Shown in pieces: positions 1-56,072 of a stretch of 56,072 nucleotides of DNA. The stretch is taken from assembly GCA_036496405.1 (NCBI GenBank), contig DASXLF010000564.1:1-56072 (forward strand). Reading direction: 5' to 3'. Source of the stretch: Steroidobacteraceae bacterium (GTDB taxonomy: Bacteria; Pseudomonadota; Gammaproteobacteria; Steroidobacterales; Steroidobacteraceae). The translations under genes and the position numbers were made by a program. The notes under the pieces were generated by a model. The model was not told where the DNA came from. It was given only the letters and a program-made list of their open reading frames with translations, and ran no database searches. Position 1 is the first letter of the stretch, and each line of letters opens with the position of its first letter.

Positions 1-1046
1 ACGCCGCGCCGATAGAAGACGGTCGAACGCAGCAGATAGGCCACCGGCATCACCGCCAGTACTACTGCCAGCTGTCCCACCTCGACGCCCATGTTGAAAG
101 CGATCAGCGAGACCAGGCGCGCCCCCTGAGGCAGCCCCATGTCGGACAGGACCGAGGCAAATCCAAAGCCGTGCAGCAGTCCAAATGCGAATGCGATTCG
201 CCAGCGTCCTTCCGTGATGCGAGGAAAAACATTATTCAGTGCGGCGACTATGATGGAAGCGGCGATCACCGATTCGGTGAGTCGGCCCGGCAACCGGATG
301 ACATCGAACGCCGCCAGCGACAGCGTGATGGAATGCGCGAGCGTAAACGCTGTGACCACCTTAACGATATTGGTGAAGGCTGGTGTGGCTATGGCCACCG
401 CTTCCCAGCGATTGTGACGGCGCACCAGCACCGCCGGCAGCAACAACGACAGCAGAAACAGGAGGTGATCGATGCCGCTCCAGATGTGCCAGATGCCGGC
501 GCGCAGGTACTCGACGAATGCCAACCAGGGCGATGGATGATCCAGCTGGAACACGCGCGCCGCCGATGTGCCGCCGAGCACTCCCGTTTGCACAAAGCCA
601 TCGGCGCTGAGCGCGAGCAGACCCCGATGCGAAGGATCGGCCTCGTTGAGCACGGTATAACCGATTGTCAGACGCTTGAGCGCACTGCCGCAGTCGGCGC
701 TGAGCGGCAGCCATAAATAGTTGCCGTCGACCCGCTGATTGACCTGCAGTGGACCAAAACTCATTTGGCAGGCGCCCCCGGGGCCGGCGAGATGAATGGT
801 TCGCAGCACGTAAGCCTGCAGGGCCGACTGACTCGCGCGCAGCTCGCCCCAGGTGACCTTGCCGTCGCGGTTGCGATCCAGTCCTACCGCGAGTTCGCCG
901 TCGCGAATGGCCAGCTCCAGCGCGCCGGAGACGTGCGATTCTTCGACCTGCAGACTCAGGAAGCCGTTGCTGGCAATGTGGGCCTGCGCCAGCGGACCGA
1001 CAGTCAGCAATGCCAGGGCCGCCAGCCATTTTTTTGGGCCGCTCAT
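1..1046 (-). CDS. HupE/UreJ-family metal permease (C-terminus cut off by window edge; absent from supplied ORF track)
   Basis: My own translation of the minus strand from the ATG at 1046 gives MSGPKKWLAALALLTVGPLAQA/HIASNG..., a signal peptide. An EF-hand-like loop DRNRDGKVTWGE follows. The membrane core carries GIWHIWSGIDHLLFLLSLLL, AFTLAHSITLS and FGLLHGFGFA, which are HupE/UreJ-type signatures. The frame stays open to position 1. The start overlaps the upstream gene's stop in ATGA (1043-1046). Confidence 0.8.
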   Translation of the reverse strand, partial: MSGPKKWLAALALLTVGPLAQAHIASNGFLSLQVEESHVSGALELAIRDGELAVGLDRNRDGKVTWGELRASQSALQAYVLRTIHLAGPGGACQMSFGPLQVNQRVDGNYLWLPLSADCGSALKRLTIGYTVLNEADPSHRGLLALSADGFVQTGVLGGTSAARVFQLDHPSPWLAFVEYLRAGIWHIWSGIDHLLFLLSLLLPAVLVRRHNRWEAVAIATPAFTNIVKVVTAFTLAHSITLSLAAFDVIRLPGRLTESVIAASIIVAALNNVFPRITEGRWRIAFAFGLLHGFGFASVLSDMGLPQGARLVSLIAFNMGVEVGQLAVVLAVMPVAYLLRSTVFYRRG

Positions 1047-2233
1047 CGCGCCGCGACCGCTGCCGTGGGCGGGAAGGCCAGGCGTGCGTCGCGCAGACCC
1101 TGCGAGCGCACGAAATCCAGCGCCGGCGCCGCCGCGCCCGGATTGCCCGCGGCGCGGGCCGCGCTCACGAATACCAGCACGTCGTCGGGTTCGCGCTGAA
1201 CCGCCCAATTCTCGCTGGCGACCGCCAGAGCCCGTTGCGGTTGTTGCCGGACCTCGAGCAGAAATCTCGCTTGCTCGCGCCGGTGCACGGCTTCGCCACG
1301 CTGCATTTCCGCCGCAAACGCCGCCTCCAGCCGGGCACTGCTTTGCGCCAGCTGCGGGTCATGCAGTTGTTTCTGAGCAATCGCAATTCTCAGCAGCAGC
1401 GGCTCGAAACTGTCCTGCCCCTGCAGCAACGTCAAAGTCTCGCTGGCGCGCCCCTGGCGCAATAACAAATCGGCCAGCGCGGCGCGGACGTAGTAATCCG
1501 TGGGCACCAGGCTGAGGTCCTGCTCAAACCAGCGCTGCGCGTCGGCATCCTGGCCCAGACGCACCGCCATTTCCCCCAGTTCGGAATACAACCAGGATCT
1601 TTCGGAGTTGAGCCAGCCTTGCGTGGATATCTGCGTCAACGCCGCATAGGCGGTGTCCAGATGACCATTGAGTGCGCGCAGGCTTTGCAGGCATAGCGCG
1701 GCGAGCCGCGGATCCACCCGATGCCCGAACTGCTCGCAAGCCGTGCCGGCTTCCCGATAGCGTCCTAGCACCCGCAGAATCGTGGCCCGCGTCAGCAGAG
1801 CTTGCGGATCGTTGGGACGCATGCCCAGGGCACGGTCCAGAGTCGTCAGCGCGGCGCCGAATTCGTGTCGGCTTTGCTGGACCGTCGCGTGCAGTATCAG
1901 TGCCGCCGGGTCGACCGATCGACCGTCCACCCAGGGCAGCAACACCACATCGGCATAGCCGAGGTAGCGCAGATCCCCTGTGAGACGCGATTGCTGGATA
2001 TAGAACTGCGCCAGGGGTACGGCCACATCCACTCGGCCTTGCGCCAGCCGCCGCGCCGACTGATCGGAGTAGCGCGTGCCGGCGGGCAACTCCGCCAGTA
2101 CCACAGCATCGTCAGTAGGCAGGAATGGATTGGCCTGTGCTGGAGGCTGACACGCAGCAAACAGCACCGCCCCGACGATCAGGCCCGCCAGCCGGCCCCG
2201 CAGCACGCGGGGCCGACCGAGGGCGTCGCTCAT
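1043..2233 (-). CDS. Secreted tetratricopeptide-repeat (TPR) protein
   Basis: 396 aa ORF with an N-terminal signal-like segment (LIVGAVLFAACQPPAQA). The body is Ala/Leu/Arg-rich and helical with repeated TPR-like A..Y...G/A patterns. It has ATGA overlaps with both flanking genes. Confidence 0.75.
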   Translation of the reverse strand: MSDALGRPRVLRGRLAGLIVGAVLFAACQPPAQANPFLPTDDAVVLAELPAGTRYSDQSARRLAQGRVDVAVPLAQFYIQQSRLTGDLRYLGYADVVLLPWVDGRSVDPAALILHATVQQSRHEFGAALTTLDRALGMRPNDPQALLTRATILRVLGRYREAGTACEQFGHRVDPRLAALCLQSLRALNGHLDTAYAALTQISTQGWLNSERSWLYSELGEMAVRLGQDADAQRWFEQDLSLVPTDYYVRAALADLLLRQGRASETLTLLQGQDSFEPLLLRIAIAQKQLHDPQLAQSSARLEAAFAAEMQRGEAVHRREQARFLLEVRQQPQRALAVASENWAVQREPDDVLVFVSAARAAGNPGAAAPALDFVRSQGLRDARLAFPPTAAVAAR

Positions 2234-2490
2234 GTGCCGTCTACCACCGTCGCCGACTGTGAATCGTCGACCGGTGTAAAGGCGTATGCCCCGCCATTGA
2301 CCTCAAATGGCAGCGTGCTGTCAGAGGTCTTGGTGTTCACAATCGTGAGCACCGCTGCCGTATCGAGGAACGTCGTGCTGCTGGCGGGCGGCGCCACCGG
2401 GCTCGAGGCCGTGTGGCTGTTACCGCCGCAGCCGGCAAGCGCCATGCACCCGGCTGCGGCGCCACTGATCAATGCAATCTTGGCTTTCAT
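2230..2490 (-). CDS. Small lipoprotein, unknown function
   Basis: I trimmed the start to the ATG at 2490 (MKAKIALISGAAAGCMALAGC/GGN), which has a lipobox and a GAGGA Shine-Dalgarno upstream. It lies 10 nt downstream of the DUF4331 stop. Its stop overlaps the TPR start. Confidence 0.6.
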   Translation of the reverse strand: MKAKIALISGAAAGCMALAGCGGNSHTASSPVAPPASSTTFLDTAAVLTIVNTKTSDSTLPFEVNGGAYAFTPVDDSQSATVVDGT

Positions 2491-2500
2491 GCGTATGTCC

Positions 2501-4048
2501 TCAGAGCGTTGCACTGATCGGTGAGCCGGCGATCGGGGTATTCAGATAAGGGAAGGCCGGCAAGTACGCGGTCGGATCGGGCTCGACACCGTCGGTGTAA
2601 CCCAGTTGTCGTGAGGCGTCGGACGCCGGGTCGGGATCCATGGAGCTGCCATCGAATGGGGTGAGCAATACACCCATGGCGGCACGCAGGGTGATATCCA
2701 CCACATCATCGATCGGGCGGCGGCCGTTCGGGAAGCCGCTCATATCCCCCGCCAGCACACCGAGATCCAATTGTGCGCCCATGGGGGTCACTGTGGTGCT
2801 GGTATTGAGACGCAGCTCCTCTGACGGCGTGACCGTCGCTGGCTTATTGAGTCCCGTAATACCAGTCAGGAACACCGCTTCCAGGTCGGTGCGCGGATAC
2901 ACGTTCGGCGCCACGACTCCGGCACTGCCAAACAGTGCCTGCAGCAGCACCGGCAGCGAAGGATTGGTCACGTAGTCGGCGAACTGCGCATCGCCCGATG
3001 GCGTGGTGGTATTCCAGCGATCCTTGTCGGGAAGACCAATCACCAGTTCATTGACCAGCGGCATACCCAGGCGCGAGACCTGCAGCCACGCGCCGCCGGC
3101 CAGTTCCGGACCGGTGGGTGAAGTCACGGCGCCGACGCTGGCAACGCTCTTGGCGCTTTGGGGCGCGGGATTGAGCACCGATGCCTGGCGCAGACTTGCG
3201 GTGGTGTAACCGCCGATGACCGGGTCGCTACCGCTGGTCAGGCAGGAGGCCGGCACTTCGAGTTCGAGCGCGGTGACGTTATAGCCGGCCAGGGAGTTGG
3301 GAACGTAGTTGCGGCCGTTGACACCACCGGGGGCGAGCTGCGTGGCCGGATACTTGATGTTGACCAGATCGAAAGTCTCCCCAAGGTTGACCACGAACGG
3401 ATCCTGGCGCTGGCCGACGAACACCTTGCCCGGCATGCTGCAGCCCGGAATGGTGATCGGATAGATGAAGTCCGCGGCGTAAGCGGCATAGTTCGGGATG
3501 GACTTGGCACCGATATTGTCCAGCGGTTTGCCGAATGTAGTCGCGCCGGTGTTGGCATTGGCGATGGCGGTGGCGGTGCCGCTGCGGCGATCGCCTTTGA
3601 TCAGCGTGAGCGTGTATGTCTGCACCACGTTTTGCGAGGCAGAGTTCGAACCGCTCACCGGGCCGATGTTGATCAATGGCACCGGAATCGACTTGCTGCC
3701 GGCCATGACCGACAGCCCGGCGTTCGTGGTGGTGAAACGAAACTGAAAGGTCAGATTGGCGGTGCCGGAGCCGGTATTGTCGATCGAGATCTCGTACAGC
3801 GCATTGTCATCGAGATTGAAATAGTTCGGACCGCCCTGCGGGTCCTGCAAGGGCAGGTAGTTCGCCACCAAGGTTACGTAGCCGGCCCTTCCGGCCTCAT
3901 AGCTGTTGAACATGTAGAAGTCAGTGCCGTCCACCGTCGGACGAGTGCTGATGAAGGGTGCCTCGCGGTGGCTGGAAGCCAACGCTCCCCCGGCAACACA
4001 GGCGGCGACTATTGCCATGATCAGTTGGCTGCTTTTGGCCTTGCGCAT
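2501..4048 (-). CDS. DUF4331-family secreted protein
   Basis: I trimmed the start to the ATG at 4048 (MRKAKSSQLIMAIVAACVAGGALA/SSHREAPFIS), preceded by a GGGGAG SD. SSHREAP directly after the signal peptide, followed by DGTDFYMF and NALYEI, is what I remember as the DUF4331 hallmark. The 543 aa track version adds an implausible N-terminal extension. Confidence 0.85.
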   Translation of the reverse strand: MRKAKSSQLIMAIVAACVAGGALASSHREAPFISTRPTVDGTDFYMFNSYEAGRAGYVTLVANYLPLQDPQGGPNYFNLDDNALYEISIDNTGSGTANLTFQFRFTTTNAGLSVMAGSKSIPVPLINIGPVSGSNSASQNVVQTYTLTLIKGDRRSGTATAIANANTGATTFGKPLDNIGAKSIPNYAAYAADFIYPITIPGCSMPGKVFVGQRQDPFVVNLGETFDLVNIKYPATQLAPGGVNGRNYVPNSLAGYNVTALELEVPASCLTSGSDPVIGGYTTASLRQASVLNPAPQSAKSVASVGAVTSPTGPELAGGAWLQVSRLGMPLVNELVIGLPDKDRWNTTTPSGDAQFADYVTNPSLPVLLQALFGSAGVVAPNVYPRTDLEAVFLTGITGLNKPATVTPSEELRLNTSTTVTPMGAQLDLGVLAGDMSGFPNGRRPIDDVVDITLRAAMGVLLTPFDGSSMDPDPASDASRQLGYTDGVEPDPTAYLPAFPYLNTPIAGSPISATL

Positions 4049-4184
4049 CGAAGAGCTCCCCCGAAAATGTGAATGAGGTTGTTGCTGCAGTTGATACGAA
4101 CGGCACCGCAGATCGGATGCAATCGGGCACAAGAATTGTCGCTGTAGATTTTGCAGAGCGTTCGGCGCTCAAACCTCGGTTAGC

Positions 4185-5075
4185 ATGCTGGCCGTGAAAC
4201 TTCCGCGACATGGCTGCCGCTCCACGTTCGGTCTCGGGGTCGCGTTGGCCGCGATCACCCTGAGTGGCTGCACCCGGCTGGGCCTGCTGACACTCAATAC
4301 CGTCGCGAGCTTCAGCGAATATTCGCGGCACAGCGGTTTGGTATATGGGCCTGCCGCCGCCGATCGCCTCGATGTCTATCAACCTCGACACGCGGTCGCT
4401 GCACCCGTGGTGGTGTTCTTCTTTGGTGGTGGCTGGGACAGCGGCGACAAGGCGGAGTACAAATTCGTCGGTGCTGCTCTGGCCGCCGCAGGGATCGTGA
4501 CCGTGATCCCCGACTACACCCTGTACCCTCGCGGCAAATTTCCGCGCTTCATGCAGGATGCCGCCCGCAGCGTCGCCTGGACGCGTGCGCATGCGCGAGA
4601 ATGGGGCGGCGATCCGGATCAGCTCTTTCTGATCGGGCATTCAGCCGGCGCGCAGATTGCAGTGCTGCTGGCCCTCGATGAAGAGTATCTGCGCCAGGTC
4701 GGCGGCAGCGGTCAATGGGTCCGAGGAGTCGTCGGCTTGGCCGGACCTTATGATTTTCTCCCCTTTACGGAAGCTTATCTCAACGATTTGTTTGGGCCGC
4801 CGGCTAAGTTTCCCCGCTCACAGCCGATCAACTACGTCCGGCCCGGCGCGCCCCCACTGCTGCTCATGCATGGCCTGCGCGATAAGCGCGTGAGCCCGGC
4901 CAATACGCGCAGCCTGGCCGCCGCCGTGCAGCTGATCGGCGGCGATGTCAGCACTCAGTATTTTCCGCGCGCCAACCACGGCGATCTGGCAGCCGCCTTC
5001 TCGCCGCTGCGCCGGGGTTTGCCGGTGTTGCCGGATATCCTGAAGTTCATTGCCGATCACGAACTTGCGCACTAG
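4185..5075 (+). CDS. Alpha/beta-hydrolase-fold esterase/lipase lipoprotein
   Basis: Lipobox AITLSGC, oxyanion-type FFFGGGW and nucleophile elbow GHSAGA are present. The C-terminal MHGLRD...H is consistent with the remaining catalytic residues. Confidence 0.8.
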   Translation: MLAVKLPRHGCRSTFGLGVALAAITLSGCTRLGLLTLNTVASFSEYSRHSGLVYGPAAADRLDVYQPRHAVAAPVVVFFFGGGWDSGDKAEYKFVGAALAAAGIVTVIPDYTLYPRGKFPRFMQDAARSVAWTRAHAREWGGDPDQLFLIGHSAGAQIAVLLALDEEYLRQVGGSGQWVRGVVGLAGPYDFLPFTEAYLNDLFGPPAKFPRSQPINYVRPGAPPLLLMHGLRDKRVSPANTRSLAAAVQLIGGDVSTQYFPRANHGDLAAAFSPLRRGLPVLPDILKFIADHELAH

Positions 5076-5695
5076 GACGGCGCTTGCGCATCGATGTCCG
5101 CAAAACTGCCGTCCGGCTGCAGCATCGTCAGAATACCGGAGCGAATGTCGAAGATCGTGCCGGTGAGCTTCAATTGCCGTGCAGCCACACGCTCCGCGAG
5201 CCAGGGAAACGTCAACAGGTTCTCCAGCGACAGCTTGACCGATTCTTGTTCGCAGTCGCTCTGCGGATCGGCGCTTGCGCGTTCCAGAACTCGCCGCCGC
5301 GCCGGCTCGGCGATGCGCATCCAGGGCACCAGGAAGTCGCCGGCCGGATCCGGCGCGCCGTGCAGCAGAACCCGGATGCCGCCGCACATGGCATGTCCCA
5401 TGACGATCAAGTCCCTGACCTCGAGCACGCGCACTGCGAACTCGAGGGCGGCGCTGGTGGCGTGAAACGCCAGATCGGGCTGATAAGGCGGCACGAGGTT
5501 GGCGACATTTCTCAGAATGAACAGATCACCCAGTTCGGCGTTGAAAATCATGGTCGGATCGACCCGGCTGTCCGAGCAGGCGATCACCATGGTTCGTGGC
5601 GATTGACCGTCCGATGCCAGGTGCTCGAACACCCTCTGGCGCTCTGGCCAACGCTCGGCGCGAAAGCGCCGGTAGCCCTCGATCAAATGTTTCAT
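5072..5695 (-). CDS. Beta-class carbonic anhydrase
   Basis: Zinc-ligand motifs CSDSRV and GHAMCGG are present. The length of 207 aa is typical. Confidence 0.9.
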   Translation of the reverse strand: MKHLIEGYRRFRAERWPERQRVFEHLASDGQSPRTMVIACSDSRVDPTMIFNAELGDLFILRNVANLVPPYQPDLAFHATSAALEFAVRVLEVRDLIVMGHAMCGGIRVLLHGAPDPAGDFLVPWMRIAEPARRRVLERASADPQSDCEQESVKLSLENLLTFPWLAERVAARQLKLTGTIFDIRSGILTMLQPDGSFADIDAQAPS

Positions 5696-5705
5696 GTCTG
5701 CGACC

Positions 5706-6188
5706 TCACGTGGCTAACGTCATTGCGACATCGGCGGCGAGACTCTCGGGTGTGTCCGATGGCGCGTAGCGCTTGCGCGGCTCCCCGTCCCTGCCGATCA
5801 GAAACTTGGTGAAATTCCATTTGATCGCCTCGGTGCCGAGGATTCCCGGCCGGGCCTCCTTCAGATAGCGATACAACGGATGCGCGTCCGCTCCATTGAC
5901 GTCAATCTTGGCAAATAGCGGGAAACTGACGTCATAGGTGAGCGAGCAGAAGGATTTGATCTGCGCCTCGTCGCCCGGTTCCTGGTGGCCGAATTGATCG
6001 CACGGAAAACCCAGCACCAGCAAGCCGCGTTCCCGATATTGGCGATACAGAGCTTCGAGACCGGCGTATTGTGGCGTGAACCCACATTTGCTGGCGACAT
6101 TGACCACCAGCAGCGATTTACCCCGGTACACCGATAGCAACTGCTCGTGGCCGTCGATGGTGCGGACTGAAAAGTCGTAGACGCTCAT
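5706..6188 (-). CDS. Glutathione peroxidase (Cys type)
   Basis: Motifs NVASKCGFTPQY, LGFPCDQFGHQEPG and WNFTKFL are canonical for GPx. Confidence 0.9.
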   Translation of the reverse strand: MSVYDFSVRTIDGHEQLLSVYRGKSLLVVNVASKCGFTPQYAGLEALYRQYRERGLLVLGFPCDQFGHQEPGDEAQIKSFCSLTYDVSFPLFAKIDVNGADAHPLYRYLKEARPGILGTEAIKWNFTKFLIGRDGEPRKRYAPSDTPESLAADVAMTLAT

Positions 6189-6203
6189 GGATACCTCTCG
6201 CCA

Positions 6204-7091
6204 TCAGCCGGTCGGGTCGTCAGCCACGGGCTCGATTTGATGAAACTTCGTGTAATCGAAACTATCGGTCCCGTTCTCACTGCTCAGCATATCGATGAAG
6301 TTATGATTCCAGCGCACACTCGAAGGCGGATAGTGCTTGCGCGCCATCAATGTCTGGCCGGTGGTTTCATCCGTGCCGCTCACTGTCAGCAGCAGACTGG
6401 CGTGCGACTCGGCCAGGGACTGCGCGGTCTGACCGTACAGCGGGCTTGCGGCATCGATAGTGTGCAAAAGGGTCCAGCCGAAAACGAAAATCGGATGGTG
6501 ATCGCGTCGCAGGGGCAGGTCGTGGATGCGACGCAGCGGATAGCCCTCGACCGTGCGCTCCTGGCGAATCAATCGCAGTTGTGCCTGGGCTTCCATGATG
6601 ATGTTCTGGCGCGCGTTGGCGGCGCGCAGCATCAGGGTAAGCTGTCCGTCAATGCGCCGGATCACCACCTCGTTGGCAAACATGAAGCGCGCAAACGGCC
6701 GCGAAAAGCGCGCAAACATCATGCCGGCAATCAGCGCCACACTCATCATGCCGACAAAAATCTCGACTGCGGCGACAATGTGCGAGAACAGCGACTGCGG
6801 GTGCATATCGCCGTATCCGACCGTAGCCAGGGTCTCGACGCTGAAGAAGAATATGCCCCAGTAGCCCGGCGGGTTGACATTGGCGATGTCGCCCGGCTGC
6901 AGGCTGTAGACCAGCGCAAACACCAGATTGAACAGCAGAAAAAACCCTGCGAAGGCGGCGAACAACACGGGCCAGGTGACGGTCATGAACAGGTGATAGA
7001 GGTCATGCCAGATGCGGCGCGGCAGACCGCGGGTAATGATCTGGCGCCCGGCGAGCGTCAGGCGCCGGTCAGTGGGTTGGCGGAAAATCAT
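6204..7091 (-). CDS. Inward-rectifier-type potassium channel (KirBac family)
   Basis: Two transmembrane helices flank a pore helix and the selectivity filter TVGYGD. A cytoplasmic beta-rich Kir C-terminal domain follows. Confidence 0.85.
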   Translation of the reverse strand: MIFRQPTDRRLTLAGRQIITRGLPRRIWHDLYHLFMTVTWPVLFAAFAGFFLLFNLVFALVYSLQPGDIANVNPPGYWGIFFFSVETLATVGYGDMHPQSLFSHIVAAVEIFVGMMSVALIAGMMFARFSRPFARFMFANEVVIRRIDGQLTLMLRAANARQNIIMEAQAQLRLIRQERTVEGYPLRRIHDLPLRRDHHPIFVFGWTLLHTIDAASPLYGQTAQSLAESHASLLLTVSGTDETTGQTLMARKHYPPSSVRWNHNFIDMLSSENGTDSFDYTKFHQIEPVADDPTG

Positions 7092-7135
7092 GGGCTAAGT
7101 GTAGCCCGGACAGGTATTTCCTACAGGGGGGTCGT

Positions 7136-7492
7136 ATGGCGGTATCGGCGGAACTCAAGCGACTGCGCAAGGTGGCGCGCGACACCAAGCGGCGCGTACG
7201 TGCGCTCAAGGATGAATTGAAATCAGCCAGAAAGGCGGCCAGGAAGGCGCGCAAACAACTGCGCAAGCTCGCGGACGTCAAACCGCGGGCGCGTGTTAGC
7301 GCGCGCACAAAGAAGCCGGCCGTCGCCACAAAATCGCGGAAGAAGCGTCGCATCCCCGCCACCCGACGGATCCGAGCGGCAACCGCAGACAATGCCGCGG
7401 CGGCTGCCGCCGGCGCGTCCGGCCAGTCCGGCGCGAGTTCTCTCGGCAGTGTCGAAGGCGTGACGCCCAGTCTTCGGTCCGGGATCGAATAG
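7136..7492 (+). CDS. Hypothetical highly basic (Lys/Arg-rich) coiled-coil protein
   Basis: 118 aa ORF with GC-rich third codon positions and an AGGGGGG SD 5 nt upstream of the ATG. The sequence LKRLRKVARDTKRRVRALKDELKSARKAARKARKQLRKL is heptad-like. I recognise no family. Confidence 0.45.
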   Translation: MAVSAELKRLRKVARDTKRRVRALKDELKSARKAARKARKQLRKLADVKPRARVSARTKKPAVATKSRKKRRIPATRRIRAATADNAAAAAAGASGQSGASSLGSVEGVTPSLRSGIE

Positions 7493-7496
7493 CTGC

Positions 7497-10052
7497 TCAG
7501 AACTTGAATACCGCGGTCACGCCGATGGTCAGCGGTCGAAATGTGATGTCCCGGTACAGTGGCGTGGCGAGCGTCGCGCCGCTGTCATCGTAGCTGATCA
7601 CCTGGTGGTTGGAGTTCGTGATGGTATGGCTGTTGAGCAGGTTGTCCGCGAATAGGGACAGCGCCCAGCGGTCGATCTGGGTGCCGACCCGTAGCGACAC
7701 GAAATGAGTCGCGATCAGTGGTAGCGTGTACGACGGCTTGGTGGGGTCGGCGTTGTCATACTGTGACGTGCGTGAATCGCGTGATGGCGCCAGCCATTTC
7801 TCACCACTGCCGTACTCATAATCCAGGCGTGCAAACGATTCATGGGAAAAAACGTTGAATTTGTACTGTGGGCTGATGGTCACGGTCCAGGGCGGCGTAC
7901 CGACGCTGTTCTCGCCCACGATGGCATCCACCACCGCGTCGCCTTTGGCGACCACTGGCAAAGCGCCACTAGTCGAGGATCCGACGAAGGCATTCTCAGT
8001 GTATTGCGCATCGGTGTAGCCGACCGCGGTCTCAAGGCTGAAGCCTGCGCCTAGATCGAAGTCGGCTTGCAGGTCGAAGCCCTTGGAAACCGCTGCGCCC
8101 AGATTCTGAGTCCACTGGATCTGACAGATCGGCGGCACAACATTCTGTTGAATGTTATTCCACTTGATGTAATAGAAGCTCGTCGCCAGGCGCACGGTAT
8201 TGTTGAGGTTGTTCTTGGCGCCGATCTCGAAACTCTGCACGGTGTCGGATTTGTAAGAATCCGGCGCGCCGCTGATGCCGAAGTTGGCGAAGTCCTGGCC
8301 GCACACCAGACCGCCAGGCACCTCGGGATTGCCACCGCCGCTGCGAAAGCCCTTGGCGTAAGTGGCGTAATAGAGGTCATTCGAGTCGGCTTGGTATGAC
8401 AGGCCGAGCTTCGGCGTTACCGGCGTCTCGCTGGCGGCATGCGCACCGGGGCGAGGGCCGCCATTCTGCGGACCACCCGACAGGCTCGAAATAGAGAACT
8501 GTGTATAGGCGATGCGCGCGCCGGCGAGTACCTTGAGCTTGTCGGTCACATTGATATCGGCCTCGCCGAAGCCGGCAAATTGCCGGTCGTGGCTGATCAG
8601 CGAATTGAAATACGAGTCGCCCATCGGCAATATCGAGGTGCCGTCCGGATTCGTGTCGGTGGTATCGCCGAAAAATGCGGCGGCACCCTGGCCAAACTCC
8701 TGAAAGAAAAACGTATCGGCCATCGGATCATGAATCTGCTCCAGGCTGAACTGGCGATTGATGGATACGAAGGCACCGACGGTCCAGTTCACGCGCGCGT
8801 CCCGGTCAGTGGACTGCAGGCGCAACTCCTCGGTGAAGTCGCGCTGCTGATTGGTGACGGTAGTCGGTGAGCGATAGTTCACCAGCCCGTCCGGCAAGTG
8901 CAGGCCGCTACCATCAATGAGGGGAAAATCCGCACTGCCGAACGACTGATAGAAACTCAAATTGTAGAGCGTGCCGTCATATTCGCTCTGGTCGTCGCGA
9001 TGAAAAAAGGACGTAGTTGAGATCAGGCGCGTCGGCCCCAGATCCAGCTGAACATTCAGCGCCGGCAGGTAGAACGCGTCGGGCTCGGGACTGCGCGTGG
9101 GATTCGCACTTACGAAGTGGTCGCTGCCCGGATTGGAATAGATCGGCCAGTAGATGGTAACGTCGTTGCGCTCGCGGTCCTGGTAGAAAAAACTGGGGGT
9201 AATGGTTAGCGCCGAGGTCGGCTGCCAGACGGCCGCCAGACGTACTGCGGTGGTGCGGTCGAAATTCGAATCCGGTTCCACCACATTGAGCGTGGTCGGA
9301 TCGATACGATCGATCCAGCCGCCATCGCGCCGATAATACACGCTGCCCTTGATCGCCAGCTCGCCAGGGATAATCGGCGTCCCCGCCGATACGCCGGTTT
9401 CGTAGCTCAATGCCCCGCCGTCGGTGAATGAGGTCTCCGCGCGTGCGTATAGCTGGGGCTTGGTCAGATCCGGTTGTGACGTGATATAGCGCACGGTGCC
9501 GCCCTCGGAGCCGGCACCAAACAAGGTGCCTTGCGGGCCGCGCAGGATCTCAATGCGATCAAGATCAAACACCTTCAGCAGGCTGTCGTCGGCGTTGAAG
9601 CCCAGCGATCTGATCTGAATGGGCACGTCGTCGATGTAGATGCCGGTGGTACCGGAGCCGCCCGATGATGAAATGCCGCGTATGGAGATGCGATTGGTCT
9701 CGTCGGCGTCAAATGACACGCCAGGGGTGAAGCGCACCACGTCGGAAAAATCCTTTATGCCCTTGAGATCCATGGCATCGCGTGTTTCGACGCTGACACT
9801 GATGGGCACTCGGCTCAGCGATTCCTCCTGACGCGTGGCGGTAACAGTGATTTCCTCCAACACCGAGCTGCTGGCCTCAGCAGGCGTCTCAGCCGGCGTC
9901 TCAGCCGGCGTCGCCGACGCGGCGGCTGCTGGGGTTTGCGCCGTCGCCAGTTGAATTCCCGGGAAGCACAGCAGTAGCGGCAGCGTTAACTTGCACGCGG
10001 CAGCAACAATGGAGCGGGCAGCATCTGAACGCGAGCTTGCAGTGGCTGGCAT
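7497..10052 (-). CDS. TonB-dependent outer-membrane receptor
   Basis: 851 aa with a signal peptide and a plug region (ITVTATRQEESL...IEILRGPQGTLFG). The long beta-rich barrel ends in a terminal aromatic residue (TAVFKF). Confidence 0.9.
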   Translation of the reverse strand: MPATASSRSDAARSIVAAACKLTLPLLLCFPGIQLATAQTPAAAASATPAETPAETPAEASSSVLEEITVTATRQEESLSRVPISVSVETRDAMDLKGIKDFSDVVRFTPGVSFDADETNRISIRGISSSGGSGTTGIYIDDVPIQIRSLGFNADDSLLKVFDLDRIEILRGPQGTLFGAGSEGGTVRYITSQPDLTKPQLYARAETSFTDGGALSYETGVSAGTPIIPGELAIKGSVYYRRDGGWIDRIDPTTLNVVEPDSNFDRTTAVRLAAVWQPTSALTITPSFFYQDRERNDVTIYWPIYSNPGSDHFVSANPTRSPEPDAFYLPALNVQLDLGPTRLISTTSFFHRDDQSEYDGTLYNLSFYQSFGSADFPLIDGSGLHLPDGLVNYRSPTTVTNQQRDFTEELRLQSTDRDARVNWTVGAFVSINRQFSLEQIHDPMADTFFFQEFGQGAAAFFGDTTDTNPDGTSILPMGDSYFNSLISHDRQFAGFGEADINVTDKLKVLAGARIAYTQFSISSLSGGPQNGGPRPGAHAASETPVTPKLGLSYQADSNDLYYATYAKGFRSGGGNPEVPGGLVCGQDFANFGISGAPDSYKSDTVQSFEIGAKNNLNNTVRLATSFYYIKWNNIQQNVVPPICQIQWTQNLGAAVSKGFDLQADFDLGAGFSLETAVGYTDAQYTENAFVGSSTSGALPVVAKGDAVVDAIVGENSVGTPPWTVTISPQYKFNVFSHESFARLDYEYGSGEKWLAPSRDSRTSQYDNADPTKPSYTLPLIATHFVSLRVGTQIDRWALSLFADNLLNSHTITNSNHQVISYDDSGATLATPLYRDITFRPLTIGVTAVFKF
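9883..9918. repeat. 12-bp tandem repeat (about 2.5 copies of ggcgtctcagcc) inside the receptor gene
   Basis: Read directly: ggcgtctcagcc at 9883-9894 and 9895-9906, then the degenerate copy ggcgtcgccgac. It encodes the (TPAE)n linker ATPAETPAETPAEA behind the receptor signal peptide. Confidence 0.8.
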
Positions 10053-10236
10053 GTCACATCCCTAGTCTGTGGCGTTATTTCTTCTATCCCGAGACCCAGA
10101 TCGCAAGTTAAACCCAGTTCGCTGCCACGGCAATGGAAGTTGCGTGATAACGACAATCGAGACAGCTGGCGGCACAGTTGGAGTGCGGCGCCGGCCCGGT
10201 GCCGCGCGATCCGCCCGGTGCTGGTGCGCTGCCGTG

Positions 10237-10824
10237 CTACCCGAACGCCCGCAAGGCCTGTTGCCAGGCGGGCAGATCGGTTATCGCCACGAATGCCAGC
10301 CCCGCCAGCGCGCCATTGAAGTGAGCCTCGTGATTGATGCGGCCGTGCGGATGCCGCGCCGCATAGAAGCTGTAGATCAGGTATCCGGCGGCAAACAGCG
10401 GTGCCGGTATGGGCAGCGGTATGGGCAGCACCATGATGGATTGCCGCGGAAAATATACGATCGAGGCGAACAGCACTGCCAGGATGGCACCGGATGCACC
10501 GAGGCAGGCGTAGTCGGGATTGTGGCGTTGTTTGAAGTAGGTACCGGTGTTGCTGGCTGCCAGACCCAGTCCGTACAGTGCGACAAAGCGTCCGCTGCCG
10601 ATCACGCGCTCGAGCGGGAAGGCGAAGAACCAGAAGGTGAGACAGTTGAACAGCAGGTGCGAGAGATCGGCATGTACGAAGGCGCTGCCCACGGCCGTCC
10701 AGTATTGATGGCGCCGCAAGAACCAGTATGGCCGAAAAAGGTTCTTTTCGATGATGCTCGGCGCAACCCACAGTCCAGCAAGACTGATGAGAAGGATCAG
10801 CGCCAGAATGATTGCGGCTGCCAC
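10237..10824 (-). CDS. Rhomboid-family intramembrane serine protease
   Basis: Polytopic membrane protein with the catalytic GASGA motif (LGASGAILAV) and a downstream His (NHEAHFNGALAG). WFLRR and HxxxxHxxxN-like motifs are also present. Confidence 0.85.
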   Translation of the reverse strand: MAAAIILALILLISLAGLWVAPSIIEKNLFRPYWFLRRHQYWTAVGSAFVHADLSHLLFNCLTFWFFAFPLERVIGSGRFVALYGLGLAASNTGTYFKQRHNPDYACLGASGAILAVLFASIVYFPRQSIMVLPIPLPIPAPLFAAGYLIYSFYAARHPHGRINHEAHFNGALAGLAFVAITDLPAWQQALRAFG

Positions 10825-10842
10825 GGGTTGCGCGTTCGTACG

Positions 10843-11724
10843 TCAGGCCGCGCGGCGCCGCAGCCCCAGGAGCGTGCCGGCGATGCAGGCCGCCACCCCG
10901 GCGAAGGTTTCGATGTGCCAGTGCAGATGCTCGAACGCGGTCGAGAGCAGCAGCGCGACGATCGGGATAGCCACGGCCGTATAAGCGACGCGGTCGGCGC
11001 CGATCCGTCCCATGAGTGTCAGGTAGGCACCGAAGGCCACCGCGGAACCGAACACGGCCAGAAATGCAAGCGATGTCAGGTAGGGCCAGGACAGCTCGAG
11101 CTGCAGTCTCGCACCACTGGCGAGCGCAATGCCGGTAACGAACACCGCACCATAGAGCATGGACCAGGCATTCACCTGCAGCACCGGCAAGTGACGGCGG
11201 TGATTGCGGGTGGCGACCATGTTGCCGAGCGAGGCCACCGCCGTGGCTGCTACCGCCAGCAGCAACCCGCGCCGCTCATTGCCCGCACTGGAAACCGTTA
11301 GTACTTCGCGACCGAACACCAGCATTACACCGACTATGCCGAGCAGCGCCGCGATCACCGCCGTAAAACGGATCGGCTGGCCGAAGAACACCCGCATGCC
11401 CAGCGCATTCATGAAAATGACCAGCGAATTCACCACCGCAACCAGTCCTGAGGTCAGGTACTGCTCTGACAGGTAGATGCCGACATAATTGAGCCCGAAC
11501 AGCAGTACTCCCTGCAGTGCAATCCACACATGATCACGCGCGGCGAAGCGCAAGGGCTTGCGTCGGCACGCGGCAAATAGCAGCAGCAGCATCGCAGCCA
11601 GCGCGAAGCGCCACGCGACCGAGACAATGGGCGACACCAGCCCGAGCTGGAATTTGATCACCAGCCAGGTGGATCCCCAGATCATCACCGATATGAGGTA
11701 GAGGGAGAGATTACTCATGGGCAT
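10843..11724 (-). CDS. EamA/DMT-superfamily transporter
   Basis: 293 aa with about 10 hydrophobic helices arranged as two EamA-like halves. The start could be 11724 or 11718. Confidence 0.85.
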   Translation of the reverse strand: MPMSNLSLYLISVMIWGSTWLVIKFQLGLVSPIVSVAWRFALAAMLLLLFAACRRKPLRFAARDHVWIALQGVLLFGLNYVGIYLSEQYLTSGLVAVVNSLVIFMNALGMRVFFGQPIRFTAVIAALLGIVGVMLVFGREVLTVSSAGNERRGLLLAVAATAVASLGNMVATRNHRRHLPVLQVNAWSMLYGAVFVTGIALASGARLQLELSWPYLTSLAFLAVFGSAVAFGAYLTLMGRIGADRVAYTAVAIPIVALLLSTAFEHLHWHIETFAGVAACIAGTLLGLRRRAA

Positions 11725-11771
11725 GGTGTGCCGATGATGCTAGCGCAGTCGGCGCTCTTATACTGGCGCGC

Positions 11772-12668
11772 ATGAGTGCCTTGCTGCTGCTGTTCGCCTG
11801 TCTCGCCCTGGGCATCGTGGTCGCGCAGTTGGCACGGCCACCGGCTGGACTGGCGCAATCCCTGAATTGGTGGGTCATCAACATCGCACTGCCGGCGTTG
11901 GTGCTGAATGTCATCCCACGCATCCACTTCCAGACCCAGTTCTGGTTTCTGACGGCCGCCAACTGGCTGGTGTTCGTGGGTTCGTGGCTGTTGTTTGCCG
12001 TGCTCGGCAAAACCATGGGGTGGTCACGCGCGCGCATCGGCGCGTTGACGCTGGTTGGCGGTCTTGGCAACACCGCGTTCATGGGCTATCCCATGATTCT
12101 GGCGCTGCGCGGCACGCAGGGACTGTCGCTGGCCGTGATCGGCGATCAGACCGGCTGCTTTACCGCGCTGGTGATCGGCGGTGTCGCGGTCACTGTGATT
12201 TACGCTGACCGGCGGCTGCGGCCATGGCAGGTGCTGCGCCAGATCCTGCTGTTCCCGGCCTTTGTCGCGCTCATGGCCGGAATACTACTCGGTGTGCTGG
12301 GTGATCCGTTCGCGCTGCTGCATGATCTGTGCGGCTCCGTGGCGGCGACACTGACGCCGCTGGCGCTGTTTTCCGTGGGCTTACAGCAGCGACTGGTCTT
12401 GCCGCGCGCACACCTCCCGGCCATCGGCTGCGTTCTAGGATGGAAGCTGCTGCTCGCGCCGCTGGCATGCCTGGGCCTTGGACGGGCAGGCGGCGTCACC
12501 GGGCTGGTGCTGGCGGTGGGGGTGCTGCAGGCAGCCATGCCGCCAATGATCTCGGCGGCGATCCTGGCCGATCAATACCGACTAGAGCCAGCGCTGGCCA
12601 ATGCAGTGCTGGGTCTGGCCATATTGATTTCGCTGCTCACGGTACCGTGGATCAACACCCTGCTGTAG
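11772..12668 (+). CDS. AEC (auxin efflux carrier) family transporter
   Basis: 298 aa polytopic protein. GLGNTAFMGYP and MPPMISAAILA are typical of the AEC/membrane transport family. Confidence 0.85.
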   Translation: MSALLLLFACLALGIVVAQLARPPAGLAQSLNWWVINIALPALVLNVIPRIHFQTQFWFLTAANWLVFVGSWLLFAVLGKTMGWSRARIGALTLVGGLGNTAFMGYPMILALRGTQGLSLAVIGDQTGCFTALVIGGVAVTVIYADRRLRPWQVLRQILLFPAFVALMAGILLGVLGDPFALLHDLCGSVAATLTPLALFSVGLQQRLVLPRAHLPAIGCVLGWKLLLAPLACLGLGRAGGVTGLVLAVGVLQAAMPPMISAAILADQYRLEPALANAVLGLAILISLLTVPWINTLL

Positions 12669-12698
12669 TCGGGCGCCGCCGTGCGAACTGTTCCCAGC

Positions 12699-13544
12699 CT
12701 ATTTGGGCTCGCTGCCCGGCTGGGCATCCTCCATCGGATAGGTGTGGACGGCTCCGGACCCGGGCGGCGGGCTCGAAGCAGGGGCGACAGTGGCCGGCGG
12801 CGGCGGTGGAGAGCCCGGTGCACTGCTGGAAGCAGCGGCGTCGGTGGTGCCGTTGGTGCTCGCGGCCACTGCGGCCAGGAAACGCCGGGCCGTTTCCGCA
12901 TGCGTGACGACCTTGCCGGTGGTGATCTCGGTAGTGGTCACTTCGTCGCCGTGATAGAAAGCATTGTTGGCGCGATGATCAAAGGCGATGACGGTGCCAT
13001 CGAGGGCGACACCGGCAAACAGGCCGCGCGAGCGGGAATAAGAGTAGATTTCGGCGTTGATGCCGGCGGCCGCTTCAGTCTGGCGGCCCACGGGGCCGGC
13101 TGCGACCGAGGCATCGGCGCCCAGGGTGAACTTGCCGCGCGCGAAATTCTCCACACTGCGCTGAGTCACGAACACCAGCACGACATCAGTGGAGGTCGCT
13201 CCGACCTGCCAGCCGACACTGCCGCCCGAAAGGCTGATGAAAATAGGGTTGCTGAACCGGCCCGATGCGTCGCGCACGCTGAGCACACCGTTGCCGTAGC
13301 GGCCGCCAAAAATGAACGCACCCTTGATGACTTCGGGGATTACCGCCACGCCATAGGCGCGTTGCATGAGCCAGTCAGGCACATTCTGGTCCGGCGTCGC
13401 CCGCAACTCCTCCAGTACCTGGGTGGAAGTGATGAGGCGCGCGTCCTCGCGGCTCTGGTCGGCCGTCTGCGCGAAAGCCTGGGGCAGGAATGCCATCAAC
13501 GTCGCGCCGCACAGCAGCAGGCGCTGAAATAAGGATCGGTTCAT
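12699..13544 (-). CDS. SYLF (Ysc84/DUF500) lipid-binding-domain secreted protein with Pro-rich tail
   Basis: I trimmed the start to the ATG at 13544 (MNRSLFQRLLLCGATLMAFLPQAFA, a signal peptide). The core carries AYGVAVIPEVIKGAFIFGGRYGNGVL...GGSVGWQVGA...FTLGADASVAAGPVGR, which is the SYLF pattern. The 407 aa track version runs back into the upstream gene. Confidence 0.8.
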   Translation of the reverse strand: MNRSLFQRLLLCGATLMAFLPQAFAQTADQSREDARLITSTQVLEELRATPDQNVPDWLMQRAYGVAVIPEVIKGAFIFGGRYGNGVLSVRDASGRFSNPIFISLSGGSVGWQVGATSTDVVLVFVTQRSVENFARGKFTLGADASVAAGPVGRQTEAAAGINAEIYSYSRSRGLFAGVALDGTVIAFDHRANNAFYHGDEVTTTEITTGKVVTHAETARRFLAAVAASTNGTTDAAASSSAPGSPPPPPATVAPASSPPPGSGAVHTYPMEDAQPGSEPK

Positions 13545-13588
13545 GAATCGCCTCCAACAGCGATGGACATCAGGAGGCGGATAATCGT

Positions 13589-14758
13589 TCAGTACCAGAA
13601 GGAAATAAAGAACTGTGTGACGTTGGCGTCGAAAGAGTAGAGCGGCACGCCCACGGCTGAGCCGCCCACGGTGTAGTTGTGAAAGTCGTCGTAGGCCACG
13701 TGCAGCCGGTTGTAACTCAGGTTCAACGAGCCTTTTTCGATCCAGCGCGGCCAACTGGGATGGAACTGCCAGCTCGCCCCCAGCCCCAGCGTCAGGTCGT
13801 GAAACTGGGCTAATTCCCGGTCCCGGGACATGAAGTTCTGCGAGTCCTCGAAGGGGAACAGGTCGCTGTAGAAGTCCGCAGCCTTCTGGCGGTAATAACG
13901 GGCGTTCGCCGACAGCGTCCAACTGGTAAACAGCGGCTGCGTATAGCCCACTCCCAGGGTATGCGCCGTGATACCCCAGGTATCATGGTAAAAGCGGTAG
14001 TTACCATCGAGCGCGGCGTGCCACGGCAGGTAGTACTTCAGCTGCGCCGAGGCCGCATTGCCGGTGCGGGTATTGGGAGTGACCTGGTCTTCGGTCTGCA
14101 CCAATCCTTCGGGGTTCAGGTAGCGGGCAGAACGATAGGGACTCTGCAGATAACCGTCGCTCTCGTCGGTTTCGACGTTCACGGCCAGCAGCAGATTGCG
14201 CGTCAGGATTTGTGAGACGCTCGCCGTCCAATTGCGGTGATCGGCATCGCCGACCCAGGTCGTCATGCGGCCGCCATCGGCATAGCGGCCATTGAGATAA
14301 GTGTCCTCGCCCACCTTATCCCAGCCGCGCGAAAATCCGAACGACACCGTAGTGAGATCGCCGAACATCGACTGGCTGACCGAGAAGAAGGCGGTCCTGG
14401 CCTTGTAGTCCGGCTCGTTGCTCTCGATGTAGCCGGCGCTGTAGGTAGTGCTGCCACGCAGATAGTCGGCGCTCACACTGCCCTGCCTGCGGGTCTCCTT
14501 ATATGGGCTCGCGGTCGATAGCACGTCAACCGAGGCGCTGGAGATCATATCGACGTAGTAGTTGGCGGCCAGCGACAGCGAATCGGTGACCTTCTTGCGC
14601 ACCAGGATCGAGGGCCCTTCGACTGTGACACCGCCGCCTTCCCAGTCGTGGAACAGCAGGTCGGCGCGATCATCTGGAAGTACCGCAGCGCGCCCGGCCA
14701 TCGCCAGTGCGAACAGCGCCGCTATCAGGTTTCTGCCCCGGATACTGCTGCCAGCCAT
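13589..14758 (-). CDS. DUF3570-family outer-membrane beta-barrel protein
   Basis: Signal peptide followed by LLFHDWEGGGVTVEGPS. Alternating beta-strand patterns run throughout, and the protein ends in aromatic FISFWY. This matches my memory of DUF3570. Confidence 0.8.
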   Translation of the reverse strand: MAGSSIRGRNLIAALFALAMAGRAAVLPDDRADLLFHDWEGGGVTVEGPSILVRKKVTDSLSLAANYYVDMISSASVDVLSTASPYKETRRQGSVSADYLRGSTTYSAGYIESNEPDYKARTAFFSVSQSMFGDLTTVSFGFSRGWDKVGEDTYLNGRYADGGRMTTWVGDADHRNWTASVSQILTRNLLLAVNVETDESDGYLQSPYRSARYLNPEGLVQTEDQVTPNTRTGNAASAQLKYYLPWHAALDGNYRFYHDTWGITAHTLGVGYTQPLFTSWTLSANARYYRQKAADFYSDLFPFEDSQNFMSRDRELAQFHDLTLGLGASWQFHPSWPRWIEKGSLNLSYNRLHVAYDDFHNYTVGGSAVGVPLYSFDANVTQFFISFWY

Positions 14759-14998
14759 TTAGTTGCAGCCGCAGCCGCCGCCGACGCTGCCGGTCGCGCC
14801 ACGCGCGCCTTCGCGCACCTCGAATACGTGATCGAGGTAAGTGCTCGAGACCGGATTCGGGTCGAACGACATGATCGGGTCAGCCAGATGCTCGCGCTCG
14901 TACGGCTTGACCCACGGCTGCAACGGCGAACAGCCGCCCAGCAGCCCGATCGCCAAGGGCGCGAGCAGCGCGAGCATGCCGAGCCGGCGTCGCGTCAT
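14759..14998 (-). CDS. DUF4266-family small lipoprotein
   Basis: 79 aa with lipobox LLGGCS, then PWVKPYEREHLADPIMSF and a C-terminal GGGCGCN. Its stop codon directly abuts the DUF3570 ATG. Confidence 0.8.
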   Translation of the reverse strand: MTRRRLGMLALLAPLAIGLLGGCSPLQPWVKPYEREHLADPIMSFDPNPVSSTYLDHVFEVREGARGATGSVGGGCGCN

Positions 14999-15000
14999 CC

Positions 15001-15528
15001 CTACTCCCGCACCAAGCTTCGAATCTGATCCAGGTATTCGCTTTCCTCGCCGGGCTTATAGCCATGATGCACGTAGCGTACCTTGCCGGTGCGATCGAGT
15101 ATCACGGTGCTGGGCATGCCGGACACCTCGTACAGCTTACTGACCTTGCTGTCGGTGTCGAACAGTATCGGAAATGAGACAGGGGTGGACTTCAGGAAGC
15201 CCACGGCATCGGCGCTCTTGGGCTCAACGTTGACGCCCAGCAAGGTGAATCCGGCGGCCTTGTACTTCTTGTAGAGCTGGTCGAGCACCGGCATTTCCTG
15301 GCGGCATGGTCCGCACCAGCTGGCCCAGAAGTTGATCAGCACTACCTGGCCTTTGAGATCGCTCAGGGACATATCCTTGCTTCCCGAGGAGGGCAGTTCG
15401 AATCCGGGCGCCACCGCCCCGGCGGTGATACTGTCCGCTACGGCCGCGGCACTGAGGGCCAGCGCCACGCCACACACCAGAACCCGCACTGTCGTCCGCA
15501 CCTGATCATGGACCGCGCTTGCTTTCAT
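15001..15528 (-). CDS. TlpA-family periplasmic thiol:disulfide oxidoreductase
   Basis: I trimmed the start to the ATG at 15528, which has a GGAG SD. The protein has a signal/anchor segment and the thioredoxin motif FWASWCGPCRQEMP. It lies 2 nt upstream of the DUF4266 gene. Confidence 0.85.
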   Translation of the reverse strand: MKASAVHDQVRTTVRVLVCGVALALSAAAVADSITAGAVAPGFELPSSGSKDMSLSDLKGQVVLINFWASWCGPCRQEMPVLDQLYKKYKAAGFTLLGVNVEPKSADAVGFLKSTPVSFPILFDTDSKVSKLYEVSGMPSTVILDRTGKVRYVHHGYKPGEESEYLDQIRSLVRE

Positions 15529-15572
15529 AAGGTCTCCGTCGCGAGCGCACGCGCCTTTGCGGCGGCATGCGT

Positions 15573-16271
15573 CTAGAAGAATACGGTCGCACCAATGGTT
15601 GCCTGAAGATTGTTCTTCAGCTCCTCCACACCCGTGACGTCGGACCTGAAGACCAGGTCCTGCACGTCGATATGCAACGCCAGCCAATCCGTCGGCAGCA
15701 CCCTGAAGCCGGCCCCGAAGTTCACCGTGAAGTTTTGATCACCCGCGAACTTGACGCTGCCGATGCCGCCGAGCACGTAAAACGCGCTGGTCATGGCGAG
15801 ATTGCGACCGATGAAGATCTCGCCCGGGAGCAAGTTGTAGCCCAGAGACAGGTTGTAATACGTGAAGCGCCTCTCAGCATCGGAAAGCAATTGCACGTTG
15901 CTCAGCGTCTCAAAGCTGGTAAAGCCAGCCTTGGCGCGGCCGTAGGTCGCCTCGGCGAAGAAATCCTCGCTGATGTGATAATCGAAGCGCAGTCCCGCCA
16001 CCGGTTGCGAGCCGAAGTCCTGGATGGACAGCTCACCGTAATACGCTCCCAATTCAACGTTGCTGGGACGGATCGTCGGCACCTTGATGGTGCGCCGCTC
16101 CACCTGTGGCTCGATGACGCTGGGTGGCGGCGAGTCCTTGTCGCTGGCTCCCGACGTCTGGTCCGACGGCTGCACACCGTCATCCGGTTTGGCGTGCCGA
16201 TGGAACATGGCGCAGCCGCCGCAAGCGAGCGCAACGAAGCTCAGTAAAAGAATGCGAATCCGAGTTTCCAT
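15573..16271 (-). CDS. Outer-membrane beta-barrel lipoprotein, unknown function
   Basis: Lipobox-like LACGGC, a Pro/Ser-rich linker, then alternating amphipathic strands ending in ATVFF. Its ATG at 16271 lies 31 nt inside the upstream gene. Confidence 0.7.
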   Translation of the reverse strand: METRIRILLLSFVALACGGCAMFHRHAKPDDGVQPSDQTSGASDKDSPPPSVIEPQVERRTIKVPTIRPSNVELGAYYGELSIQDFGSQPVAGLRFDYHISEDFFAEATYGRAKAGFTSFETLSNVQLLSDAERRFTYYNLSLGYNLLPGEIFIGRNLAMTSAFYVLGGIGSVKFAGDQNFTVNFGAGFRVLPTDWLALHIDVQDLVFRSDVTGVEELKNNLQATIGATVFF

Positions 16272-17026
16272 TCGTTCTTGACCTCGTTGCTGTTTTGATT
16301 CGTCAGGACCTCATGCTCGCGCAACTCACCGCGCAGAAACAGTCGCCGGCTCAAGTAAAAGCGCACACCCAGTCCGACGTAGGCGGTCTGATTGCTGGAA
16401 CTGACCGGTTGCGCCAGCGTGGCCTTTGGTTCCACCCGCTCATAGCCGCCGCCGAGGGTTACAAACGGCGAAAGACGCCGATTGGGCAGGAACACGTGAC
16501 TGAAACCCAGGTCGATCAAATAGCCATTGGACAGATTGCCGAGAAACTGGGAGGCGGATAGTTCTATTTTCAGGTTGTCAGTCAGCGACAGTGCCTGATA
16601 AGCCGAAATCAGTGTGGCGCCGGCATAGGCGCCGCCAAATGCGCCGCTCTCCCAGCGATGACTGGCAAATCCGGCGAGATCGCCGAGATTGAGCTGGAAC
16701 GGCGTACCGTCCGCCAGGGTCGTGCGCATGAGGTCGCGTTCGTACGCCCAGCCCTCGACGCCGCGTTCGGTGCGGACCTTGAACCACTCGGTGCGTCGCA
16801 TCAACACGTCCACCGATTCGCCACGGGCCACCACCTGGGTGACCGGGTAGCCGCGGCCGGGTCCGGTGTGCAGCTCCAAATAGGGCTGCACGACGAACAA
16901 TTGCAGATAGTCGCGCGCACTGGCATCAGCCGCCGCCCCGAGCGAGAGCAGCAGCGCGGCGAGCAGGGGAGCGACCTTAGTTGGCCAGCGGCGCGTCGAA
17001 CGGGTTGTTGTAATACTGAGCTCCAA
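16241..17026 (-). CDS. Bacterial SH3-domain plus outer-membrane beta-barrel protein
   Basis: Signal peptide, then an SH3b-like segment (LELHTGPGRGYPVTQVVARGESVDVLMRRTEWFKVRTERGVEGWAYERDL). A beta-barrel-like C-terminal half ends in FAFFY. The only in-frame start ahead of the signal peptide is the TTG at 17026, which overlaps the upstream gene by 50 nt. Confidence 0.65.
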   Translation of the reverse strand: MELSITTTRSTRRWPTKVAPLLAALLLSLGAAADASARDYLQLFVVQPYLELHTGPGRGYPVTQVVARGESVDVLMRRTEWFKVRTERGVEGWAYERDLMRTTLADGTPFQLNLGDLAGFASHRWESGAFGGAYAGATLISAYQALSLTDNLKIELSASQFLGNLSNGYLIDLGFSHVFLPNRRLSPFVTLGGGYERVEPKATLAQPVSSSNQTAYVGLGVRFYLSRRLFLRGELREHEVLTNQNSNEVKNEWKLGFAFFY

Positions 17027-19760
17027 TATCCACCCACTCTGACAACAGCCGCAGCTCCGCTGCGGTCATGAACCCGGCATGGTTCACTGTCCCCGTCACG
17101 CTGCAGCCCATGCTGGCGCCGGTGATCGTCGCGAAAAAGCACGAGCCGTTGGCGCTGCCGGCGGCAATCGGACCGGGCACCGCTACCCCCGAGTCTACCA
17201 ACTGATTGGTCATGTTGAGTGATAAGACGTCGTGAGTCTCCACGAGCTGGGTATAGGCGCGCAACTGCGCGGTGGCACTTTGCGCCGGATCGGCATCGAG
17301 CTGCAGGTTGCCGTCGGGCGGCATCGGCACCGCCACACCTCCGACCATGGTGGTGCGGGTCGCGGTGTGGCAATTAGTGCAGGTATTGGCACCCAGCGGA
17401 TTCACGCTGATGTCACCGCGCACCATGCTCCACAACGGATCGATGATGGTCGGGTAGTTGATGATGCTCAGGCAATACCCCGACCATACGCCCACGCACG
17501 CCTGCACAATTGGCAGGTTCGAGGTCAGTGCGCTGTAGGCGTATGAAATGGGTGCGTTCGGACCGGTGGTATTGGTGTTGCCGTCGCCCCAGGCGTCGTT
17601 GAATATCACATCCGCGCTCAATGGCGCCGCCGATGGCGTGGCGGCGTTGTTGTTGCAACTGACACTGCCCACCAGTTCCTGCGCCATGGTGTCACCCGGG
17701 CATAGCGTCAGCGTCGGTACGCTGCCATTGCCGGCAGCGGTGAAAGTCGAGCCGTCGCCGGCGTTGAGAGCGGTGAATAGTCCGGCGCGGCCATGCGATC
17801 GGCCGCTGACCTCGACCGCGATGCCATCGGCGCCAGTGATCACCTGCGAACCTTGCGGGGTGTGACAACCATTACAGCTCAGCACTTCGCCCGGCTGTAC
17901 CGTCAACCAGGAGCGGTGCCGCGGGAAGTCCGGTAATGCCCTGGCATTGGCGTCCAGCACCGTGATCTGAAAGGCCACATTCGCCGGCACCATCACACGC
18001 ACCGAGCCGTCGGGCTCGATCGGTACGTAGCCGAGCAGCTGGCGCATGTAGCCCACTGAGCCGCCGAGCGCGATGTTGCGGTCGAATTTCGGAAACCCGT
18101 CCTTGAGCCGGGTATCGCCGAAAGCCACGGCCTTCTCGATGCGCAGGAATCGCGCTGGCCGGTTCGCGGCGCTGGCTGTAGCCACCGACCCCAGGCTGGC
18201 ATTGGCGCCGAGGCCGGCCGCGACACCGTCGCGATCGTAGACGCTGCGGATGTCGAGAATGCCGTAAGCGGGATCGAATCCCTGGGGTACCGCGGAGTCG
18301 AGCGGGCAACTGATAGTGTTGGTGCAGGGAATGGTGCGCGGCTCCAGCGACACCAGGTCACTGATCATCTCGCCTTCTACCGGCGCGAAGATGGGTTTCA
18401 GCGTGCTGTCGTTGAAATTGAGCAGCCAGGCGCTGTAGAGCGGCGGCGCGAGCGACAGACCGGTAGCGCTGGAGTTCACGTTGGCGAGGTTGTCGGCGCT
18501 GCACGCGACGATCACGCCGGTGGCATCCTGCAGCCGGCATTGACCCCAACTCACCAGCACGCGGTTGGTGCCGTCCCACAGGGGGAAGGCTGAATTGAAA
18601 CGCCCGCCCGGCGAGGGCACCGGCACGCCGTTGGCGGTTTGTGTACGCACGTCGTTCTGGGTGGCGGTGGTTTGTGCGGTCGCGGCAGTCGGGTAGAGCG
18701 TGTCGGGCAGCGACTGATTATTTTCGGCGAAGCCGTCGATGTTGATGATCTGCAGATTGCCGCCGAAGTCGGCATCGGCAAACGGGCGTACCAGCGCCAG
18801 CACGCGACCGTCCTGCAACTGGCGCGTGTTCACGAATTGCACCGCGCAGCTCAGGCCCGACGGGCACTGTGCGGCGTCCGACGGATTGGTACTGCTGGTC
18901 TCGTGGCTTTGCGCGCCGTACAGCAACTGCACGCCGGTGCCATCGGGATTGGCACTGTAGAGATGCATGGCGCTGCCGCCGGTGCGCCCCGGCGTGTTGT
19001 CCCAGCGGCTCCACATGATGCGACCGCTGGACATCAACGAGGCGTCGACGTCATGACTGGGGTTGTATGAGATCTGATGAATGCCGGTGCCGTCAGCATT
19101 CATTACTTCCAGCAGAAAATCCGAGGTGTTCTGCGACTCGGTCTGGGCTTCGAACGGTTGCACGTTCTCGCCAGTGCCGCCTTCATTGATCAACACCTCG
19201 CGCGATGTGGTCTGGCGTGTCGAGGAGAAGACGATGCGGCCGTCGGTGAGATAGTGCGGGCCGACATCGTTGGCATTGGGTTCGGTGTCGACACTGGTGC
19301 CAGTCAGCTGGCTCAGCACTTTTCCCGGCACATTGTATTGCCAGATGTGCCAACTCGGGGGCGAGAAATCCTGTTGGTTCGGAGTGATCGGGCCACGCAT
19401 GGCGAATACCAGCAAGGTGCCATCCGGCGACACGTCCAGGTCTTTCACATCCCAGACATCGGTGCCGGTGACGCTGGCGGTAATGTTCTGTTCCACGCCG
19501 GTGGGACTGGCGCTGGTGCGCACATAGACATCGGCCTTGCCCCAGTAGTTGCGCGGGAGCGTCACGTCGTCCTTGGCGCGCAGTTGTGCCAGGCCGGCGG
19601 CGTCGGCCGGCAGCGTGCGTTTGACGTAGGCAATCGCGAAGTCGATGTTCAATCCGCTCGAGGACTGACCCTTGCCGATATTGAGATCACCGCGACTGCT
19701 GCAGGCAGCGATGATTGCCGCCGCGAGCGCGATGCCCAGCGTGCGTGTTTGACGTCTCAT
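16977..19760 (-). CDS. Large lipoprotein: TolB-like beta-propeller plus C-terminal dihaem c region (hydrazine synthase alpha-subunit-like architecture)
   Basis: Lipobox AIIAACSS, with propeller-type repeats (VSPDGTLLVF, LTDGRIVFSS, NADGTGIHQIS, ANPDGTGVQLLY). There are two CxxCH motifs, CNGCH at 17862-17876 and CTNCH at 17367-17381. The start is either the ATG at 19760 or the TTG at 19769. Confidence 0.8.
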   Translation of the reverse strand: MRRQTRTLGIALAAAIIAACSSRGDLNIGKGQSSSGLNIDFAIAYVKRTLPADAAGLAQLRAKDDVTLPRNYWGKADVYVRTSASPTGVEQNITASVTGTDVWDVKDLDVSPDGTLLVFAMRGPITPNQQDFSPPSWHIWQYNVPGKVLSQLTGTSVDTEPNANDVGPHYLTDGRIVFSSTRQTTSREVLINEGGTGENVQPFEAQTESQNTSDFLLEVMNADGTGIHQISYNPSHDVDASLMSSGRIMWSRWDNTPGRTGGSAMHLYSANPDGTGVQLLYGAQSHETSSTNPSDAAQCPSGLSCAVQFVNTRQLQDGRVLALVRPFADADFGGNLQIINIDGFAENNQSLPDTLYPTAATAQTTATQNDVRTQTANGVPVPSPGGRFNSAFPLWDGTNRVLVSWGQCRLQDATGVIVACSADNLANVNSSATGLSLAPPLYSAWLLNFNDSTLKPIFAPVEGEMISDLVSLEPRTIPCTNTISCPLDSAVPQGFDPAYGILDIRSVYDRDGVAAGLGANASLGSVATASAANRPARFLRIEKAVAFGDTRLKDGFPKFDRNIALGGSVGYMRQLLGYVPIEPDGSVRVMVPANVAFQITVLDANARALPDFPRHRSWLTVQPGEVLSCNGCHTPQGSQVITGADGIAVEVSGRSHGRAGLFTALNAGDGSTFTAAGNGSVPTLTLCPGDTMAQELVGSVSCNNNAATPSAAPLSADVIFNDAWGDGNTNTTGPNAPISYAYSALTSNLPIVQACVGVWSGYCLSIINYPTIIDPLWSMVRGDISVNPLGANTCTNCHTATRTTMVGGVAVPMPPDGNLQLDADPAQSATAQLRAYTQLVETHDVLSLNMTNQLVDSGVAVPGPIAAGSANGSCFFATITGASMGCSVTGTVNHAGFMTAAELRLLSEWVDIGAQYYNNPFDAPLAN

Positions 19761-19879
19761 TATCTCCAAGCTCCGTTACCGCTTGATTGAGAGTTCATTC
19801 TTTGGCGCTTCAATGCGATGTGATCCCGGTCTCAGTTTTTAACCCTGCATTCAACGATACGATAACGTTGATACGTAAT

Positions 19880-19915
19880 GAGCCGTGATGTCTGTGCTTT
19901 GAGACATTACGGCTC
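19880..19915. repeat. 14-bp imperfect inverted repeat (hairpin) in the divergent intergenic region
   Basis: GAGCCGTGATGTCT (19880-19893), loop gtgctttg, AGACATTACGGCTC (19902-19915). There is one G/A mismatch, which would be a G:U pair in RNA. Confidence 0.3.
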
Positions 19916-19945
19916 TCTGAACCCGTGCGTATAGTCGCTCGCACT

Positions 19946-19964
19946 GTGCAAAGATATTTTGCAC
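19946..19964. promoter_or_regulatory. Perfect palindrome GTGCAAA-gatat-TTTGCAC, candidate operator just upstream of the SD of the plus-strand haem operon
   Basis: Read directly. It sits in the most AT-rich segment of the window (19770-19960) and ends 2 nt before the AGGGAG SD at 19966-19971. Confidence 0.35.
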
Positions 19965-19976
19965 CAGGGAGTGATG

Positions 19977-21158
19977 ATGAGCACAGCAGGGACACGCAGC
20001 AGCGCCGCGCGGCACGCGACGAGCTTGATGCTCGCTGCACTCCTAGGATTTCAGCCGCTGGCCCCGCTCATTGCCGGAGCTAACGAACAGGCCGCTCGCA
20101 TGCACAGCCGTCTGGCCGGCGTACCGCCCAGCAGCGCGGTGCTTGCGCAGATGGCGACGCTGATCAGCAACAACAATGCGCAGGCTGCGGCGCAGCTGGC
20201 GATGAACAACAGCGGCTTCTACAACGTGACGCTGCGCAATTTCATCGCGCCGGCGACCAATCGCGCGCAGTCGCCGTTCGTGCCGCTCAACGACTACACC
20301 GCCACCGTCATCGGCATGATCCGCGACAATGTGCCGTTCAACACGGTGCTGTCGGCGGATCTGCTCTACATAGGCAACGTCAGCGGCGCACCGCCGTATT
20401 CGCCGAGCAACAATAATCACTACCAGTATCTCGACGACCACGGCGTGGACCTGAAATCCGCGCTTGTTGCGACGACGCAGTCCTCGCTTACCGGCATACC
20501 GTCTTCGGCCACCGCCGGGGTGATCACCACCGAGGCGGCGGCGGCGGCGTTTTTCATTGCCGGCACTAATCGCGCGATGTTCCGCTTCACCATGATCAAC
20601 TACCTGTGCAATGACATGCCGCAGGTCATGGATATCTCGCGGCCGCCGGATCGCATCCGCCAGGACGTCAGCCGCTCACCCGGCGGAGACAGCCGCGTGT
20701 TCCTGAATAATTGCATCGGTTGCCACGCCGCCATGGATCCCATGGCGCAGGCATTCGCGTACTACAACTACGATCCGACGGCGCTGCAGCTGGTCTACAC
20801 GCCCGGGCAGACGCAGGCGAAGTATCACATCAACACTGGCAACTTCCCGTATGGCTTTGTCACGCCGGACGACTCATGGGACAACCGCTGGCGTACCGGA
20901 CCGAATGCATTACTGGGCTGGAGCCCGGGGCTGCCCGGCAGCGGCAATGGCGCCAAGTCGCTGGGGCAGGAATTGGCCAGCAGTCAGGCGTTCGCCGACT
21001 GTCAGGTGCAGAAGGTATTTCAGGCCATATGCCTGCGTCCGCCGAGTAATGCTGCCGATCGCACCGAGGCGGCGCAAATCGTCGCCGACTTCAAGTCCGG
21101 CGGATACAACATGAAGCAGGTCTTTGCCGAGACTGCCGCGTACTGCATGGGTAACTAG
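19977..21158 (+). CDS. Secreted monohaem protein, DUF1585/DUF1588-like (Planctomycete PSCyt/PSD-type)
   Basis: I chose the ATG at 19977, 5 nt after the AGGGAG SD; the track uses the TTG at 19959. It has a signal-like N-terminus. CIGCH at 20712-20726 sits in the context NNCIGCHAAMDPMAQAF, which resembles the C..CH...DP.G motif I recall for DUF1588. Confidence 0.75.
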   Translation: MSTAGTRSSAARHATSLMLAALLGFQPLAPLIAGANEQAARMHSRLAGVPPSSAVLAQMATLISNNNAQAAAQLAMNNSGFYNVTLRNFIAPATNRAQSPFVPLNDYTATVIGMIRDNVPFNTVLSADLLYIGNVSGAPPYSPSNNNHYQYLDDHGVDLKSALVATTQSSLTGIPSSATAGVITTEAAAAAFFIAGTNRAMFRFTMINYLCNDMPQVMDISRPPDRIRQDVSRSPGGDSRVFLNNCIGCHAAMDPMAQAFAYYNYDPTALQLVYTPGQTQAKYHINTGNFPYGFVTPDDSWDNRWRTGPNALLGWSPGLPGSGNGAKSLGQELASSQAFADCQVQKVFQAICLRPPSNAADRTEAAQIVADFKSGGYNMKQVFAETAAYCMGN

Positions 21159-21189
21159 GCGACGCCGCCGGCCTCTCTGGGAGACTACA

Positions 21190-23691
21190 GTGAATCGAAT
21201 CCGTCCCCGTCCGCCGACTCTGGTGCTCCAGCTGGCCCTGCTGGGGCTGGTCGCCTGTTCCGGCGGCGCACCCACGACGCAGAATCCGAACACTGCCGTC
21301 ACCACCGCATCCGTGTACGCCGGGCCGGCGCCGGCATCGGCGGACGTCGAGGCGTTCAAGGTCAATCTGTGGCAGAACATCAATATGGCGTCGCGCTGCG
21401 GTGGCTGCCACAAAGCCGGCGGACAGTCGCCGATGTTCGCGCGCAGCGACGATGTCAACCAGGCCTATAGCGCCGCGCTCACGGTGGTCAATCTCACGCA
21501 GGCCGATCAGTCCACCATGGTGGTCAAGGTCGCGGGCGGACACAATTGCTGGCTCTCGAGTCCGTCGGCGTGCGCGGACATTCTCACCACATGGATTCAG
21601 AACTGGGCCGGAGGCGGCTCGGGCGGCGCTGCCGGCTCGACACAGATCGTGCTCACCGCGCCGGTCGATCAGGCGGTGGGACCGACCAAGCAGTTCCCGG
21701 CCGACTCATCGCTGTTCTCCAGCACGGTGTATCCGTTGCTGACCATGTTCTGCTCGCGCTGCCATTCCCCGAATGCGACCGTGCCGCAGTCGCCGTATTT
21801 CGCCAGCAGCAACGTCGATCAGGCGTACGCCGCGGCGCAGGCCAAGATCGACCTGAATGATCCGACGCTCTCGCGCTTCTACGTGCGCCTGGCGACGGAA
21901 TCGCACAATTGCTGGCCGACCACGACCGGTGGCCCGGTGGACTGCCCCGGAAGCGCCGCCCGCATGCTGGCGGCGATCCAGGCCTATGCCAATGCCGTGC
22001 CGACCACGCCGGTGGATCCGACGCTGGTAGTGTCGCGCGCCCTCACGCTCTACGCCGGTACGGTCGCCTCCGGCAATAATCGCTATGACGCCGACATCAT
22101 TGCCCGCTGGCTGTTCAAAGAGGGCAGCGGCAGCACCGCCTTCGACACCAGCGGCGTCGATCCGGCGATCAACCTGACGATCTCGGGCAATACCAACTGG
22201 GACAGCGCCTGGGGCCTGATCTTCGGCACTGGCGGCGCCAAGGCCCAGGGCTCGACCGCCACCAGCAGCAAAATCTTCAGCGCCATCAACACCAGTGGCC
22301 AATATTCGCTCGAGCTGTGGGCCGCGCCGGCCAACGTCACCCAGACCATGGCCTTCATGGGGGGCTACTCCGGCGGCACCGCGGCGCGCAATTTCACGCT
22401 CGCCCAGGATGCCATGCAGTATCAGGCGTACGGGCGCAGCACCGTCACTGATGCCAATGGCGCGCCGCCATTGACTACTGCTGCCGCCAATATGAATGCG
22501 CAGGCGGCATTGCAGCACATCGTCCTCACCTACGATCCCACTCACGGACGTCAGCTGTTCGTCAACGGCAACTTCACCGGTGACTTAGACCCGCTGACCG
22601 GCGGCACGCTCGGCAACTGGGACAACACCTTTGCCTTCCTGCTCGGCAATGAAACGTCCAATGACCGGCCATGGCAGGGAGAAATCCGTTTTGCCGCGGT
22701 CCACAACCACGCCATGACGCTGGCGCAGATTCAGGAGAACTACGCCGCCGGCGTCGGCCAGCTCTACTATTTGTTGTTCGACGTCAGTGCGCTGACCGGT
22801 GTCTCGCAGAGCTACATCATGTTCACCGCCAGCCAGTACGACAATTACAGCTATCTGTTTGACAAGCCGACGTTCATCAGTCTCAACCCGAAGGCACAGC
22901 CCGGAAATATTCCGATCAAGGGCCTGTACATCGGCATCAACGGTCAGGAAGCGGCGGTCGGCCAGGCTTACAGCACGCTGAATACCACGGTGAGCAACGC
23001 CAATTATTCACCCACCGCCGGTCAGCTGCTGTCGAGCATGGGTACGGTGTTGCCCATGCAGCTCGGGCCGGCGACCGATCTGTTCTTTCTGAGCTTCGAT
23101 CAGATCGGCACCAACACCCACGTGCGCACCTCGCCCACTCCCACGGCGCCGACGCCCACGGATCTCGCGCCTTCGGCCGATATTGGGCTGCACGTGTACG
23201 ATGAACTCAACGCCTCGATGGCGGGCATCACCGGAGTATCTCCAGGCCTGAGCGCGGTCAACACCACCTATCAGACCGTGGAGCAGCAATTGCCAACGGT
23301 AGCGAATATCCAGGGCTTCCTGCCGTCGCAGGAAATCGGTATCTCGCAGCTGGCAATCCAGTACTGCAATGCGCTGGTCAACGACAGTACGCTCGAGCCG
23401 GCATTCTTCCCTGGCCTGAATCTGAACCAGACTCCGGCAGCGGCGTTCGGTACCACCGCCGGCATGGACCTGGTGATCACGCCGCTGATCAACAGTCCCG
23501 CCATCGGTGCCGGTCTGGCCAGCCAGCCCACGGCCGCGCAGGTGCGCACCGAGCTCTACAGCCTGATGACGAACCTCGTCAACTGCAGCGTCAGTGATCC
23601 GACCTGCGTGCAGACCCCGACGCGTACCCAGACCATCACCAAGGCCGTGTGCGCCACCGTGCTCGGCAGCGCGACGACTTTGATCAAGTAG
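21190..23691 (+). CDS. Lipoprotein with duplicated CxxCH haem-c module and central LamG/concanavalin-like domain
   Basis: I chose the GTG at 21190, which has a GGGAG SD; this gives VNRIRPRPPTLVLQLALLGLVAC/SG with a lipobox. CGGCH is at 21397-21411 and CSRCH at 21751-21765, each followed about 45-55 aa later by HNCW. LamG-like hallmarks are present (WLFKEGSGSTAFDTSG...LFVNGNF...WQGEIRFAAVHNHAMTLAQIQENY). Confidence 0.75.
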   Translation: MNRIRPRPPTLVLQLALLGLVACSGGAPTTQNPNTAVTTASVYAGPAPASADVEAFKVNLWQNINMASRCGGCHKAGGQSPMFARSDDVNQAYSAALTVVNLTQADQSTMVVKVAGGHNCWLSSPSACADILTTWIQNWAGGGSGGAAGSTQIVLTAPVDQAVGPTKQFPADSSLFSSTVYPLLTMFCSRCHSPNATVPQSPYFASSNVDQAYAAAQAKIDLNDPTLSRFYVRLATESHNCWPTTTGGPVDCPGSAARMLAAIQAYANAVPTTPVDPTLVVSRALTLYAGTVASGNNRYDADIIARWLFKEGSGSTAFDTSGVDPAINLTISGNTNWDSAWGLIFGTGGAKAQGSTATSSKIFSAINTSGQYSLELWAAPANVTQTMAFMGGYSGGTAARNFTLAQDAMQYQAYGRSTVTDANGAPPLTTAAANMNAQAALQHIVLTYDPTHGRQLFVNGNFTGDLDPLTGGTLGNWDNTFAFLLGNETSNDRPWQGEIRFAAVHNHAMTLAQIQENYAAGVGQLYYLLFDVSALTGVSQSYIMFTASQYDNYSYLFDKPTFISLNPKAQPGNIPIKGLYIGINGQEAAVGQAYSTLNTTVSNANYSPTAGQLLSSMGTVLPMQLGPATDLFFLSFDQIGTNTHVRTSPTPTAPTPTDLAPSADIGLHVYDELNASMAGITGVSPGLSAVNTTYQTVEQQLPTVANIQGFLPSQEIGISQLAIQYCNALVNDSTLEPAFFPGLNLNQTPAAAFGTTAGMDLVITPLINSPAIGAGLASQPTAAQVRTELYSLMTNLVNCSVSDPTCVQTPTRTQTITKAVCATVLGSATTLIK

Positions 23692-23714
23692 AGATTTCAT
23701 ACGAGGCGCCAGTC

Positions 23715-25307
23715 ATGAAGATCAGACGCAAGCGGCCCCTGGGGCTGCACGACCCGCTCCGCCACCCGGATCATCCGCGGCCTTTCAGCCGCAGGGATTT
23801 CCTGGCGCAGGGCTTCATGCGTGGTGCCGCCACCGTTGCGGGCATGTCAGTCTTCAGTCTGTTTGCCGATCCGCGCAAGGCGTACGCCACGCTGGCGCCG
23901 GACATTGCCGCACTCAAGGCTTCGCCGTGCAACATCACCACCGGCTCGGGCATGATTCCTTTTATCTGCTTCGACCTTGCCGGCGGCGGCAACATTGCCG
24001 GCTCCAACGTGCTGGTCGGCGGCGGTGGCGGTCAGATGGATTTCCTGTCCACCGCTGGCTATAACCGCCTCGGACTGCCCGGCAACATGATCCCCAATGG
24101 CTCCGCCGGGATCGGCAACTTCATCGATCAAAGTCTGGGTCTCGCGTTTCACAGCGACAGCGCCTATCTGCGCGGCATTAAGCAGCGCATCGCCGTGGCG
24201 ACCGCGGCCAACGTCAATGGGGCGGTCATGCCGGCGATGAGCGAGAACGATACTGGCGACAACCCTCACAACCCCATGTACGGAATCTATAGTTCCGGCT
24301 ATGCGGTGTTGACCCCGCCGGCGGGGGATAAGGGCGACCTGCTGGCGCTGATCGGGACCGAGAGCTCAACCTCCGGCGGAAATTCCATGGCGCCGTCGTA
24401 CATGATCGACCCGACCGTGCCTCCGACCAAAGTCTCGCAGGCTTCGGATGTGACCGGGCTGGTGAGCACCGGCCAGCTGGTCGGACTGCTCAGCCAGAGC
24501 GATGCGACATTGGTGCTCGAATCGATCGAGCGCATCAGCAAGAACAAGCTCGATTCGGTCGACACCCTGCTCGGTACCCAGGACGCGGTGGTCAAGGACC
24601 TGGTGCAGTGCGGCTACGTGGGCGCGGCCGATCAGGTGGATCGCTACGGCAATGCCAGCGCGACTTTGAATCCCGACATGGACACCGCGATCGTCGGCCC
24701 GGGCGGTATATTCACCACCGCCGAGTACCAGGGTGACGCGAATTTCCGCGCCACCGCCGCGGTCATGAAAATGGTGGTGAACGGTTATGCGGCCGCCGGC
24801 ACCGTCGAACTCGGCGGCTACGACTACCACACGGGTGATCGTGCCACCGGCGAGATGCGCGATGTCGAAGCCGGTCAGTGCATCGGCGCCTGCCTGGAGT
24901 ACGCGGCGCGCATGGGACAGCCGCTGATGATCTATGTATTCACCGATGGCTCCGTGGTGTCGAGCGGCATGATCGACAATTCGGCGGGCGGTCGCGGCAA
25001 GGGTGTATGGACATCCGATAACCAGACCACCGCGGCAACGTTCTTCCTGGTCTACAACCCCAACGGCCGGGCGACCACGATCTCCAACCAGATCGGCAGC
25101 TACACCAGCGACGGTAACGTCAACACGACCTCCAGCCCCGGCGCCAACGCCGTCAACCTGCTGGCTGAGACCGTGGTATTGAACTACCTGGCGCTGCATA
25201 ACAAGGCCGGTGCGTTCCAGACGTTGCAGTGGGCCAGCGGTCTTGGCACCGGCTTGGGTAGTGCCAGCGCCTACGATGCGTTGATCGCTCTGGCGCCTAT
25301 TCGTTAG
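23715..25307 (+). CDS. Tat-exported protein, DUF1501/DUF1552-like (sulfatase-fold-like) partner
   Basis: ATG at 23715 with a GAGG SD 8 nt upstream. The twin-arginine motif FSRRDFLAQG is at 23787-23804. GGYDYHTGD is reminiscent of the GGWDTH motif of DUF1501. The family call is tentative. Confidence 0.7.
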   Translation: MKIRRKRPLGLHDPLRHPDHPRPFSRRDFLAQGFMRGAATVAGMSVFSLFADPRKAYATLAPDIAALKASPCNITTGSGMIPFICFDLAGGGNIAGSNVLVGGGGGQMDFLSTAGYNRLGLPGNMIPNGSAGIGNFIDQSLGLAFHSDSAYLRGIKQRIAVATAANVNGAVMPAMSENDTGDNPHNPMYGIYSSGYAVLTPPAGDKGDLLALIGTESSTSGGNSMAPSYMIDPTVPPTKVSQASDVTGLVSTGQLVGLLSQSDATLVLESIERISKNKLDSVDTLLGTQDAVVKDLVQCGYVGAADQVDRYGNASATLNPDMDTAIVGPGGIFTTAEYQGDANFRATAAVMKMVVNGYAAAGTVELGGYDYHTGDRATGEMRDVEAGQCIGACLEYAARMGQPLMIYVFTDGSVVSSGMIDNSAGGRGKGVWTSDNQTTAATFFLVYNPNGRATTISNQIGSYTSDGNVNTTSSPGANAVNLLAETVVLNYLALHNKAGAFQTLQWASGLGTGLGSASAYDALIALAPIR

Positions 25308-25477
25308 TCGGGGTCAAGCAGCGTTGCTGCAACCGTTTCCGGGGCGCACTCAATTGCTGGTGGCCATGTCTATGATTAGCGACAGCGGCGCCTCGCCGGT
25401 CTGTGGACTGGATCTCAAGCCATCGGCATCGGATTGACGGATAATGTTAAATCGTCGCCGGAGGTCTGCAAAAGAAA

Positions 25478-26017
25478 GTGCGAGTGCGGCTGAAGCATCG
25501 AGCGAACCGAACTGCCGGGCTCTGCCTGTGGTTGTATTGCGGCCTGCACTGGGGCGCCGCAACCGCGGCCAGTCCCGGCATCGTGGCACAGCGCGCGCCG
25601 GATTTTGCGCTGCCGGCAGCCGTTGGCGACAACGTGCGGCTGTCCGAATTCCGCGGCCAACCCGTGGTGCTCACATTCTGGAGCAGCCGCTGCAGTACCT
25701 GCGCGGCACAACTTGCGGCACTCGATCGTTACTACGCAACCTACCGCTCATCAGGTCTGGTGGTGCTGGGCGTCAGTGTCGAGGATGATCCGCAGCGCGC
25801 CTTACAATATGCGCGCGCACACTCGACTGCGTATCCGTTGCTGCTCGATCAGGCCAAGGCAGTTGCCCGCGCCTATGAGATCGAGCGCCTGCCGACTACG
25901 GTACTGATCGATCGCTCCGGCGTCGTGCGCTACCTGCACAGCGATGATCATCCCGCTGATACGTCCTACGTGACACAGATCCGCGCCTTGCTGGACGACA
26001 AAGTGGGCGCCCCATGA
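25478..26017 (+). CDS. TlpA/ResA-like periplasmic redoxin with CSTC active site
   Basis: Thioredoxin-fold pattern APDFALP...GQPVVLTFWSSRCSTCAAQL...YPLLLD...LPTTVLIDRSG, with a signal-like N-terminus. The GTG start is uncertain by a few codons. Confidence 0.8.
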   Translation: MRVRLKHRANRTAGLCLWLYCGLHWGAATAASPGIVAQRAPDFALPAAVGDNVRLSEFRGQPVVLTFWSSRCSTCAAQLAALDRYYATYRSSGLVVLGVSVEDDPQRALQYARAHSTAYPLLLDQAKAVARAYEIERLPTTVLIDRSGVVRYLHSDDHPADTSYVTQIRALLDDKVGAP

Positions 26018-26667
26018 ACTCTCTCACATCAATGCAGTCTCCCATGAACACAATGATTCGCCGTCTATCGTCGAGCTTCTGGCCGTTGCTGCTGCTGCCG
26101 CTCACCACTCCTGCATGGTGCGCCCAGCCGGCCGCGCCCGCCGCCGCCAGTGCTCCCGCGGCCCAGGCCGAGTCCGCTGCGTCCAAGAGCGATGCCGCTG
26201 CCGCCGATGCCGGCGGCGGCACGCGTGGGCTGGACGAGCAGATCCAGGACCTCAAGAAGGATGTCGTGGATCTCAACAAGGATCTGTTCGTGCTCGAAGA
26301 GGAACTGCTGTTTCCGGCCAACACGCAAGTGGCGGTGTTCGTGTCGATGGACGTCGGCGATTTCTTCGCCCTGGATTCGATCTCGCTGAAGATCGACAAT
26401 AAAGATGTCAGCGACTACCTGTATACCCCGCGAGAAGTGGCGGCATTGCTCAAGGGCGGGGTGCAGCGCCTGTACGTCGGCAATCTCAAGTCCGGCGAAC
26501 ACGAACTGGTGGCGCTGTTCAATGGCAAGGGACCGCACGAGCGCGACTACCGGCGCGCCGCCAACCTGCGCTTCGAAAAGGGCGTTGGTGCGAAGTACCT
26601 GGAACTGAAGATCACGGATCACCAGCGTGCGCAGCAACCCGAGTTCGAAATCAAGGATTGGGAATAG
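26014..26667 (+). CDS. Secreted protein, unknown function (coiled-coil plus beta-rich domain)
   Basis: The start overlaps the redoxin stop in ATGA. It has a signal peptide (FWPLLLLPLTTPAWC/AQP), an Ala-rich linker, a coiled-coil LDEQIQDLKKDVVDLNKDLFVLEEELL and then a beta-rich domain. I recognise no family. Confidence 0.65.
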   Translation: MNSLTSMQSPMNTMIRRLSSSFWPLLLLPLTTPAWCAQPAAPAAASAPAAQAESAASKSDAAAADAGGGTRGLDEQIQDLKKDVVDLNKDLFVLEEELLFPANTQVAVFVSMDVGDFFALDSISLKIDNKDVSDYLYTPREVAALLKGGVQRLYVGNLKSGEHELVALFNGKGPHERDYRRAANLRFEKGVGAKYLELKITDHQRAQQPEFEIKDWE

Positions 26668-26674
26668 CGGGCGT

Positions 26675-28621
26675 ATGAGCGGCTGGCGTTTCGGACTGGG
26701 ATTGTGCGCGCTGCTGGCGGGTGTCGGCCTGACGCCTGCGCAAGCCGCGCATAAGAGCGATCCGAACAAGCTGCCGAGCATTCGCGTGCAGGACCTGCAC
26801 TACGGCGAGGTGCTGTTCCAGTTCTACTCCGGCCAGGAATTCCAGGCGCTCACCGAACTCGAGGCCTTCAGCCAGTGGCATCGCATGCCGCATCACGCCG
26901 CTGATGCGGACCTGCTGGCCGGTGGCCTGTATCTCGAACTCGGCATGCACAACGAGGCGGGACGGCGCTTCGAGCGCCTGCTCACCGACAACATTCCCGT
27001 CGGTGTGCGCAATCGCGCCTGGTTCTATCTGGCGAAGATCTGGTACGAACGCGGCTACTACGAGCGTAGCGAACAGGCGATCGGTCGCATACAAGGCACC
27101 CTGGACACGCAACTCGAGGCTGAGCGGGTGCATCTGCTGGTCAACGCACTCATGCGCCAGCAACGCTACGACGACGCCATCGCATTGCTCCGGGGCTGGC
27201 ACGGCCCCGCGGATTGGATGGCCTATGCAGGCTTCAACCTGGGGGTGGCACTGGTGCGCGCCGGACGCCTGCCGGAAGCCGATCCGATCCTGACATCGGT
27301 TGGCACGCTCAACACCAGCAGCGATGAATTGCTGAATCTGCGGGACAAGGCCAATCTGGCGTTGGGATTCGCCTACCTGCAGGCCGATCAGAGCGCCAAG
27401 GCGCGTGCGCCGCTGGAACGCGTGCGGTTGAACGGGCCGTACTCGAGCCGCGCCTTGCTCGGTGACGGTTGGGCACATGCTGCACAAGGCGAGTATCGCG
27501 CTGCGCTCACACCCTGGCTCGAACTTCGTCAGCGCAATCTGCTGGACGCGGCGGTGCAGGAATCGTTCCTCGCCGTTCCCTATGCCTTCAGTAAACTCAA
27601 TGCCAATGGCCAGGCGGCCGACTACTACGAGTCGGCGCTGAGCTCATTCGCCAGCGAGTCGGACAATCTCGACTCGGCGATCGCGAATATTCAGCAAGGC
27701 CACATGCTCGATGACCTGCTGGGCGACGACAAGGACGCGCGCTACGGCTGGTTCTGGCAGCTCAAGGCCTTGCCCGACTCGGCGCAGTCGCGCTATCTCT
27801 ACTCAATACTGGCGGACAACGATTTTCAGGAAGGGCTCAAAAACTATCGCGATCTGGCGTTCCTGCAGGGCACCTTGCGGCACTGGGATGACAGCATGGA
27901 GGCGTTCGCGGCGATGATCGAGACCCGTCAGCGCGCATACGCCGAGCGACTGCCGCGCGCCGACGCGCTGCTCAACAGCGACACTCAGACGCGACTGCGC
28001 GACGCGCGTGTCGCTGTCGGATCGCAGCTCGATGCGGCCGAGACCGGTAACGACGTGGCCGCGCTCGGCACGCCGACCGAGCGCGAACAATGGGCGCACC
28101 TGGCCCGGCTTGCCGATGTGTTGGCCAGCATGCCGCCCGGTTCCGAGCGTGATGCGGCCCGCGACAAGCTGCGACTGATCAAGGGTGTGCTGTATTGGCG
28201 GTTGGACGCCAGCTTCAAGGAACGCGCCTACGAACAACGGCACTCGTTGCGCGAACTGGACGCGGCGCTCGATGAGTTGCAGAACCGCTGGGTACGCGTG
28301 CAGCAGGCGCGCGCCACGGTGCCGAACGATACCGGTGAATACGCGGTTCGTATCGCCGCGCTGGCAGTTCGCGTCCAGGCCATGCATAAGCGCCTGGAGC
28401 AATCGTCGCAACAGCAGAGCAAATACCTGGATGAGCTGGCTGAATCGGAATTGCGCGCACAGAAGCAGCGTCTCGATGCTTATGCCCTGCAGGCGCGCTA
28501 CGCGCTGGCGGACATTTACGATCGCGCCGACGATCAGCAGGGGGCGGCCAAGAAGCCGGACGCACCTGGCGCCGGAGATGCGGCGCCGCCGGTCCCGGTT
28601 CCGGTCCCGGAGTCGCAATGA
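26675..28621 (+). CDS. Secreted TPR-repeat protein (about 648 aa)
   Basis: I chose the ATG at 26675 (MSGWRFGLGLCALLAGVGLTPAQA, a signal peptide). The N-terminal half has TPR-like repeats and the C-terminal half has long coiled-coil segments. Confidence 0.75.
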   Translation: MSGWRFGLGLCALLAGVGLTPAQAAHKSDPNKLPSIRVQDLHYGEVLFQFYSGQEFQALTELEAFSQWHRMPHHAADADLLAGGLYLELGMHNEAGRRFERLLTDNIPVGVRNRAWFYLAKIWYERGYYERSEQAIGRIQGTLDTQLEAERVHLLVNALMRQQRYDDAIALLRGWHGPADWMAYAGFNLGVALVRAGRLPEADPILTSVGTLNTSSDELLNLRDKANLALGFAYLQADQSAKARAPLERVRLNGPYSSRALLGDGWAHAAQGEYRAALTPWLELRQRNLLDAAVQESFLAVPYAFSKLNANGQAADYYESALSSFASESDNLDSAIANIQQGHMLDDLLGDDKDARYGWFWQLKALPDSAQSRYLYSILADNDFQEGLKNYRDLAFLQGTLRHWDDSMEAFAAMIETRQRAYAERLPRADALLNSDTQTRLRDARVAVGSQLDAAETGNDVAALGTPTEREQWAHLARLADVLASMPPGSERDAARDKLRLIKGVLYWRLDASFKERAYEQRHSLRELDAALDELQNRWVRVQQARATVPNDTGEYAVRIAALAVRVQAMHKRLEQSSQQQSKYLDELAESELRAQKQRLDAYALQARYALADIYDRADDQQGAAKKPDAPGAGDAAPPVPVPVPESQ

Positions 28622-31600
28622 AGCGCCGGCGCCTGCAGGTGCTGGTCGTGCGCTGTGCCATATTGCTGGCCGCGGCGTCGCCCGCCATGGCGGCCAAGAA
28701 CACCAAGCCCGCAGCCCCGACCATTGGCGATCTGAGTGCCAAGACGGTCGACGTGAATCCGGCACCGGCCAAGGGCGGCGGTGCCGCCAAGGCGATGGAG
28801 AACTATCGCCAGTTCCTCAATCTGCAGAATGCCGATCCGCGCTTGCGCGCCGAAGCGATGCGGCGCCTGGGTGATTTGAACCTGGAGTCCGGCGAACTCG
28901 AACGCATGTCCAATGAGGTGACGCAGCTCGACATGCAGGGAGCCGAAGCCATCCGCCTGTATTCGACGCTGCTCAAAGCCTATCCCGACTATCAGCGCAA
29001 CGACCAGGTGCTCTATCAGCTGGCGCGCGCCTATGAGACCACCGGCCAGACGCCGTTGGCGCTCGCGACCCTCGATACCATCGTCGCCCGCTACCCGAGG
29101 GGACGCGACATTGCCGAGGTGCAGTTCCGGCGCGGCGAGATTCTGTTCTCGAACCGGCGCTATCCGGAGGCGCAGCTGGCCTACGAGGCGGTGCTGGCGC
29201 GCGGCCGCGACGGCTCGACCTTTTACGCGCAGAGCCTGTACAAGCACGGCTGGTCGCAATTCAAGCAGGGCATGAACGAGGTCAGCTTGAAGTCGTTTGC
29301 CGATCTGCTCGATCTGACTTTGACCGACCCGAAGAGCCCGGGGCGCATGCGTCCGTGGGAAACCCTGTCGCGTCCCGATCGGGAATTGGCGGAAGATACG
29401 TTGCGGGTCATGAGTATTACGTTCTCGTACCTCGATGGTGCGAAGACGCTGGATGATTTTGCCGCTCGCCGCGGCCATATGGTTTATGCGTGGCTGCTGT
29501 ATTCGCGCCTGGGCGACCTGTACGTGGAGAAGCAGCGTTTTCAGGACGCAGCCGCGACCTATCGCGCCTTCGTCAGCCGTGATCCGATCGATGAGCACGC
29601 GCCGACGCTCGAGATGGCGGCCATCGAGGCCTACCGCAAGGGTGGCTTCGCCGACCTGATGCTCGACGGCAAGCTCGAGTATGCGCAGCGCTACGGCTTC
29701 GGCGCCCCGTTCTGGCAGGGCCGCGAGCACAGCGCCTATCCGCAATTGGTCGAGGAACTCAAAACCAACTTGAAGGACGTGGCTCAGTACTATCACGCCA
29801 GCGCGCAGAAAACCAAAAAGCCCGACGACTACGCGGCCGCGGCGCATTGGTATCGCACCTACCTGAGCTCGTTCCCGGATGATCCGGATTCCGCCGCCAC
29901 CAACTATCTGCTGGCCGATGCACTGTTCGAAAGCCGGCAGTACCAGGACGCCGCGGGCGAATATGAACACACCGCCTACGGCTATCCGCGCAACGCGCGC
30001 TCGGCCGAGGCGGGTTACGCGGCACTGGTGGCGTACCAGAAGTACGAGGACACGCTGAGCCCGGACGCGCGCGCCAGCGCGCATCAGCGGACCACCGAAG
30101 CCGGGCTCAAGTTTGCGCAGGCATTCCCGGAACATGCGGAAAGCTCCGTGGTGCTGACGCATGCGGCCCAGGATTTGTATGCCGCCGGCGATCAGGCGCG
30201 CGCCGCGCAGGCGGCGCAGACGCTGCTGGCGCGCAATCCGCCAGTGGATGCTGCCAAGCAGCGCATTGCCTGGACGATCGTTGGCCAGGTGAGCTTCAAT
30301 CAGGGCGACTTCGCCCAAGCCGAAAGTGGCTATACCCACGCGCTGGCCGCGGCGGCGGCCAACGATCCCGAACGCGCCGATATCACGGAACGACTGGCGG
30401 ATGCGGTGTACAAGCAGGCGGCCGCCAAGCGCACCGCCGGTGACCAAGCCGGTGCGGCCCAGGATTTCCTGCGCGTCGCGCGCATTGCGCCCGGATCCAA
30501 GGTTATCGCGACGTCGCAATACGATGCCGCCGCTTCGCTGATCAGCGCCCAGCAATGGGACCAGGCGATTGCCGTGCTCGAGGCCTACCGCCGCGACTAT
30601 CCCAAGAGCGAATACAACGCCGATATCGATCGCAAGCTTGCGGTTGCCTATGAACAGGGCGGCCACTCGGCCCAGGCCGCGGCGCAATACGAACACATCG
30701 CCGACAACGCTCACGAAGATCGCGCGGTGGTGCACGAGGCGATCGTGAAGGCCAGCGATCTATATGCAAAGTCAGGCGATGCCGCACGCAGTACCGCGAT
30801 GCTGGAGCGGCTGGTACGTGACTATCCGACGCCAGTTGCCGATGCGATCGAAGTGCGTCAGCGGTTGCTGGATGCGACCACCAAGTCGGGCAACCTCGAG
30901 CGCCAGCGCTATTGGCAGCGCGAGATCGTCAAGGCCGATGCGAGCGCCGGCAGCGGGCGCACGGATCGCACCAAGTACCTGGCGGCGCGCGCGCAGCTGG
31001 CATTGTCCGAGCCCGTGCGTGATCAATTCCAGGCCATCAAACTCGTGGTGCCACTCAAGCAGAGCCTGATCGCGAAGAAGAAGGCCATGGAGGCGGCGGT
31101 GCAGGCCTACAAGGAGGTCGCCGAGTACCAGGTGGCCGAAACCACGACCGCGGCCACCTACGAGACCGCGGAGCTCTACCGCGTACTGGGCCACGATCTG
31201 ATGACCTCGGAGCGGCCCAAGAAGCTGTCGGCCGACGAGCGCGAGCAATACGACACGCTGCTCGAGGAGCAGGCCTATCCATTCGAAGAGCAGGCGATTG
31301 CGATTCACGAGATCAACGCCAAGCGGGCCGCGGATGGGGTGTACGACGACTCGGTGCGTAAAAGCTTCGATGCCCTGGCGCAACTGCTGCCAGCGCGCTA
31401 CGGCAAGGTCGAGCTCAGCCAGACCTGGGTCGCATCGCTGGCCGCGCCCGGCGCGACTGCCCCGAGCAGCGCAGCCCAGGCCGACTATGACCGCGCCGCG
31501 CAACTCGCGGCCGCAAACAAGGCCACCGAGGCCGAGCTGTCATTGCAGCAGTTCGAGCTGCAGTTTCCGGGTTTCGCGGCCCCGGCGGTCGATCTGGGCT

Positions 31601-32079
31601 TGCTGGAGCGGCGTGAAGGCAAGCTCAGCGATTCCGAGGCGGCACTGCGCCGTGCGACCGTCCTGGCGCCAGCCGATGCCCTGGCCTGGAGCGAACTGGG
31701 TGTGACACTGCGCCAGGAAGGCAAATTCAGCGATGCGCGCGCCGCCTACGGGCAGGCTCTCAGCGCCGATGATTCCTATGCGCCGGCGCACCGTAACCTC
31801 GGTGTGCTGCTCGATCTTTATCTGGGCGACCCGGCCGCCGCGCTGCCGGAATTCGAGCGCTACAAGACTCTGTCGGGTGAGGACAAACCTGTGAGCGGCT
31901 GGATTGCCGAGCTGCGCGCCCGCACCGGGGTGAAGGCGGCGCCTGCCCCGGATACCCCGGGCCCGAACACACCCGCCGCGGCCACGCCGTCCTCAGATAC
32001 GTCCGCTCAAGGTTCGCCGGCGCCGGAAGTGCCGGCCGGTGCACCGGTAGCGGCGGGCAATAATGGAGGTACGACGTGA
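28618..32079 (+). CDS. Giant secreted TPR-repeat protein (1153 aa)
   Basis: The start overlaps the upstream stop in ATGA. It has a signal peptide (AILLAAASPAMA) and many TPR units (for example YQLARAYETTGQTPLALATLDTIVARYP, YAQSLYKHGWSQFKQG, AWSELGVTLRQEGKFSDARAAYGQALSADDSYAPAHRNLG). The tail is Pro/Ala-rich. Confidence 0.8.
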   Translation: MKRRRLQVLVVRCAILLAAASPAMAAKNTKPAAPTIGDLSAKTVDVNPAPAKGGGAAKAMENYRQFLNLQNADPRLRAEAMRRLGDLNLESGELERMSNEVTQLDMQGAEAIRLYSTLLKAYPDYQRNDQVLYQLARAYETTGQTPLALATLDTIVARYPRGRDIAEVQFRRGEILFSNRRYPEAQLAYEAVLARGRDGSTFYAQSLYKHGWSQFKQGMNEVSLKSFADLLDLTLTDPKSPGRMRPWETLSRPDRELAEDTLRVMSITFSYLDGAKTLDDFAARRGHMVYAWLLYSRLGDLYVEKQRFQDAAATYRAFVSRDPIDEHAPTLEMAAIEAYRKGGFADLMLDGKLEYAQRYGFGAPFWQGREHSAYPQLVEELKTNLKDVAQYYHASAQKTKKPDDYAAAAHWYRTYLSSFPDDPDSAATNYLLADALFESRQYQDAAGEYEHTAYGYPRNARSAEAGYAALVAYQKYEDTLSPDARASAHQRTTEAGLKFAQAFPEHAESSVVLTHAAQDLYAAGDQARAAQAAQTLLARNPPVDAAKQRIAWTIVGQVSFNQGDFAQAESGYTHALAAAAANDPERADITERLADAVYKQAAAKRTAGDQAGAAQDFLRVARIAPGSKVIATSQYDAAASLISAQQWDQAIAVLEAYRRDYPKSEYNADIDRKLAVAYEQGGHSAQAAAQYEHIADNAHEDRAVVHEAIVKASDLYAKSGDAARSTAMLERLVRDYPTPVADAIEVRQRLLDATTKSGNLERQRYWQREIVKADASAGSGRTDRTKYLAARAQLALSEPVRDQFQAIKLVVPLKQSLIAKKKAMEAAVQAYKEVAEYQVAETTTAATYETAELYRVLGHDLMTSERPKKLSADEREQYDTLLEEQAYPFEEQAIAIHEINAKRAADGVYDDSVRKSFDALAQLLPARYGKVELSQTWVASLAAPGATAPSSAAQADYDRAAQLAAANKATEAELSLQQFELQFPGFAAPAVDLGLLERREGKLSDSEAALRRATVLAPADALAWSELGVTLRQEGKFSDARAAYGQALSADDSYAPAHRNLGVLLDLYLGDPAAALPEFERYKTLSGEDKPVSGWIAELRARTGVKAAPAPDTPGPNTPAAATPSSDTSAQGSPAPEVPAGAPVAAGNNGGTT

Positions 32080-32585
32080 AAACATCGGTCGTGACGCGAT
32101 GGTGGCTGGTGCTCGCATGCGTCGCGGCCGGCGTGGCCATGGCACAAACGCCGGATTTGGAACCGGGGGTGCAGACCTCGGCGCCAGTCCCCGAGCCCTC
32201 ATCGGTGCCGCCAGCCACGCCGCCAGCCACATCACCGGCCGGCGCTACGCACACCGCGCCTCCGGCGCCGGCAAGCGCCACCCCGGCTCGCGCCGGCAGC
32301 AAGACTGAGGATCGCATTCAACTCGACACCACCCAGATCAGCGGCAATCGTGAATTGCCCAAGGTCATGTACGTGGTGCCCTGGCGCAAGGCGGATCTGG
32401 GCGAATTTGCCGGCCGGCCGCCGAACAGCCTGCTCGACGAGGCACTCACGCCGGTGGACCGCGACGTATTCCGGCGGCAGAACCACTATTACGCGGCGCT
32501 GCAGGCGGGGGCCGCGACCTCCAAGTCTCAACCTGAGGTACCCGCGGCCAAAGCCGCGGGACCAGAGACCAAGGATGAGAAGTAG
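32076..32585 (+). CDS. Secreted Pro-rich protein, unknown function
   Basis: GTG start with a strong GGAGG SD 6 nt upstream, overlapping the upstream stop in GTGA. It has a signal peptide, a Pro/Ala/Thr linker and a conserved-looking core ISGNRELPKVMYVVPWRKADLG. Confidence 0.6.
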   Translation: MKTSVVTRWWLVLACVAAGVAMAQTPDLEPGVQTSAPVPEPSSVPPATPPATSPAGATHTAPPAPASATPARAGSKTEDRIQLDTTQISGNRELPKVMYVVPWRKADLGEFAGRPPNSLLDEALTPVDRDVFRRQNHYYAALQAGAATSKSQPEVPAAKAAGPETKDEK

Positions 32586-32664
32586 ATCGCGGTATTGCGC
32601 GTTTGCGTCACTTTAGTTTGACCATATCGGTGGATCATAGCGTTCAGGCATGGGAGTCAGCACG

Positions 32665-33321
32665 ATGAGCTTGTTCAGTCATATTGTGGTTTTTTTCCAG
32701 GGCGGCGGCGACATGATGTATCCGATCGCCGTAGTGTTCGTCGCCGGTCTGGCGATCGCGCTCGAGCGATTCATTTATCTCACCACCGTGCAGTTGCGTA
32801 ATCGCGGGCTGTGGAATCAGCTGGTGCCGCTGCTGCAGCGGGGCGATTTTCGCCAGGCGGTCCAATTGACCTCCAAATCCCCGTCGGCGGTGGGACAGAT
32901 CCTGAGCTACGGGTTGGCCCGCATCTCCACGGCGCGTCACCGCGACGATATCGAGAAGGCCATGGAAGAGAGCCTCATGGATGTGGTGCCGCGACTGGAG
33001 AAGCGCACGCACTACATCGCCACGTTCGCCAACTTGTCGACCCTGCTGGGCCTGCTGGGCACGGTCATCGGCCTGATCAACGCGTTCGCGGCGGTGGCCA
33101 CGGTCAACCCGGCGGAGAAGGCCAACCTGCTGTCGGCCAGCATCTCGGTGGCCATGAACTGCACCGCCTTCGGACTCATGAGCGCGGTGCCGTTGCTGCT
33201 TATTCACGCATGGCTGCAGACCAAGACCACGGACACCATCGACAGCCTGGAGATGGCGTCGGTCAAGTTCCTCAATGCCGTGACCGAACGCCAGGCGCAG
33301 CCGGCGCCGGCCGCAGCCTGA
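32665..33321 (+). CDS. MotA/TolQ/ExbB-family proton channel
   Basis: Three transmembrane helices and the signature FANLSTLLGLLGTVIGLINAF. I chose the ATG at 32665, which has a GGGAG SD 8 nt upstream; the track start is 32650. Confidence 0.9.
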   Translation: MSLFSHIVVFFQGGGDMMYPIAVVFVAGLAIALERFIYLTTVQLRNRGLWNQLVPLLQRGDFRQAVQLTSKSPSAVGQILSYGLARISTARHRDDIEKAMEESLMDVVPRLEKRTHYIATFANLSTLLGLLGTVIGLINAFAAVATVNPAEKANLLSASISVAMNCTAFGLMSAVPLLLIHAWLQTKTTDTIDSLEMASVKFLNAVTERQAQPAPAAA

Positions 33322-33347
33322 CACGGCTTTAGGCCCAGGTAGCGCGC

Positions 33348-33863
33348 ATGCGCCGTTCGTACCAGGTTCGCAAGCTCCTGCGCCACCAGCGCAAGCCCGT
33401 GGAGCTGATGCTCGTGCCGATGATCGACATCTTCACCGTGCTGGTGACCTTTCTGCTCATGACGGCGGTGTTCTCCCGCACCGTCATCCTCGAGCTCAAA
33501 CTGCCGCCGGCGAATGCCGAGTTCACGCCACCACCACCCGGGCTGCAGCTCGAGGTCATGGTGCGCAAGGACTCGCTCATGGTCGATGACCGCAATTCCG
33601 GTCCGCTGGCGACCTTTCCCAACCAGAACGGCGCCTACGATTACGAGGCGCTGTCCAAATATCTGCAGCAGGTGAAGAGCCGCTTCCCGGACAAGACCGA
33701 TGCCACGGTACTGCTCGAACCGGACACGCCTTACGACGTGGTGGTGCAGGTCATGGATCGCGTACGTGTGCTGGAGGTCAATGCCGGGCTGAATGTCGTG
33801 CAATACGAACTGTTCCCGGACGTTTCCCTGGGCGATGCGCCCGCGGTCGGAGCACAACCATGA
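33348..33863 (+). CDS. ExbD/TolR-family protein, paralog 1
   Basis: A single N-terminal transmembrane helix carries the conserved Asp (LVPMIDIFTVLVTFLL). A periplasmic ExbD-type domain follows (ATVLLEPDTPYDVVVQVMD). Confidence 0.9.
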   Translation: MRRSYQVRKLLRHQRKPVELMLVPMIDIFTVLVTFLLMTAVFSRTVILELKLPPANAEFTPPPPGLQLEVMVRKDSLMVDDRNSGPLATFPNQNGAYDYEALSKYLQQVKSRFPDKTDATVLLEPDTPYDVVVQVMDRVRVLEVNAGLNVVQYELFPDVSLGDAPAVGAQP

Positions 33864-34384
33864 GCATGTCACGACGCGCCCGCTTCATGCTGCAGCATCA
33901 GCTGCGCCATCGCGCCGATGGGCAGCTGAACCTGATTCCGTTCATCGATATCCTGACTGTGATGGTGTCGTTCCTGCTGGTGTACTCGACCAACGTCGAG
34001 GTGGTTCAGAACAGCAAGGGCATCGAGATACCGCAGTCGATTTCCGAGCGTCAGCCGCGCACCACCGTGGTGGTGATGCTGACCAAGGAGGACCTGTTCG
34101 TGCAGGGCGAGCGCATCGCCTCGGTGGCCGATGTCAAGGCCACTGACGGCGACATCATCGGCCCGCTGCGCGATGCGCTCAAGCGTCCGACGCTGGTGGG
34201 TCAGCAGACCAGTGAAGAGGATCTGGCGCAGCGCGAGATCACGGTAATGGGCGACAAGTCGCTGCCCTACGAGGTGTTGAAGAAGGTGATGCGCACCTGT
34301 ACCGATGCGGACTACGGCCGCATTTCGCTGGCTTTATTGCAGAAAGACAAGCCAGTACCTGCCGGCGCAGTCGGGCGGACATAA
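33860..34384 (+). CDS. ExbD/TolR-family protein, paralog 2
   Basis: The start overlaps paralog 1 in ATGA. The transmembrane helix carries the conserved Asp (LIPFIDILTVMVSFLL). An ExbD-type periplasmic domain follows (ITVMGDKSLPYEVLKKVMRTC). Confidence 0.9.
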   Translation: MSMSRRARFMLQHQLRHRADGQLNLIPFIDILTVMVSFLLVYSTNVEVVQNSKGIEIPQSISERQPRTTVVVMLTKEDLFVQGERIASVADVKATDGDIIGPLRDALKRPTLVGQQTSEEDLAQREITVMGDKSLPYEVLKKVMRTCTDADYGRISLALLQKDKPVPAGAVGRT

Positions 34385-34400
34385 GGCGGAGATCAAGAGG

Positions 34401-35312
34401 ATGCAGCTGTCCCAGTACTACCGCGAATACACGCTGGCGTGGGAGGTCGATCCGGAGGAACAGCGCCGGTTCCGCCGCTTCATGGGCGGCGGCATGGCGT
34501 TGGTGCTGTTGCTCGGCGTGGTCTTTCCGCTCATTCACCTGCCGCCGCAGACCCAGACGGCAGCGGAAGCCGTTCCCGATCGGCTGGCGCGACTTATGGT
34601 CCAGGAGAAACCCAAGCCGCCACCGCCGCCAGTCGAGCAGCCCAAGCCCAAGCCCGAGGTGAAGCCGGTCGAGGTCCCCAAGCCGGTCGATCGCGCCGCC
34701 GATGCCCGCAAGAAGGCGCAGCAATCGGGACTGCTGAAATTGAAGGACGAACTGGCCGACCTGCGCCAGAACGTCGATCTGACCCCGCTCGGGCAGACCA
34801 AGAATCTGCAGGGCGCCGTGGGACAGGACAGCCACGCTGAGCGCTCGCTGATTGCATCGAAGGTCGGGGCTGGATCGGCCGGCATCACCACCGCCAACTC
34901 CAGCCGCGGCTTTGGTACCGGCGCCGGGTCGCTCACGGGACACGACACGATGGCGGTCAGCTCGCGCATCGCGGCCGCTTCCGGCGTCAGTAACGTCGCC
35001 AAGGGCGGCAGCGGCAAGCCCTCGCGCAGCGAGGAGGAAATTGCGCTGGTGTTTGACAGCAACAAGGGCGCCATCTATGCGCTCTATGGTCGCGCGTTGC
35101 GTGATCAGCCCGACCTTCAGGGTAAGCTGGTACTGGAATTCACCATTTCCCCGGCCGGTGAGGTGACCGAGTGCCACGTGGTGTCCAGCGAGCTGAAGAA
35201 TCCAGAATTGGAGCGTAAGATCGTGGCGAGAGTGAAGTTGTTCCGCTTTGCGGCCAAGGATGTCGCGACCATCACGACCACCAAGCCAATCGAGTTTGTA
35301 CCGACGGCATGA
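34401..35312 (+). CDS. TonB-like energy transducer with PglI/AgmX-type C-terminal domain
   Basis: ATG at 34401 with a GGAG about 9 nt upstream. It has one transmembrane helix and a Pro/Lys/Glu-rich spacer KPKPPPPPVEQPKPKPEVKPVEVPKP. A Gly/Ser-rich linker leads to the C-terminal AIYALYGRALRDQPDLQGKLVLEFTISPAGEVTEC...VKLFRF. Confidence 0.8.
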   Translation: MQLSQYYREYTLAWEVDPEEQRRFRRFMGGGMALVLLLGVVFPLIHLPPQTQTAAEAVPDRLARLMVQEKPKPPPPPVEQPKPKPEVKPVEVPKPVDRAADARKKAQQSGLLKLKDELADLRQNVDLTPLGQTKNLQGAVGQDSHAERSLIASKVGAGSAGITTANSSRGFGTGAGSLTGHDTMAVSSRIAAASGVSNVAKGGSGKPSRSEEEIALVFDSNKGAIYALYGRALRDQPDLQGKLVLEFTISPAGEVTECHVVSSELKNPELERKIVARVKLFRFAAKDVATITTTKPIEFVPTA

Positions 35313-35327
35313 GCCAGCCAGCCAGCT

Positions 35328-35687
35328 TTGAACCTGCAGTCAGAAATCGATTACTTCAGTGAGCTGCAACCCGTGGATCAGGCCCGGTTGCTGGCGGTAT
35401 TTCTGCATGAGTTGACGATCGAGGCGCGCAGCACCTACGGGGCCAGTGCCGAACAAGTGCATGACGGCGCGCGGCTGCGCTTCGTCAATGAGATCGTCTG
35501 CCGTCTGGCGCGCTTCATCGAGCAACTGCTGGCCGACGACCAGACGCGTCCCGGCGACGATGTGGTGCTGCGCATGCTGCTGTCGCCACGCGCCGATTCG
35601 GCCGCCGAACGCCTGGTCAACAATGCCTATCGGCGCGCCATGCATGGCTTCGATCGCTACGATGCCACGGTGACCATGGACAAGTGA
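35328..35687 (+). CDS. Hypothetical cytoplasmic protein (119 aa)
   Basis: ORF with a TTG start 15 nt after the TonB-like gene. Codon bias is consistent with coding. I recognise no motif. Confidence 0.45.
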   Translation: MNLQSEIDYFSELQPVDQARLLAVFLHELTIEARSTYGASAEQVHDGARLRFVNEIVCRLARFIEQLLADDQTRPGDDVVLRMLLSPRADSAAERLVNNAYRRAMHGFDRYDATVTMDK

Positions 35688-35712
35688 CGGCGTGCCGCCG
35701 TAACGTCGCCGC

Positions 35713-37686
35713 GTGCCCGTGCTAGCTCTCGGCCAGATTCTGCTATTGCTGACCGCCTCGGTGCTGGTGGTTACGGCGGGCAGACGTATCGGCTTGCCGC
35801 CGCTGCTCGGCTATCTCATCGTCGGGGTACTGCTCGGGCCATTCGCCTTCGACGTGGTACCCAATGGCCCGCAGACTCACGCTATCGCCGAGATCGGCGT
35901 GGTGTTCCTGCTCTTCACCCTGGGCCTGGAATTCTCCTTTCCGCGCATGGTGGCCATGCGCCGCGAAGTCTTTGGACTGGGCAGCGTTCAGACGCTGGTG
36001 GTGGGCGGGGCGGGCGCCGCTGCGGCGCATGCGCTCGGCGTCAGCTGGCCCAGCGCCGCGGTACTCGGCGGGGCGCTCGCCATGTGCTCCACCGCCATCG
36101 TCCTCAAACAGCTCGGTGACCAGGATGAATTGAACCGCACGCACGGACGCCTATCGTTTGCGGTGCTGTTGTTCCAGGACCTGGCCTTCGTGCCGCTGCT
36201 GGCCTTGGCCAGCGTGCTGGCCGCAGGGCAGGCCGGGTTCACCGCCGCCGCGGTCTGGCGCCTGGTGGCCCTGGGTTTGTTGGCGCTGGTGACCGTGCTC
36301 GCCTTGGGCCGCTGGGTGTTGCGCCCGCTGCTGTACGAAATCGCGCACAGCCGGCTGCGCGAGACATTCACGCTGGCCGCGTTGCTGGTGGTGCTGGGAT
36401 CGGCCTGGATCACGCAGCGGCTGGGCATGTCAATGGCACTGGGTGCATTCCTGGCCGGCATGATGATCGCGGAAACCGAATACCGGCATCAGATCGAGGC
36501 CGTGATAAGGCCGTTTCGCGAGTTGCTGCTGGGCCTGTTCTTCATCTCGGTGGGCATGCTGCTCGATCTGCGGGTGCTGTACGCCCACTTCCTGAGCATT
36601 CTGGGCCTGCTGGCACTCACCGTGGCTGCCAAGGCGTTGCTGTCGGCATTCGTGACTCGTGCTTTCGTACCCAGCAATTTCAAGGCGCTGCGCACGGGCC
36701 TGGTGCTCGCCGGCGGCGGTGAATTCGGCGTTGCACTGTTGACGCTGCTGGCGCAGGGACGCGATCTGGTTCCAGCCCGCGCCGCGCAGCTGGTATTGGC
36801 CACCGTGGTGCTGGGCATGATCGTCAGCCCGCTGATCATCCGCTACAACCGGCGCATTGCACGCGTGCTGCTGCGCGAGCGGGCACCGCCGCCCAAGGCG
36901 ATGTTGCCGTCCGATGTCGCCCAGACCGAGCTGGCGCGCCGCGAGCACGTCATTCTGTGCGGCTTCGGCCGCGTCGGCCGGCATCTGGCGCGAGTATTGG
37001 TTTCGCAGGGCTTCGAGTTTCTGGCCGTGGACCTCGATCCGGCCAACGTGCGCGCCGCGCGCGAATCCGGCGAGCCGGTGGTCTGGGGCGACAGCAGCGA
37101 TGAAGAGCTGCTGCGAAGTCTGGGCGTGGATATCGCATCGGTGATCATCATTACTTTCGCCGATCCGGCGATCGCCATCGGTGTGGTGCGCGCGGTGCGG
37201 CGATTGCGCGCCGACGTGCCGGTACTGGTGCGTACGCAGGATGACACCCGGCTGGCGGATCTGTCCCAGGCTGGTGCCACCGAAGTAGTGCCAGAGACCT
37301 TCGAAGCCAGCCTGACCCTGGTTTCGCAGGCGCTCACCTTGCTGCAGCTGCCGGCTACCCAGGTCGCGCGCATCGTCGACAATATTCGTACCCAGCGCTA
37401 CGTGACCCTGCGTACGCGACCGGCCATGGCTCGACTCGAGGCGGACAGCGAGCCGACGGAACTGCTGCACTCGGTGGTGCTGCCGCCCCAGGCGTGGGCC
37501 GTGGGCCGGCGGCTCGAGGAGGTCCGCAGCCATGGTGCCGAAGTGGCGTTCACGGCGATCCGGCGCCAGGGCATCACGGGGCGTGAGCCGGCCGGCGAAA
37601 CCGAATTGCGCGAGGGCGACGTGGTGGTCATTTATGGCGTGCCCGCGGCGCTTGAGCACGCGGAGGCGGTGCTGCTGACCGGCTAG
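35713..37686 (+). CDS. CPA2-family K+/H+ antiporter (KefB/KefC/YbaL-like) with RCK N and C domains
   Basis: About 12 transmembrane helices. A Rossmann-type RCK-N domain follows (VILCGFGRVGRHLARVL), then a TrkA-C-like end (ELREGDVVVIYG). Confidence 0.9.
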   Translation: MPVLALGQILLLLTASVLVVTAGRRIGLPPLLGYLIVGVLLGPFAFDVVPNGPQTHAIAEIGVVFLLFTLGLEFSFPRMVAMRREVFGLGSVQTLVVGGAGAAAAHALGVSWPSAAVLGGALAMCSTAIVLKQLGDQDELNRTHGRLSFAVLLFQDLAFVPLLALASVLAAGQAGFTAAAVWRLVALGLLALVTVLALGRWVLRPLLYEIAHSRLRETFTLAALLVVLGSAWITQRLGMSMALGAFLAGMMIAETEYRHQIEAVIRPFRELLLGLFFISVGMLLDLRVLYAHFLSILGLLALTVAAKALLSAFVTRAFVPSNFKALRTGLVLAGGGEFGVALLTLLAQGRDLVPARAAQLVLATVVLGMIVSPLIIRYNRRIARVLLRERAPPPKAMLPSDVAQTELARREHVILCGFGRVGRHLARVLVSQGFEFLAVDLDPANVRAARESGEPVVWGDSSDEELLRSLGVDIASVIIITFADPAIAIGVVRAVRRLRADVPVLVRTQDDTRLADLSQAGATEVVPETFEASLTLVSQALTLLQLPATQVARIVDNIRTQRYVTLRTRPAMARLEADSEPTELLHSVVLPPQAWAVGRRLEEVRSHGAEVAFTAIRRQGITGREPAGETELREGDVVVIYGVPAALEHAEAVLLTG

Positions 37687-37712
37687 GAGTTGCGCTTACG
37701 GTTGCGGTTAGA

Positions 37713-40454
37713 ATGCCGCGCCCCATGAATCGCGAAGACATCACATTCCCGGCGCGCCATACCCCGCTGCGAGAGGATATCCACGCGCTCGGCCAGCTCA
37801 TGGGCGAGGTGCTGCTCGAGCAGGGCGGCGAGGAGCTGCTGTCGCTGGTCGAGGAGGATCGCCGTACCGCGATCCGCTGGCGCGAAGGGGTCGCCGGCGC
37901 GGCCGAGGCGCTGGCGGCGCGGGTGCGCGGCCGCCCGCCACGCCTGGCGCGTGAGCTGGTGCGGGCATTCTCAGCCTATTTCCAGCTGGTCAACGTCGCC
38001 GAGAAGGTGCATCGCATTCGCCGGCGGCGCGAATACTTTCAGCAGGACGGCGATCGCCCGCAGCCGGGCGGCGTCGAGGACGCCCTGTCGGAGCTGAAAT
38101 CCGCGGGACTGGGACTCACGGAAGTGCTGGCGCTGCTGTCGCAACTGTCGATCGAACCGGTACTGCTGGCGCACCCGATCGAGTCGACACGGCGCACGAC
38201 GCTGCGCCGGCAGCAGCGCATGGCCGGATTGCTGCTGGAGCGTAGCAATGCGACGCTGGCGCCGCACGAGTGCGCCACCTTGCTCGAGCGCATCCGCGCC
38301 GAGATCAGCGCCGACTGGCAGACCGAGGAGCATCCACGCGAGCGCCTGACCGTGGCCGATGAGCGCGAGCACGCGATTTTCTACCTGGCCGAGATTCTGT
38401 ATCGCATCATCCCCGCCTTCTATCAGGAGCTCGCCGCGGCGCTCGGCAAGCTCTACGGCGCCTCGCCCGAGAGCCTGGATCTGCCGGTGCTGGTGCGCTT
38501 CGGCACCTGGGTTGGTGGCGACATGGAATCTTCCAATGACGTGCACGCCAAGAGTATCCGCGAGACGCTGGCGCGCGCGCAGCAGATCATCATCAGCAAC
38601 TACTACAATGACTGCCAGCAGCTCGGGCAGCTGCTGTCGCAAAGCGAACGGCGGGTGGGTGTCGCCACTGCGGTCGTACAGCGTATCGAGGAATATCGGA
38701 CCCTGATGCCGGGAGCCCCGGGCATCGCCCCCGCACGCCACGACCGCATGCCGTACCGGGTGTTGCTCGGCCAGATCGCCGAGCGTCTGCACGCCACGCT
38801 CGAAGGCCGCTCCAGCGGCTATGCGCTGCCGGCGCAATTCCGCGCCGATATTGATCTGATCGCGCAGAGCCTGCTCGCCAATCGCGGTGCGCACGCCGGT
38901 TACTTTCCGGTGCGGCGCTTGCTCTCGCGCATCGATACCTTCGGCTTTCACCTGGCGACACTGGATGTGCGCGCACATGCTTCGGTCCATCAGTCAGTGC
39001 TGGCGCAGGGGCTGGATGATCCGCAATGGTGCCAGCGCAGCGCGCTGGAACGGCACGCGCGGCTAGTGGAAGTCCTCGAGCGCGATATCGGCCCGTCCGG
39101 CGCCTTCGACGCCCTGGGCAAGCGCACGCTGGCGGTGTTCGACGCCATCGTGCAGAGCCGGCATCGTTATGGCGCTGACGCCATCGGTCTCTACATCGTC
39201 GGCGGTGCGGTGTCAGCGGATGATGTGCTGGCACCGCTGGTGCTCGCGCGCTGGGCGGAGGCGTACAACAAGAGCAATGGTGAGGTGGCGCTCGATGTGG
39301 CGCCGGAGTTCGATGCCGTCGATGCTCTCGAACGCTGCGGCGCGGTGATGCACGAGTTGCTGGAGGATGGGGTGTACAAGCGTCACCTCGAGGCACGCGG
39401 GCGGCTGCAAACCGTATTAATCGGCTTCTCCCACAGCAGCCAGGAAAGTGGCATGGTCGCTTCGCGCTTCGCTTCCTACCGTGCGCAGCGGCATTTGACC
39501 GAGGCGCTGCGCCAGGCACAGAAGGAGCATGTGCTGTTTTACAGCCGCGGCGGCAGCGTTCCGCGCGGTGGCGGGCGTATTGACGCCATGCTCAGGGCGG
39601 CGCCGGCCGAGTCGGTCAGCGGTGTGCTGCACTTCACCGAGCAGGGCGATGGCATCAGCCAGAACTATGGCTTGCGGCCCAACGCCATGCGCACGCTCGA
39701 GCGCGCGCTCAGCACGCTGGCGCGCGCGACACTGGCCGTCAAGCGCGGTGTGGCGGTGCGCGAAGGCGCGGCGCTGGCCGAATGCGTCGGCCTGGTGGCT
39801 GGCCACAGCGCCCAGGCCTGGCGCAGCCTGATCTATGAGACGCCGCAGTTCGGCGATTTCTTCCGTGCGGTCACGCCCATCGACGTCATCGAGCGCATGC
39901 AGATCGGCTCGAATCAAACGCAGCGCATCGATCGACAGGGCATCGATGCGGTGCGGCCCGCCGGCTGGGTATTCGCCTGGGCACAGTCGCGCCACATGCT
40001 GCCCGGCTGGTACGGGGCTGGTTCAGGTCTGGAATTTGCCAAAGCCGAGCGTGGCCTGCCATTACTGCGACGCTGTTACCTGGGTTGGCCGTTTTTCCGC
40101 ACGTTGATCGACGACATCGAAGCCATGCTCGCGCGCGCCGACCCGGCCGTGGCCGCGCACTACGAGCGGCTGGCTGCCGCGGATCTGCGACTCTTCGGCG
40201 CTACGGTGCGTGCCGAGTACGATCGTACCTGCGCGCTGGTGCTCGAGATCAAGCAGAGCTCAGCGCTGCTGGATACCGACCCGACCCTGCAGCGGAGCAT
40301 CGCGCTGCGCAATCCCTATGTCGATCCGATGAACTTCATGCAGGTGGATCTGCTCGAGCGCTGGCGGGCCGGCGGACGGCAGAATCGTGATCTGTTCGAA
40401 GCACTCCAGGCCAGTGTCAGCGGCATCGCGCGCGGATTGCAGACCACCGGGTAG
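37713..40454 (+). CDS. ppc: Phosphoenolpyruvate carboxylase
   Basis: 913 aa. VLLAHPIESTRRT corresponds to the TAHPTE-type motif. FHGRGGSVGRGG-like SRGGSVPRGGG is present. The C-terminus GIARGLQTTG matches the PEPC signature ending in TG. Confidence 0.95.
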   Translation: MPRPMNREDITFPARHTPLREDIHALGQLMGEVLLEQGGEELLSLVEEDRRTAIRWREGVAGAAEALAARVRGRPPRLARELVRAFSAYFQLVNVAEKVHRIRRRREYFQQDGDRPQPGGVEDALSELKSAGLGLTEVLALLSQLSIEPVLLAHPIESTRRTTLRRQQRMAGLLLERSNATLAPHECATLLERIRAEISADWQTEEHPRERLTVADEREHAIFYLAEILYRIIPAFYQELAAALGKLYGASPESLDLPVLVRFGTWVGGDMESSNDVHAKSIRETLARAQQIIISNYYNDCQQLGQLLSQSERRVGVATAVVQRIEEYRTLMPGAPGIAPARHDRMPYRVLLGQIAERLHATLEGRSSGYALPAQFRADIDLIAQSLLANRGAHAGYFPVRRLLSRIDTFGFHLATLDVRAHASVHQSVLAQGLDDPQWCQRSALERHARLVEVLERDIGPSGAFDALGKRTLAVFDAIVQSRHRYGADAIGLYIVGGAVSADDVLAPLVLARWAEAYNKSNGEVALDVAPEFDAVDALERCGAVMHELLEDGVYKRHLEARGRLQTVLIGFSHSSQESGMVASRFASYRAQRHLTEALRQAQKEHVLFYSRGGSVPRGGGRIDAMLRAAPAESVSGVLHFTEQGDGISQNYGLRPNAMRTLERALSTLARATLAVKRGVAVREGAALAECVGLVAGHSAQAWRSLIYETPQFGDFFRAVTPIDVIERMQIGSNQTQRIDRQGIDAVRPAGWVFAWAQSRHMLPGWYGAGSGLEFAKAERGLPLLRRCYLGWPFFRTLIDDIEAMLARADPAVAAHYERLAAADLRLFGATVRAEYDRTCALVLEIKQSSALLDTDPTLQRSIALRNPYVDPMNFMQVDLLERWRAGGRQNRDLFEALQASVSGIARGLQTTG

Positions 40455-40476
40455 GGTCCCATCGGCGGCGCCATGA

Positions 40477-40499
40477 AATATGCATTTGGCAATATGCAT
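40477..40499. promoter_or_regulatory. Two copies of AATATGCAT (palindromic ATGCAT cores 14 bp apart) in an AT-rich island upstream of the sulfite reductase gene
   Basis: Read directly: AATATGCAT at 40477-40485 and 40491-40499. The locally low GC stands out in a high-GC intergenic region of 181 bp. Confidence 0.3.
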
Positions 40500-40635
40500 A
40501 TGCGCAAGAAATCTAACCTGGGATGTTGAGCTGCCTGGGGGCCCGGCCTATCATCGATTGCCGCGGCCATAGGAAGGCTCACGAACGCCTGGCACGTGGC
40601 ACTCCCCCCATTCCAAGCAACTGGTATCATTTACA

Positions 40636-42942
40636 TTGGCTAACTGGAAAGAACGCCTCGCAGACCGGATGCCGACCGAGCTCGCGCGCGAGATCGACAT
40701 CTTTGAAGGCCAGATAGAGCTCAAGAAGCAGGGCAAGATCGAGGACAAGCTGTTCGCCGAGGCCCGGCTGCGCCGCGGTGCCTATGGACAGCGATATGAC
40801 AATGGCCAGCGTCATGACGGCATCAGCCACCGCAGCCTGCCGTTCCCTACGGCTGCGACCAAGGGCGTGGAGACCGTGTGGGATGCGCCGGGCATGCAGC
40901 GCATCAAGATTCCCTTCGGCGGCCTGAACCCGGATCAGATGGATGTGCTGGCCGACATCGCCGAAGAGTACTCGGACGCCATCTGCCACATCACCACGCG
41001 CCAGGATGTGCAACTGCATTACGTGCACATCGAGGATGCGCCCGATGTCATGCGCCGACTGGCGTCCGTTGGCATCACCAGCCGCGAGGCCTGCGGCAAC
41101 TCGGTGCGCAATGTCACCGCCTGTTCGCTCGCCGGCGTCTGCCGCTGCGAGGCGTTTGATACCACGCCTTACGCCAAGGCCATGGCCTACCATCTGCTGG
41201 GGCATCCGGACACCCAGGAGATGGGGCGCAAGTTCAAAATCGCCTTTTCCGGTTGCAAGACCACTAGCTGCGGCCTGACCAACATCCACGACCTGGGCTT
41301 CATCGCCAAGACCTGGCAGGACCACGGCGTCACTCGCCGCGGCTTCGAGGTGGTCGTCGGCGGCGGTCTGGGCGCCGTGCCCTACGAGGCCAAGCTGTTC
41401 GATGCGACCGTTCCCGAAGAGGAGATTCTGCCGCTCGCGCAGGCTACTTGCCGCGTCTTTGCTCGGCTGGGCGAGAAGCGCAATCGCGGCCGCGCCCGCA
41501 TGAAGTTCCTGATCGAGAAGCTCGGCTTCGACGAATTTCGTCGCTTAGTGCTTGAGGAGCGCAAAGTCCTGCGCCCCGATGCACGCTGGACCGATTACCT
41601 CAAGGATGTCGAGCGCTACCACGAGACGTCGACCCGCAGCCCCGCGAGTCTCGACCTGGCCAATCTCGATCCGGAGTTCCAGGCCTGGCGTGCAACCAAC
41701 GTCTATGCACAGCGACAGGGGGGTTACGTCGTGGCGACGGTAACCCTGCCGCTGGGCGACATCACCTCCTGGCAATTGCGCCAGCTGGCGGAGGTCGCGC
41801 GCAAGTACGTGGGCGATAACGTACGCACCACCGTGGAGCAGAATCTCATTCTGCGCTGGGTCTCCGAGGCCGATCTGCCGGCGCTGTACGCCGAACTGCA
41901 GCACCTGGACCTGGCGTTGGCCGGTGCCGGGAAGATCGAGGACGTGGTCACCTGCCCCGGCACCGACACCTGCAAACTCGGCATTGCCGCCTCGCGCGGA
42001 CTGGCTGCGGTAGTGCACGAGAATCTGGTGCAGCGGCAGAAGAGTAGCGCCATCGACCCGGCAGTGCGCGATCTGCACATTAAAATGTCCGGCTGTTTCA
42101 ATTCCTGCGGGCAACACCATCTGGCGGACATCGGCTTCTACGGCGTGTCGCGCAAGATCGGCGGCGTGGCCGTGCCGCACTTCCGCGTGCTCATGGGCGG
42201 TGAGTGGGAGAACAACGGTGCCACCTATGGACTGACCATCGGCGCGGTGCCTTCCAAGCGCATTCCAGAGTTCATCGAACATGTGACCCAGCGGTACCAG
42301 TCCGAACGCCGGGATGGCGAGCGCTTCAAGGCGTACGTCGATCGCATCGGCAAGAAGGCGCTCAAGGAGATGGTGGACGCCTTCGCCGCGGTGCCGGCCT
42401 ATGCCGTGGACCGCAGCTTGTATTCGGATTGGCGCGATCCGCGCGAATTCACGATCTCGGACATCACTACCGGCGAATGCGCGGGCGAGGTGGTGCAGCA
42501 AATCGACTTCGATCTGCAGGCTGCCGAGCAGCGCAACTTCGAGGCCCAGCTTGACCTGGAGAAGAGCGAATTCCAGAAGGCGGACGAGGCGGCTTACCAG
42601 TCCATGCTGATCGCCGCCAAGGGGCTGGTTCGCACGCAGATGCGTGACGTCAGCGACGATCCGGACCAGATCGTGGCCGAGTTCAAGCGACGCTTTTACG
42701 ACAGCCAGCTGTTCCAGTCACCCGACTCCGGCCAGTACGCCGGCGGCAAGTTCGCCCTGTACCTGCTGAATCGTCATGCGGATAAGCATCCGGCCCTTGC
42801 GGCCGACAGGGTGCGCCATCTGGTGGAAGAAGCTCAGCTGTTCATCGAAGCGGCCTACAGCTGCAACCAGCGCATCACGGAACAGCGCGCGCGAGCGATG
42901 GCGGCCTTGAACGTGCCGGCGACCGCCGAAGCGCTGGTATAA
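40636..42942 (+). CDS. Sirohaem/[4Fe-4S] nitrite/sulfite reductase (ferredoxin-type, SirA/NirA-like) with extra C-terminal region
   Basis: Two NiR/SiR repeats are present. The cluster/sirohaem cysteines are CPGTDTCKLG and SGCFNSCGQHH, and the N-terminal repeat has REACGNSVRNVTAC. The TTG start at 40636 is uncertain; the alternative ATG is at 40669. Confidence 0.9.
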   Translation: MANWKERLADRMPTELAREIDIFEGQIELKKQGKIEDKLFAEARLRRGAYGQRYDNGQRHDGISHRSLPFPTAATKGVETVWDAPGMQRIKIPFGGLNPDQMDVLADIAEEYSDAICHITTRQDVQLHYVHIEDAPDVMRRLASVGITSREACGNSVRNVTACSLAGVCRCEAFDTTPYAKAMAYHLLGHPDTQEMGRKFKIAFSGCKTTSCGLTNIHDLGFIAKTWQDHGVTRRGFEVVVGGGLGAVPYEAKLFDATVPEEEILPLAQATCRVFARLGEKRNRGRARMKFLIEKLGFDEFRRLVLEERKVLRPDARWTDYLKDVERYHETSTRSPASLDLANLDPEFQAWRATNVYAQRQGGYVVATVTLPLGDITSWQLRQLAEVARKYVGDNVRTTVEQNLILRWVSEADLPALYAELQHLDLALAGAGKIEDVVTCPGTDTCKLGIAASRGLAAVVHENLVQRQKSSAIDPAVRDLHIKMSGCFNSCGQHHLADIGFYGVSRKIGGVAVPHFRVLMGGEWENNGATYGLTIGAVPSKRIPEFIEHVTQRYQSERRDGERFKAYVDRIGKKALKEMVDAFAAVPAYAVDRSLYSDWRDPREFTISDITTGECAGEVVQQIDFDLQAAEQRNFEAQLDLEKSEFQKADEAAYQSMLIAAKGLVRTQMRDVSDDPDQIVAEFKRRFYDSQLFQSPDSGQYAGGKFALYLLNRHADKHPALAADRVRHLVEEAQLFIEAAYSCNQRITEQRARAMAALNVPATAEALV

Positions 42943-42946
42943 ATCC

Positions 42947-43522
42947 ATGGACCTGCACAAATTCGGCATCAAGCTGTTTGCGCTGGACGCGCAGAATATC
43001 GACATTCTTAAATTCATTCCCATGTATCACCGCTGGATCCAGCAGAACGCGCTGGAAGACCTGTTAATCGACGTGGCCGATTACAGTCACGTGCCGGCTG
43101 GTCCCGGAGTGATGCTCATCGCACACGAAGGCAACTACGCCCTGGATGAGACCGGGCACGAGCGCGGCGTGGTGTACTACAGCAAGCATCCAGTCGCCGG
43201 CGCATTGCCCGAGCGCTTCGCGCGCGTGGCCTCCAAGACCCTGAAGGCCGCACAGCTCATGAAAGAGGATGCGGAACTCGGGGATGCGCTGAAGCTGCCC
43301 GGCAATGATCTGCAGTTCTTCGCCAACGACCGGCTGGTCGCGCCCAATACCGATGCTGCCTACGGCGAACTTGAGCCGGCGCTCAAGACCTTCCTCGACC
43401 GACTGTACGCCGGGGCACCCTACACGCTGGCGCGCGAGCGCGACCCCAAGGAGCGCCTTAGCGTGCGGGTGCGGGCCGATGGCGCCGTGGCGCTAGAGAC
43501 CTTGCTGGCGCGGCTCAACTAG
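42947..43522 (+). CDS. Hypothetical protein (191 aa) coupled to the sulfite reductase gene
   Basis: The ATG lies 4 nt after the reductase stop. Codon bias is good. I recognise no family, and it does not look like DUF934. Confidence 0.6.
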   Translation: MDLHKFGIKLFALDAQNIDILKFIPMYHRWIQQNALEDLLIDVADYSHVPAGPGVMLIAHEGNYALDETGHERGVVYYSKHPVAGALPERFARVASKTLKAAQLMKEDAELGDALKLPGNDLQFFANDRLVAPNTDAAYGELEPALKTFLDRLYAGAPYTLARERDPKERLSVRVRADGAVALETLLARLN

Positions 43523-43530
43523 CGCCACCG

Positions 43531-43551
43531 CCGACAGGGGGACCTTGTCGG
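43531..43551 (+). terminator. Candidate hairpin terminator after the 191-aa ORF
   Basis: CCGACAGGG-gga-CCTTGTCGG gives a 9-bp stem including one G:U pair. It lies 9 nt after the stop and is followed by gctattacttc, only a weak T tract. Confidence 0.35.
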
Positions 43552-43573
43552 GCTATTACTTCAGTACTCCGGC

Positions 43574-45658
43574 GTGATCGCCTACACGCGCAAGGCCGGC
43601 ATGGCCTTAGTTTGCGATAATCCCCCCGGGCAGCCATTGAGAGTACACGGCATAGTGAGCGCAACCAGCCTGATTTCCCCGGATTCACGGCTCGGCTCGG
43701 TTACCGCGGCCATCGAGGCGCCGCGAATTCGTATCGAGCGCGTCAGCCCATCGGTGGATGACGGTCAGCTTCCCTCCCGGGGCATTGTCGGTCAGGCAAT
43801 TGCGGTCGAGGCGGACATCTTCATGGATGGCCACGACCTGCTGGCGGCGCGCCTGATCTGGCGCGGTCCGCGGGCGCTGGAGGAACAATCCACGCCCATG
43901 CTGCCCTTGGGCAATGATCGCTGGCGCGCGGAATTGCTGCCGGCCCAGACCGGCCGCCATCGCTTCAACATCGAAGCGTGGCGTGATGACTGGGGCAGCT
44001 ACCGTAACGAGCTGCAAAAAAAGAGCGCCGACGGGATTCCGGCTCTGGAGGATATCGATGAAGGCCGCAGGCAGCTGGCGGCGGCCGTGGGGCATGCCAT
44101 TGGCGCCGCCGGCGAAGCCGCGGCCCAGTTCGTGCGCCGCCTGCGGGGGCTGGATGAGCTGGCCGCGACCGAATTGCTGCTGTCGCAGGAGGCGGCGGCG
44201 CTGATGGCGCGGCTGCAGCCGCGCCGCTTCGTGACCCACCTGCAGGCGGATCTGGTCATCGAAGTGGAGCGCCTGGCGGCCGGTTTCGCCAGCTGGTACG
44301 AACTGTTTCCGCGCTCGCAGGCGCAGCAACCCGGCGAGCACGGCACCTTTGATGATGTCATCGGGCGCCTGCCGGCGCTGCGCGCCATGGGTTTCGACGT
44401 CCTGTACCTGCCGCCGATTCACCCCATCGGCCGCAGCCACCGCAAGGGCCGCAACAACGCGCTGCAGGCCGGCACCGACGACCCCGGAAGTCCGTATGCC
44501 ATCGGTTCGGTCGAGGGTGGTCATACCGCCATTCATCCCGAATTGGGCGGACTCGACGCCTTTCGCCGGCTGCTGAGCGCGGCCGCCGCGCACGGCATGG
44601 AACTGGCGTTGGATTTCGCCATCCAGTGTTCGCGCGATCACCCATGGTTGCTCAGTCACCCGGAGTGGTTTTCGTGGCGGCCCGACGGCTCGATCCGTTA
44701 TGCCGAAAATCCTCCCAAGAAATACGAGGATATCGTCAATGTCGACTTTTACGCCGAGCGCGCCAAGCCGGCACTGTGGCTGGGTCTGCGCGACGTGGTG
44801 CTGTATTGGGTCGATATTGGAGTCAGAATCTTTCGCGTCGACAATCCGCACACCAAGCCGCTGCCGTTCTGGCAATGGCTGATCGCCGATATCCGCGCCC
44901 GTCATCCCGAGGTCATATTCCTGTCGGAGGCCTTTACGCGTCCGGCGATGATGTACCGGCTGGCGAAGATCGGGTTTGCCCAGAGTTACACCTACTTTAT
45001 ATGGCGCAACAGCAAGCGCGAGCTGACCGAGTATTTCACTGAGCTGACCACGCAGGCGCCCCGGGATTTCTTTCGTCCGCACCTGTTCGTCAACACCCCG
45101 GACATCAATCCCCGGTTTCTGCAGGACTCGGGACGCGCGGGATTTCTCATCCGGGCGGGGCTCGCGGCAACGCTGTCGGGCCTGTGGGGTTTGTACAGCG
45201 GTTTCGAGTTATGCGAAGCCGCCGCGCTTCCCGGCCGCGAGGAGTACCTGGACTCGGAGAAGTACCAGATCAAACAACGCGACTGGCAGGCCCCCGGCAA
45301 CATCATCGCCGAGATATCGCGCCTCAATCATATCCGTCGCAACAATCCTGCCTTGCAGACGCACCACGGGCTGCGTTTCTACAACGCCTGGAATGATCAG
45401 GTACTCTGGTACGGCAAGGCCACCCCCGGACTGGATAACTTCATATTGGTCGCCGTCTGCCTCGACCCGCACCATGTGCAGGCGACGCAGTTCGAAGTGC
45501 CGTTGTGGGAGTTCGGATTGCCGGATACCGGTGTGCTCCAGGTCCAGGAACTCATGCGCGGGACACAGTTCGAGTGGCACGGAAAGGTGCAGAGCTGGCG
45601 GTTCGTACCCCAGGAGCTGCCATTTGCCATTTTTCGTGTGCAGCCGCGGCTGACCTGA
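43574..45658 (+). CDS. glgE: Alpha-1,4-glucan:maltose-1-phosphate maltosyltransferase
   Basis: IRIERVSPSVDDGQLPSRGIVGQAIAVEADIFMDGHD is a GlgE-type N-terminus. A GH13 catalytic core follows (GFDVLYLPPIHPIG, FRVDNPHTKP, FLSEAFTRP). The start is uncertain, with candidates at 43574, 43604 or about 43655. Confidence 0.9.
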   Translation: MIAYTRKAGMALVCDNPPGQPLRVHGIVSATSLISPDSRLGSVTAAIEAPRIRIERVSPSVDDGQLPSRGIVGQAIAVEADIFMDGHDLLAARLIWRGPRALEEQSTPMLPLGNDRWRAELLPAQTGRHRFNIEAWRDDWGSYRNELQKKSADGIPALEDIDEGRRQLAAAVGHAIGAAGEAAAQFVRRLRGLDELAATELLLSQEAAALMARLQPRRFVTHLQADLVIEVERLAAGFASWYELFPRSQAQQPGEHGTFDDVIGRLPALRAMGFDVLYLPPIHPIGRSHRKGRNNALQAGTDDPGSPYAIGSVEGGHTAIHPELGGLDAFRRLLSAAAAHGMELALDFAIQCSRDHPWLLSHPEWFSWRPDGSIRYAENPPKKYEDIVNVDFYAERAKPALWLGLRDVVLYWVDIGVRIFRVDNPHTKPLPFWQWLIADIRARHPEVIFLSEAFTRPAMMYRLAKIGFAQSYTYFIWRNSKRELTEYFTELTTQAPRDFFRPHLFVNTPDINPRFLQDSGRAGFLIRAGLAATLSGLWGLYSGFELCEAAALPGREEYLDSEKYQIKQRDWQAPGNIIAEISRLNHIRRNNPALQTHHGLRFYNAWNDQVLWYGKATPGLDNFILVAVCLDPHHVQATQFEVPLWEFGLPDTGVLQVQELMRGTQFEWHGKVQSWRFVPQELPFAIFRVQPRLT

Positions 45659-45673
45659 GCCAGACGCCGCACC

Positions 45674-48600
45674 ATGGATCAAGCGCCGCCGCCCAGAAAT
45701 CAGAACCGCTTGCGCAGCACGCGTGCCGCCGAGGCGCACGTGCGCGACCCGTTATGGTTCAAGGACGCGGTCATTTATCAGCTGCACCTGAAATCCTTTT
45801 TCGACGCCAACAATGACGGCATCGGTGATTTCCCCGGCCTGATCGCCAAGCTCGACTATATCGCCGAGCTGGGTGTCAACACGATCTGGCTGCTGCCTTT
45901 CTATCCCAGTCCCCGGCGCGATGACGGTTACGATATTTCCGACTATCGCGGGGTGCATTCCGACTACGGCACCTTGGCCGATGCGCGCGCATTCATTGCC
46001 GAGGCGCACGCCCGCGGCCTGCGGGTAATCACCGAACTGGTGATCAATCACACCTCGGATCAGCACCCATGGTTCCAGCGCGCGCGGCGCGCCAAGCCCG
46101 GATCTTCGGCGCGAAATTTTTACGTCTGGTCCGACAGCGATCAGCGTTACGCCGGCACGCGCATTATTTTCGTCGACAGCGAGAAATCCAACTGGACCTG
46201 GGACCCGGTCGCAAACGCCTACTACTGGCATCGCTTTTATCATCACCAGCCGGATTTGAACTTCGACAATCCGCTGGTGCTCAAGGCCGTGCTGTCGGTG
46301 CTGCGCTATTGGCTGGGCCTGGGAGTCGATGGCCTGCGGCTCGATGCCGTGCCCTACTTGGTGGAGCGCGAGGGCAGCAGCAACGAGAATCTTCCAGAAA
46401 CCCACGCCATACTCAAGCGTATTCGCGCCGAGGTCGATGCGGCATTTCCCGACCGTGTGCTGCTGGCCGAAGCTAATCAGTGGCCGGAGGACGTGCAGCA
46501 GTACTTTGGCCAGGGCGATGAATGCCATATGGCCTTTCATTTTCCGCTGATGCCGCGCATGTACATGGCACTGGCGCAGGAGGATCGCTTTCCGATCACC
46601 GATATCCTGCGGCAGACGCCGGAGATTCCGGCCAATACCCAATGGGCGATCTTTCTGCGCAACCACGATGAGTTGACGCTGGAAATGGTCACGGACAAGG
46701 AACGCGATTATCTCTGGGCGCAGTACGCCGCCGACGTGCGCGCACGGCTGAACCTGGGCATCCGCCGCCGGCTGGCGCCGCTGATTCAGCGCGATCGCCG
46801 GCGCATCGAACTGTTGCACTCGCTGCTGTTGTCGATGCCAGGGGCACCGGTGCTGTATTACGGCGATGAGATCGGCATGGGCGACAACATCCATCTGGGT
46901 GATCGCGACGGCGTGCGCACACCCATGCAATGGTCGAGCGATCGCAACGGCGGTTTCTCGCGTGCCGATCCGGCAGTGCTGGTGCTGCCGCCGATCATGG
47001 ACCCGCTGTATGGTTACCAGGCCATCAACGTCGAGGCGCAGTCGCGCGATCCACATTCGCTGTTGAATTGGATGCGCCGCATGTTATCCATACGCCGGCT
47101 GCAACGCGCCTTCGGCCGCGGTACCTTTCGGCTGCTCTATCCGAGCAATCGGCGCGTCATGGCTTACGTGCGTGAGCTCACCGAGGAGGGCCGCAGCGAG
47201 ATCATCCTGTGCGTGGCCAACGTGTCGCGTTTTGCACAGGCGGTGGAGCTGGACCTGAGCCAGTTCGAGACCTGCGTGCCGGTGGAGATGCTCGGCGGCG
47301 CGGCCTTTCCGCCGATCGGCCAGCTACCGTACCTGCTGACCTTGCCGCCGTATGGTTTTTACTGGTTCGTACTGGCACCGCTGGCGAGCATGCCCACATG
47401 GTTCGTGCCGGCACCTCAGCCCATGCCCGAATACGTGACGCTGGTGGTGCGCAGCTCGCTTGAGGAATTGCTGGCGGAGCCGCTGCGCTCGATCATCGAG
47501 AAGGAAGTACTTCCGGCCTACCTTCCCAAGCGGCGCTGGTTTGCCGGCAAAGACCAGAAGCTGACGCTAACCCGGATTGCCGATGTGACCACGGTGCCGG
47601 GCATCGAGCCGCCGGTGCTGCTGGCCGAGGTCGAGGTGCAGATGGAGCACGCCAGCGATCGCTATCTGCTGCCGTTCGGCTTCATCTCCGAGGACGACAT
47701 GGCCGGCGCATTGCAGCAGCAACTGGCGCTGGCGCGCGTGCGCCGCGGACGGCGCATCGGCTTCCTGACGGATGCGTTCTCGCTCGACAATTTCGCGCGC
47801 CGGTTGATCGAGTTGCTGACTGCTAACGCGCGGGTAACGACCCTCAGCGGCGAATTGCAATTCAATCCGACGTCGCGGCTGGCCACGGTGAGCGTCGGTG
47901 CTGACGCGCAGGTGCGCCGCTCCTCGGCCGAACAGTCCAACAGCGCCTTCATCGTCGGCGGCCAGGTCATGATCAAACTGTTCCGCCGCATTCATGGCGG
48001 CCCGCATCCGGAAGCGGAGATGGGACGGTATCTGACCGAGCACGGCTACAACAACATCGCGCCGATGCTGGGTGAGATCACCCGCGTTGGCCTGGACGGC
48101 GTGCCATATGTGCTCGGCGTGGCCCAGGGATTCATTTACAACGAAGGTGATGCCTGGAGTTGGACCCAGAATCTGCTGGAGCGCACGGTGCAGGAGGTAT
48201 TGGTGATGCCGTCCGGTGCACCGCTGCCGGAGCAAAGCGACGCCATCGAGCGCTTCCAGAAGGCCGCGGCCATGCTCGGGCGGCGGCTGGGAGAGATGCA
48301 CGTAGTGCTGGCACAGCCCACCGACGAGCCGGAGTTTGCGCCGCGGGTCAGCACGGCGCAGGAGTGCGACAGCTGGGCACAGGCGGCCCGCGCGCAACTG
48401 GCGGCCGCGTACGCGGTGCTCGATGCGCGCACCCAGTTCAGCGACGAGGAGCGTGCCAGCGTCGAGCAACTGCGGGCAGTGCGCGAACGCGCCCTGGAGT
48501 TGCCGGCGCTGCTGGCACCCGCCGGTATTGGCTCGCTCGCGATTCGCATCCACGGCGATCTTCATCTTGGGCAGGCGCTGGTGGCCCAGGGTGATGTGTT

Positions 48601-49027
48601 CTTCATCGACTTCGAGGGCGAGCCTGCGCGCCCGCTGGCTGACCGACGCAGGCTCAGCAGCCCGTTGCGCGATGTCGCGGGCATGCTGCGCTCGTTCGAC
48701 TACGCCGCAGCCACCATCATTGCCACCGGCGGTGCCGGCCAGGACGAAACGGCGCTGGCACGTAAGCGTGCCATCGTCGAGCGTTTCTGGCAGAGCTCGG
48801 ACAAGGCGTTCGTCGAGGCGTACCGGCAGACAGCGGCGCCCATTGATCACCATTGGGGCAGTACGCATGGCGCGCGCGATCTGCTGGATCTGTTTCTGCT
48901 GGAAAAAGCGGCGTATGAAATCTGCTACGAGGCGGCCAATCGTCCTGGGTTGCTGAGCGTGCCGCTGCGCGGGCTCGCGCAATTGATATCCCGTCTGTTA
49001 CCGACACAAGGCATTGCACCATCATGA
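45674..49027 (+). CDS. treS: Trehalose synthase (maltose alpha-D-glucosyltransferase) fused to maltokinase
   Basis: The N-terminal GH13 TreS has [36 protein letters not shown] and [11 protein letters not shown]. The C-terminal roughly 450 aa is kinase-like, with [12 protein letters not shown] and FIDFEGEP (Pep2/Mak type). Confidence 0.9.
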
Positions 49028-51234
49028 TTGGCGAGCGCTTGAACGATTCGGGTTTGACCATCGACGCGGCGGCGGCGGCGGCGCTGCAATCGGGCGGCAT
49101 CGAGGACCCCTTCGCGCTGCTCGGCCCCCATGGCGACGCCAGGGGCGTGGTGATCCGCGCTTTCGTGCCACCGGCTGAAGGAGTGGAGGTGATCGGCGCC
49201 AACGATGAGCTGCTGGCGACCATGCTGCCCATTCAGCCCCATGGGTTATATGCCGCGCGTATAGCCGCGCCTGCGCGCTATCGCCTGCGCATCCGCTGGC
49301 CGGACGGCGTAATGCAGGATACCGAGGATCCGTACTCGTTCGGGCTGTTGCTCGGAGAGTTGGATGTGTACCTGTTGGCGGAAGGCAATCATCTCGAACT
49401 GGGCCACTGCCTGGGCGCGCAGGCGATGAGTGTCGAGGGTATCGCCGGAGTGCGCTTCGCCGTGTGGGCGCCCAACGCGCGCCGGGTGTCCGTGGTCGGC
49501 GATTTCAACGGCTGGGACGGTCGCCGCCACCTGATGCGCAAACGGGTCGAGGCCGGTGTCTGGGAGTTGTTCATTCCGCGCCTGCCCGTGGGTACGATCT
49601 ACAAGTACGAGATCCTGGGTGCTCACGGGTTGCTGCCGCTCAAGGCCGATCCAGTGGCGCTGCAGGCGGAGGCACCGCCGCGGACCGCATCTGTAGTCGC
49701 GGATCCGACGCCCTTTGAATGGAGCGATGCCCAATGGTTGCAGGCGCGCGCGGCCGGAGGTCAGAAGCTGCACGCGCCGGTCTCGATCTATGAGGTTCAC
49801 GCCGGCTCATGGCGGCGAACGGGACCGGACTGGCGCGGCCTGAATTGGGATGAACTCAGCGAACAATTGATTCCGTATGCCAAAGAGCTGAAATTCACCC
49901 ACATCGAATTGCTGCCCATCATGGCGCACCCGTTCGGCGGATCGTGGGGCTATCAGGTGCTGGGGCAATACGCGCTGCACGCGGCGTTCGGCAACCCCAG
50001 GGGATTTGCGCGCTTTGTCGATCGCTGCCACGGCGCCGGACTGGGCGTGATTCTGGATTGGGTGCCGGGACACTTTCCCACCGACGCGCACGGCCTGGCC
50101 TACTTCGACGGCACCGCTCTGTACGAGCACAGCGATCCGCGCGAAGGTTTTCAGCTGGAATGGAATACCGCCATCTACAATCTGGGGCGGCGCGAGGTGC
50201 ATTCGTTCCTGATCTCGGCGGCCTTGCACTGGTTCGAGCGCTACCACGTCGACGCGCTGCGGGTCGATGCAGTGGCATCGCTGCTGTACCGCGACTATGC
50301 CCGCAAGGAGGGGCAATGGATCCCCAATCGCTATGGCGGTCGGGAAAACCTCGAGGCCATCGACTTCCTGCGACACTTGAACGACGCCGTCTCACAGCGC
50401 TATCCCGGATCCATGGTCATTGCCGAGGAGTCAACCGCCTGGCCCGGGGTGACGCGGCCAACCGCGGACGGCGGCCTGGGATTTACCTACAAGTGGAACA
50501 TGGGCTGGATGCACGACACCCTGCGTTACATGGCGCACGACCCGATACATCGCGCCTACGATCACAACGACCTCACCTTCGGGCTGCTGTATGCATTTTC
50601 CGAGCACTTCGTGCTGCCGCTCTCGCACGACGAAGTGGTGTACGGCAAGGGCTCGCTGATCGGGCGCATGCCCGGTGATACCTGGCAGCGCTTTGCAAAC
50701 CTGCGGGCCTATTTCGGTTTCATGTGGACGCAACCGGGCAAGAAGTTGTTGTTCATGGGCGGCGAAATCGCCCAGGATTGGGAATGGAACCACGACGGTC
50801 AGGTCGACTGGTCCGCGCTGGAGCATCCGCTGCACAAGGGCATGCAGCGGCTGATCACCGACCTGAATCATCTCTACGGCACCGAGGCGGCACTGCACGC
50901 ACTCGATTGTGACAGCGCCGGCTTCCGATGGATCATCGGCGATGATCGCAACAACAGCGTGTTTGCGTACTATCGCTGCGGCTACGGCGATACGCCGCCC
51001 GTCATCGTGGTGTGCAATTTCACGCCAGTGCCGCGCCTGGGCTATCGCATCGGCGCCCCGCGTGCCGGCGGCTGGCGCGAAATTCTCAATACCGACTCTG
51101 AAATCTATGGCGGCAGCAACCTCGGCAACGGCGGCTGGGTACAAGCGGACGCAGGTCCCAGCCACGGCCAGCCTTTCTCGCTGGAAATTACGGTGCCACC
51201 GCTGGCTACGGTGTTGTTGCGTCATGGGGGGTGA
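49024..51234 (+). CDS. glgB: 1,4-alpha-glucan branching enzyme
   Basis: Motifs [49 protein letters not shown] and [10 protein letters not shown] are present. The start overlaps the treS-mak stop in ATGA. Confidence 0.95.
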
Positions 51235-51249
51235 CGGCTGCCAGGTCTG

Positions 51250-53427
51250 TTGCCCATGACTGTCGATTTGCCCAAGCGCGCGCTGGTGGGCGTGCCGCAT
51301 CCCTTGGGGGCCACCTGGAGCGCCCAGGGCACTAACTTTGCTGTTTTCGCCGGCAACGCTGAACAGCTGGACCTGTGCCTGTTCGACCCCAGTGGCCGTA
51401 CTGAACTGAGACGGCTGGCCATGCCGGATTGCACGGACGGCGTCTGGCATGCGTTGGTTCCCGATCTGCCGCCCGGGCAGTTGTACGGCTATCGCGCTCA
51501 TGGACCCTACGATCCGGAGCAGGGCCATCGCTACAACGCCAACAAGCTGCTGCTCGATCCGTATGCCCGAGCCCTGTCAGGGTCGGTACGCTGGAGCGAT
51601 GCGCTCTATGGCTACCGCGTCACCTCACCGCGAGCGGATCTGTCCTTCGACCGGCGGGACAGCGCCTTTGCCATGCCCAAGGCCGTGGTAACGGTTGACC
51701 GATTCCATTGGGGCGAGGACCGGCCGCCCGCCACGCCCTGGGGCGATACCGTGATCTACGAGGCGCATCTGCGCGGTCTGTCGATGCGCCAGGGCGCCGT
51801 TGCCGAAGCGTTGCGCGGCAGTGCCGCCGCGCTCGGGCACGAAAGCCTGATCGCGCACCTGCAGCGACTCGGCGTCACTGCCGTCGAACTGCTGCCCATC
51901 CAGGCGTTCCTCCAGGATCGGCCATTGCTCGAGCGCGGGTTGGCGAATTACTGGGGCTATAACACGCTGGCGTATTTCGCCCCGGAGCCGCGTTACCTCG
52001 CCAGCGGCGATCTCGATGAGCTCAAAGGCGCCATCAAGGCGCTGCACGCCGCCGGCATCGAGGTGCTCATGGACGTGGTGTACAACCATACCAGCGAGGG
52101 CAGCGAACTCGGTCCCACGCTGAGCCTGCGCGGCCTCGACCATGCCGCCTATTACCGGCTGGTACCGCAGGAGCCGCGGCGTTGCGCCAACTTCAGCGGC
52201 TGCGGCAACACGCTCAATTTCTCCCACCCGCGGGTCATCCAACTGACCATGGATTCGCTGCGCTACTGGGTGCGGGAATTTCATATCGACGGTTTTCGCT
52301 TCGACCTCAGTGTCACTCTCGGGCGCGAAGACAGCGGCTTTGACCCCGGGTCCGGCCTCTTCGATGCCCTGATGCAGGATCCGCTGCTCGCCGGCGTCAA
52401 ACTGATTGCCGAACCCTGGGACCTTGGGCCGGACGGCTTTCAGCTGGGCAATCATCCGCCGGGTATGTCGGAATGGAACTCGCGCTTTCGCGATGAGGTG
52501 CGCCGCGCCTGGCGTGGCGATTCCGGGCAGCGCGGCGCGCTCGCCGCGCGGCTGCAAGGGTCGGCGGATCTGTTCGATCATCATCGGCGCAAACCCTCGG
52601 CCTCATTGAACTTCATCACTGCGCATGACGGTTTCACGCTGCAGGACTGGGTGAGTTTCAATCACAAGCACAACGAGGCCAATGGCGAAGACAATCGCGA
52701 TGGCAGCGATGACAACGCCAGCAACAACTGGGGCGTTGAAGGGCCCAGCGAGGACCCCGCCATCATCTCCGTGCGCGAACGGGTCAAGCGCGCAATGCTG
52801 GCGAGCCTGGTGTTCTCCCACGGCACTCCCATGCTGTTGAGCGGCGATGAATTCGGCCACACTCAGCGGGGTAACAACAACCCGTATTGCCAGGACTCCG
52901 AAATCAGCTGGCTGGATTGGCATCAGGCGCAATCGCCCGCGGGGCTGGAACAGCAACTGTTCGTGGCGCGCCTGCTGCAATTGCGGCGCGATCACTGCAC
53001 TCTGCGCAGCGGCTATTTCCAGCACGGCCTGCTCGAGCCGCTGCCGCAGGTGCGCGATATCGAGTGGTTCGACGAAAACGGCGACGTCATGCGGCCGGAG
53101 GATTGGCACTACACGGAAGGGCGCCTGCTATGCCTGCGCCGCGCGTTGCGCCTGGATGAGGCGCGTGCGGAGGTGAGTCTGCTGCTGATCAATACCACGG
53201 CAGAGGTGCACGGCTTTCAGCTGCCGCAACCGTCACTGCGCTGGTGGCTGCGGCTGAACACCGACGATGGTGCGCTGACCGATCGTCAGCTGGAGGGATC
53301 GCACGTCGAGCTGGCGCCGCACAGCCTGCAGTTGCTGACCGCCGTGGTGGAGGCGCCATCGCCGGAGGGGATCGTGCACACGGCCGGCGACACCGCCGTA
53401 CAGCCGATTCTGCGCACTCGCGACTAG
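51250..53427 (+). CDS. glgX: Glycogen debranching enzyme
   Basis: Motifs LGATWSAQGTNFAVFA, YWGYNTLAYFAPEPRY, VLMDVVYNHT, GFRFDL, IAEPWD and FITAHDGFTL are present. Confidence 0.9.
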   Translation: MPMTVDLPKRALVGVPHPLGATWSAQGTNFAVFAGNAEQLDLCLFDPSGRTELRRLAMPDCTDGVWHALVPDLPPGQLYGYRAHGPYDPEQGHRYNANKLLLDPYARALSGSVRWSDALYGYRVTSPRADLSFDRRDSAFAMPKAVVTVDRFHWGEDRPPATPWGDTVIYEAHLRGLSMRQGAVAEALRGSAAALGHESLIAHLQRLGVTAVELLPIQAFLQDRPLLERGLANYWGYNTLAYFAPEPRYLASGDLDELKGAIKALHAAGIEVLMDVVYNHTSEGSELGPTLSLRGLDHAAYYRLVPQEPRRCANFSGCGNTLNFSHPRVIQLTMDSLRYWVREFHIDGFRFDLSVTLGREDSGFDPGSGLFDALMQDPLLAGVKLIAEPWDLGPDGFQLGNHPPGMSEWNSRFRDEVRRAWRGDSGQRGALAARLQGSADLFDHHRRKPSASLNFITAHDGFTLQDWVSFNHKHNEANGEDNRDGSDDNASNNWGVEGPSEDPAIISVRERVKRAMLASLVFSHGTPMLLSGDEFGHTQRGNNNPYCQDSEISWLDWHQAQSPAGLEQQLFVARLLQLRRDHCTLRSGYFQHGLLEPLPQVRDIEWFDENGDVMRPEDWHYTEGRLLCLRRALRLDEARAEVSLLLINTTAEVHGFQLPQPSLRWWLRLNTDDGALTDRQLEGSHVELAPHSLQLLTAVVEAPSPEGIVHTAGDTAVQPILRTRD

Positions 53428-54704
53428 AACTGCGCTGCCAGGGTTGCGGCCAGTAAGTCCACCTGGGCTTCGGTGTGCGCGGCCGAGAGGAATCCCACTT
53501 CAAAGGCACTCGGCGCCAGGTAGATGCCGCGTGCCAGCAAGGCATGAAACGGCGCCGCAAAGCTGGTCTTGGCATCCTCCGGAAAGTCCTGGGGCGTGCG
53601 TATCGGCAACGCCGGGCGGCCATGTTGCGACAGGCACAGCCAGAAGATCGAGCCCACGCGCTGCATTGCCAGGCACGGAATCTGCGCCACCGCAGCCTCG
53701 AGCCGCGCTCCCAGGCTCTCCAGCTGACGGTATATCCGGCCGTCCTGCAGCTGCCGCAACACCGCCAACCCGGCACACATGGCCAGCGGATTGGCGCTCA
53801 AGGTGCCCGCCTGATACACCGGACCTGCCGGCGCAACTAATTCCATGAGATCCCGCCGGCCGCCATAGGCGCCGACCGGAAATCCGCCGCCGATCACCTT
53901 GCCATAGGTGGCCAGGTCCGGTTTGATCGCGCACACACCGGCATAGCCCTGAAAGCCGATGCGAAAACCCGAAATGACTTCATCGAAAATCAACAGCGCG
54001 CCGTGCGCGCGCGTCAAGCGCGAAAGCGCCTGCAGAAACTCCGCGCGTTGCGGCAGCAGGCCGTAGTTGGCCGGCAGCGGCTCGATGATGGCGGCGGCAA
54101 GTTCAGAGCCGCGGACGGCAAACAGCGTCTCCAGCGCAGCGATGTCGTCGAGTGGCGCAACCAGGGTCTGCTGGACGATATCCGGCGCCAGACCGGCACT
54201 GTCGGGCAACGGCGCCTCGGCGAGTCCCGAGCCGGCACGCAGTAGCATGGAGTCCGTGTGGCCGTGATAGCAGCCTTCGAACTTCAGAATTTTCGATCGG
54301 CCCGTGGCGGCGCGTGCCAGGCGCAAGGCGGACATCACGGCCTCGGTACCGGAGTTCACGAATCGAATGCTTTCAATCCACGGAACCTGTGCGGTGATCA
54401 GCTCCGCCAGTTCGAGGCTGTACGGCTCCGCGGTCCCCAGGCTCCAGCCGCGTGCCAGTGCGGCCTCAGCCTCGGCACGTACCAGCGGATGCGCGTGGCC
54501 AAGAATCAGTGGCCCGAAGGCCATGCAGAAATCGACGTATTCCCGGCCATCGACATCCAGCAAGCAGGCGCCGCGGCCGCCGACCATAAAGCGCGGGGTA
54601 CCCCCGACGCCGCGAAAGGCCCGTACCGGGGAGTGAACACCGCCTGGAGAGACGCGCTGCGCGCGCGCAAACAGCTGCTCGGAGCGGCCCGCGCCCTCGC
54701 TCAT
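53424..54704 (-). CDS. hemL: Glutamate-1-semialdehyde 2,1-aminomutase
   Basis: I trimmed the start to the ATG at 54704 (MSEGAGRSEQLFARAQRVSPGGVHSPVRAF), which overlaps the hemB stop in ATGA. FVNSGTEAVMSALRLAR is present, as is the PLP-lysine context YGKVIGGG. Confidence 0.95.
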   Translation of the reverse strand: MSEGAGRSEQLFARAQRVSPGGVHSPVRAFRGVGGTPRFMVGGRGACLLDVDGREYVDFCMAFGPLILGHAHPLVRAEAEAALARGWSLGTAEPYSLELAELITAQVPWIESIRFVNSGTEAVMSALRLARAATGRSKILKFEGCYHGHTDSMLLRAGSGLAEAPLPDSAGLAPDIVQQTLVAPLDDIAALETLFAVRGSELAAAIIEPLPANYGLLPQRAEFLQALSRLTRAHGALLIFDEVISGFRIGFQGYAGVCAIKPDLATYGKVIGGGFPVGAYGGRRDLMELVAPAGPVYQAGTLSANPLAMCAGLAVLRQLQDGRIYRQLESLGARLEAAVAQIPCLAMQRVGSIFWLCLSQHGRPALPIRTPQDFPEDAKTSFAAPFHALLARGIYLAPSAFEVGFLSAAHTEAQVDLLAATLAAQF

Positions 54705-55678
54705 GTCGTCAGCCATTCGCGAGCGAAACGTGCGCCGTAGGTGATGATGATCGAGGCCCCGGCGCGCTTGAACGCGGTCATGATTTCCCGGTGCAAAGGC
54801 GCGCGCGCGGCCAGGCCCTGGGCGCACAAGGCTTCAAGAGCCGCGAATTCACCGCTAACGTGATACACGGCCCAGGGTTTGTGGATTGACGAGGACAGTT
54901 GCTGCAGCAGATCAAGGTAAGGCAATCCGGGCTTGACCATCAGGATGTCGGCACCTTCCTCGGCATCGCGCTGTGCGCACTGCCAGGCGTCCTGTGGACG
55001 CGCCGGATCCAGCTGATAGCTGGCGCGGTCCTTGAGCCGGGCGCCGGCCTTGGGTGCGGACGCCGCCGCGACGCGAAACGGTCCGTAGAGTGTCGAGTTA
55101 AATTTGACCGCGTAACTCATCAGGACAGTGCGCTCCAGTCCCGCCTGATCCAGGCGCGAGCGAATAGCGCCGATGCGGCCGTCCATCATATCGCTGGGTG
55201 CGACGCAGTCGGCTCCGGCCTGGGCGTAACTCAAGGCCGCCTGTTCCAGTTCGGTCACGCTGGCGCGATTGTCGAGATGATCGCCTTCCGCATTGAGTAC
55301 GCCGCAATGCCCGTGCGGGGTCGAGGAGCACAGGCAAACGTCGACCGCGAGCCAGATTGCATCGCCAAAGCGCTGCTTGAGCGCGCGAATCTGGCCGCTG
55401 GTGAAGGACCAGTCGATGTCGCGCTCGCTGCGGGCGGCCGGTACGCCGAACAACATGAACTTGCTCACGCCGGCGGCGAGATCCTGTTCGACCTGGCGCA
55501 ACAGGGAGTCGCCGGTGTCCTGATGCACTCCGGTCAAGCCCGGCACCGGCTCCCGACCCTTCAGGCCCTCAACCACGAACAGCGGCTGGATCAGCTGGTC
55601 GAGCCGGACGTGTACTTGGCGGGTCAGGGCGCGGACATGCTCGTTTTGCCGCAAGCGGCGCAGATCAAGGGAACTCAT
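54701..55678 (-). CDS. hemB: Porphobilinogen synthase (Zn-type)
   Basis: The Zn cysteine triad is DVCLCSSTPHGHCG. APSDMMDGR is present, as is the active-site lysine context ILMVKPGLPYLD. Confidence 0.95.
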   Translation of the reverse strand: MSSLDLRRLRQNEHVRALTRQVHVRLDQLIQPLFVVEGLKGREPVPGLTGVHQDTGDSLLRQVEQDLAAGVSKFMLFGVPAARSERDIDWSFTSGQIRALKQRFGDAIWLAVDVCLCSSTPHGHCGVLNAEGDHLDNRASVTELEQAALSYAQAGADCVAPSDMMDGRIGAIRSRLDQAGLERTVLMSYAVKFNSTLYGPFRVAAASAPKAGARLKDRASYQLDPARPQDAWQCAQRDAEEGADILMVKPGLPYLDLLQQLSSSIHKPWAVYHVSGEFAALEALCAQGLAARAPLHREIMTAFKRAGASIIITYGARFAREWLTT

Positions 55679-55789
55679 GGGCCCACGATGATGCCGCGAA
55701 CAGCATTACCGCCAGTCATGCTTTGTCACGGCCGGCATGCGGCATTTCACGCTTCGTGCGGACCGGCCTTAAGCTCATACGCCAAAATC

Positions 55790-56072
55790 ATGAGGACAGC
55801 GGCCAGAATCCACGGCCTGATGGTCCACACAGCCTCTGCCCCGGTGAGTATCGACGCCACGCTGGCCGCGAGGGCCGAGGCCGCCTCAGCGCTCCTGCGC
55901 CGTGCCGTGAGCGACTATGGCCGTGTGATCTATGCTAACAGCCTGGGCGCCGAGGCCATGGTGTTGACCGACCTGATATGCACCAGTGCGCCTGAAATCG
56001 ACATGTTCAGCATCGATACCGGCCGTCTGCCCGAAGAGACTTTGACACTGCTCGATCGGCTGGAACGGCGCT
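55790..56072 (+). CDS. cysH: Phosphoadenylyl-/adenylyl-sulfate reductase (5' part only, continues past window end)
   Basis: My own translation from the ATG at 55790 gives ...YANSLGAEAMVLTDLICTSAPEIDMFSIDTGRLPEETLTLLDRLERR, a CysH-type PP-loop region. It is absent from the ORF track because it has no stop. The APS versus PAPS type cannot be decided without the C-terminus. Confidence 0.75.
   Translation, partial: MRTAARIHGLMVHTASAPVSIDATLAARAEAASALLRRAVSDYGRVIYANSLGAEAMVLTDLICTSAPEIDMFSIDTGRLPEETLTLLDRLERR

Follow-up and report, generated by a model that had tools for sequence, protein, structure and literature searches.

The stretch of DNA analysed here (the window; 56,072 nt from a Steroidobacteraceae bacterium, GCA_036496405.1, contig DASXLF010000564.1) carries a locus of 19 genes, lettered A to R, which occupies roughly 22.6 kb (12699-35312) and is arranged as two divergent operons. 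The minus-strand operon reads G-F-E-D-C-B-A (19760 to 12699) and the plus-strand operon runs from H to R (19977 to 35312); the 216-bp intergenic region between them (19761-19976) yielded neither a convincing sigma-70 site nor an Rfam match, and a 14-nt inverted repeat within it (19880-19915) showed no conservation when looked for in relatives. In the minus operon G/F and F/E overlap by 50 and 31 nt, E and D are 44 nt apart, D and C are separated by 2 nt and C and B by 0 nt, and a further gap of 44 nt precedes A. The plus-strand genes past 25307 are tightly packed up to 35312, and each of the pairs K/L, N/O and Q1/Q2 overlaps by 4 nt. A first-pass annotation had delimited a ten-gene block at 12699-25307, and its ten open reading frames, coordinates, overlaps and gaps match ours exactly; the five CxxCH motifs, three outer-membrane barrels, thioredoxin and Tat signal are all present where it placed them, and Pfam and NCBIfam searches back its family labels, with H and J lacking any family above cut-off. 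The block does not end at 25307, however, as the predicted transcription unit continues to 35312 and comprises 19 genes instead of ten, including a TolQR/TonB-like motor and TPR scaffolds.

The gene order N-M-L-K-J-I-H <-> G-F-E-D-C-B-A is kept in 80 species-level genomes, with G identity falling to 38%, and the adjacency of A-G and H-J is thus not accidental. Scored as present/testable loci among these genomes, wherever the contig allows, the minus-side genes are found in 48/60 (A), 62/63 (B), 67/68 (C), 67/69 (D), 73/73 (E) and 76/76 (F), and the plus-side genes in 71/71 (H), 57/57 (I), 54/54 (J), 50/54 (K) and 50/54 (L). The block is conserved across the 80 related loci and the flanking genes g01-g04 are not. 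The motifs kept in 50-78 orthologues are the five CxxCH, the CxxC of D, the C-terminal CGC of C, the Tat arginine pair (RR) of J and the lipobox Cys found in each of G, E, I and C, and the earlier description of an envelope-only locus with redox cofactor motifs is borne out. The plus operon carries on beyond J in the window and in 50/54 relatives; it ends after J, so that the motor half is absent, in 4/54 relatives and in L088, which has an A-J type block with ApbE. Complete H-to-R operons occur in L081 and L082; cultured Mangrovimicrobium sediminis and L091, where J identity is only 50%, have them too. Steroidobacterales and gammaproteobacteria of the Cellvibrionales type share the 19-gene locus gene for gene, and it is built of four modules (H-I-J; D-C-B; G with E and F; K to R) that also occur apart.

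The D-C-B module combines thiol and putative flavin chemistry. D (15001-15528, minus strand) is a TlpA/ResA-type periplasmic thioredoxin with a WCGPC motif (Redoxin, 102 bits; ResA subfamily, 124 bits), the CGPC being kept in 67/71 orthologues; C (14759-14998, minus) is a small DUF4266 lipoprotein (PF14086, 80 bits) with a conserved lipobox Cys and a C-terminal CGC that is invariant in 70/70 orthologues; and B (13589-14758, minus) is a DUF3570 outer-membrane barrel (PF12094, 155 bits) with a double ApbE-type motif (DMISSAS / DVLSTAS, residues 70-84). The pattern D-x-[IV]-[ST]-[SG]-A-S-[IV]-D-[VA]-x-x-x-A-S-x-Y is retained in 65 of the 67 DUF3570 orthologues of B. DUF3570 has been shown to be flavinylated by ApbE, and occurs in clusters with a thioredoxin, DUF4266 and DsbD (Meheust et al. 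2021, eLife, PMC8238504). By its families, D-C-B is this published ApbE/DsbD-linked flavinylation module, a putative thiol-to-flavin relay: the three families and their order agree, the DUF4266 protein has a terminal CXC, and DUF3570 retains two D-x-x-[ST]-x-A-[ST] sites. Among the relatives, 19/80 have ApbE within the locus (16 related loci carry it between B and A), and DsbD adjoins in L085 and L090. The correspondence has its limits, as profile searches of the window found neither ApbE nor DsbD encoded there, the thioredoxin is of the Redoxin/AhpC-TSA type and not PF13899, the [ST]GA[ST] motif has mostly exchanged its Gly for another residue, and the publication names no H-I-J, HzsA-like protein or Glt-type motor as partners. 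Because the canonical [ST]GA[ST] is degenerate here (SSAS, STAS), flavinylation of B in the window is putative. The minus operon closes with A (12699-13544, minus), a facultative member whose secreted product has a SYLF/Ysc84 domain and a Pro-rich tail (PF04366, 130 bits; NCBIfam BPSL1445-like).

A second TlpA/ResA-type thioredoxin with a conserved CxxC (CSTC; AhpC-TSA, 103 bits) is encoded by K (25478-26017, plus), a gene absent from Cellvibrionales-type loci. The presence of two such proteins bears on the first-pass reading of the ten genes as a self-contained, undescribed periplasmic redox system, in which a TlpA-type reductase joins the operons by keeping cytochrome CxxCH or Cu-site cysteines reduced. 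Apocytochromes are classically reduced by TlpA/ResA-type proteins, D is ResA-like, and both thioredoxins could merely serve haem attachment; the ten genes are also the tightest conserved sub-block, with J found in every testable locus, and the truncated plus operons truly stop after J. Yet nine further genes follow J in the window and in 50/54 relatives, D always adjoins DUF4266/DUF3570 and in other lineages ApbE and DsbD as well, as in the published module, and K, lying in the cytochrome operon, is a better candidate for cytochrome maturation than D. The proposed thiol link is possible, but the context of D points elsewhere, and we consider a self-contained ten-gene system unlikely. The accompanying claim that no described system combines these parts stands for the full union of the D-C-B module and an Agl/Glt core complex with H-I-J and an HzsA-like lipoprotein, which was not found in the literature searched, but not for D-C-B, which had been described (PMC8238504).

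At the head of the minus operon lies G (16977-19760, minus), an HzsA-like lipoprotein (HZS_alpha PF18582, 61 bits, above cut-off) made up of a beta-propeller, a haem middle domain (CNGCH) and a C-terminal haem domain (CTNCH); species-representative genomes hold at least 599 related places. It is followed by F (16241-17026, minus), a secreted protein with an SH3 domain and a small outer-membrane beta-barrel (SH3_3, 38 bits; weak OMP_b-brl and TIGR04565 matches), and E (15573-16271, minus), a lipoprotein with a small outer-membrane beta-barrel (TIGR04565 OMP_myx_plus, 151 bits, cut-off 60). The barrels of E and F are paralogous (hhalign probability 87%, E 4e-6), and aromatic outer-membrane-barrel termini are seen at the ends of B, E and F. 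G is collinear in four stretches with hydrazine synthase alpha of Kuenenia (5C2V; 5c2v_A, E 5e-12), shares its three-part layout of propeller, CxxCH middle domain and C-terminal haem domain, and has the EW[VI]D[IL]GAQ motif at the end of the last. The first-pass annotation had hinted at N-oxide or hydroxylamine substrates, and a system of nitrogen-oxide, hydroxylamine or hydrazine-type chemistry, in which G would act as the alpha subunit of hydrazine synthase does and electrons for N-oxide turnover would be shuttled by the other cytochromes, would accord with this collinearity and with the conservation of both G haem motifs. The hint has only the remote HzsA homology as its basis, however: G scores 50 bits against an equivalog cut-off of 800 for NCBIfam hydrazine_alpha, the window holds no HzsB, HzsC, HAO or HDH homologue, beta and gamma subunits are absent, G itself is a lipoprotein with two outer-membrane barrels encoded after it, and the organism is not an anammox bacterium. 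G is moreover missing from the Myxococcota (L085), L090 and Bdellovibrionota-like versions of the system, and more than 600 HzsA structural homologues are on record outside anammox bacteria, none of known function (PMC12758564), which also counts against nitrogen chemistry. We regard it as the least probable of the readings weighed here.

The plus operon opens with H (19977-21158, plus), a secreted monohaem protein (CIGCH) that is 45-54% identical across phyla and remotely PSCyt3/PSD2-like; its matches to PSD2 (20 bits) and PSCyt3 (14 bits) are both below cut-off, and recur weakly in 7/9 and 5/9 members of its family respectively. I (21190-23691, plus) is a dihaem LamG lipoprotein (Laminin_G_3, 58 bits) with two conserved CxxCH (CGGCH and CSRCH) and a conserved C-terminal domain at about 655-828; this domain and the haem-2 region are separate genes in Bdellovibrionota-like loci. 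J (23715-25307, plus), exported by Tat (SRRDFL signal), is the most conserved protein of the locus, its best 120 database matches being at least 65% identical and its family numbering 1475 representatives at 50% clustering. Pfam and PDB sequence searches with J gave no match, DUF1501 and DUF1552 included; for its AF2 model (pLDDT 84) the best 50 Foldseek/PDB matches all belong to the alkaline-phosphatase superfamily (50/50; E at least 0.0095, TM about 0.2), which suggests a remote alkaline-phosphatase-like core, weak by score. The nearest published parallel is the pairing of planctomycete-type cytochrome (PSCyt/PSD) genes with DUF1501 or DUF1552 in PVC bacteria (He et al. 2017, mSphere, PMC5615132), where secreted CxxCH proteins, cytochromes with LamG/PF13385 and a conserved neighbour gene, in the position of J, are likewise of unknown function. 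Unlike those pairs, every H match is below the Pfam cut-offs, J matches no Pfam family, and the genes sit within a far larger envelope locus. Three Bdellovibrionota-like contigs carry H, J and parts of I on their own, and in L085 (a Myxococcota contig) and L090 (a second contig) ApbE-DUF3570-DUF4266-Redoxin-DsbD is encoded divergently from H-I-J. H-I-J is the oldest and most conserved part of the locus, and probably its catalytic unit. Since the two halves are kept together in 80 genomes and the pairing of H-I-J with thioredoxin, DUF4266 and DUF3570 is rebuilt differently in L085 and L090, a functional link between them, as had been supposed, is supported.

Beyond K the plus operon encodes scaffolds and a motor. 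L (26014-26667, plus), a secreted 217-aa protein with a coiled coil and a beta-rich domain, matched nothing in Pfam and NCBIfam, has a median identity of 79%, invariably lies directly upstream of the GltC-like gene, and also occurs in L084 and L091. M (26627-28621, plus; likely start ATG 26675) is a GltC-like periplasmic TPR/coiled-coil protein with weak TPR matches, conserved in 50 loci, whose position and size fit those of the GltC homologues (550-692 aa) in published core complexes. N (28618-32079, plus; TPR, CpoB/YbgF-like repeats) combines a large GltD-like and a small GltE-like TPR protein in one fusion, its residues 31-932 and 946-1100 matching two separate Mangrovimicrobium genes (971 and 203 aa); the sizes of the parts agree with published GltD and GltE. 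By order, size and TPR content we liken M and N to GltC, GltD and GltE of Myxococcus. The small secreted protein O (32076-32585, plus) had no match in family searches and is conserved in L081, L082 and L084. P (32650-33321, plus; PF01618, 97 bits; best NCBIfam match TolQ) is a TolQ/ExbB/AglR-type proton channel, Q1 (33348-33863, plus; PF02472, 59 bits) and Q2 (33860-34384, plus; PF02472, 54 bits) are TolR/ExbD/AglQ- and TolR/ExbD/AglS-type proteins, and R (34401-35312, plus; NF033768, 66.7 bits, cut-off 40) is a TonB-like, GltG-type transducer with a TM helix, a Pro/Lys-rich linker and an AgmX/PglI C-terminal domain, as well as TonB_C and weak GltG and GltJ matches. R is the last gene of the operon, which in L081 likewise ends after R.

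The Agl/Glt 'core complex' of non-gliding bacteria (Luciano et al. 2011, PLoS Genet, PMC3169522) resembles an ancestor of two Myxococcus machines, one for gliding (Agl-Glt) and one for the spore coat (Agl-Nfs). Gene order and family membership identify M to R as a putative example of it, a predicted proton-driven motor akin to the gliding machine of Myxococcus: the order GltC - GltD - GltE - extra gene - AglR - AglQ - AglS - GltG is the same, the sizes match (Cellvibrio CJA_3319-3312, for example, has 660/964/244/-/231/181/173/323 aa), and R carries the AgmX/PglI C-terminal domain. All non-myxobacterial core complexes have an extra gene, placed between the GltE and AglR homologues by the locus-tag gaps of Table S3 (PMC3169522), and O matches this gene by position. 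The window departs from the published complexes in the fusion of GltD with GltE and in predicted co-transcription with the genes for cytochromes and thioredoxins and for J, the Tat protein; the original paper gave the function of the complex as unknown and reported no redox partners (PMC3169522). GltF, GltH, GltI, GltJ, GltK and AglZ are absent.

The ExbB, ExbD and TonB_C domains could also speak for reductive metal (iron) acquisition, a TonB/ExbBD-type energiser and the outer-membrane barrels importing metal reduced by a thiol-flavin-haem chain; 25 DUF3570 clusters hold a VIT1 iron transporter, flavinylation has been tied to iron assimilation (Meheust et al., PMC8238504), and a TonB-dependent receptor is encoded in the window at 7497-10052. 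This receptor, however, lies outside the conserved block and is present in 3/80 loci, the locus itself has no receptor plug/barrel gene, iron transporter or Fur-type regulator, and the C-terminal domain of R within a Glt-type gene order is unlike a TonB system; iron import is, in our judgement, very unlikely. Slightly more doubtful still is that the modules are independent neighbours, the core complex serving, for example, envelope maintenance or polysaccharide handling with the redox genes merely co-located. The motor half can indeed be missing, and the original description of core complexes mentioned no redox neighbours (PMC3169522), but the overlapping genes form a tight operon, the junction J-(K)-L-GltC is the same in two gammaproteobacterial orders at a J identity of 50%, and the flanking genes g01-g04 lack the conservation of the block.

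We propose instead, as somewhat better than an even prospect, that the ten genes make up the redox half of an envelope locus of 19 genes whose four modules work together, and we infer the path and direction of the electrons, what they act on and how the motor takes part, as follows. Reducing equivalents would reach the periplasm via a DsbD encoded elsewhere in the genome, pass from D to DUF4266 (C) and to FMN on DUF3570 (B) at the outer membrane, and move on to the haems that G, H and I would carry, which may serve a reaction of J on an extracytoplasmic substrate; given the LamG domain of I, this substrate is probably polymer- or surface-bound. Porin-cytochrome conduits of the Mtr/Pio type conduct electrons at the outer membrane and are compared here for mechanism only. 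As in those systems, outer-membrane barrels are encoded beside redox carriers that are periplasmic or lipoproteins, an arrangement suggestive of electron transfer to the outer membrane or across it; unlike them, the locus has no decahaem cytochromes or MtrB-type large porin, and its outer-membrane redox carrier would be a flavinylated barrel, thiol-fed. The proton-driven motor may work via R and via M and N as TPR scaffolds and, mechanically coupled to the outer-membrane barrels, would assemble, gate or expose the outer-membrane redox proteins, by analogy with Agl-Glt; as the motor half is separable, physical coupling of motor and redox proteins is suggested by co-transcription only. Two of the modules, D-C-B and the Agl/Glt core complex, had already been described, as systems of unknown function, and the locus that would bring them to work with H-I-J and the HzsA-like lipoprotein is common to many soil and sediment bacteria.

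The ten open reading frames that the first-pass annotation had grouped into an envelope redox locus (12699-25307) were all found in place when the frames of the window (G+C ~63%) were read, and the junctions it described among the minus-strand genes A to G (19760-12699) are exact, with overlaps of 50 and 31 nt and spacers of 44, 2, 0 and 44 nt. Judged by the names that its nearest database homologues bear, the window belongs to the Steroidobacteraceae. Pfam and NCBIfam scans upheld its labels for A (SYLF/Ysc84), B (DUF3570), C (DUF4266), D (a ResA/TlpA-like Redoxin with WCGPC), E (a TIGR04565 barrel lipoprotein), F (SH3 plus barrel) and G (HZS_alpha), and, on the divergent plus strand from 19977, for the LamG domain of the dihaem lipoprotein I; the same scans gave no family above threshold for the monohaem protein H or the Tat protein J. 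The translations contain the five expected CxxCH sites (G and I have two each, H has one), aromatic barrel C-termini in B, E and F, lipoboxes in G, I, E and C, and the Tat signal SRRDFL in J. All of these motifs are conserved across 50-78 orthologues from related loci, and are therefore under selection rather than chance strings.

An alignment of 16 G homologues was scanned against one genome per bacterial species, and G relatives were found to be encoded at no fewer than 599 places in these species-representative genomes; the best 80 of these places, taken with 10-kb flanks, made up the synteny sample, which was searched by tblastn with all proteins of the window. Every locus keeps the order N-M-L-K-J-I-H, divergent from G-F-E-D-C-B-A, as far as its contig reaches, and among loci with this gene order the identity of G falls to 38%. 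Counting only loci whose contig is long enough, F (76/76), E (73/73), H (71/71), I (57/57) and J (54/54) are present in each; D is found in 67 of 69, C in 67 of 68, B in 62 of 63 and A in 48 of 60, while K and L, the two genes after J, are each found in 50 of 54. The proposal that the two divergent operons belong together thus withstands comparison across genomes: the A-J order is kept in the 80 loci, the sub-clusters are not accidentally adjacent, and chance adjacency of the block genes is excluded.

The limits of the locus are to be widened to 12699-35312. Position 25307, taken before as its right end, is a true module boundary but not the end of the operon, as plus-strand genes are packed on to 35312. 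To the left, a TonB-dependent receptor, a rhomboid protease, an EamA transporter and a Mem_trans permease (7497-12668) lie beside the locus in only 2-5 of the 80 relatives, so these genes are outside it. Upstream of the locus, on the minus strand at 1043-4132, a DUF4331 protein (477 bits) is encoded together with a small ORF and a TPR protein; this too is a cluster for secreted proteins that have no known function. Elsewhere, the single operon at 43574-53427 is for a GlgE-type alpha-glucan pathway: besides the GlgE maltosyltransferase and GlgB it encodes a debranching-type enzyme and a TreS-Mak-like fusion of an alpha-amylase with a maltokinase cap. The region between the two divergent operons contains, at 19880-19915, a 14-nt inverted repeat, GAGCCGTGATGTCT / AGACATTACGGCTC, with an 8-nt loop; it is absent from the corresponding region of relatives, is probably not a conserved operator and was dropped as such. 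Scans for sigma-70 promoters and terminators (12000-26500) and against Rfam (12000-36000) gave nothing above background.

Beyond J, the plus-strand genes are closely spaced, with 4-nt overlaps at K/L, N/O and Q1/Q2. K is a second ResA-like thioredoxin; L (217 aa) and O (169 aa) belong to no family and, like J, match nothing in Pfam or NCBIfam at any threshold; M (664 aa) has weak TPR matches, and N (28618-32079, 1153 aa) has TPRs with CpoB-like repeats. One TolQ/ExbB gene (P, a single PF01618 match) and two TolR/ExbD genes (Q1 and Q2, PF02472 twice) are consecutive at 32650-34384. The TonB-like R, with a TM helix and a KP-rich linker, scores 66.7 bits (cut-off 40) on NF033768, the AgmX/PglI C-terminal domain, and thus has the GltG-type feature in position after the motor genes. 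The identical H-to-R operon is present on contigs retrieved through J homologues, and in one of them (L081) it stops directly after R.

Luciano et al. described an Agl/Glt core complex in non-gliding Gamma- and Betaproteobacteria, Geobacter and Fibrobacter, with the gene order GltC, GltD, GltE, an extra gene, AglR, AglQ, AglS and GltG (PMC3169522). The M-N-O-P-Q1-Q2-R series of the window is alike in order and sizes; M and N are likened to GltC, GltD and GltE by order, sizes (Table S3, PMC3169522) and TPR content, and O corresponds to the extra gene. The published core complexes, like the Cellvibrionales-type loci, have separate genes for the GltD-like (~930-970 aa) and GltE-like (~200 aa) proteins, which are fused in N. 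Residues 31-932 of N align to the separately encoded GltD-like proteins (Mangrovimicrobium sediminis, L091; 971 and 927 aa) and residues 946-1100 to their GltE-like neighbours (203 and 210 aa); N aligns to both and so is a fusion, which suggests that the GltD-like and GltE-like parts act as one unit. The full Myxococcus Agl-Glt machine is defined by a cytoplasmic platform together with its group A genes (GltF, H, I, J, K, A and B); no FHA, GYF or large cytoplasmic TPR genes were found within the locus, and identity with a full gliding machine was rejected, its defining parts being missing. A classical TonB uptake system was rejected on the same ground; the sole TonB-dependent receptor (Plug plus barrel, 7497-10052) is outside the block and conserved in 3 of 80 loci. 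The small TIGR04565 barrels E and F are paralogous by hhalign profile comparison (probability 87%, E 4e-6), their BLASTP match not being significant, and profile comparison showed no relation of B to either.

The D-C-B segment is a module that has been published with ApbE. According to Meheust et al., ApbE flavinylates DUF3570 at two [S/T]GA[S/T] sites, and ApbE, DUF3570, a thioredoxin-like protein and DUF4266, which has a C-terminal CXC, cluster together, often with DsbD (PMC8238504); the DUF4266/DUF3570/TlpA neighbourhood was also recorded by Haft. In the window, B matches DUF3570 (PF12094) at 155 bits against a cut-off of 25, C matches DUF4266 (PF14086) at 80 bits and has a C-terminal CGC that is kept in 70 of 70 orthologues, and D, a Redoxin/ResA-like fold with CGPC, sits 2 nt upstream of C. 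The thioredoxin named in the published module is PF13899 (PMC8238504), whereas D is of a different Pfam type. The motif sites of B read SSAS and STAS, as against the published [S/T]GA[S/T]; the frame D-x-[IV]-[ST]-[SG]-A-S-[IV]-D-[VA]-x-x-x-A-S-x-Y is kept in 65 of 67 B orthologues, and some have SGAS twice.

Neither ApbE nor DsbD is encoded in the 56-kb window. ApbE lies inside the locus in 19 of the 80 relatives, and also in L085, L088 and L090, which were found through J homologues. In 16 loci it comes next after B on the opposite strand and before A where A is present, that is, between B and A (L014, L019, L040, L043, L047, L050-L053, L056, L066, L067, L069 and L074) or after B with no A found (L024 and L037); in three (L061, L065 and L080) it lies between J and K in the plus-strand operon. 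That ApbE occupies two positions in these 19 relatives and is missing here implies that the flavin transferase was gained, lost or relocated repeatedly. Thiol-peroxidase and thioredoxin-fold genes are abundant in the window, which encodes a cytoplasmic-type glutathione peroxidase (5706-6188) as well as the secreted Redoxins D and K (25478-26017).

G is remotely collinear with hydrazine synthase alpha (5c2v_A) over four stretches (E 5e-12), and the match takes in the haem middle domain as well as EWVDIGAQ, a motif at the C-terminus. It departs from that enzyme in scoring 50 bits on NF052339, for which the equivalog cut-off is 800 bits; no beta or gamma subunits are present among the window genes scanned, and a hydrazine-synthase identity for the locus was rejected, its defining parts being missing. 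A 2025 survey reports more than 600 HzsA structural homologues, none of known function (PMC12758564). H scores below the Pfam cut-offs for PSD2 (20.0 vs 25.8) and PSCyt3 (14.2 vs 27); these weak matches recur in 7/9 and 5/9 H-family members, respectively, and in the right order, a sequence pattern that indicates only remote relatedness to PSCyt3 (DUF1588)/PSD2 (DUF1585). By profile comparison H, I and G have no detectable mutual relation outside their haem motifs, and I had no match in a PDB sequence search.

J is the most conserved protein of the locus; its best 120 database matches are at least 65% identical, its family comprises 1475 representatives at 50% clustering, and no relative was found on plasmids. 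A profile search gave no PDB sequence match, and comparison with Pfam, DUF1501 and DUF1552 included, gave none for J and 25 close relatives (E up to 10) or for 10 distant relatives (E up to 1). An AlphaFold model built on a diverse 66-sequence alignment (pLDDT 84, pTM 0.81) replaced a poor one (pLDDT 57) for which the alignment had been shallow. All 50 best Foldseek PDB matches fall in the alkaline-phosphatase superfamily, with probabilities up to 0.94, weak E values (0.0095 or above) and TM ~0.2; they include cofactor-independent phosphoglycerate mutase, MCR-1, sulfatases, alkaline phosphatase and ENPP6. The core sought was of the alkaline-phosphatase alpha/beta type, in which strand 1 is followed by an Asp and a subsequent strand by a D-x-H, and a helix begins with the Ser/Thr nucleophile. 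D87, S149, D370, H372 and D411 are invariant, and in the model D87 ends strand 83-88, S149 stands at the N-terminus of helix 150-158 and D370/H372 follow strand 359-366; the invariant residues would thus occupy the metal-ligand and nucleophile positions of the superfamily. In several public records (P0176, P0430, P0431, P0451, P0492 and P0500) J-family proteins are called 'general secretion pathway protein GspF', apparently a mis-annotation that has spread, since J combines a Tat signal with a putative alkaline-phosphatase-like core and is without membrane-spanning GspF features.

The gene contexts of H-I-J were looked up from a distant J representative. In three Bdellovibrionota-like contigs the set is limited to H (45-48% identity), a gene for the C-terminal domain of I, J (~40% identity) and a gene that contains the second haem region of I, arranged as minimal four-gene operons (L086:8104-12828, L087:7673-12891 and L089:7753-12840). 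In L085 (Myxococcota) and L090, ApbE-DUF3570-DUF4266-Redoxin-DsbD is divergent from H-I-J, without G, E, F or the motor; in L088, B-C-D-E-F-G is divergent from H-I-J, which is followed by ApbE, without the motor; and 4 of 54 Steroidobacterales-type loci stop after J, with unrelated genes next. From these four kinds of context it follows that the modules nest, as H-I-J, the thiol-flavin relay, the G, F and E group, and the Glt core. H-I-J is the old core of the locus and likely its catalytic core. The four-gene operon is followed by LspA in two of the three Bdellovibrionota-like contigs (L087 and L089), and in L087 by TatA too, a hint of co-ordination between this operon and the export of lipoproteins and Tat substrates.

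Every product of the locus is exported or membrane-anchored, and the modules are shown to be linked by selection. From what has been published on how DsbD, thioredoxin and proteins flavinylated by ApbE behave, and from the order of redox potentials, we propose that electrons would pass from cytoplasmic thioredoxin through DsbD, encoded elsewhere, to D, from D to the CGC of DUF4266 and on to the FMN that the outer-membrane DUF3570 barrel would carry, and from this FMN to the haems of G, H and I. J is the best candidate for the catalytic subunit and would act on an extracytoplasmic substrate, probably polymeric or surface-bound, to which the LamG domain of I could bind. The thioredoxins may instead serve cytochrome maturation, as the first-pass annotation had it; K, which lies within the cytochrome operon, is a better candidate for that role than D.

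The electron relay through D to DUF3570 may be joined to the motor by analogy with Agl-Glt, where TPR proteins are the link from a TolQR-like motor and a TonB-like protein to a surface propeller lipoprotein and a pair of outer-membrane barrels (PMC11761067). The proton-motive force would then be coupled by M, N and R to E, F, B and the lipoproteins G and I, serving assembly, gating or surface exposure. A further reading, which we consider unlikely, is a Glt-type proton-driven motor with an outer-membrane redox assembly as its cargo, rather than an adhesin or polysaccharide. In this reading R and the TPR shaft proteins M and N would dock on the barrel pair E/F, as happens between GltA/B and GltC, G and I would be exposed or moved at the surface of the cell, as the propeller lipoprotein CglB is by Agl-Glt, and the DsbD-fed relay through the DUF3570 barrel would supply electrons. 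If true, the locus would encode a new type of energised machinery for electron transfer across the outer membrane, and would provide a first function for the gammaproteobacterial core complex, DUF3570 and non-anammox HzsA homologues.

The earlier interpretation is partly supported, the locus being larger and two of its four modules being already published as systems of unknown function. The literature searched makes no connection among the core complex, DUF3570, HzsA-like proteins and H-I-J, and searches on TIGR04565 and on a core complex-cytochrome link found nothing; within that literature the description of an undescribed system holds for the union of the modules but not for the two published ones. 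G is in a recognised, uncharacterised family, and J, L and O have no described family. We regard the locus as a new combination of kinds that are already known and not as a system in a category of its own.

One operon pair here joins four widespread gene sets of unknown function: the non-gliding Agl/Glt core complex (2011), DUF3570 with DUF4266 (2021), non-anammox HzsA homologues (2025) and pairs of PSCyt-type cytochromes with unknown partners (2017). Comparative genomics shows that this association is selected, and it sets each of them in a definite context, namely a redox process outside the cytoplasm, at the outer membrane. Mangrovimicrobium sediminis, a host in culture, has the complete locus, which makes these questions accessible to genetic and biochemical experiments; and as the G family is encoded at at least 599 places, mostly in Gammaproteobacteria from soil, sediment and freshwater, the process is probably widespread in nature. 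The locus ties several long-standing unknowns together.

Follow-up and report, generated by a model that had tools for sequence, protein, structure and literature searches.

The minus-strand gene at 16977-19760 encodes a putative dihaem lipoprotein, a distant relative of the hydrazine synthase alpha subunit HzsA with that protein's fold and architecture, as supported independently by Pfam, HMMER and Foldseek. It lies in a 56,072-nucleotide stretch of DNA, here called the window, that was analysed as a whole. With moderate confidence we read the product as a redox subunit of a nine-gene envelope module that has an HzsA-type fold and is not a hydrazine synthase. HzsA-related proteins have already been published and catalogued as uncharacterised, and the cultured relative WP_316954572.1 from Teredinibacter carries the name 'HzsA-related protein'; the new part is the module context of the gene. 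The original prediction had described an HzsA or HzsA-related layout in a non-anammox genome, which agrees with our results and with the host, a Steroidobacteraceae-type soil gammaproteobacterium. Its statement that homologues outside anammox bacteria have no known function is also made in PMC12758564 and PMC10732223. It had missed the absence of the anammox active-site residues, the existing record of homologues and the larger conserved locus. The features of the locus are listed in Table 1.

Table 1 Features of the HzsA-like locus, in window coordinates
Feature	Position	Strand	Remarks
Ysc84/SYLF-domain secreted protein, accessory member	12699..13544	-	29/36 loci
DUF3570 protein	13589..14758	-	Pfam E 3e-45
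DUF4266 lipoprotein, 79 aa, GGGCGCN end (CXC motif)	14759..14998	-	Pfam E 2.2e-22; C-terminus conserved
TlpA/ResA-like periplasmic thiol-disulfide oxidoreductase, WCGPC	15001..15528	-	Pfam Redoxin E 9e-29
Outer membrane (OM) beta-barrel, TIGR04565 OMP_myx_plus type, probable lipobox	15573..16271	-	151 bits vs 60-bit cut-off; 36/36 loci
SH3_3 domain + small OM beta-barrel, secreted	16241..17026	-	Pfam SH3_3 and OMP_b-brl; 36/36 loci
HzsA-related dihaem lipoprotein	16977..19760	-	927 aa; ORF 16977-19769
Its His894	17079..17081	-	aligns with HzsA His772, haem alpha-II distal ligand (HMMER alignments)
Its haem site 2, C794-T-N-C-H798	17367-17381	-	C-terminal cytochrome-c-like domain
Its haem site 1, C629-N-G-C-H633	17862-17876	-	end of middle domain; aligns with CSGCH of HzsA haem alpha-I
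Its HZS_alpha middle domain	17862-18059	-
Its TolB-like propeller	~18336-19643	-
Its signal peptide + lipobox	19701-19760	-
Nested palindrome ACGTAATG..GATGTCT..AGACATTACGG in divergent promoter region	19873..19912	.	kept in loci L001, L003, L014, L018
Monohaem protein, secreted, CIGCH at 20712-20726	19974..21158	+	weak PSCyt3, PSD2 (DUF1588/DUF1585) similarity; 36/36 loci
LamG-domain dihaem lipoprotein, CGGCH 21397-21411, CSRCH 21751-21765	21190..23691	+	36/36 loci
Tat-signal (RRDFL) protein, 530 aa	23715..25307	+	very large uncharacterised family, no Pfam domain
Second thioredoxin-fold protein, CSTC motif	25478..26017	+	specific to Steroidobacterales-type arrangement
Secreted 217-aa protein, no family assigned	26014..26667	+	most conserved in locus, median 78% identity
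GltC-like periplasmic TPR protein, 664 aa	26627..28621	+	weak TPR, YbgF matches; size/position fit PMC3169522 table
GltD-like/GltE-like fusion TPR protein, 1153 aa, CpoB/YbgF-type repeats	28618..32079	+	TIGR02795 100 bits vs 90-bit cut-off
Small secreted protein, 'additional gene' of gammaproteobacterial core complex	32076..32585	+
TolQ/ExbB/AglR-like proton channel	32650-33321	+	within 32650..34384
Two TolR/ExbD/AglQS-like proteins	33348-33863, 33860-34384	+	within 32650..34384
GltG-like TonB-family protein, AgmX/PglI C-terminal domain	34305..35312	+	NF033768 66.7 bits vs 40-bit cut-off

We observed a lipoprotein signal at the N-terminus (MRRQTRTLGIALAAAIIAAC followed by SS), and 124 of 128 full-length representatives (33-68% identity), the sample also used for the haem residues, retain the predicted lipobox Cys20. 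The predicted start at 19760 is the likely one, since GGAG stands five bases upstream of this ATG. A search with the Pfam middle-domain model PF18582 (HZS_alpha) matched residues 568-633 (E 1.3e-16, 61 bits against a 26.6-bit cut-off). HMMER matches to HzsA (5c2v_A) were collinear across the propeller, middle and C-terminal domains (E 2e-5 with the single sequence, 1.7e-12 with the profile). The AlphaFold model is of moderate quality (pLDDT 65.8); compared with solved structures using Foldseek, it matched 5c2v_A best (E 4.8e-25, TM 0.47/0.56, 984 columns). The next match was the TolB propeller (E ~3e-9, ~440 columns), and S9 peptidase propellers were also found, in line with the propeller of about 450 aa with TolB/DPP-IV-like repeats that had been proposed. 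A PD40 match was weak. The propeller motif QI[ST][FY]N.S.D is common to the protein and HzsA, where it reads DQITYNLSSNFD.

This likeness does not extend to the features specific to hydrazine synthase. The NCBIfam HzsA equivalog model gave 50.3 bits against a cut-off of 800. The haem 1 stretch reads CNGCHTPQG, compared to CSGCHYGSY in HzsA; positions 634-637 hold no Tyr and vary among the 128 relatives, and an equivalent of Tyr591 was not found. Cys303 has no Cys counterpart; in that section the propeller differs from one relative to the next. As predicted, HzsB- or HzsC-like (beta, gamma subunit) genes were not found in the 56-kb window. Only three genuine CxxCH proteins are encoded there, and no CCP/MauG domain was found in them or elsewhere in the window. 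We rejected identity as a hydrazine synthase on the low equivalog score, the missing Tyr591 and Cys303 equivalents and the missing beta and gamma genes. That the protein is a true hydrazine synthase alpha subunit, or an N-N bond-forming enzyme, of a cryptic anammox-like pathway is highly improbable: the common fold and HZS_alpha domain speak for it, as does the His772 equivalent, kept here unlike in the clade I homologues of PMC12758564, but beyond the grounds just given the window holds no hydrazine dehydrogenase gene, the host's order consists of heterotrophs and the gene also occurs in cellulolytic Teredinibacter.

The two haem motifs lie exactly at the predicted coordinates. C629, C632 and H633 are kept in 124-127 and C794, C797 and H798 in 125-128 of the 128 relatives, and His894 in 122; the motifs, the lipobox Cys and the His772 equivalent are thus each present in at least 95% of this diverse sample. 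With the six haem-motif residues kept in 124-128 of 128, the features of the protein are not due to chance. Both haems had been placed in the C-terminal region, which is correct for haem 2; haem 1, like its counterpart in HzsA, stands at the end of the middle domain. Inspection for distal ligands pointed to His894 for haem 2, whereas the model is poor near the haems (residues 634-676 and 749-791), and a distal ligand of haem 1 was therefore not assigned. His615, Glu625 and His656-Gly-Arg, which lie near haem 1 in sequence, are invariant and specific to the family. We infer that the protein is an OM-anchored, periplasm-facing c-type dihaem lipoprotein with the three-domain HzsA fold. Haem 2, bound by Cys794, Cys797 and His798 with His894 as distal ligand, is most likely a low-spin bis-His electron relay, like HzsA haem alpha-II. 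Haem 1 (Cys629, Cys632, His633) would occupy the HzsA alpha-I site at the junction of propeller and middle domain, with ordinary His ligation and no Tyr or Zn.

The position of haem 1 at the HzsA alpha-I active site also fits a stand-alone catalytic enzyme, a possibility to be taken seriously although we consider it rather unlikely. Here a five-coordinate haem 1 would act on a small molecule (hydroxylamine, NO, H2O2 or a sulfur compound) with electrons passing via haem 2, the neighbours would do no more than mature or supply the enzyme, and the Glt-like motor would be unrelated. The common propeller motif, the alternative substrates proposed for hzs-like enzymes (PMC10732223) and the lack of the core complex near some loci agree with this. 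On the other hand, the protein lacks the Tyr and Zn ligands peculiar to HzsA, haem 1 could become six-coordinate through the conserved His656 or His615, the invariant nine-gene set exceeds the needs of a maturation role, and no gene of the locus suggests a small-molecule pathway.

The nine genes of the module encode the HzsA-like protein, the monohaem protein, the LamG dihaem protein, the Tat protein, the two OM barrels, the TlpA-like redoxin, DUF4266 and DUF3570. All nine are present in 36/36 GTDB species loci with full flanks, and the outer flanks differ. In Teredinibacter, Alteromonadaceae and other contigs, too, the set lies around homologues that are 33-42% identical. The predicted OM barrel and thioredoxin neighbours were found as two barrels and a thioredoxin-fold protein. 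The SH3_3 barrel ORF and the end of the HzsA-like gene share 50 nt, and the redoxin matched the NCBIfam ResA and TlpA models below their cut-offs. Five CxxCH sites are spread over three module proteins. Conserved FDLAGG and GGxDYH motifs mark the Tat protein, whose model is weak, with non-significant alkaline-phosphatase superfamily matches. The palindrome between the divergent genes had no match in Rfam, and neither a promoter nor a terminator was found.

DUF3570 has been shown experimentally to be an ApbE flavinylation substrate, and together with DUF4266 and genes for thioredoxin-like proteins it is found in systems proposed to transfer electrons outside the cytosol (PMC8238504). The DUF3570 protein here contains DMISSAS and DVLSTAS, two motifs that resemble ApbE-type flavinylation sites but have another residue in place of Gly. 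In our reading of the HzsA-like protein as one redox subunit of a fixed envelope module, the TlpA-like thioredoxin, DUF4266 (CXC) and DUF3570 form a proposed thiol/flavin relay, and the module would link the periplasm with an OM-proximal substrate by electron transfer. The redoxins of the locus could also just serve cytochrome-c maturation. Several observations count against the module reading. The redoxin is of the Redoxin/TlpA type, not the PF13899 type of the DUF3570 clusters (PMC8238504); a motif survey showed the canonical Gly of the flavinylation motifs to be replaced in most DUF3570 members; no ApbE or DsbD gene occurs in the window or any inspected locus; and within the locus the HzsA-like protein shows the lowest conservation (median identity 41%).

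The operon runs on into genes for TolQ-, TolR- and GltG-like proteins, in which start and stop codons overlap. Teredinibacter has an orthologous cluster, in which both the order and the sizes of the genes agree with those of the published Agl/Glt core complex. In the GltD-like/GltE-like fusion, residues 775-932 match the 955-aa TPR protein of Teredinibacter and residues 950-1115 its 245-aa TPR protein, and the GltG-like protein (GltG model E 1.8e-12) is 40% identical to a Teredinibacter 324-aa protein. Parts of the nine-gene module lie within 10 kb in 12 ExbB-anchored metagenome loci, and module and core complex lie next to each other in three or more different arrangements across the loci examined. 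The coupling is not obligatory, because no core complex was seen within 10 kb in Alteromonadaceae-type loci and no module in about half of the ExbB-anchored loci. Under the module reading, the nine genes would be co-transcribed here with an Agl/Glt-type core complex (TolQR-like proton motor, GltG-like TonB protein, TPR scaffolds) that probably positions or energises the OM part of the module.

The same linkage to TolQR-, GltG- and CpoB-like genes allows for a mainly structural TolB-like envelope protein, which would serve the Glt-like machine as lipoprotein partner or cargo in the way Myxococcus CglB does in Agl-Glt, with haems that stabilise the fold or sense redox state and carry no metabolic electron flux. 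We regard this as improbable. The TolB-like propeller suits it, as do G24, I28 and Q32, conserved just after the lipidated Cys, and in the Agl-Glt model the OM barrels GltA, GltB and GltH hold the propeller lipoprotein CglB (PMC11761067). Real redox chemistry is nevertheless suggested by five CxxCH sites over three proteins together with two redoxins, DUF4266 and DUF3570, and few residues of the protein are better conserved than the haem ligands.

Among known systems, no PDB entry matches the fold better than HzsA (kuste2861; PDB 5c2v chain A), and no other gives a significant sequence match. Alike are the propeller (motif QI[ST]YN.S..D), the middle domain closed by a CxxCH haem and the cytochrome-c-like C-terminal domain, which carries the other CxxCH as well as a distal His. 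However, identity is ~14%, and the protein described here is a lipoprotein with ~150 extra residues, lacks the Tyr591 proximal ligand and Cys303 zinc site, has no beta/gamma partners and sits in an entirely different gene context. HzsA clades I-IV (Planctomycetota, Desulfobacterota and others; PMC12758564) are likewise non-anammox, with a canonical haem alpha-I pocket and neither Tyr591 nor Cys303. They are co-located with fused beta-gamma homologues, FG-GAP/CRTAC1 and ABC substrate-binding genes and are missing either the haem alpha-II site or the His772 that is its distal ligand (PMC12758564), whereas the clade of the window protein retains the two haems together with the His772 equivalent and has nine other partner genes.

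The DUF3570-DUF4266-thioredoxin system (PMC8238504) has the same row of exported products: DUF3570, a CXC-ended DUF4266 and a thioredoxin-fold protein. The window locus differs in lacking ApbE/DsbD, in its Redoxin/TlpA type, in the mostly replaced Gly of [S/T]GA[S/T] and in being joined to three cytochrome-c proteins; HZS_alpha was not found in the accessible portion of that paper's supplementary files. TolB shares a six-bladed-type beta-propeller (E ~3e-9, TM 0.5 on the TolB side) and nearby TolQR- and CpoB-like genes, but the HzsA-like protein is lipidated, has ~450 extra residues with two haems and is not in a tol-pal operon. With the Agl/Glt core complex (PMC3169522), compared by gene order, sizes and domain models, the locus has in common the order GltC-, GltD-, GltE-like, small gene, TolQ-like, two TolR-like and GltG-like, with matching sizes and a GltG-type C-terminal domain above the NCBIfam cut-off (NF033768). 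The literature searched held no report of a core complex joined to cytochrome or redox genes; here, in contrast to the published complex, GltD and GltE are fused and the genes are co-operonic with both.

The HzsA-like protein is encoded by a minus-strand open reading frame spanning 16977-19769. GGAG lies five bases upstream of the ATG at 19760, and this ATG is therefore the likely start codon, as first proposed. An HMM search identified PF18582 (HZS_alpha), the hydrazine synthase alpha middle domain, as the single significant Pfam domain (residues 568-633, E 1.3e-16, 61.3 bits against a cut-off of 26.6). Among solved structures, HMMER found a single sequence relative, HzsA itself, the alpha subunit of anammox hydrazine synthase (PDB 5c2v_A). 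It is matched in three collinear pieces, namely the propeller, the middle domain and the C-terminal domain, at E 2e-5 with a single sequence and 1.7e-12 with a 30-sequence profile. The best PDB match of the AlphaFold2 model, which is of moderate quality (pLDDT 65.8, pTM 0.65), is likewise 5c2v_A (Foldseek, E 4.8e-25, TM 0.47/0.56, 984 columns). At this moderate model quality (pLDDT 65.8), the three-domain HzsA fold of propeller, middle domain and C-terminal cytochrome-c domain was found. Together with the lipoprotein signal, these matches confirmed the lipobox, propeller and middle-domain architecture of the original prediction. A mainly structural, TolB-like role for the protein is quite improbable in our estimate; TolB and S9-peptidase propellers do match the model, sixteen orders of magnitude behind HzsA and over only the ~440 N-terminal residues. 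A phmmer search of the C-terminal 328 aa against the PDB gave no match. We rejected a CCP-like C-terminal half, as its weak profile matches to cytochrome-c peroxidases (E 0.035) probably reflect CxxCH spacing alone.

We found at least 1821 relatives in the protein collection; PF18582 is shared by all the homologues. When representatives at 50% identity were searched exhaustively, 2955 clusters passed E <= 1e-3 and 377 passed E <= 1e-30. A relative is encoded in at least 597 species-representative genomes, the best 80 of which are nearly all Steroidobacterales-type Gammaproteobacteria. The Teredinibacter relative already carries the name 'HzsA-related protein'. Conservation was assessed in an alignment of 128 full-length representatives (33-68% identity), in which each of the following is present in at least 93%: the lipobox Cys20, the haem-motif residues C629, C632, H633, C794, C797 and H798, His894, His615, the His656-Gly-Arg motif, and the Cys pairs C408/C420 and C755/C763. 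Both CxxCH motifs lie exactly where they had been placed, and because they are conserved among relatives the haem sites stand. The protein is the least conserved member of its locus (median identity 41%, versus 46-78% for the others). As side observations, it evolves fastest among the locus proteins, and G24, I28 and Q32, right after the lipidated Cys, are conserved; this stretch could be a docking strand.

Residues were mapped between the HzsA-like protein and HzsA through the HMMER alignments to 5c2v_A, whose chain numbering is offset by 27 from that of the papers. The ligand of HzsA haem alpha-I is Tyr591, the motif His587 being drawn away to a zinc ion that Cys303 also binds (PMC12607021, PMC12758564); in the chain numbering this motif reads CSGCH(560)YGSY(564). 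Where HzsA has CSGCHYGSY, the HzsA-like protein has CNGCHTPQG, and positions 634-637 after the motif His are variable and Tyr-free in the 128 relatives. HzsA Cys303 aligns with a non-Cys residue, in a propeller stretch that varies among relatives. In contrast, the HzsA alpha-II feature set is present as C794TNCH plus His894: the distal His772 of haem alpha-II aligns with His894, which is kept in 122/128 relatives, bearing out the conserved distal ligand sought for haem 2. The NCBIfam HzsA equivalog NF052339 scored 50.3 bits, from two short stretches, and did not reach its cut-off of 800; an 89-aa fragment of HzsA, searched against the protein collection, returned two short fragments only. No Pfam or NCBIfam match to genes for the beta (propeller) or gamma (CCP/MauG-like dihaem) subunits was obtained in the window or related loci. 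The window holds three credible CxxCH proteins, none with a CCP/MauG domain; the two besides the HzsA-like protein are a monohaem protein (g399) and a dihaem LamG lipoprotein (g855), both unrelated to CCP. The window thus lacks hzsB/hzsC-like genes, as predicted. Judged by its sequence, the HzsA-like protein is not a hydrazine synthase, and genuine hydrazine synthesis is extremely improbable.

We observed that the gene is flanked by two divergent operons, in which several genes overlap by 4 to ~40 nt. Its neighbours were correctly foreseen as outer-membrane barrels and a thioredoxin: an SH3-plus-barrel protein, an OMP_myx_plus barrel and a TlpA/ResA-like redoxin follow it downstream. The two small barrels show no detectable pairwise similarity that would mark them as paralogues, and comparison of the neighbour proteins with the PDB gave nothing meaningful.

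Features of the HzsA-like locus and other features of the window
Feature	Coordinates	Strand	Position or basis
TPR protein	1043-2233	-	adjoins DUF4331 protein
DUF4331 protein	2501-4132	-	upstream of locus
Ysc84 protein		-	beyond DUF3570
DUF3570 protein	13589-14758	-	downstream of HzsA-like gene
DUF4266 lipoprotein, C-terminal GGGCGCN	14759-14998	-	downstream of HzsA-like gene
TlpA/ResA-like redoxin, WCGPC motif	15001-15528	-	downstream of HzsA-like gene
OMP_myx_plus barrel	15573-16271	-	downstream of HzsA-like gene
SH3-plus-barrel protein	16241-17026	-	downstream of HzsA-like gene
HzsA-like dihaem lipoprotein, 927 aa, signal ...AAIIAAC/SS	16977-19760	-	ORF and lipoprotein signal
CTNCH haem site 2 (C794)	17367-17381	-	motif in HzsA-like protein
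CNGCH haem site 1	17862-17876	-	motif in HzsA-like protein
Nested palindrome	19873-19912		divergent promoter region
Monohaem PSCyt3/PSD2-like protein (g399)	19974-21158	+	divergent operon
Dihaem LamG lipoprotein (g855)	21190-23691	+	divergent operon
Tat-signal protein (g552), 530 aa, family without Pfam assignment	23715-25307	+	divergent operon
Second redoxin, 217-aa protein, two TPR proteins, small protein (all but the redoxin also in rows below)		+	divergent operon, after g552
217-aa secreted protein	26014-26667	+	divergent operon
TolQ-like gene, two TolR-like genes, TonB-family protein (part of the core complex below)		+	divergent operon, after small protein
Agl/Glt-type core complex: GltC-like TPR, GltD+GltE-like fused TPR, small protein, TolQ-like, two TolR-like, GltG-like TonB	26627-35312	+	continues cytochrome operon
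GlgE-pathway alpha-glucan cluster	43574-53427	+
Class-III aminotransferase and delta-aminolevulinate dehydratase (hemB)	53424-55678	-

Several further observations concern individual genes. Foldseek with the AlphaFold model of the Tat-signal protein g552, a poor one (pLDDT 61), gave no significant match (best E 0.13). Its non-significant top hits all belong to the alkaline-phosphatase superfamily, and these hits, with the conserved FDLAGG and GGxDYH motifs of the family, hint at that superfamily. The g552 family is very large (7999/8000 scored candidates were significant), has no Pfam or NCBIfam model, and includes one member misnamed 'GspF'. The 217-aa secreted protein, which has no family assignment, is the most conserved in the locus (median 78% across species) but missing from the locus as found in Teredinibacter and Alteromonadaceae. 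Between the divergent operons lies a nested palindrome, ACGTAATG..GATGTCT..AGACATTACGG, with a TATACGCAC box near it on the g399 side. Both persist between loci that share only 45-85% identity at the protein level, and the palindrome may be an operator; a promoter/terminator scan and an Rfam search of this intergenic region were empty. In Alteromonadaceae-type loci, a MarR-family protein encoded just past the Tat-protein end of the module (2771-3208 in L084, 234-671 in L088) may be the local regulator. Elsewhere in the window, the DUF4331 protein (E 1e-142) and the adjoining TPR protein form an uncharacterised exported pair upstream of the locus. An ordinary alpha-glucan cluster encodes GlgE, a TreS-maltokinase fusion, GlgB and a CBM48 debranching-type enzyme, with the aminotransferase and hemB genes on the opposite strand.

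Locus proteins were searched by tblastn against 80 species-level loci, and the count was restricted to loci with full 10-kb flanks. All nine core genes, that is, the three genes for exported proteins on the plus strand and the run of six on the minus strand between the HzsA-like gene and DUF3570 inclusive, are present in 36/36 of these loci, whereas genes farther out (EamA and the TonB-dependent receptor, for example) lack such conservation. The same nine genes occur in identical order around homologues of 33-42% identity in Teredinibacter sp. KSP-S5-2, an Alteromonadaceae-type contig and three other contigs. Across these loci the nine-gene module is invariant.

The module borders a second gene cluster. 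Luciano et al. (2011, PMC3169522) described a core complex of GltC, GltD, GltE, one extra gene, AglR, AglQ, AglS and GltG. Its genes lie together in Gammaproteobacteria such as Teredinibacter, Saccharophagus, Cellvibrio, Marinobacter and Shewanella, where its function was left unassigned, and several paralogous complexes occur per genome. In the window, a single cluster holds a TolQ-like gene, two TolR-like genes and the gene for a GltG-type TonB protein (NF033768, AgmX/PglI, GltG; 66.7 bits against a cut-off of 40). The GltC/GltD/GltE-type TPR proteins match Table S3 of PMC3169522 in order and sizes, their likeness being one of order, size and Teredinibacter orthology, and the 1153-aa TPR protein fuses GltD-like and GltE-like parts. 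Right beside the nine genes, Teredinibacter has a cluster encoding proteins of 324, 177, 183, 219, 94, 245 and 955 aa that mirrors in sizes and order TERTU_3740-3745 and complete clusters from other species, such as Sde_3560-3567, in the same table. The window proteins are orthologous to it (ExbB 59% identical, the TonB-like protein 40%).

The association was tested by a metagenome scan anchored on the Teredinibacter ExbB. Among the loci retrieved, twelve have parts of the nine-gene module no more than 10 kb away (10/12 with a full 10-kb upstream flank), and about as many long loci carry none of it. Across all loci examined, we counted three arrangements: the three-gene arm directly upstream of and co-oriented with the core complex, which is the window arrangement; the arm running from the HzsA-like gene to DUF3570 directly upstream and co-oriented; and module and core complex convergent, as in Teredinibacter. 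Since the linkage survives rearrangement, it argues for functional coupling of the two. The coupling is not obligatory, as about half of the ExbB loci lack the module, and this unlinked half fits the several paralogous core complexes per genome. We found no paper joining 'HzsA-related' proteins, DUF3570/DUF4266 and Glt homologues in Cellvibrionales, and the recurrent attachment of module to core complex was not found described in the literature consulted. Two features stand above the ordinary: the invariant nine-gene module and its recurrent attachment to the core complex.

The features of the locus shown here are the HzsA fold, two conserved c-type haem sites, the nine-gene exported-redox partnership and its frequent TolQR/GltG/TPR linkage. 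We read the HzsA-like protein as a redox subunit of an envelope module, and we regard this reading as a whole as evenly balanced between right and wrong. Ser at position +2 of a lipoprotein directs Lol sorting to the outer membrane, and from its own Ser at +2 the HzsA-like lipoprotein would be anchored there. Haem 2, with a predicted bis-His-type ligand set, would relay electrons. Haem 1, with predicted ordinary His ligation at the propeller/middle-domain junction, may be a second relay centre or a substrate-facing site, and His656 or His615 could serve as its sixth ligand. A stand-alone catalytic haem enzyme is an alternative that we consider rather unlikely. As a redox subunit, the HzsA-like protein would exchange electrons with both of its cytochrome partners, monohaem g399 and dihaem g855, and with a proposed thiol/flavin relay.

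In the Agl-Glt model, the lipoprotein CglB, which bears a propeller, is held by outer-membrane barrels that dock onto GltC (PMC11761067). By analogy, the Glt-like complex would probably position or energise the outer-membrane part of the module. We tentatively suggest, as a possible though doubtful extension, that the nine-gene module would be the output module so far missing from the ancestral Agl/Glt core complex of Gammaproteobacteria. The HzsA-fold dihaem lipoprotein would take the place of the propeller-bearing outer-membrane lipoprotein, in a PMF-driven envelope-spanning machine that positions or energises outer-membrane redox chemistry, not motility or sporulation. The repeated juxtaposition in several arrangements makes the module a concrete candidate cargo for the core complex of non-gliding Gammaproteobacteria.

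The proposed thiol/flavin relay can be compared with a published system. DUF3570 is an experimentally shown substrate of the ApbE flavin transferase, and gene clusters that join ApbE and DUF3570 to a thioredoxin-like protein and DUF4266 (CXC motif) were proposed as a DsbD-fed extracytosolic electron-transfer system (Meheust et al. 2021, PMC8238504). The window locus shares the clustered DUF3570, DUF4266 with its CXC motif and thioredoxin-like gene, the last being PF08534 here and PF13899 in the published system. Measured against that system, the trio in the window is incomplete. ApbE and DsbD domains were found neither in the window nor in the homologous loci L001, L002 and L083-L088. The DUF3570 motifs in the window are DMISSAS and DVLSTAS, compared with the canonical [S/T]GA[S/T]; at site 1 the D..[ST]xAS pattern is kept, with Gly only in a minority of orthologues, and site 2 is degenerate. 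Across DUF3570 proteins of this type of locus the Gly of the ApbE motif is mostly replaced (SSAS, TSAS or SAAS). The accessible portion of the supplementary files of PMC8238504 makes no mention of HZS_alpha.

Among HzsA homologues, Hagglund et al. (2025, PMC12758564) reported >600 fold-level matches that carry the annotation 'HZS_alpha domain-containing protein' and lack a confirmed function, in agreement with the original prediction on non-anammox homologues. The HzsA-related reading of 16977-19760 is sound, and since the family is already catalogued, though uncharacterised, finding such a protein is in itself nothing new. The same study delineated four clades of homologues, with genes beside fused beta-gamma homologues, and a wider hzs-like enzyme family with alternative substrates has been suggested (Dalcin Martins et al. 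2023, PMC10732223). The present clade is the first non-anammox HzsA-fold group found with fixed, informative partner genes, and some of its hosts can be cultured and manipulated genetically (Teredinibacter, and probably Cellvibrio and Saccharophagus relatives). The finding also bears on how the alpha subunit of hydrazine synthase arose: its propeller/middle-domain architecture and its alpha-II haem, distal His included, appear older than the Tyr/Zn active site that is specific to anammox. In comparison with the published clades, the window clade keeps both haems and the His772 equivalent, is a lipoprotein, and has wholly different partner genes.

Follow-up and report, generated by a model that had tools for sequence, protein, structure and literature searches.

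Three adjacent co-directional open reading frames, g1, g2 and g3 (19977-25307, plus strand), of a soil gammaproteobacterium, the Steroidobacteraceae bacterium GCA_036496405.1, are with moderate confidence regarded as one periplasmic, outer membrane-anchored module, a very divergent and split relative of the planctomycete pairs of a cytochrome with a Tat-exported DUF1501 or DUF1552 protein. Most likely the trio acts as a haem-coupled metalloenzyme complex of the periplasm. PSCyt genes, which often carry Laminin_G_3, lie beside DUF1501 or DUF1552 genes and have no known function; Planctomycetes are where the related Pfam families were defined and where they are expanded (PMC5615132; PMC3542564). 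An earlier note on the 56,072 nucleotides analysed here (DASXLF010000564.1:1-56072; the window) had read the trio as a PSCyt/PSD-type cytochrome, a LamG protein and a Tat-exported DUF1501-like protein beside an HzsA-like gene. This central reading survived every test run, and all three open reading frames and every quoted motif were found where the note had placed them.

The three genes and their products

g1, 19977-21158, plus strand: 393 aa, predicted Sec-exported mono-haem c protein
g2, 21190-23691, plus strand: 833 aa, lipoprotein, most likely start GTG at 21190; Laminin_G_3 at about 22288-22734, then a beta region and a C-terminal helical domain at about 23107-23688
g3, 23715-25307, plus strand: 530 aa, predicted to be Tat-exported, most likely start ATG at 23715

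The g1 protein carries one CxxCH, CIGCH at nt 20712-20726 followed by AAMDP, which is invariant in relatives and predicted to attach haem. The DUF1588/PSCyt-like label given to it previously holds as profile homology and fails at the Pfam threshold of PSCyt3, as the window protein reached 14.7 bits (E 0.04) against PSCyt3 (PF07627, DUF1588; gathering score 27 bits) and 20 bits (E 5.7e-4) against PSD2 (PF07624, DUF1585; gathering score 25.8 bits), with weak matches in 14/22 (best E 6e-3) and 20/22 (best E 2.6e-6) g1 relatives respectively. Aligned by hhalign to a reference set of 22 genuine DUF1592-type proteins, each with all five PSD/PSCyt3 domains, the g1 family gave a Prob of 93.1% (E 3e-7, 280 columns) over g1 residues 35-384, that is the whole mature length with the C..CH..MDP motif included. 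As judged from these profiles, g1 is remotely homologous to the PSD4-PSCyt3-PSD2 module of DUF1592-type cytochromes. PSCyt1, PSD3 and PSD5 are absent from the g1 polypeptide, and hhalign found no relation to the PSCyt1-PSCyt2-PSD1 partners of DUF1501 (1.7%). NCBIfam returned nothing for g1, a sequence search of the PDB only Tat-signal or noise matches, and the AF2 model (close homologues only as input; pLDDT 41) was too poor for a fold search.

The g2 protein had been described as a dihaem lipoprotein with a LamG jelly-roll, and each part of this description is borne out: a lipobox, LVAC, lies at 21247-21258, two CxxCH motifs at 21397-21411 (CGGCH) and 21751-21765 (CSRCH), and Laminin_G_3 (PF13385) is recognized with E 2e-15 and 57.5 bits, above its gathering score of 27.6, in the window protein and is present in 20/20 relatives. 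Both CxxCH sites, predicted to attach haem, are invariant in relatives and each is followed by an invariant HNCW, the two units spanning 21397-21915. The haem motif aligns with the PSCyt1 region of DUF1592-type proteins at 85%, over 24 columns only. The C-terminal domain matched none of the PSD domains significantly, and PSD3 and PSD5 are undetectable; against DUF1592-type proteins it gave a non-significant 0.3%, the aligned piece happening to lie at the start of PSD3. The PDB sequence search of g2 returned Tat-signal or noise matches only. Distant relatives encode the C-terminal domain on its own, as a small lipoprotein of 215-236 aa; g2 is a fusion, and the evolutionary core has four components.

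The N-terminus of g3, SRRDFLAQG...SLFADPRKAYA, combines a twin-arginine motif (SRRDFL at 23787-23804, with the RR pair invariant in 72 sequences), a hydrophobic stretch and an AxA site. Further motifs are FHSDS at 24147-24161 and GGYDYH at 24813-24830. In the g3 family D370 and H372 of GGYDYH, D411 and D435 are invariant and S149 of FHSDS and G368 of GGYDYH nearly so, with D87 invariant among close relatives only and D, E or Q in distant ones. Across 22-72 homologues with identities of 30-90%, the CxxCH motifs, D370/Y371/H372 and the RR pair do not vary, so the motifs of the trio are not due to chance.

Pfam and NCBIfam gave no match for g3, and PDB searches with its sequence and its profile returned Tat-signal or noise matches only. 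The AF2 model is confident (pLDDT 87), and the 50 top Foldseek matches in the PDB all belong to the alkaline-phosphatase superfamily, the sulfatase/alkaline-phosphatase-like fold proposed beforehand; the best has E 5.6e-3, none reaches 1e-3, and TM-scores are low (0.14-0.23 in the PDB, 0.14-0.28 for Foldseek overall). In BFVD the top match is the DUF1501 protein A0A6J5M742 (E 8.4e-5, prob 0.99, 460 columns, TM 0.27), ranks 2-5 and 9 are alkaline-phosphatase superfamily members, and other informative structural matches are sulfatase, alkaline phosphatase, iPGM, NPP, MCR-1 and DUF229. The model suggests an alkaline-phosphatase-superfamily core which is closest to DUF1501.

The kinship with DUF1501 that GGYDYH had suggested is upheld by structure and shows more weakly in profiles. 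None of 72 g3 family members matched the DUF1501 HMM (PF07394) at E<=1, and hhalign gave a weak 38% (E 3.4e-4) over 93 columns centred on GGYDYH/GGWDTH, or, with -mact 0.05, a colinear alignment over 374 columns that is only 30% probable; the DUF1501 HMM scored 10 bits on g3 versus 1.5 bits on shuffled sequences. DUF1552 (PF07586, HXXSHH) as an identity of g3 has to be abandoned, with 0/72 family members matched by its HMM, scores no better than shuffled controls, an hhalign value of 1.6% confined to the Tat signal, and the HxxSHH motif absent from g3; in viral contigs the DUF1552 motif showed only chance matches in phage tail genes. Homology does link DUF1501 with DUF1552 (89%, 363 columns), so that the Tat partners form one superfamily, and the structural model suggests that this superfamily includes the large Pfam-orphan g3 family (at least 8000 clusters at 90% identity, 1323 at 50%). 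The NCBI name 'GspF' borne by some g3 relatives was rejected, with no member matching T2SSF or any Pfam family.

The HMM searches thus placed the trio in no unrelated, characterized family. Of the families proposed for searching, Laminin_G_3 was found in g2, while PSCyt3, PSD2, DUF1501 and DUF1552 all stayed below their gathering scores; because no window protein passes these, the proteins are, so far as profile comparison can tell, remote relatives and not members of the four families.

The structural matches of g3 to sulfatases, alkaline phosphatases, iPGM and NPP, the profile value below 40% against DUF1501 and the ExbBD-TonB genes downstream would also fit an independent alkaline-phosphatase-superfamily hydrolase (phosphatase-, sulfatase- or phosphodiesterase-like) engaged in nutrient uptake with TonB, whose likeness to DUF1501 is superfamily-level and next to which g1 and g2 are unrelated cytochromes. 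PhoX and PhoD are among the phosphatases known to leave the cytoplasm via Tat. Such an enzyme is nevertheless unlikely, as DUF1501 is the best structural match of all, the sole non-signal sequence signal lies at the GGWDTH signature, colinear and above shuffled controls, the partner g1 is homologous to PSD4-PSCyt3-PSD2, and the trio genes are co-inherited in every locus.

Conserved gene neighbourhood

The earlier note had presented the trio as a compact unit; instead it forms the core of a cluster of 9-18 genes conserved across Gammaproteobacteria, which in the window comprises, besides g1 to g3:

13589-14758, minus strand: DUF3570 protein (DUF3570 E 3e-45), left end of the conserved cluster; syntenic
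14759-14998, minus strand: DUF4266 lipoprotein ending CGCN (DUF4266 E 2e-22)
15001-15687, minus strand: TlpA/ResA-like thioredoxin-fold redoxin (Redoxin E 9e-29); syntenic
15573-16271, minus strand: small lipoprotein or OMP beta-barrel protein (OMP_b-brl on the orthologue in one related locus); syntenic in 62/62 loci
16241-17026, minus strand: SH3_3-domain protein with a beta-barrel-like C-terminus; syntenic in 62/62 loci
16977-19769, minus strand: HzsA-like lipoprotein with two CxxCH (residues 632 and 797), divergent to g1; 62/62 loci
19770-19976: intergenic region from which the HzsA-like gene and g1 diverge, with a 14-bp inverted repeat at 19879-19914
25478-26017, plus strand: second AhpC/TSA-redoxin-fold protein, downstream of g3 in many loci
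26014-26667, plus strand: conserved Pfam-less protein; syntenic in 36/54 loci with enough downstream flank
26627-28621 and 28618-32079, plus strand: two large TPR proteins; syntenic in 36/54 loci
32076-32585, plus strand: small Pfam-less protein; syntenic in 36/54 loci
32650-33321, plus strand: ExbB; syntenic
33348-33863 and 33860-34384, plus strand: two ExbD proteins; syntenic
34305-35312, plus strand: TonB_C protein, right end of the cluster; syntenic

The inverted repeat is not conserved in relatives, promoter and terminator scans of the divergent region stayed at background level, scanning the window for Rfam families and tRNAs yielded none, and g1 and g3 found no match on plasmids (tblastn).

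A collection with one genome per species yielded at least 589 matching stretches, the related-locus search having used a narrower alignment than the 72-sequence g3 alignment. g1 and g2 adjoin g3 in 65/65 loci; in all 62 genomes with enough flank the trio stands divergent to the HzsA-like, SH3, OMP, redoxin, DUF4266 and DUF3570 genes, and in 36 of the 54 loci with enough downstream flank it is followed by the TPR, ExbB, ExbD and TonB genes. The cluster is syntenic, at 57-89% identity, across Steroidobacterales, Cellvibrionales, Alteromonadales, Marinobacter, Chromatiales and Thiodiazotropha. Distant lineages that have no HzsA-like gene keep the order g1-like, g2C-like (the C-terminal part of g2), g3-like and cytochrome. 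On gene content and order, this four-component core (g1, g2C, g3 and the cytochrome) is conserved from Gammaproteobacteria to Bacteriovoracaceae, and in Gammaproteobacteria it is, by the same reckoning, locked into a larger predicted envelope redox cluster, often with the TPR-ExbBD-TonB set.

The divergent neighbour had rightly been called HzsA-like: its HZS_alpha middle domain is recognized with E 1e-16 (Pfam), and it aligns with PDB 5c2v_A (E 2e-5) in three colinear segments which include both CxxCH. Its invariant position next to the trio, the retention of these segments and the haem motifs predicted for g1 and g2 would agree with the neighbour being the real enzyme, acting on nitrogen oxides, hydroxylamine or another small molecule by redox chemistry, with g1 to g3 as electron-transfer or assembly accessories and g3 non-catalytic. 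This explanation, too, is improbable in view of the distant lineages that retain the core without the HzsA-like gene, of the cluster, which holds no HzsB or HzsC homologue, of the score of 50 bits against NCBIfam hydrazine_alpha, whose equivalog cut-off is 800, and of the invariant residues of metal-ligand type in g3.

Although the related Pfam families were defined and are expanded in Planctomycetes, a recent horizontal import of the trio from Planctomycetota or Verrucomicrobiota, the horizontal origin raised earlier, is very improbable, given a GC content of 0.62-0.64 equal to that of the flanks, similarities to genuine PSCyt/PSD and DUF1501 proteins below Pfam thresholds, synteny over six gammaproteobacterial groups, and the hundreds of matching stretches and g3 clusters counted above.

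Proposed function of the module

In the preferred reading of g1 to g3 as one module, g1 represents the PSD4-PSCyt3-PSD2 half with one predicted CxxCH-x2-MDP haem site, and g2, a lipoprotein, contributes two predicted haem c sites of PSCyt1-like type and, with LamG, a ligand-binding domain. g3, exported folded via Tat, would be the catalytic metallo-subunit, the invariant carboxylates and histidine of which may form a metal site, with S149 at a helix N-terminus (FHSDS) as candidate nucleophile. g2 may tether the complex at the outer membrane, where LamG presents a glycan or other ligand, and the three haems of g1 and g2 may couple the reaction to neighbouring redox proteins. Two thioredoxin-fold reductases, the HzsA-like dihaem lipoprotein, DUF3570/DUF4266 and outer membrane proteins share the cluster.

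Against the module reading count the Pfam thresholds of the PSCyt/PSD and DUF families, none of which is passed, the profile probability of 30-38% between g3 and DUF1501, and the low TM-scores. The haems are moreover not accounted for by the alkaline-phosphatase superfamily, which is hydrolytic or transferase and not redox; the genetic tie to the HzsA-like gene, DUF3570 and the TonB motor favours a redox process of the envelope over simple hydrolysis. As a tentative extension, whose correctness is rather doubtful, the g3 family might be a third, unnamed branch of the DUF1501/DUF1552 superfamily which, with a split PSCyt3-type cytochrome, the HzsA-like dihaem lipoprotein, DUF3570/DUF4266/thioredoxin and a dedicated TPR-ExbBD-TonB motor, constitutes an undescribed energised, outer membrane-reaching redox machine of aerobic Gammaproteobacteria.

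PSCyt/PSD cytochromes with DUF1501 or DUF1552 partners are abundant in Planctomycetota and Verrucomicrobiota, with no function assigned since their first description in the literature searched; many copies occur per organism, and the hosts are hard to manipulate. In Gammaproteobacteria the relative is a stereotyped locus shared by hundreds of species; some of these can be cultured, so that knockouts, cofitness analysis and biochemistry are realistic. The idea of a tractable model gains from cultured carriers including type strains (Microbulbifer, Marinobacter, Alteromonas and Paraglaciecola), with Marinobacter manganoxydans MnI7-9, Alteromonas nitratireducens, Paraglaciecola arctica and Microbulbifer variabilis as examples of cultured carriers, and the function of the trio is genetically testable because the fixed cluster occurs in such species. 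If the energised-machine reading is true, Marinobacter, Alteromonas or Microbulbifer genetics would show what chemistry the entire PSCyt/DUF1501/DUF1552 superfamily performs.

Comparison with known systems

The neighbouring lipoprotein resembles HzsA in its colinear beta-propeller, middle domain and C-terminal segment and in its two CxxCH, and differs in its low hydrazine_alpha score, in having no HzsBC partner and in a host which is not an anammox bacterium. No function is known for proteins with an HZS_alpha domain beyond the anammox bacteria (PMC12758564), and literature searches on HzsA-like proteins in the carrier genera and on DUF1501 function found nothing relevant.

DUF3570, a thioredoxin-fold protein and a DUF4266 protein whose C-terminus carries CXC are direct neighbours, as they are in flavinylation-associated clusters (Meheust et al. 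2021), a set described, together with the DUF4266 CXC, as an extracytosolic electron-transfer system (PMC8238504). Unlike flavinylated DUF3570 proteins with [ST]GA[ST] (PMC8238504), the window DUF3570 reads SSAS and STAS, and neither ApbE nor DsbD is adjacent in the window.

With the DUF1592-type (PSCyt1-PSD3-PSD5-PSD4-PSCyt3-PSD2) and DUF1552 pairs the trio shares the PSD4-PSCyt3-PSD2 alignment over the whole mature g1 with its haem motif, the match of the g2 haem motif to the N-terminal PSCyt1 region, an adjacent Tat-exported gene, here g3, and a carbohydrate-binding-type domain between haem and helical parts, which is LamG here and CBM60 in 10/22 references. Unlike in those pairs, the module is split over two genes, g1 then g2, PSD3 and PSD5 are not detected, scores remain below Pfam thresholds and the Tat partner is not DUF1552.

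g3 differs from DUF1501 in being about 90 residues longer and in carrying TDGS and GRGKGxW in place of GEFGRTP and GRDHW, and its locus in the partner g1, which is unrelated to PSCyt2/PSD1. It is like DUF1501 in its Tat signal, its best structural match and, at low profile probability, the alignment of GGYDYH with the GGWDTH signature, and, as in some DUF1501 loci (PMC3542564), it adjoins a haem protein with Laminin_G_3. The pairing is therefore a hybrid, as g1 is of the type normally paired with DUF1552, yet g3 shows no detectable relation to DUF1552.

Results

The region 19977-25307 is occupied by three co-directional ORFs separated by short gaps, referred to as g1, g2 and g3:

19977-21158 (+), g1: 393 aa, Sec-type signal peptide, one CxxCH (CIGCH, nt 20712-20726) followed by AAMDP
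from 21190 (+), g2: GTG 21190, directly after the g1 stop, as the most plausible start; lipobox LVAC at the N-terminus
23715-25307 (+), g3: ATG 23715 as the most plausible start; conserved HxxHPxPxSRRDFL twin-arginine signal at the N-terminus, GGYDYH inside

Every motif that an earlier note, drawn from the sequence alone, had read in these ORFs (CIGCHAAMDP, SRRDFL and GGYDYH) lies where it was reported and is invariant in 22-72 homologues of 30-90% identity.

In Pfam, g1 of the window reaches 20 bits for PSD2 and 14.7 bits for PSCyt3, both sub-threshold, and diverse g1 orthologues match PSD2 in 20/22 and PSCyt3 in 14/22 cases, in the canonical order. DUF1552 references were obtained by scanning a DNA pattern for the motif GHHELSHHG over metagenome contigs (30/30 genuine, Pfam E ~1e-111), and the upstream partners of these genes, with PSD3, PSD5, PSD4, PSCyt3 and PSD2 in 22/22, served as cytochrome references. 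The g1 family aligns with these cytochromes in hhalign (Prob 93%, E 3e-7, 280 columns), residues 35-384 covering PSD4, PSCyt3 and PSD2 including C..CH..MDP; a relationship to PSCyt1-PSCyt2-PSD1 proteins, the partners of DUF1501, was ruled out (1.7%). By these alignments g1 is remotely homologous to the C-terminal half of DUF1592-type cytochromes (PSCyt1-PSD3-PSD5-PSD4-PSCyt3-PSD2 proteins) but a non-member by Pfam thresholds, so that, of the PSCyt-like character proposed earlier, the homology stands and the family membership does not. One metagenome contig (L209:3447-13320) has two PSCyt2/PSD1 and DUF1501 pairs inside 10 kb; one partner is divided between two ORFs, and an IS (DDE_Tnp_1) separates the pairs. 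This illustrates the multi-copy state of PVC-like genomes as opposed to the single fixed locus of this cluster.

The g2 protein comprises, in order, the lipobox, two CxxCH sites, each with an invariant HNCW about 45 residues later and a further Cys, a Laminin_G_3 domain (57.5 bits in Pfam), a beta-rich segment and a C-terminal alpha-helical domain of ~190 residues. With Laminin_G_3 present in 20/20 orthologues, its description as a putative dihaem lipoprotein with LamG holds. g2 matches DUF1592-type proteins significantly at one site only, the haem motif F..V.P.L...C..CH in the PSCyt1 region (85%, just 24 columns), and its C-terminal domain gives no significant match to them. Distant operons encode a g1-like protein, a lipoprotein of 213-238 aa, a g3-like protein and then at least one separate cytochrome with a CxxCH...HNC unit; no HzsA-like gene was found in these loci. 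As the small lipoprotein corresponds to the g2 C-terminal domain (HMM E 1e-21 to 1e-27), g2 of the window is a fusion, and the conserved core has four components.

The repeated haem unit itself (F..V.P.L...C..CH, ~45 residues, (G)HNC(W), seven residues, C; 21397-21915 in g2) recurs in separate cytochromes of distant relatives (L082:9574-10893, L082:10919-11755 and L083:9659-13786). It finds only weak matches in Pfam (Haem_bd, Cytochrome_CBB3) and may represent a haem domain not described so far, in which His would be the distal ligand and a disulfide would form.

For g3 of the window no match was obtained in Pfam, NCBIfam or PDB sequences, nor do 72 family members share a Pfam family at E<=1. 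An AF2 model from the 72-sequence alignment (pLDDT 87, pTM 0.84) retrieved from the PDB by Foldseek a top 50 belonging throughout to the alkaline-phosphatase superfamily (sulfatases, iPGM, alkaline phosphatases, MCR-1, ENPP), yet with a best E of 5.6e-3, TM of 0.14-0.23 and none at E<=1e-3. In BFVD, a library with a DUF1501 model, the best match is the DUF1501 protein A0A6J5M742 (E 8.4e-5, prob 0.99, 460 aligned columns), followed by a sulfatase, an alkaline phosphatase, an NPP and a DUF229 protein. The sulfatase/alkaline-phosphatase-like fold, the absence of which the earlier note had named as refutation, is thus predicted by both searches. A0A6J5M742 comes from a contig annotated as uncultured Caudovirales phage; it may be an auxiliary gene that the phage carries, or host DNA that ended up in a viral bin.

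Against DUF1501 references retrieved with a consensus-like bait (PF07394 in 120/120), the g3 family aligns in hhalign with Prob 38% and E 3.4e-4, centred on GGYDYH/GGWDTH at colinear position; under a permissive setting the colinear stretch starts at the Tat signal and takes in beta-1, GGxDxH and TDGS/GEFGRTP, and the HMM score at GGxDxH is 10 bits versus 1.5 bits in shuffled controls. With DUF1552 only the Tat signal aligns (1.6%); of the two partner families that the earlier note had named, DUF1501 is kept and DUF1552 dropped. DUF1501 (alignment A5) and DUF1552 (A6) from metagenome loci L087-L166 are themselves homologous (hhalign 89%, 363 columns), GGWDTH standing opposite EGHHELSHH and GEFGRTP...GRDHW opposite YGSG...DGNRHNH, which argues that these Tat partner families form one superfamily. 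As a divergent, DUF1501-like protein, g3 is thus likely to belong to this Tat-exported alkaline-phosphatase-type superfamily.

Synteny was assessed by tblastn, in which every protein of the window's cluster was searched against 80 related genome loci. g3 is accompanied by g1 and g2 in 65/65 loci, and a left arm in the order DUF3570, DUF4266, redoxin, OMP beta-barrel, SH3 and HzsA-like gene, divergent to the trio, was found in 62/62 loci with sufficient flank. A downstream set (redoxin, conserved Pfam-less protein, two large TPR proteins, small protein, ExbB, ExbD, ExbD, TonB) follows in 36/54. In the window, the arms and the gene beyond the left end include:

12699-13922 (-), Ysc84-domain ORF next to DUF3570
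13589-14758 (-), DUF3570 protein, with SSAS and STAS in place of flavinylation motifs
25478-35312 (+), downstream arm from redoxin to TonB, in the same order as in the 36 loci

DUF3570, with the Ysc84 protein beyond it, and TonB, followed by KefB-like, PEP carboxylase, sulfite reductase and GlgE-pathway genes, mark the left and the right boundary, respectively. This fixed arrangement and the even GC content across the region argue that the trio forms the middle of an envelope cluster of 9-18 genes, neither isolated nor recently imported; the reported adjacency to the HzsA-like gene was borne out. While experimentally flavinylated DUF3570s carry two [ST]GA[ST] motifs, the window protein has SSAS and STAS and no adjoining ApbE, which makes its flavinylation doubtful.

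The divergent promoter region between the HzsA-like gene and g1 contains a 14-bp inverted repeat (19879-19914; GAGCCGTGATGTCT-N8-AGACATTACGGCTC, one mismatch); a search upstream of g1 in 18 related loci did not recover it. Ahead of the TPR/ExbBD genes, 26014-26667 (+) encodes a 217-aa secreted protein without Pfam matches, coiled-coil towards the N-terminus and beta-rich towards the C-terminus; it is the best-conserved member of the downstream arm (up to 88% identity where g3 has 65-79%). Outside the conserved cluster are a TonB-dependent receptor upstream (7497-10052, -) and an alpha-glucan set downstream (GlgE, TreS-Mak, GlgB and debranching; 43574-53427, +).

For each trio protein, a metagenome-scale set of proteins contains at least 8000 clusters at 90% identity, all of them lacking a Pfam assignment; the g3 family has 1323 representatives at 50% identity, and at least 589 stretches were confirmed in a collection with one genome per species. 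The nearest relatives are MAGs of Steroidobacteraceae and other Steroidobacterales (79-89% identity), which assigns the window to this group. Cultured carriers include Microbulbifer (six species), Marinobacter manganoxydans, Alteromonas nitratireducens, Paraglaciecola arctica, Gilvimarinus algae and Ningiella; Ca. Thiodiazotropha symbionts also carry the cluster, and remoter members (30-45%) occur in Bacteriovoracaceae and Agarilytica. Several g3-family members (e.g. P0056, P0253, P0511) are named 'general secretion pathway protein GspF' in NCBI records; with T2SSF or any shared Pfam family in 0/72 members, this name looks like a propagated misannotation.

Discussion

The signals assign g1 to Sec, g2 to lipoprotein and g3 to Tat export, and the strictly co-inherited trio combines three CxxCH sites in g1 and g2 with one LamG domain. 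In g3, D370, H372, D411 and D435 are invariant at strand ends, position 87 is D/E/Q, and a nearly invariant FHSDS lies at a helix N-terminus; g3 would be the catalytic, metal-dependent subunit. By analogy with PSCyt/DUF1501 and DUF1592/DUF1552 pairs g1 may be its dedicated haem partner, and g2 would anchor the complex at the outer membrane and bind a glycan or other ligand. The trio haems might be linked to the HzsA-like dihaem lipoprotein and the DUF3570/DUF4266/thioredoxin set, which has been tied to extracytosolic electron transfer (PMC8238504), and the TPR-ExbBD-TonB genes would power an outer-membrane step. This mechanism has one main difficulty: haems are predicted in g1 and g2, yet the alkaline-phosphatase superfamily is not one of redox enzymes.

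That catalysis resides in the HzsA-like protein, with the trio as accessory, seems improbable, as distant lineages retain the trio without it. Equally, we give little credence to g3 being a common periplasmic hydrolase that has no relation to g1 and g2, given its DUF1501 structural match and universal linkage to both. Recent horizontal transfer from PVC bacteria is scarcely credible in view of composition, deep synteny and very low similarity. A catalytic g3 with dedicated partners is the preferred reading, with moderate confidence, and the earlier note's observation is confirmed and its interpretation supported, with the qualifications on Pfam thresholds, DUF1552 and cluster context.

A Pseudomonas domain comparison lists DUF1587, DUF1588, DUF1592 and DUF1595 among domains to add for anaerobically respiring P. 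putida (PMC7789669), a possible hint at a link of PSCyt3-type proteins to low-oxygen physiology. No functional paper on DUF1501 was found in the literature from 2018 onwards, and HZS_alpha-domain proteins outside anammox are likewise without confirmed function (PMC12758564). The module represents a large unannotated family, and the cluster a realistic genetic entry point into the long-open question of PSCyt/DUF1501/DUF1552 function.

PSCyt/Tat-partner systems are already known, with no function assigned, and the module is a variant of them, not a new principle. PSCyt2 genes adjoin DUF1501 and PSCyt3 genes adjoin DUF1552 (PMC5615132; PMC3542564); whereas the Tat partner in PSCyt3 pairs is DUF1552, a PSCyt3-type cytochrome is here combined with a DUF1501-like Tat protein, and, in contrast to both described pair types, the module is split over three genes and embedded in a redox/TonB supercluster.

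Follow-up and report, generated by a model that had tools for sequence, protein, structure and literature searches.

Results

Gene content of the locus

The window analysed here, a stretch of 56,072 nt from a Steroidobacteraceae gammaproteobacterium, carries ten co-directional, tightly packed genes on the + strand (25478-35687; Table 1). All ten ORFs of the initial annotation were found where it had placed them, and the tight linkage that it had described was also seen, with ATGA/GTGA overlaps of 4 nt at four junctions (redoxin/p217, GltC-like/GltD-like, GltD-like/p169 and ExbD1/ExbD2) and gaps of 7-64 nt at the others, a range that depends on the choice of the better-supported starts. These are genuine genes: nine of the ten keep the same order in about 70-86 of 93 related loci, which were taken from species-level genomes. 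The domains named previously were recovered as well: AhpC-TSA/Redoxin, TPR in the 1153-aa protein, MotA_ExbB, ExbD in two proteins, and TonB_C with an AgmX/PglI tail. The 648-aa protein had also been called a TPR protein; its ORF is present, but its TPR Pfam matches are all sub-threshold (17 bits or less). As had been noted, the operon itself contains no TonB-dependent receptor, the closest one lying on the - strand at 7497-10052.

Table 1. Features of the operon and its surroundings in the window (positions of the whole stretch).
Feature	Position	Strand	Remarks
DUF3570 OM barrel	13589-14758	-	DUF3570 155 bits
DUF4266 CXC lipoprotein	~14762-14980	-	Lipobox, C-terminal CGC
Second TlpA-like redoxin	~15001-15528	-	
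OMP_myx_plus barrel	15573-16271	-	
SH3 + OM barrel	16241-17026	-	
Dihaem HZS-alpha-like propeller protein	16977-19769	-	CxxCH motifs
p399, 855-aa LamG protein, p552	19959-25307	+	One CxxCH in p399, two in LamG protein; twin-arginine-like signal in p552
Periplasmic TlpA/ResA-like thiol:disulfide oxidoreductase	25478-26017	+	CSTC motif, N-terminal signal or anchor
p217, secreted	26014-26667	+	Signal peptide, coiled-coil helix, beta-rich domain
Putative GltC-like periplasmic helical-repeat adaptor, 648 aa	26675-28621	+	Frame open from 26627
GltD-like TPR scaffold module	28618-31437	+	Residues 1-940 of 1153-aa ORF
Short GltE-like TPR module	31513-32079	+	Residues 966-1153 of 1153-aa ORF, fused in frame to GltD-like
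p169, small secreted	32076-32585	+	Signal peptide, lineage-specific Pro/Ala-rich linker, ~70-aa conserved core
AglR-like MotA/TolQ/ExbB-family proton-channel subunit	32650-33321	+	MotA_ExbB 97.4 bits (Pfam)
AglQ-like ExbD/TolR paralog 1	33348-33863	+	TM Asp27; ExbD 59 bits (Pfam)
AglS-like ExbD/TolR paralog 2	33860-34384	+	TM Asp30; ExbD 54 bits (Pfam)
GltG-like TonB-type transducer	34401-35312	+	~30-aa cytoplasmic N-terminus, one TM helix, Lys/Pro-rich linker, AgmX/PglI-type C-terminal domain
p119, small cytoplasmic ORF	35328-35687	+	TTG start, no signal peptide, no family

The last gene, p119, was kept in 46-48 loci, every one of Steroidobacteraceae type, and was missing from the Woeseiaceae and distant lineages among the 93. 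It starts with TTG and lacks a signal peptide, and we regard it as a doubtful member of the system. The genes further 3' are unrelated (a Kef-type exchanger, PEP carboxylase, sulfite reductase and GlgE-pathway genes). On the 5' side, the mutually overlapping p399, LamG and p552 ORFs end 170 nt before the redoxin gene and are retained there in 52-57 loci; they could possibly form one transcription unit with the operon.

Motor and TonB-like transducer

In beta- and gammaproteobacterial loci, the orthologues that the clusters encode share 54-59% identity with the AglR-like protein. The 1:2 channel ratio pointed out earlier is borne out by one MotA/TolQ/ExbB-family gene and two distinct ExbD/TolR paralogs, and the transmembrane Asp is indeed conserved in both paralogs (PMIDIF and PFIDIL). 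When compared with the Rhodoferax locus, the AglQ-like protein was 46.5% identical to its orthologue and 25% to the paralog, and the AglS-like protein 37.7% and 23.5%, respectively. Identity between the two ExbD paralogs is about 25-28%, and that between gammaproteobacterial and betaproteobacterial orthologues is 38-47%. As orthologues are far closer than paralogs across these groups, the two paralogs are ancient and distinct.

No curated equivalog cutoff was passed by the motor proteins. The AglR-like protein scored 59.7 bits with TolQ (cutoff 221) and 39.5 bits with ExbB (cutoff 206.2), while the ExbD equivalogs gave 29.1 (cutoff 152.95) and 21.2 bits (cutoff 123.45) and TolR gave 30-33 bits (cutoff 127.3). 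It was also equidistant from solved structures, with 35.9 bits to TolQ and 32.7 bits to ExbB in the PDB. These low scores, together with the equidistance, indicate that the motor is not a classical ExbBD, the identity that the initial annotation had named as the one that would undo its reading. Canonical TolQR was also considered as the identity of the motor and was ruled out by the TolQ/TolR scores, which are far under their cutoffs.

The most likely start of the TonB-like gene is 34401, based on an upstream GGAG and on 303-aa calls on three metagenome contigs. The protein was correctly described as PglI/AgmX-like, as the AgmX/PglI tail model NF033768 reached about 66.7-66.9 bits (cutoff 40); TonB_C gave 27-32 bits, and the TonB equivalog (26.6 bits, cutoff 315) was not passed. 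The gliding_GltG model NF033760 matched at 47 bits (E 1.4e-12; cutoff 650) over positions 507-629, which is its C-terminal ~120 positions. No FHA or other cytoplasmic domain was detected in this protein.

Periplasmic components

The redoxin scored 102.6 bits with Pfam AhpC-TSA and 87 bits with Redoxin, and its NCBIfam matches are of ResA/DsbE/TlpA type. It lies 5' of p217 in 78-81 of the 93 loci, and in nearly all relatives with a long enough contig p217 is preceded by either a TlpA-like redoxin or ApbE. The p217 protein, which matched no family in Pfam or NCBIfam, is the best-conserved component of the cluster (median identity 70%, 83-86 of 93 loci; 67% in a Rhodoferax MAG), and wherever it is present its gene is directly upstream of the GltC-like gene. 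Its single-sequence AF2 model was poor (pLDDT 40.5).

The 648-aa protein had been likened to GltE. It occupies the GltC slot and has the size of GltC, since homologues of MXAN_2541 (gltC) in published clusters are 624-660 aa long (PMC3169522), and this position and size suggest a GltC-like protein. The gene was found in 87-90 of the 93 loci.

The proposed GltD-like identity of the 1153-aa protein is supported by size and position for residues 1-940 but does not extend to the C-terminal ~190 aa, which form a GltE-like module. At E<1e-30, the GltD-like family comprises 1390 clusters (50% identity), and most of the best 150 representatives are 920-950 aa long, covering query residues ~15-940; homologues of MXAN_4870 (gltD) in published clusters are 933-964 aa (PMC3169522). 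The protein contains several TPR stretches of CpoB/YbgF type (TIGR02795, 100-106 bits; cutoff 90.1). By BLASTP, residues 966-1143 were 50% identical (E 2e-47) to a TPR protein of 183 aa that has its own gene in L084, a syntenic relative without the fusion, and the module was 58% identical to a 318-aa protein of L085. The gliding_GltE model NF033758 gave 23 bits (cutoff 225) with this module, no higher than unrelated TPR families. GltD and GltE are fused in 30 loci and separate in 57. Further fusions join GltC to GltD (P0299, P0288, P0344, P0336, P0340 and P0338), and in P0298 p217 forms the N-terminal part of a protein with GltC, GltD and GltE modules. The existence of these fusions argues for one periplasmic assembly.

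The 169-aa protein had been equated with GltF. GltF is a Group A gene limited to Myxococcales and Bdellovibrio (PMC3169522), and by position p169 is instead the published 'additional gene' between GltE and AglR, which has no myxobacterial homologue (PMC3169522). It matched no Pfam family, has more than 4000 relatives, and is 46-54% identical to ORFs of 73-119 aa found between GltE and AglR in distant loci, the conserved core being GN-ELPK-LY-VPW ... SLLDE ... P-DR-VF-R ... YY. The AF2 model was largely disordered (pLDDT 56.7).

Match to a published core complex

Phylogenomic work of the kind mentioned in the initial annotation is that of Luciano et al. 2011 (PMC3169522), which described a non-gliding core complex in Beta- and Gammaproteobacteria with the order GltC, GltD, GltE, an extra gene, AglR, AglQ, AglS and GltG. 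The core was listed as a single locus for Methylibium, Cellvibrio, Marinobacter, Hahella, Shewanella, Thioalkalivibrio and others, and this Group B core was also recorded in Geobacter and Fibrobacter (PMC3169522). Its component sizes are about 630/940/160-260/-/220/170/165/320-370 aa (Table S3 of PMC3169522), those of Methylibium being 634/941/243/[extra]/217/170/163/371 aa (PMC3169522). The window has 648/1153 (940 plus ~190 fused)/169/223/171/174/303 aa and L084 has 710/939/183/205/216/200/174/308 aa. As gene order and sizes match those of the 2011 core, the main claim of the initial annotation, an Agl-Glt/Nfs-like core of motor, TPR and TonB-like proteins outside the myxobacteria, is correct.

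At least 593 species genomes fit the scan pattern for this core, with a patchy distribution and with no plasmid copies among them. The nearest named relatives of the operon, among the best 80 genomes listed, are Steroidobacteraceae, and Peristeroidobacter agariperforans is a cultured carrier. TolB and Pal were found in none of the 93 loci. Within the window, no Group A component (GltA, B, F, H, I, J or K) could be assigned, the GltJ model giving a weak tail match only, and none of the Glt/Cgl models exceeded 14 bits on the neighbouring proteins.

An outer-membrane barrel and redox module beside the core

The module at 13589-19769 is supported by Pfam and NCBIfam matches, by tblastn to the module genes of L089 and L092, and by its CxxCH motifs and barrel C-termini. 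In five divergent lineages (L086, L089, L091, L092 and L093), it is contiguous and co-directional with p217-GltC-GltD-GltE-small-AglRQS-GltG, with small intergenic gaps at the junctions, and the module is, on this sequence evidence, a candidate partner of the core. Some observations count against the link: in the window, the module is inverted relative to the core and 6-12 kb distant, and in Woeseiaceae loci only ApbE and the redoxin adjoin the core. A further point against it is that neither ApbE nor DsbD was found in the 56-kb window, ApbE being present in 17 related loci. Likewise, at the aligned flavinylation site, the DUF3570 protein of the window has SSAS instead of SGAS, the strict motif occurring only in L089 and L092.

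Discussion

With this operon, soil Steroidobacteraceae provide a new case of the non-gliding core described earlier, which is ancestral to the Myxococcus gliding motor. Shared ancestry with the myxobacterial proteins is suggested by the GltG models and by synteny with clusters of the same clades in PMC3169522. We consider it likely that this beta/gammaproteobacterial Agl-Glt core works as a Tol/Ton-like force transducer of the envelope and not as a gliding machine. The sequences themselves show which genes are present, their order and conservation, the fusions and the domains to which the proteins belong.

In the proposed mechanism, the inner-membrane stator would draw on the proton gradient through an AglR-like pentamer plugged by a heterodimer of the two ExbD/TolR paralogs, each bringing one proton-carrying Asp. 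The stator would act on the transmembrane helix of the GltG-like protein, whose periplasmic linker and AgmX/PglI-type C-terminal domain may bind the GltD-like TPR scaffold, with the GltE-like partner borne as its fused C-terminal module. The GltC-like adaptor and the secreted p217 and p169 could then connect the scaffold to outer-membrane partners. In this lineage, these would most likely be the DUF3570 barrel, the small barrels and the products of the neighbouring thiol/haem redox genes. The output would be an energised or gated outer-membrane process rather than cell movement. The stoichiometry and contacts in this scheme are borrowed from work on M. xanthus (PMC3169522, PMC11761067), and the outer-membrane/redox output is read solely from conserved gene order.

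Several features could instead fit an alternative or housekeeping TonB-ExbB-ExbD1-ExbD2 complex that energises TonB-dependent receptors, with the TPR proteins as accessories. The Pfam families of the four proteins are MotA_ExbB, ExbD and TonB_C, ExbB-ExbD-ExbD-TonB arrangements are common in TonB systems, a receptor lies elsewhere in the window, and the conserved strand motif of p169 might be TonB-box-like. This explanation is nevertheless improbable, because the ExbB, ExbD and TonB equivalog scores are 5-10x under their cutoffs, with TolQ/TolR slightly above ExbB/ExbD, and the C-terminal domain fits AgmX/PglI (66.9 bits) far better than TonB_C. Further arguments against it are that the gene order with GltC-, GltD- and GltE-like genes is strictly kept across 77-93 loci, that the taxonomic distribution is patchy and that none of the examined loci has a receptor inside the cluster.

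A Tol-Pal-like paralog with a giant CpoB-like TPR protein, serving outer-membrane constriction, lipid homeostasis or envelope integrity without a dedicated outer-membrane/redox module, fares only marginally better. TolQ and TolR are the top HMM matches of the motor, the GltD-like protein passes TIGR02795 and relatives have been annotated as 'TolA-binding protein' by JGI. However, the protein passing this CpoB-type repeat model is four times the size of CpoB, TolQ and TolR themselves stay far under cutoff, the transducer ends in a TonB/AgmX-type domain and not in TolA domain III, the cluster has no TolB or Pal homologue in any locus, and p217, p169, the GltC-like protein and the redoxin/ApbE have no Tol-Pal counterpart. 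Least probable of all, and very unlikely in our view, is a working Agl-Glt or Agl-Nfs-like machine for surface motility or transport that moves an adhesin or polymer in Steroidobacteraceae. The operon does have the core parts that the gliding and spore-coat systems also use, and the OMP_myx_plus barrel and second small barrel nearby recall GltA/GltB, but neither gltF, H, I, J or K nor the CglB adhesin was detected, and the GltG-like protein is without cytoplasmic FHA domains, which provide the coupling to the cytoskeletal platform.

Returning to the envelope force transducer, a broader proposal is that the core, rather than being an independent unit of eight genes, is half of a ~17-gene envelope-spanning system, with the ApbE/DUF3570/DUF4266/TlpA module, the dihaem beta-propeller and two small outer-membrane barrels as the other half, p217 and the GltC-like protein as the bridge, and the energising or gating of an outer-membrane redox complex as the ancestral job of the motor from which the Myxococcus gliding engine later arose. 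We put this forward tentatively, as a possibility that is somewhat more likely to be wrong than right. If true, Tol/Ton-type motors would gain an outer-membrane redox complex as a client of a new kind.

How a Tol/Ton-like motor could be converted into a motility and spore-coat machine is a question to which the role of the non-gliding core holds the key. This kind of system is already known; the conservation of p217, the upstream redoxin/ApbE and the redox/OMP module are new leads. The window sharpens the question of core function by adding a large family, cultured carriers, natural p217-GltC-GltD-GltE fusions and a nominated client, namely the DUF3570/DUF4266/TlpA/ApbE redox module with small outer-membrane barrels, itself an orphan system. 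The recurrent link to outer-membrane barrel and periplasmic redox genes is the first testable clue to the function of the core, and if the link is functional, two orphan systems would merge into one testable system.

Compared with the core of Luciano et al. 2011, the operon shares the single locus, order, sizes, one channel to two TolR/ExbD paralogs, a short TonB-like protein without FHA, the small extra gene between GltE and AglR and a non-gliding host. It differs in its host order (Steroidobacterales and relatives were outside the 2011 genome set), in the joining of GltD to a short GltE in its sub-clade, in the conserved upstream p217 and TlpA-like redoxin, which are unmentioned in the 2011 text (PMC3169522), in the lineage-specific p119 at the 3' end and in the apparent tie to an OM-barrel/redox module.

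With the M. xanthus Agl-Glt and Agl-Nfs machines it has in common the AglR5-AglQ-AglS-type stator logic, the AgmX/PglI-type TonB-like transducer and, following models of those machines (PMC11761067), a TPR pillar of GltD type that is partnered by a GltE-like part, with a GltC-like adaptor facing small outer-membrane barrels. The M. xanthus GltC docks a pair of small barrels whose genes are co-transcribed with its own. In contrast to M. xanthus, the operon has all its genes in one locus, lacks GltF, H, I, J, K, CglB and a cytoplasmic platform, and has a shorter GltG-like protein (303 aa without FHA, against 650 aa) and GltE-like module (~190 aa against ~455 aa), and a non-motile output is expected.

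The proton-driven 5:2 stator superfamily, an elongated Pro/Lys-rich transducer spanning the periplasm and a CpoB-like TPR partner are shared with Tol-Pal and TonB-ExbB-ExbD. Unlike those systems, the operon failed every TolQ/TolR/ExbB/ExbD/TonB equivalog threshold, its plug is proposed to be a heterodimer instead of a homodimer, its TPR partners are very large, and its cluster is without TolB, Pal or a TonB-dependent receptor.

Finally, DUF3570, DUF4266 with a C-terminal CXC, a TlpA-like redoxin and their order are shared with flavinylation-associated redox clusters (Meheust et al. 2021, PMC8238504), to which relatives of the operon, unlike the window, add ApbE as in those clusters. A link of this module with a motor and TPR proteins was not discussed in that study (PMC8238504), and, unlike the clusters described there, the module is joined here to a Tol/Ton-like motor and a TPR scaffold.

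Identity of the operon

Luciano et al. 2011 (PMC3169522) divided 14 gliding genes of Myxococcus xanthus into Group A, which includes gltF and is confined to Myxococcales and Bdellovibrio, and Group B, comprising gltC, gltD, gltE, gltG, aglR, aglQ and aglS. Group B occurs as a single-locus 'core complex' in one beta- and several gammaproteobacteria, Geobacter and Fibrobacter, with one additional gene that has no myxobacterial homologue (PMC3169522). For Methylibium, Table S3 of that study gives 634 (GltC), 941 (GltD), 243 (GltE), the additional gene Mpe_A1227, 217 (AglR), 170 (AglQ), 163 (AglS) and 371 (GltG) amino acids.

The corresponding series in the window is 648, 1153, 169, 223, 171, 174 and 303 aa. 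The mismatch is only apparent, because L084, a relative whose locus is syntenic and shares the flanking genes, carries the unfused series of 710, 939, 183 (TPR), 205, 216, 200, 174 and 308 aa. Residues 966-1143 of the 1153-aa protein correspond to the free-standing 183-aa TPR protein of L084 (BLASTP, 50% identity, E 2e-47), therefore the 1153-aa protein can be read as a GltD-like scaffold that carries a short GltE-like module at its C-terminal end (GltD::GltE). The 169-aa secreted protein (p169) corresponds to the 205-aa protein of L084 by BLASTP. Of 87 informative loci, 30 had GltD and GltE as one fused protein and 57 as separate ones; a fusion common to 30 loci rules out a sequencing artefact. 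The match to the GltE model itself (23 bits) was indistinguishable from generic TPR similarity.

The initial annotation had proposed an Agl-Glt/Nfs-like core outside Myxobacteria. This stands overall, as gene order and sizes match the core complex, but three of its part assignments do not. The 648-aa TPR protein, taken as the GltE counterpart, stands at the GltC position; the 1153-aa protein is not a plain GltD, owing to the fused module; and p169, likened to GltF, is the 'additional gene' of the core complex, gltF belonging to Group A (PMC3169522). The operon is best read as a further member, from a new host order, of a kind of system described bioinformatically in 2011.

Operon structure and distribution

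The ten co-directional ORFs are present exactly as first described, and the tight packing was borne out, with 4-nt ATGA/GTGA overlaps at four junctions and gaps of 7-64 nt at the others, given the better-supported starts of the 648-aa protein (26675) and the TonB-like protein (34401). In the domain scan the redoxin showed an AhpC-TSA/Redoxin domain with a CSTC motif, the 1153-aa protein matched numerous TPR families, the AglR-like channel matched MotA_ExbB (97 bits) and the two plug proteins matched ExbD (59 and 54 bits). Scans for promoters and terminators in the operon gave nothing exceeding shuffled expectation, and tRNA and Rfam scans of the whole window gave no matches.

Features of the window and their coordinates
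Feature	Position	Strand	Content
DUF4331 protein (476 bits) and adjoining 396-aa TPR protein	1043-4132	-	Window start; both uncharacterised, secreted
TonB-dependent receptor	7497-10052	-	Plug and beta-barrel; 15 kb upstream of operon
Six-gene redox/OM-barrel module	13589-19769	-	DUF3570 OM barrel; DUF4266 lipoprotein; second TlpA-like redoxin; OMP_myx_plus barrel; SH3+OM barrel; HZS-alpha-like protein
DUF3570 OM barrel	13589-14758	-	DMISSAS
Three overlapping genes	19959-25307	+	p399, 855-aa LamG protein, p552; secreted, directly upstream of operon
Ten-gene operon	25478-35687	+	Redoxin, p217 (217-aa secreted protein), GltC-like, GltD::GltE, p169, AglR-, AglQ- and AglS-like, GltG-like, p119 (119-aa ORF)
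GlgE-type alpha-glucan pathway cluster, complete	43574-53427	+	GlgE; TreS-maltokinase fusion (1117 aa); GlgB; GlgX-like debranching enzyme

The Kef-type exchanger, PEP carboxylase, sulfite reductase and GlgE-pathway genes that follow on the plus strand were ruled out as operon members, being unrelated and of variable synteny. The locus comparison confined p119 to the Steroidobacteraceae type.

The named close homologues of the 1153-aa protein are from Steroidobacteraceae. Searched exhaustively, the 50%-identity representatives gave 1390 clusters at E<1e-30, most of them of 920-950 aa and covering only query residues ~15-940. At least 593 genomes were matched in a species-representative scan, and the best 80 of these belong to Steroidobacterales, Woeseiaceae and unclassified Gammaproteobacteria, including the cultured Peristeroidobacter agariperforans KA5-B, one Povalibacter MAG and one Woeseia MAG. 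The operon was also found on three JGI metagenome contigs, while tblastn against plasmids found no plasmid copies.

The motor and the housekeeping Ton and Tol systems

An ExbB-like channel, two ExbD-like proteins and a TonB-like protein could also represent a housekeeping Ton or Tol complex. All components fell far below the equivalog cutoffs: the channel scored 59.7 bits for TolQ (cutoff 221) and 39.5 for ExbB (206), the two plug proteins 30-33 for TolR (127) and 21-29 for ExbD (123-153), and the TonB-like protein 26.6 for TonB (315). TonB_C is present in the latter, but the AgmX/PglI-tail model NF033768 fits it much better (66.7-66.9 bits, cutoff 40). In a PDB sequence search the channel was equidistant from solved TolQ (35.9 bits) and ExbB (32.7 bits), and the TonB-like protein and the first ExbD gave no significant match. 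On these scores the operon motor stands apart from the housekeeping Ton and Tol systems. The TonB-dependent receptor of the window is unlinked to the operon in related loci.

The transmembrane Asp, read from the sequence, is kept in both ExbD paralogs, as the initial annotation had noted. Each shares 38-47% identity with its positional orthologue in a Rhodoferax MAG and ~25% with the other paralog; on this divergence the two are old.

A proposed periplasmic assembly including p217

Across 93 related loci the set is colinear (redoxin, p217, GltC, GltD, GltE, small ORF, AglR, AglQ, AglS, GltG), each gene being found in 77-93 loci, with absences at contig ends. The best-conserved protein is p217 (median identity 70%; 67% in Rhodoferax), which is always encoded directly upstream of the GltC-like gene and is not mentioned in the text of Luciano et al. 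2011 (PMC3169522). Its single-sequence structure model reached a pLDDT of 40.5; the structure model of p169 reached 56.7 and was largely disordered. All distant lineages sampled have ORFs of 73-119 aa in the corresponding place, and these share with p169 a conserved core of ~70 residues (GN-ELPK-LY-VPW...).

Three kinds of fusion were found in distant relatives (P0298, P0299, P0288, P0344, P0336, P0340, P0338 and P0273): GltC+GltD (~1400-1550 aa), GltD+GltE (1235 aa) and one 1819-aa protein stringing together p217-like, GltC, GltD and GltE modules. These natural fusions provide Rosetta-stone support for GltC, GltD, GltE and p217 forming a single periplasmic assembly.

The redox and outer-membrane barrel neighbourhood

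Upstream of p217 a periplasmic redox enzyme is nearly always encoded; 81 loci have a TlpA-like redoxin and 17 have ApbE, the two occurring singly or together. Five divergent lineages (L086 Rhodoferax, L089, L091, L092 and L093) have the core as the direct continuation of a same-strand, closely spaced gene array, in the order (ApbE), dihaem HZS-alpha-like propeller protein, ~160-aa protein, SH3+OM barrel, OM barrel, redoxin, DUF4266, DUF3570 and p217 onwards. The window module contains all array families except ApbE, on the strand opposite to the core. With the window protein as query, 43 loci have an HZS-alpha homologue on the minus strand at their edge, and with the L092 protein 44, which suggests that inversion is the usual state in the family.

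The HZS-alpha-like protein of the module has 930 aa and two conserved CxxCH motifs, and the DUF4266 lipoprotein ends in CGC. One of the small barrels is a strong TIGR04565 OMP_myx_plus member (150.9 bits); recent paralogy of the two was ruled out, as BLASTP gave no significant match between them. In M. xanthus, GltC docks a pair of small barrels, GltA and GltB, and is co-transcribed with them.

[quoted passage not shown] 2021 (PMC8238504), where a Ton, Exb or TPR link is not mentioned. Haft (bioRxiv 10.1101/2023.06.07.544157) reports DUF4266/DUF3570/TlpA neighbourhoods adjoining homologous JDVT-CTERM sorting-signal proteins in a few species. The window DUF3570 protein has its DMISSAS where L092 carries the canonical SGAS flavinylation site, and the strict [S/T]GA[S/T] motif is kept in only 2 of 6 aligned copies, even where the locus encodes ApbE. 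Neither DsbD nor ApbE was found elsewhere in the window. ApbE heads the operon in L063-L082 (Woeseiaceae-type), L087 and L090, as ApbE-redoxin-p217-core or ApbE-p217-core, and no DUF3570 gene lies within 10 kb in these loci.

The three genes directly upstream of the operon keep this place in 52-57 related loci and are perhaps co-transcribed with it. p399 has one CxxCH and a weak PSD2/DUF1585 match, the LamG protein has two CxxCH, and p552, which matches no family, has a twin-arginine-like signal (SRRDFL).

Proposed mechanism and comparison with M. xanthus

In the reading with most support, a proton-driven AglR5/AglQ/AglS-type stator would act on the GltG-like transducer, whose periplasmic part would grip the GltD::GltE scaffold, and the GltC-like protein, p217 and p169 would link this scaffold to outer-membrane partners. 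Gliding is unlikely to be the output. Our leading, though tentative, candidate for the client is a complex of OM barrels and redox proteins that is energised or gated; the coupling of core and module is inferred from gene order. The interest of the system lies in this new, testable linkage of the core to p217 and the redox/OM-barrel module.

The window GltG-like protein lacks an FHA domain and matches the myxobacterial GltG model at positions 507-629, a stretch that takes in both the TonB-like C-terminal domain and the last part of the segment that the M. xanthus model wraps around GltD. Two old, distinct plug paralogs agree with the M. xanthus Agl-Glt model, in which AglQ and AglS form a heterodimer (PMC11761067). 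In the M. xanthus model GltF bridges to the TonB-like domain, and p169, which carries an invariant strand-like motif, may do the same by analogy rather than homology.
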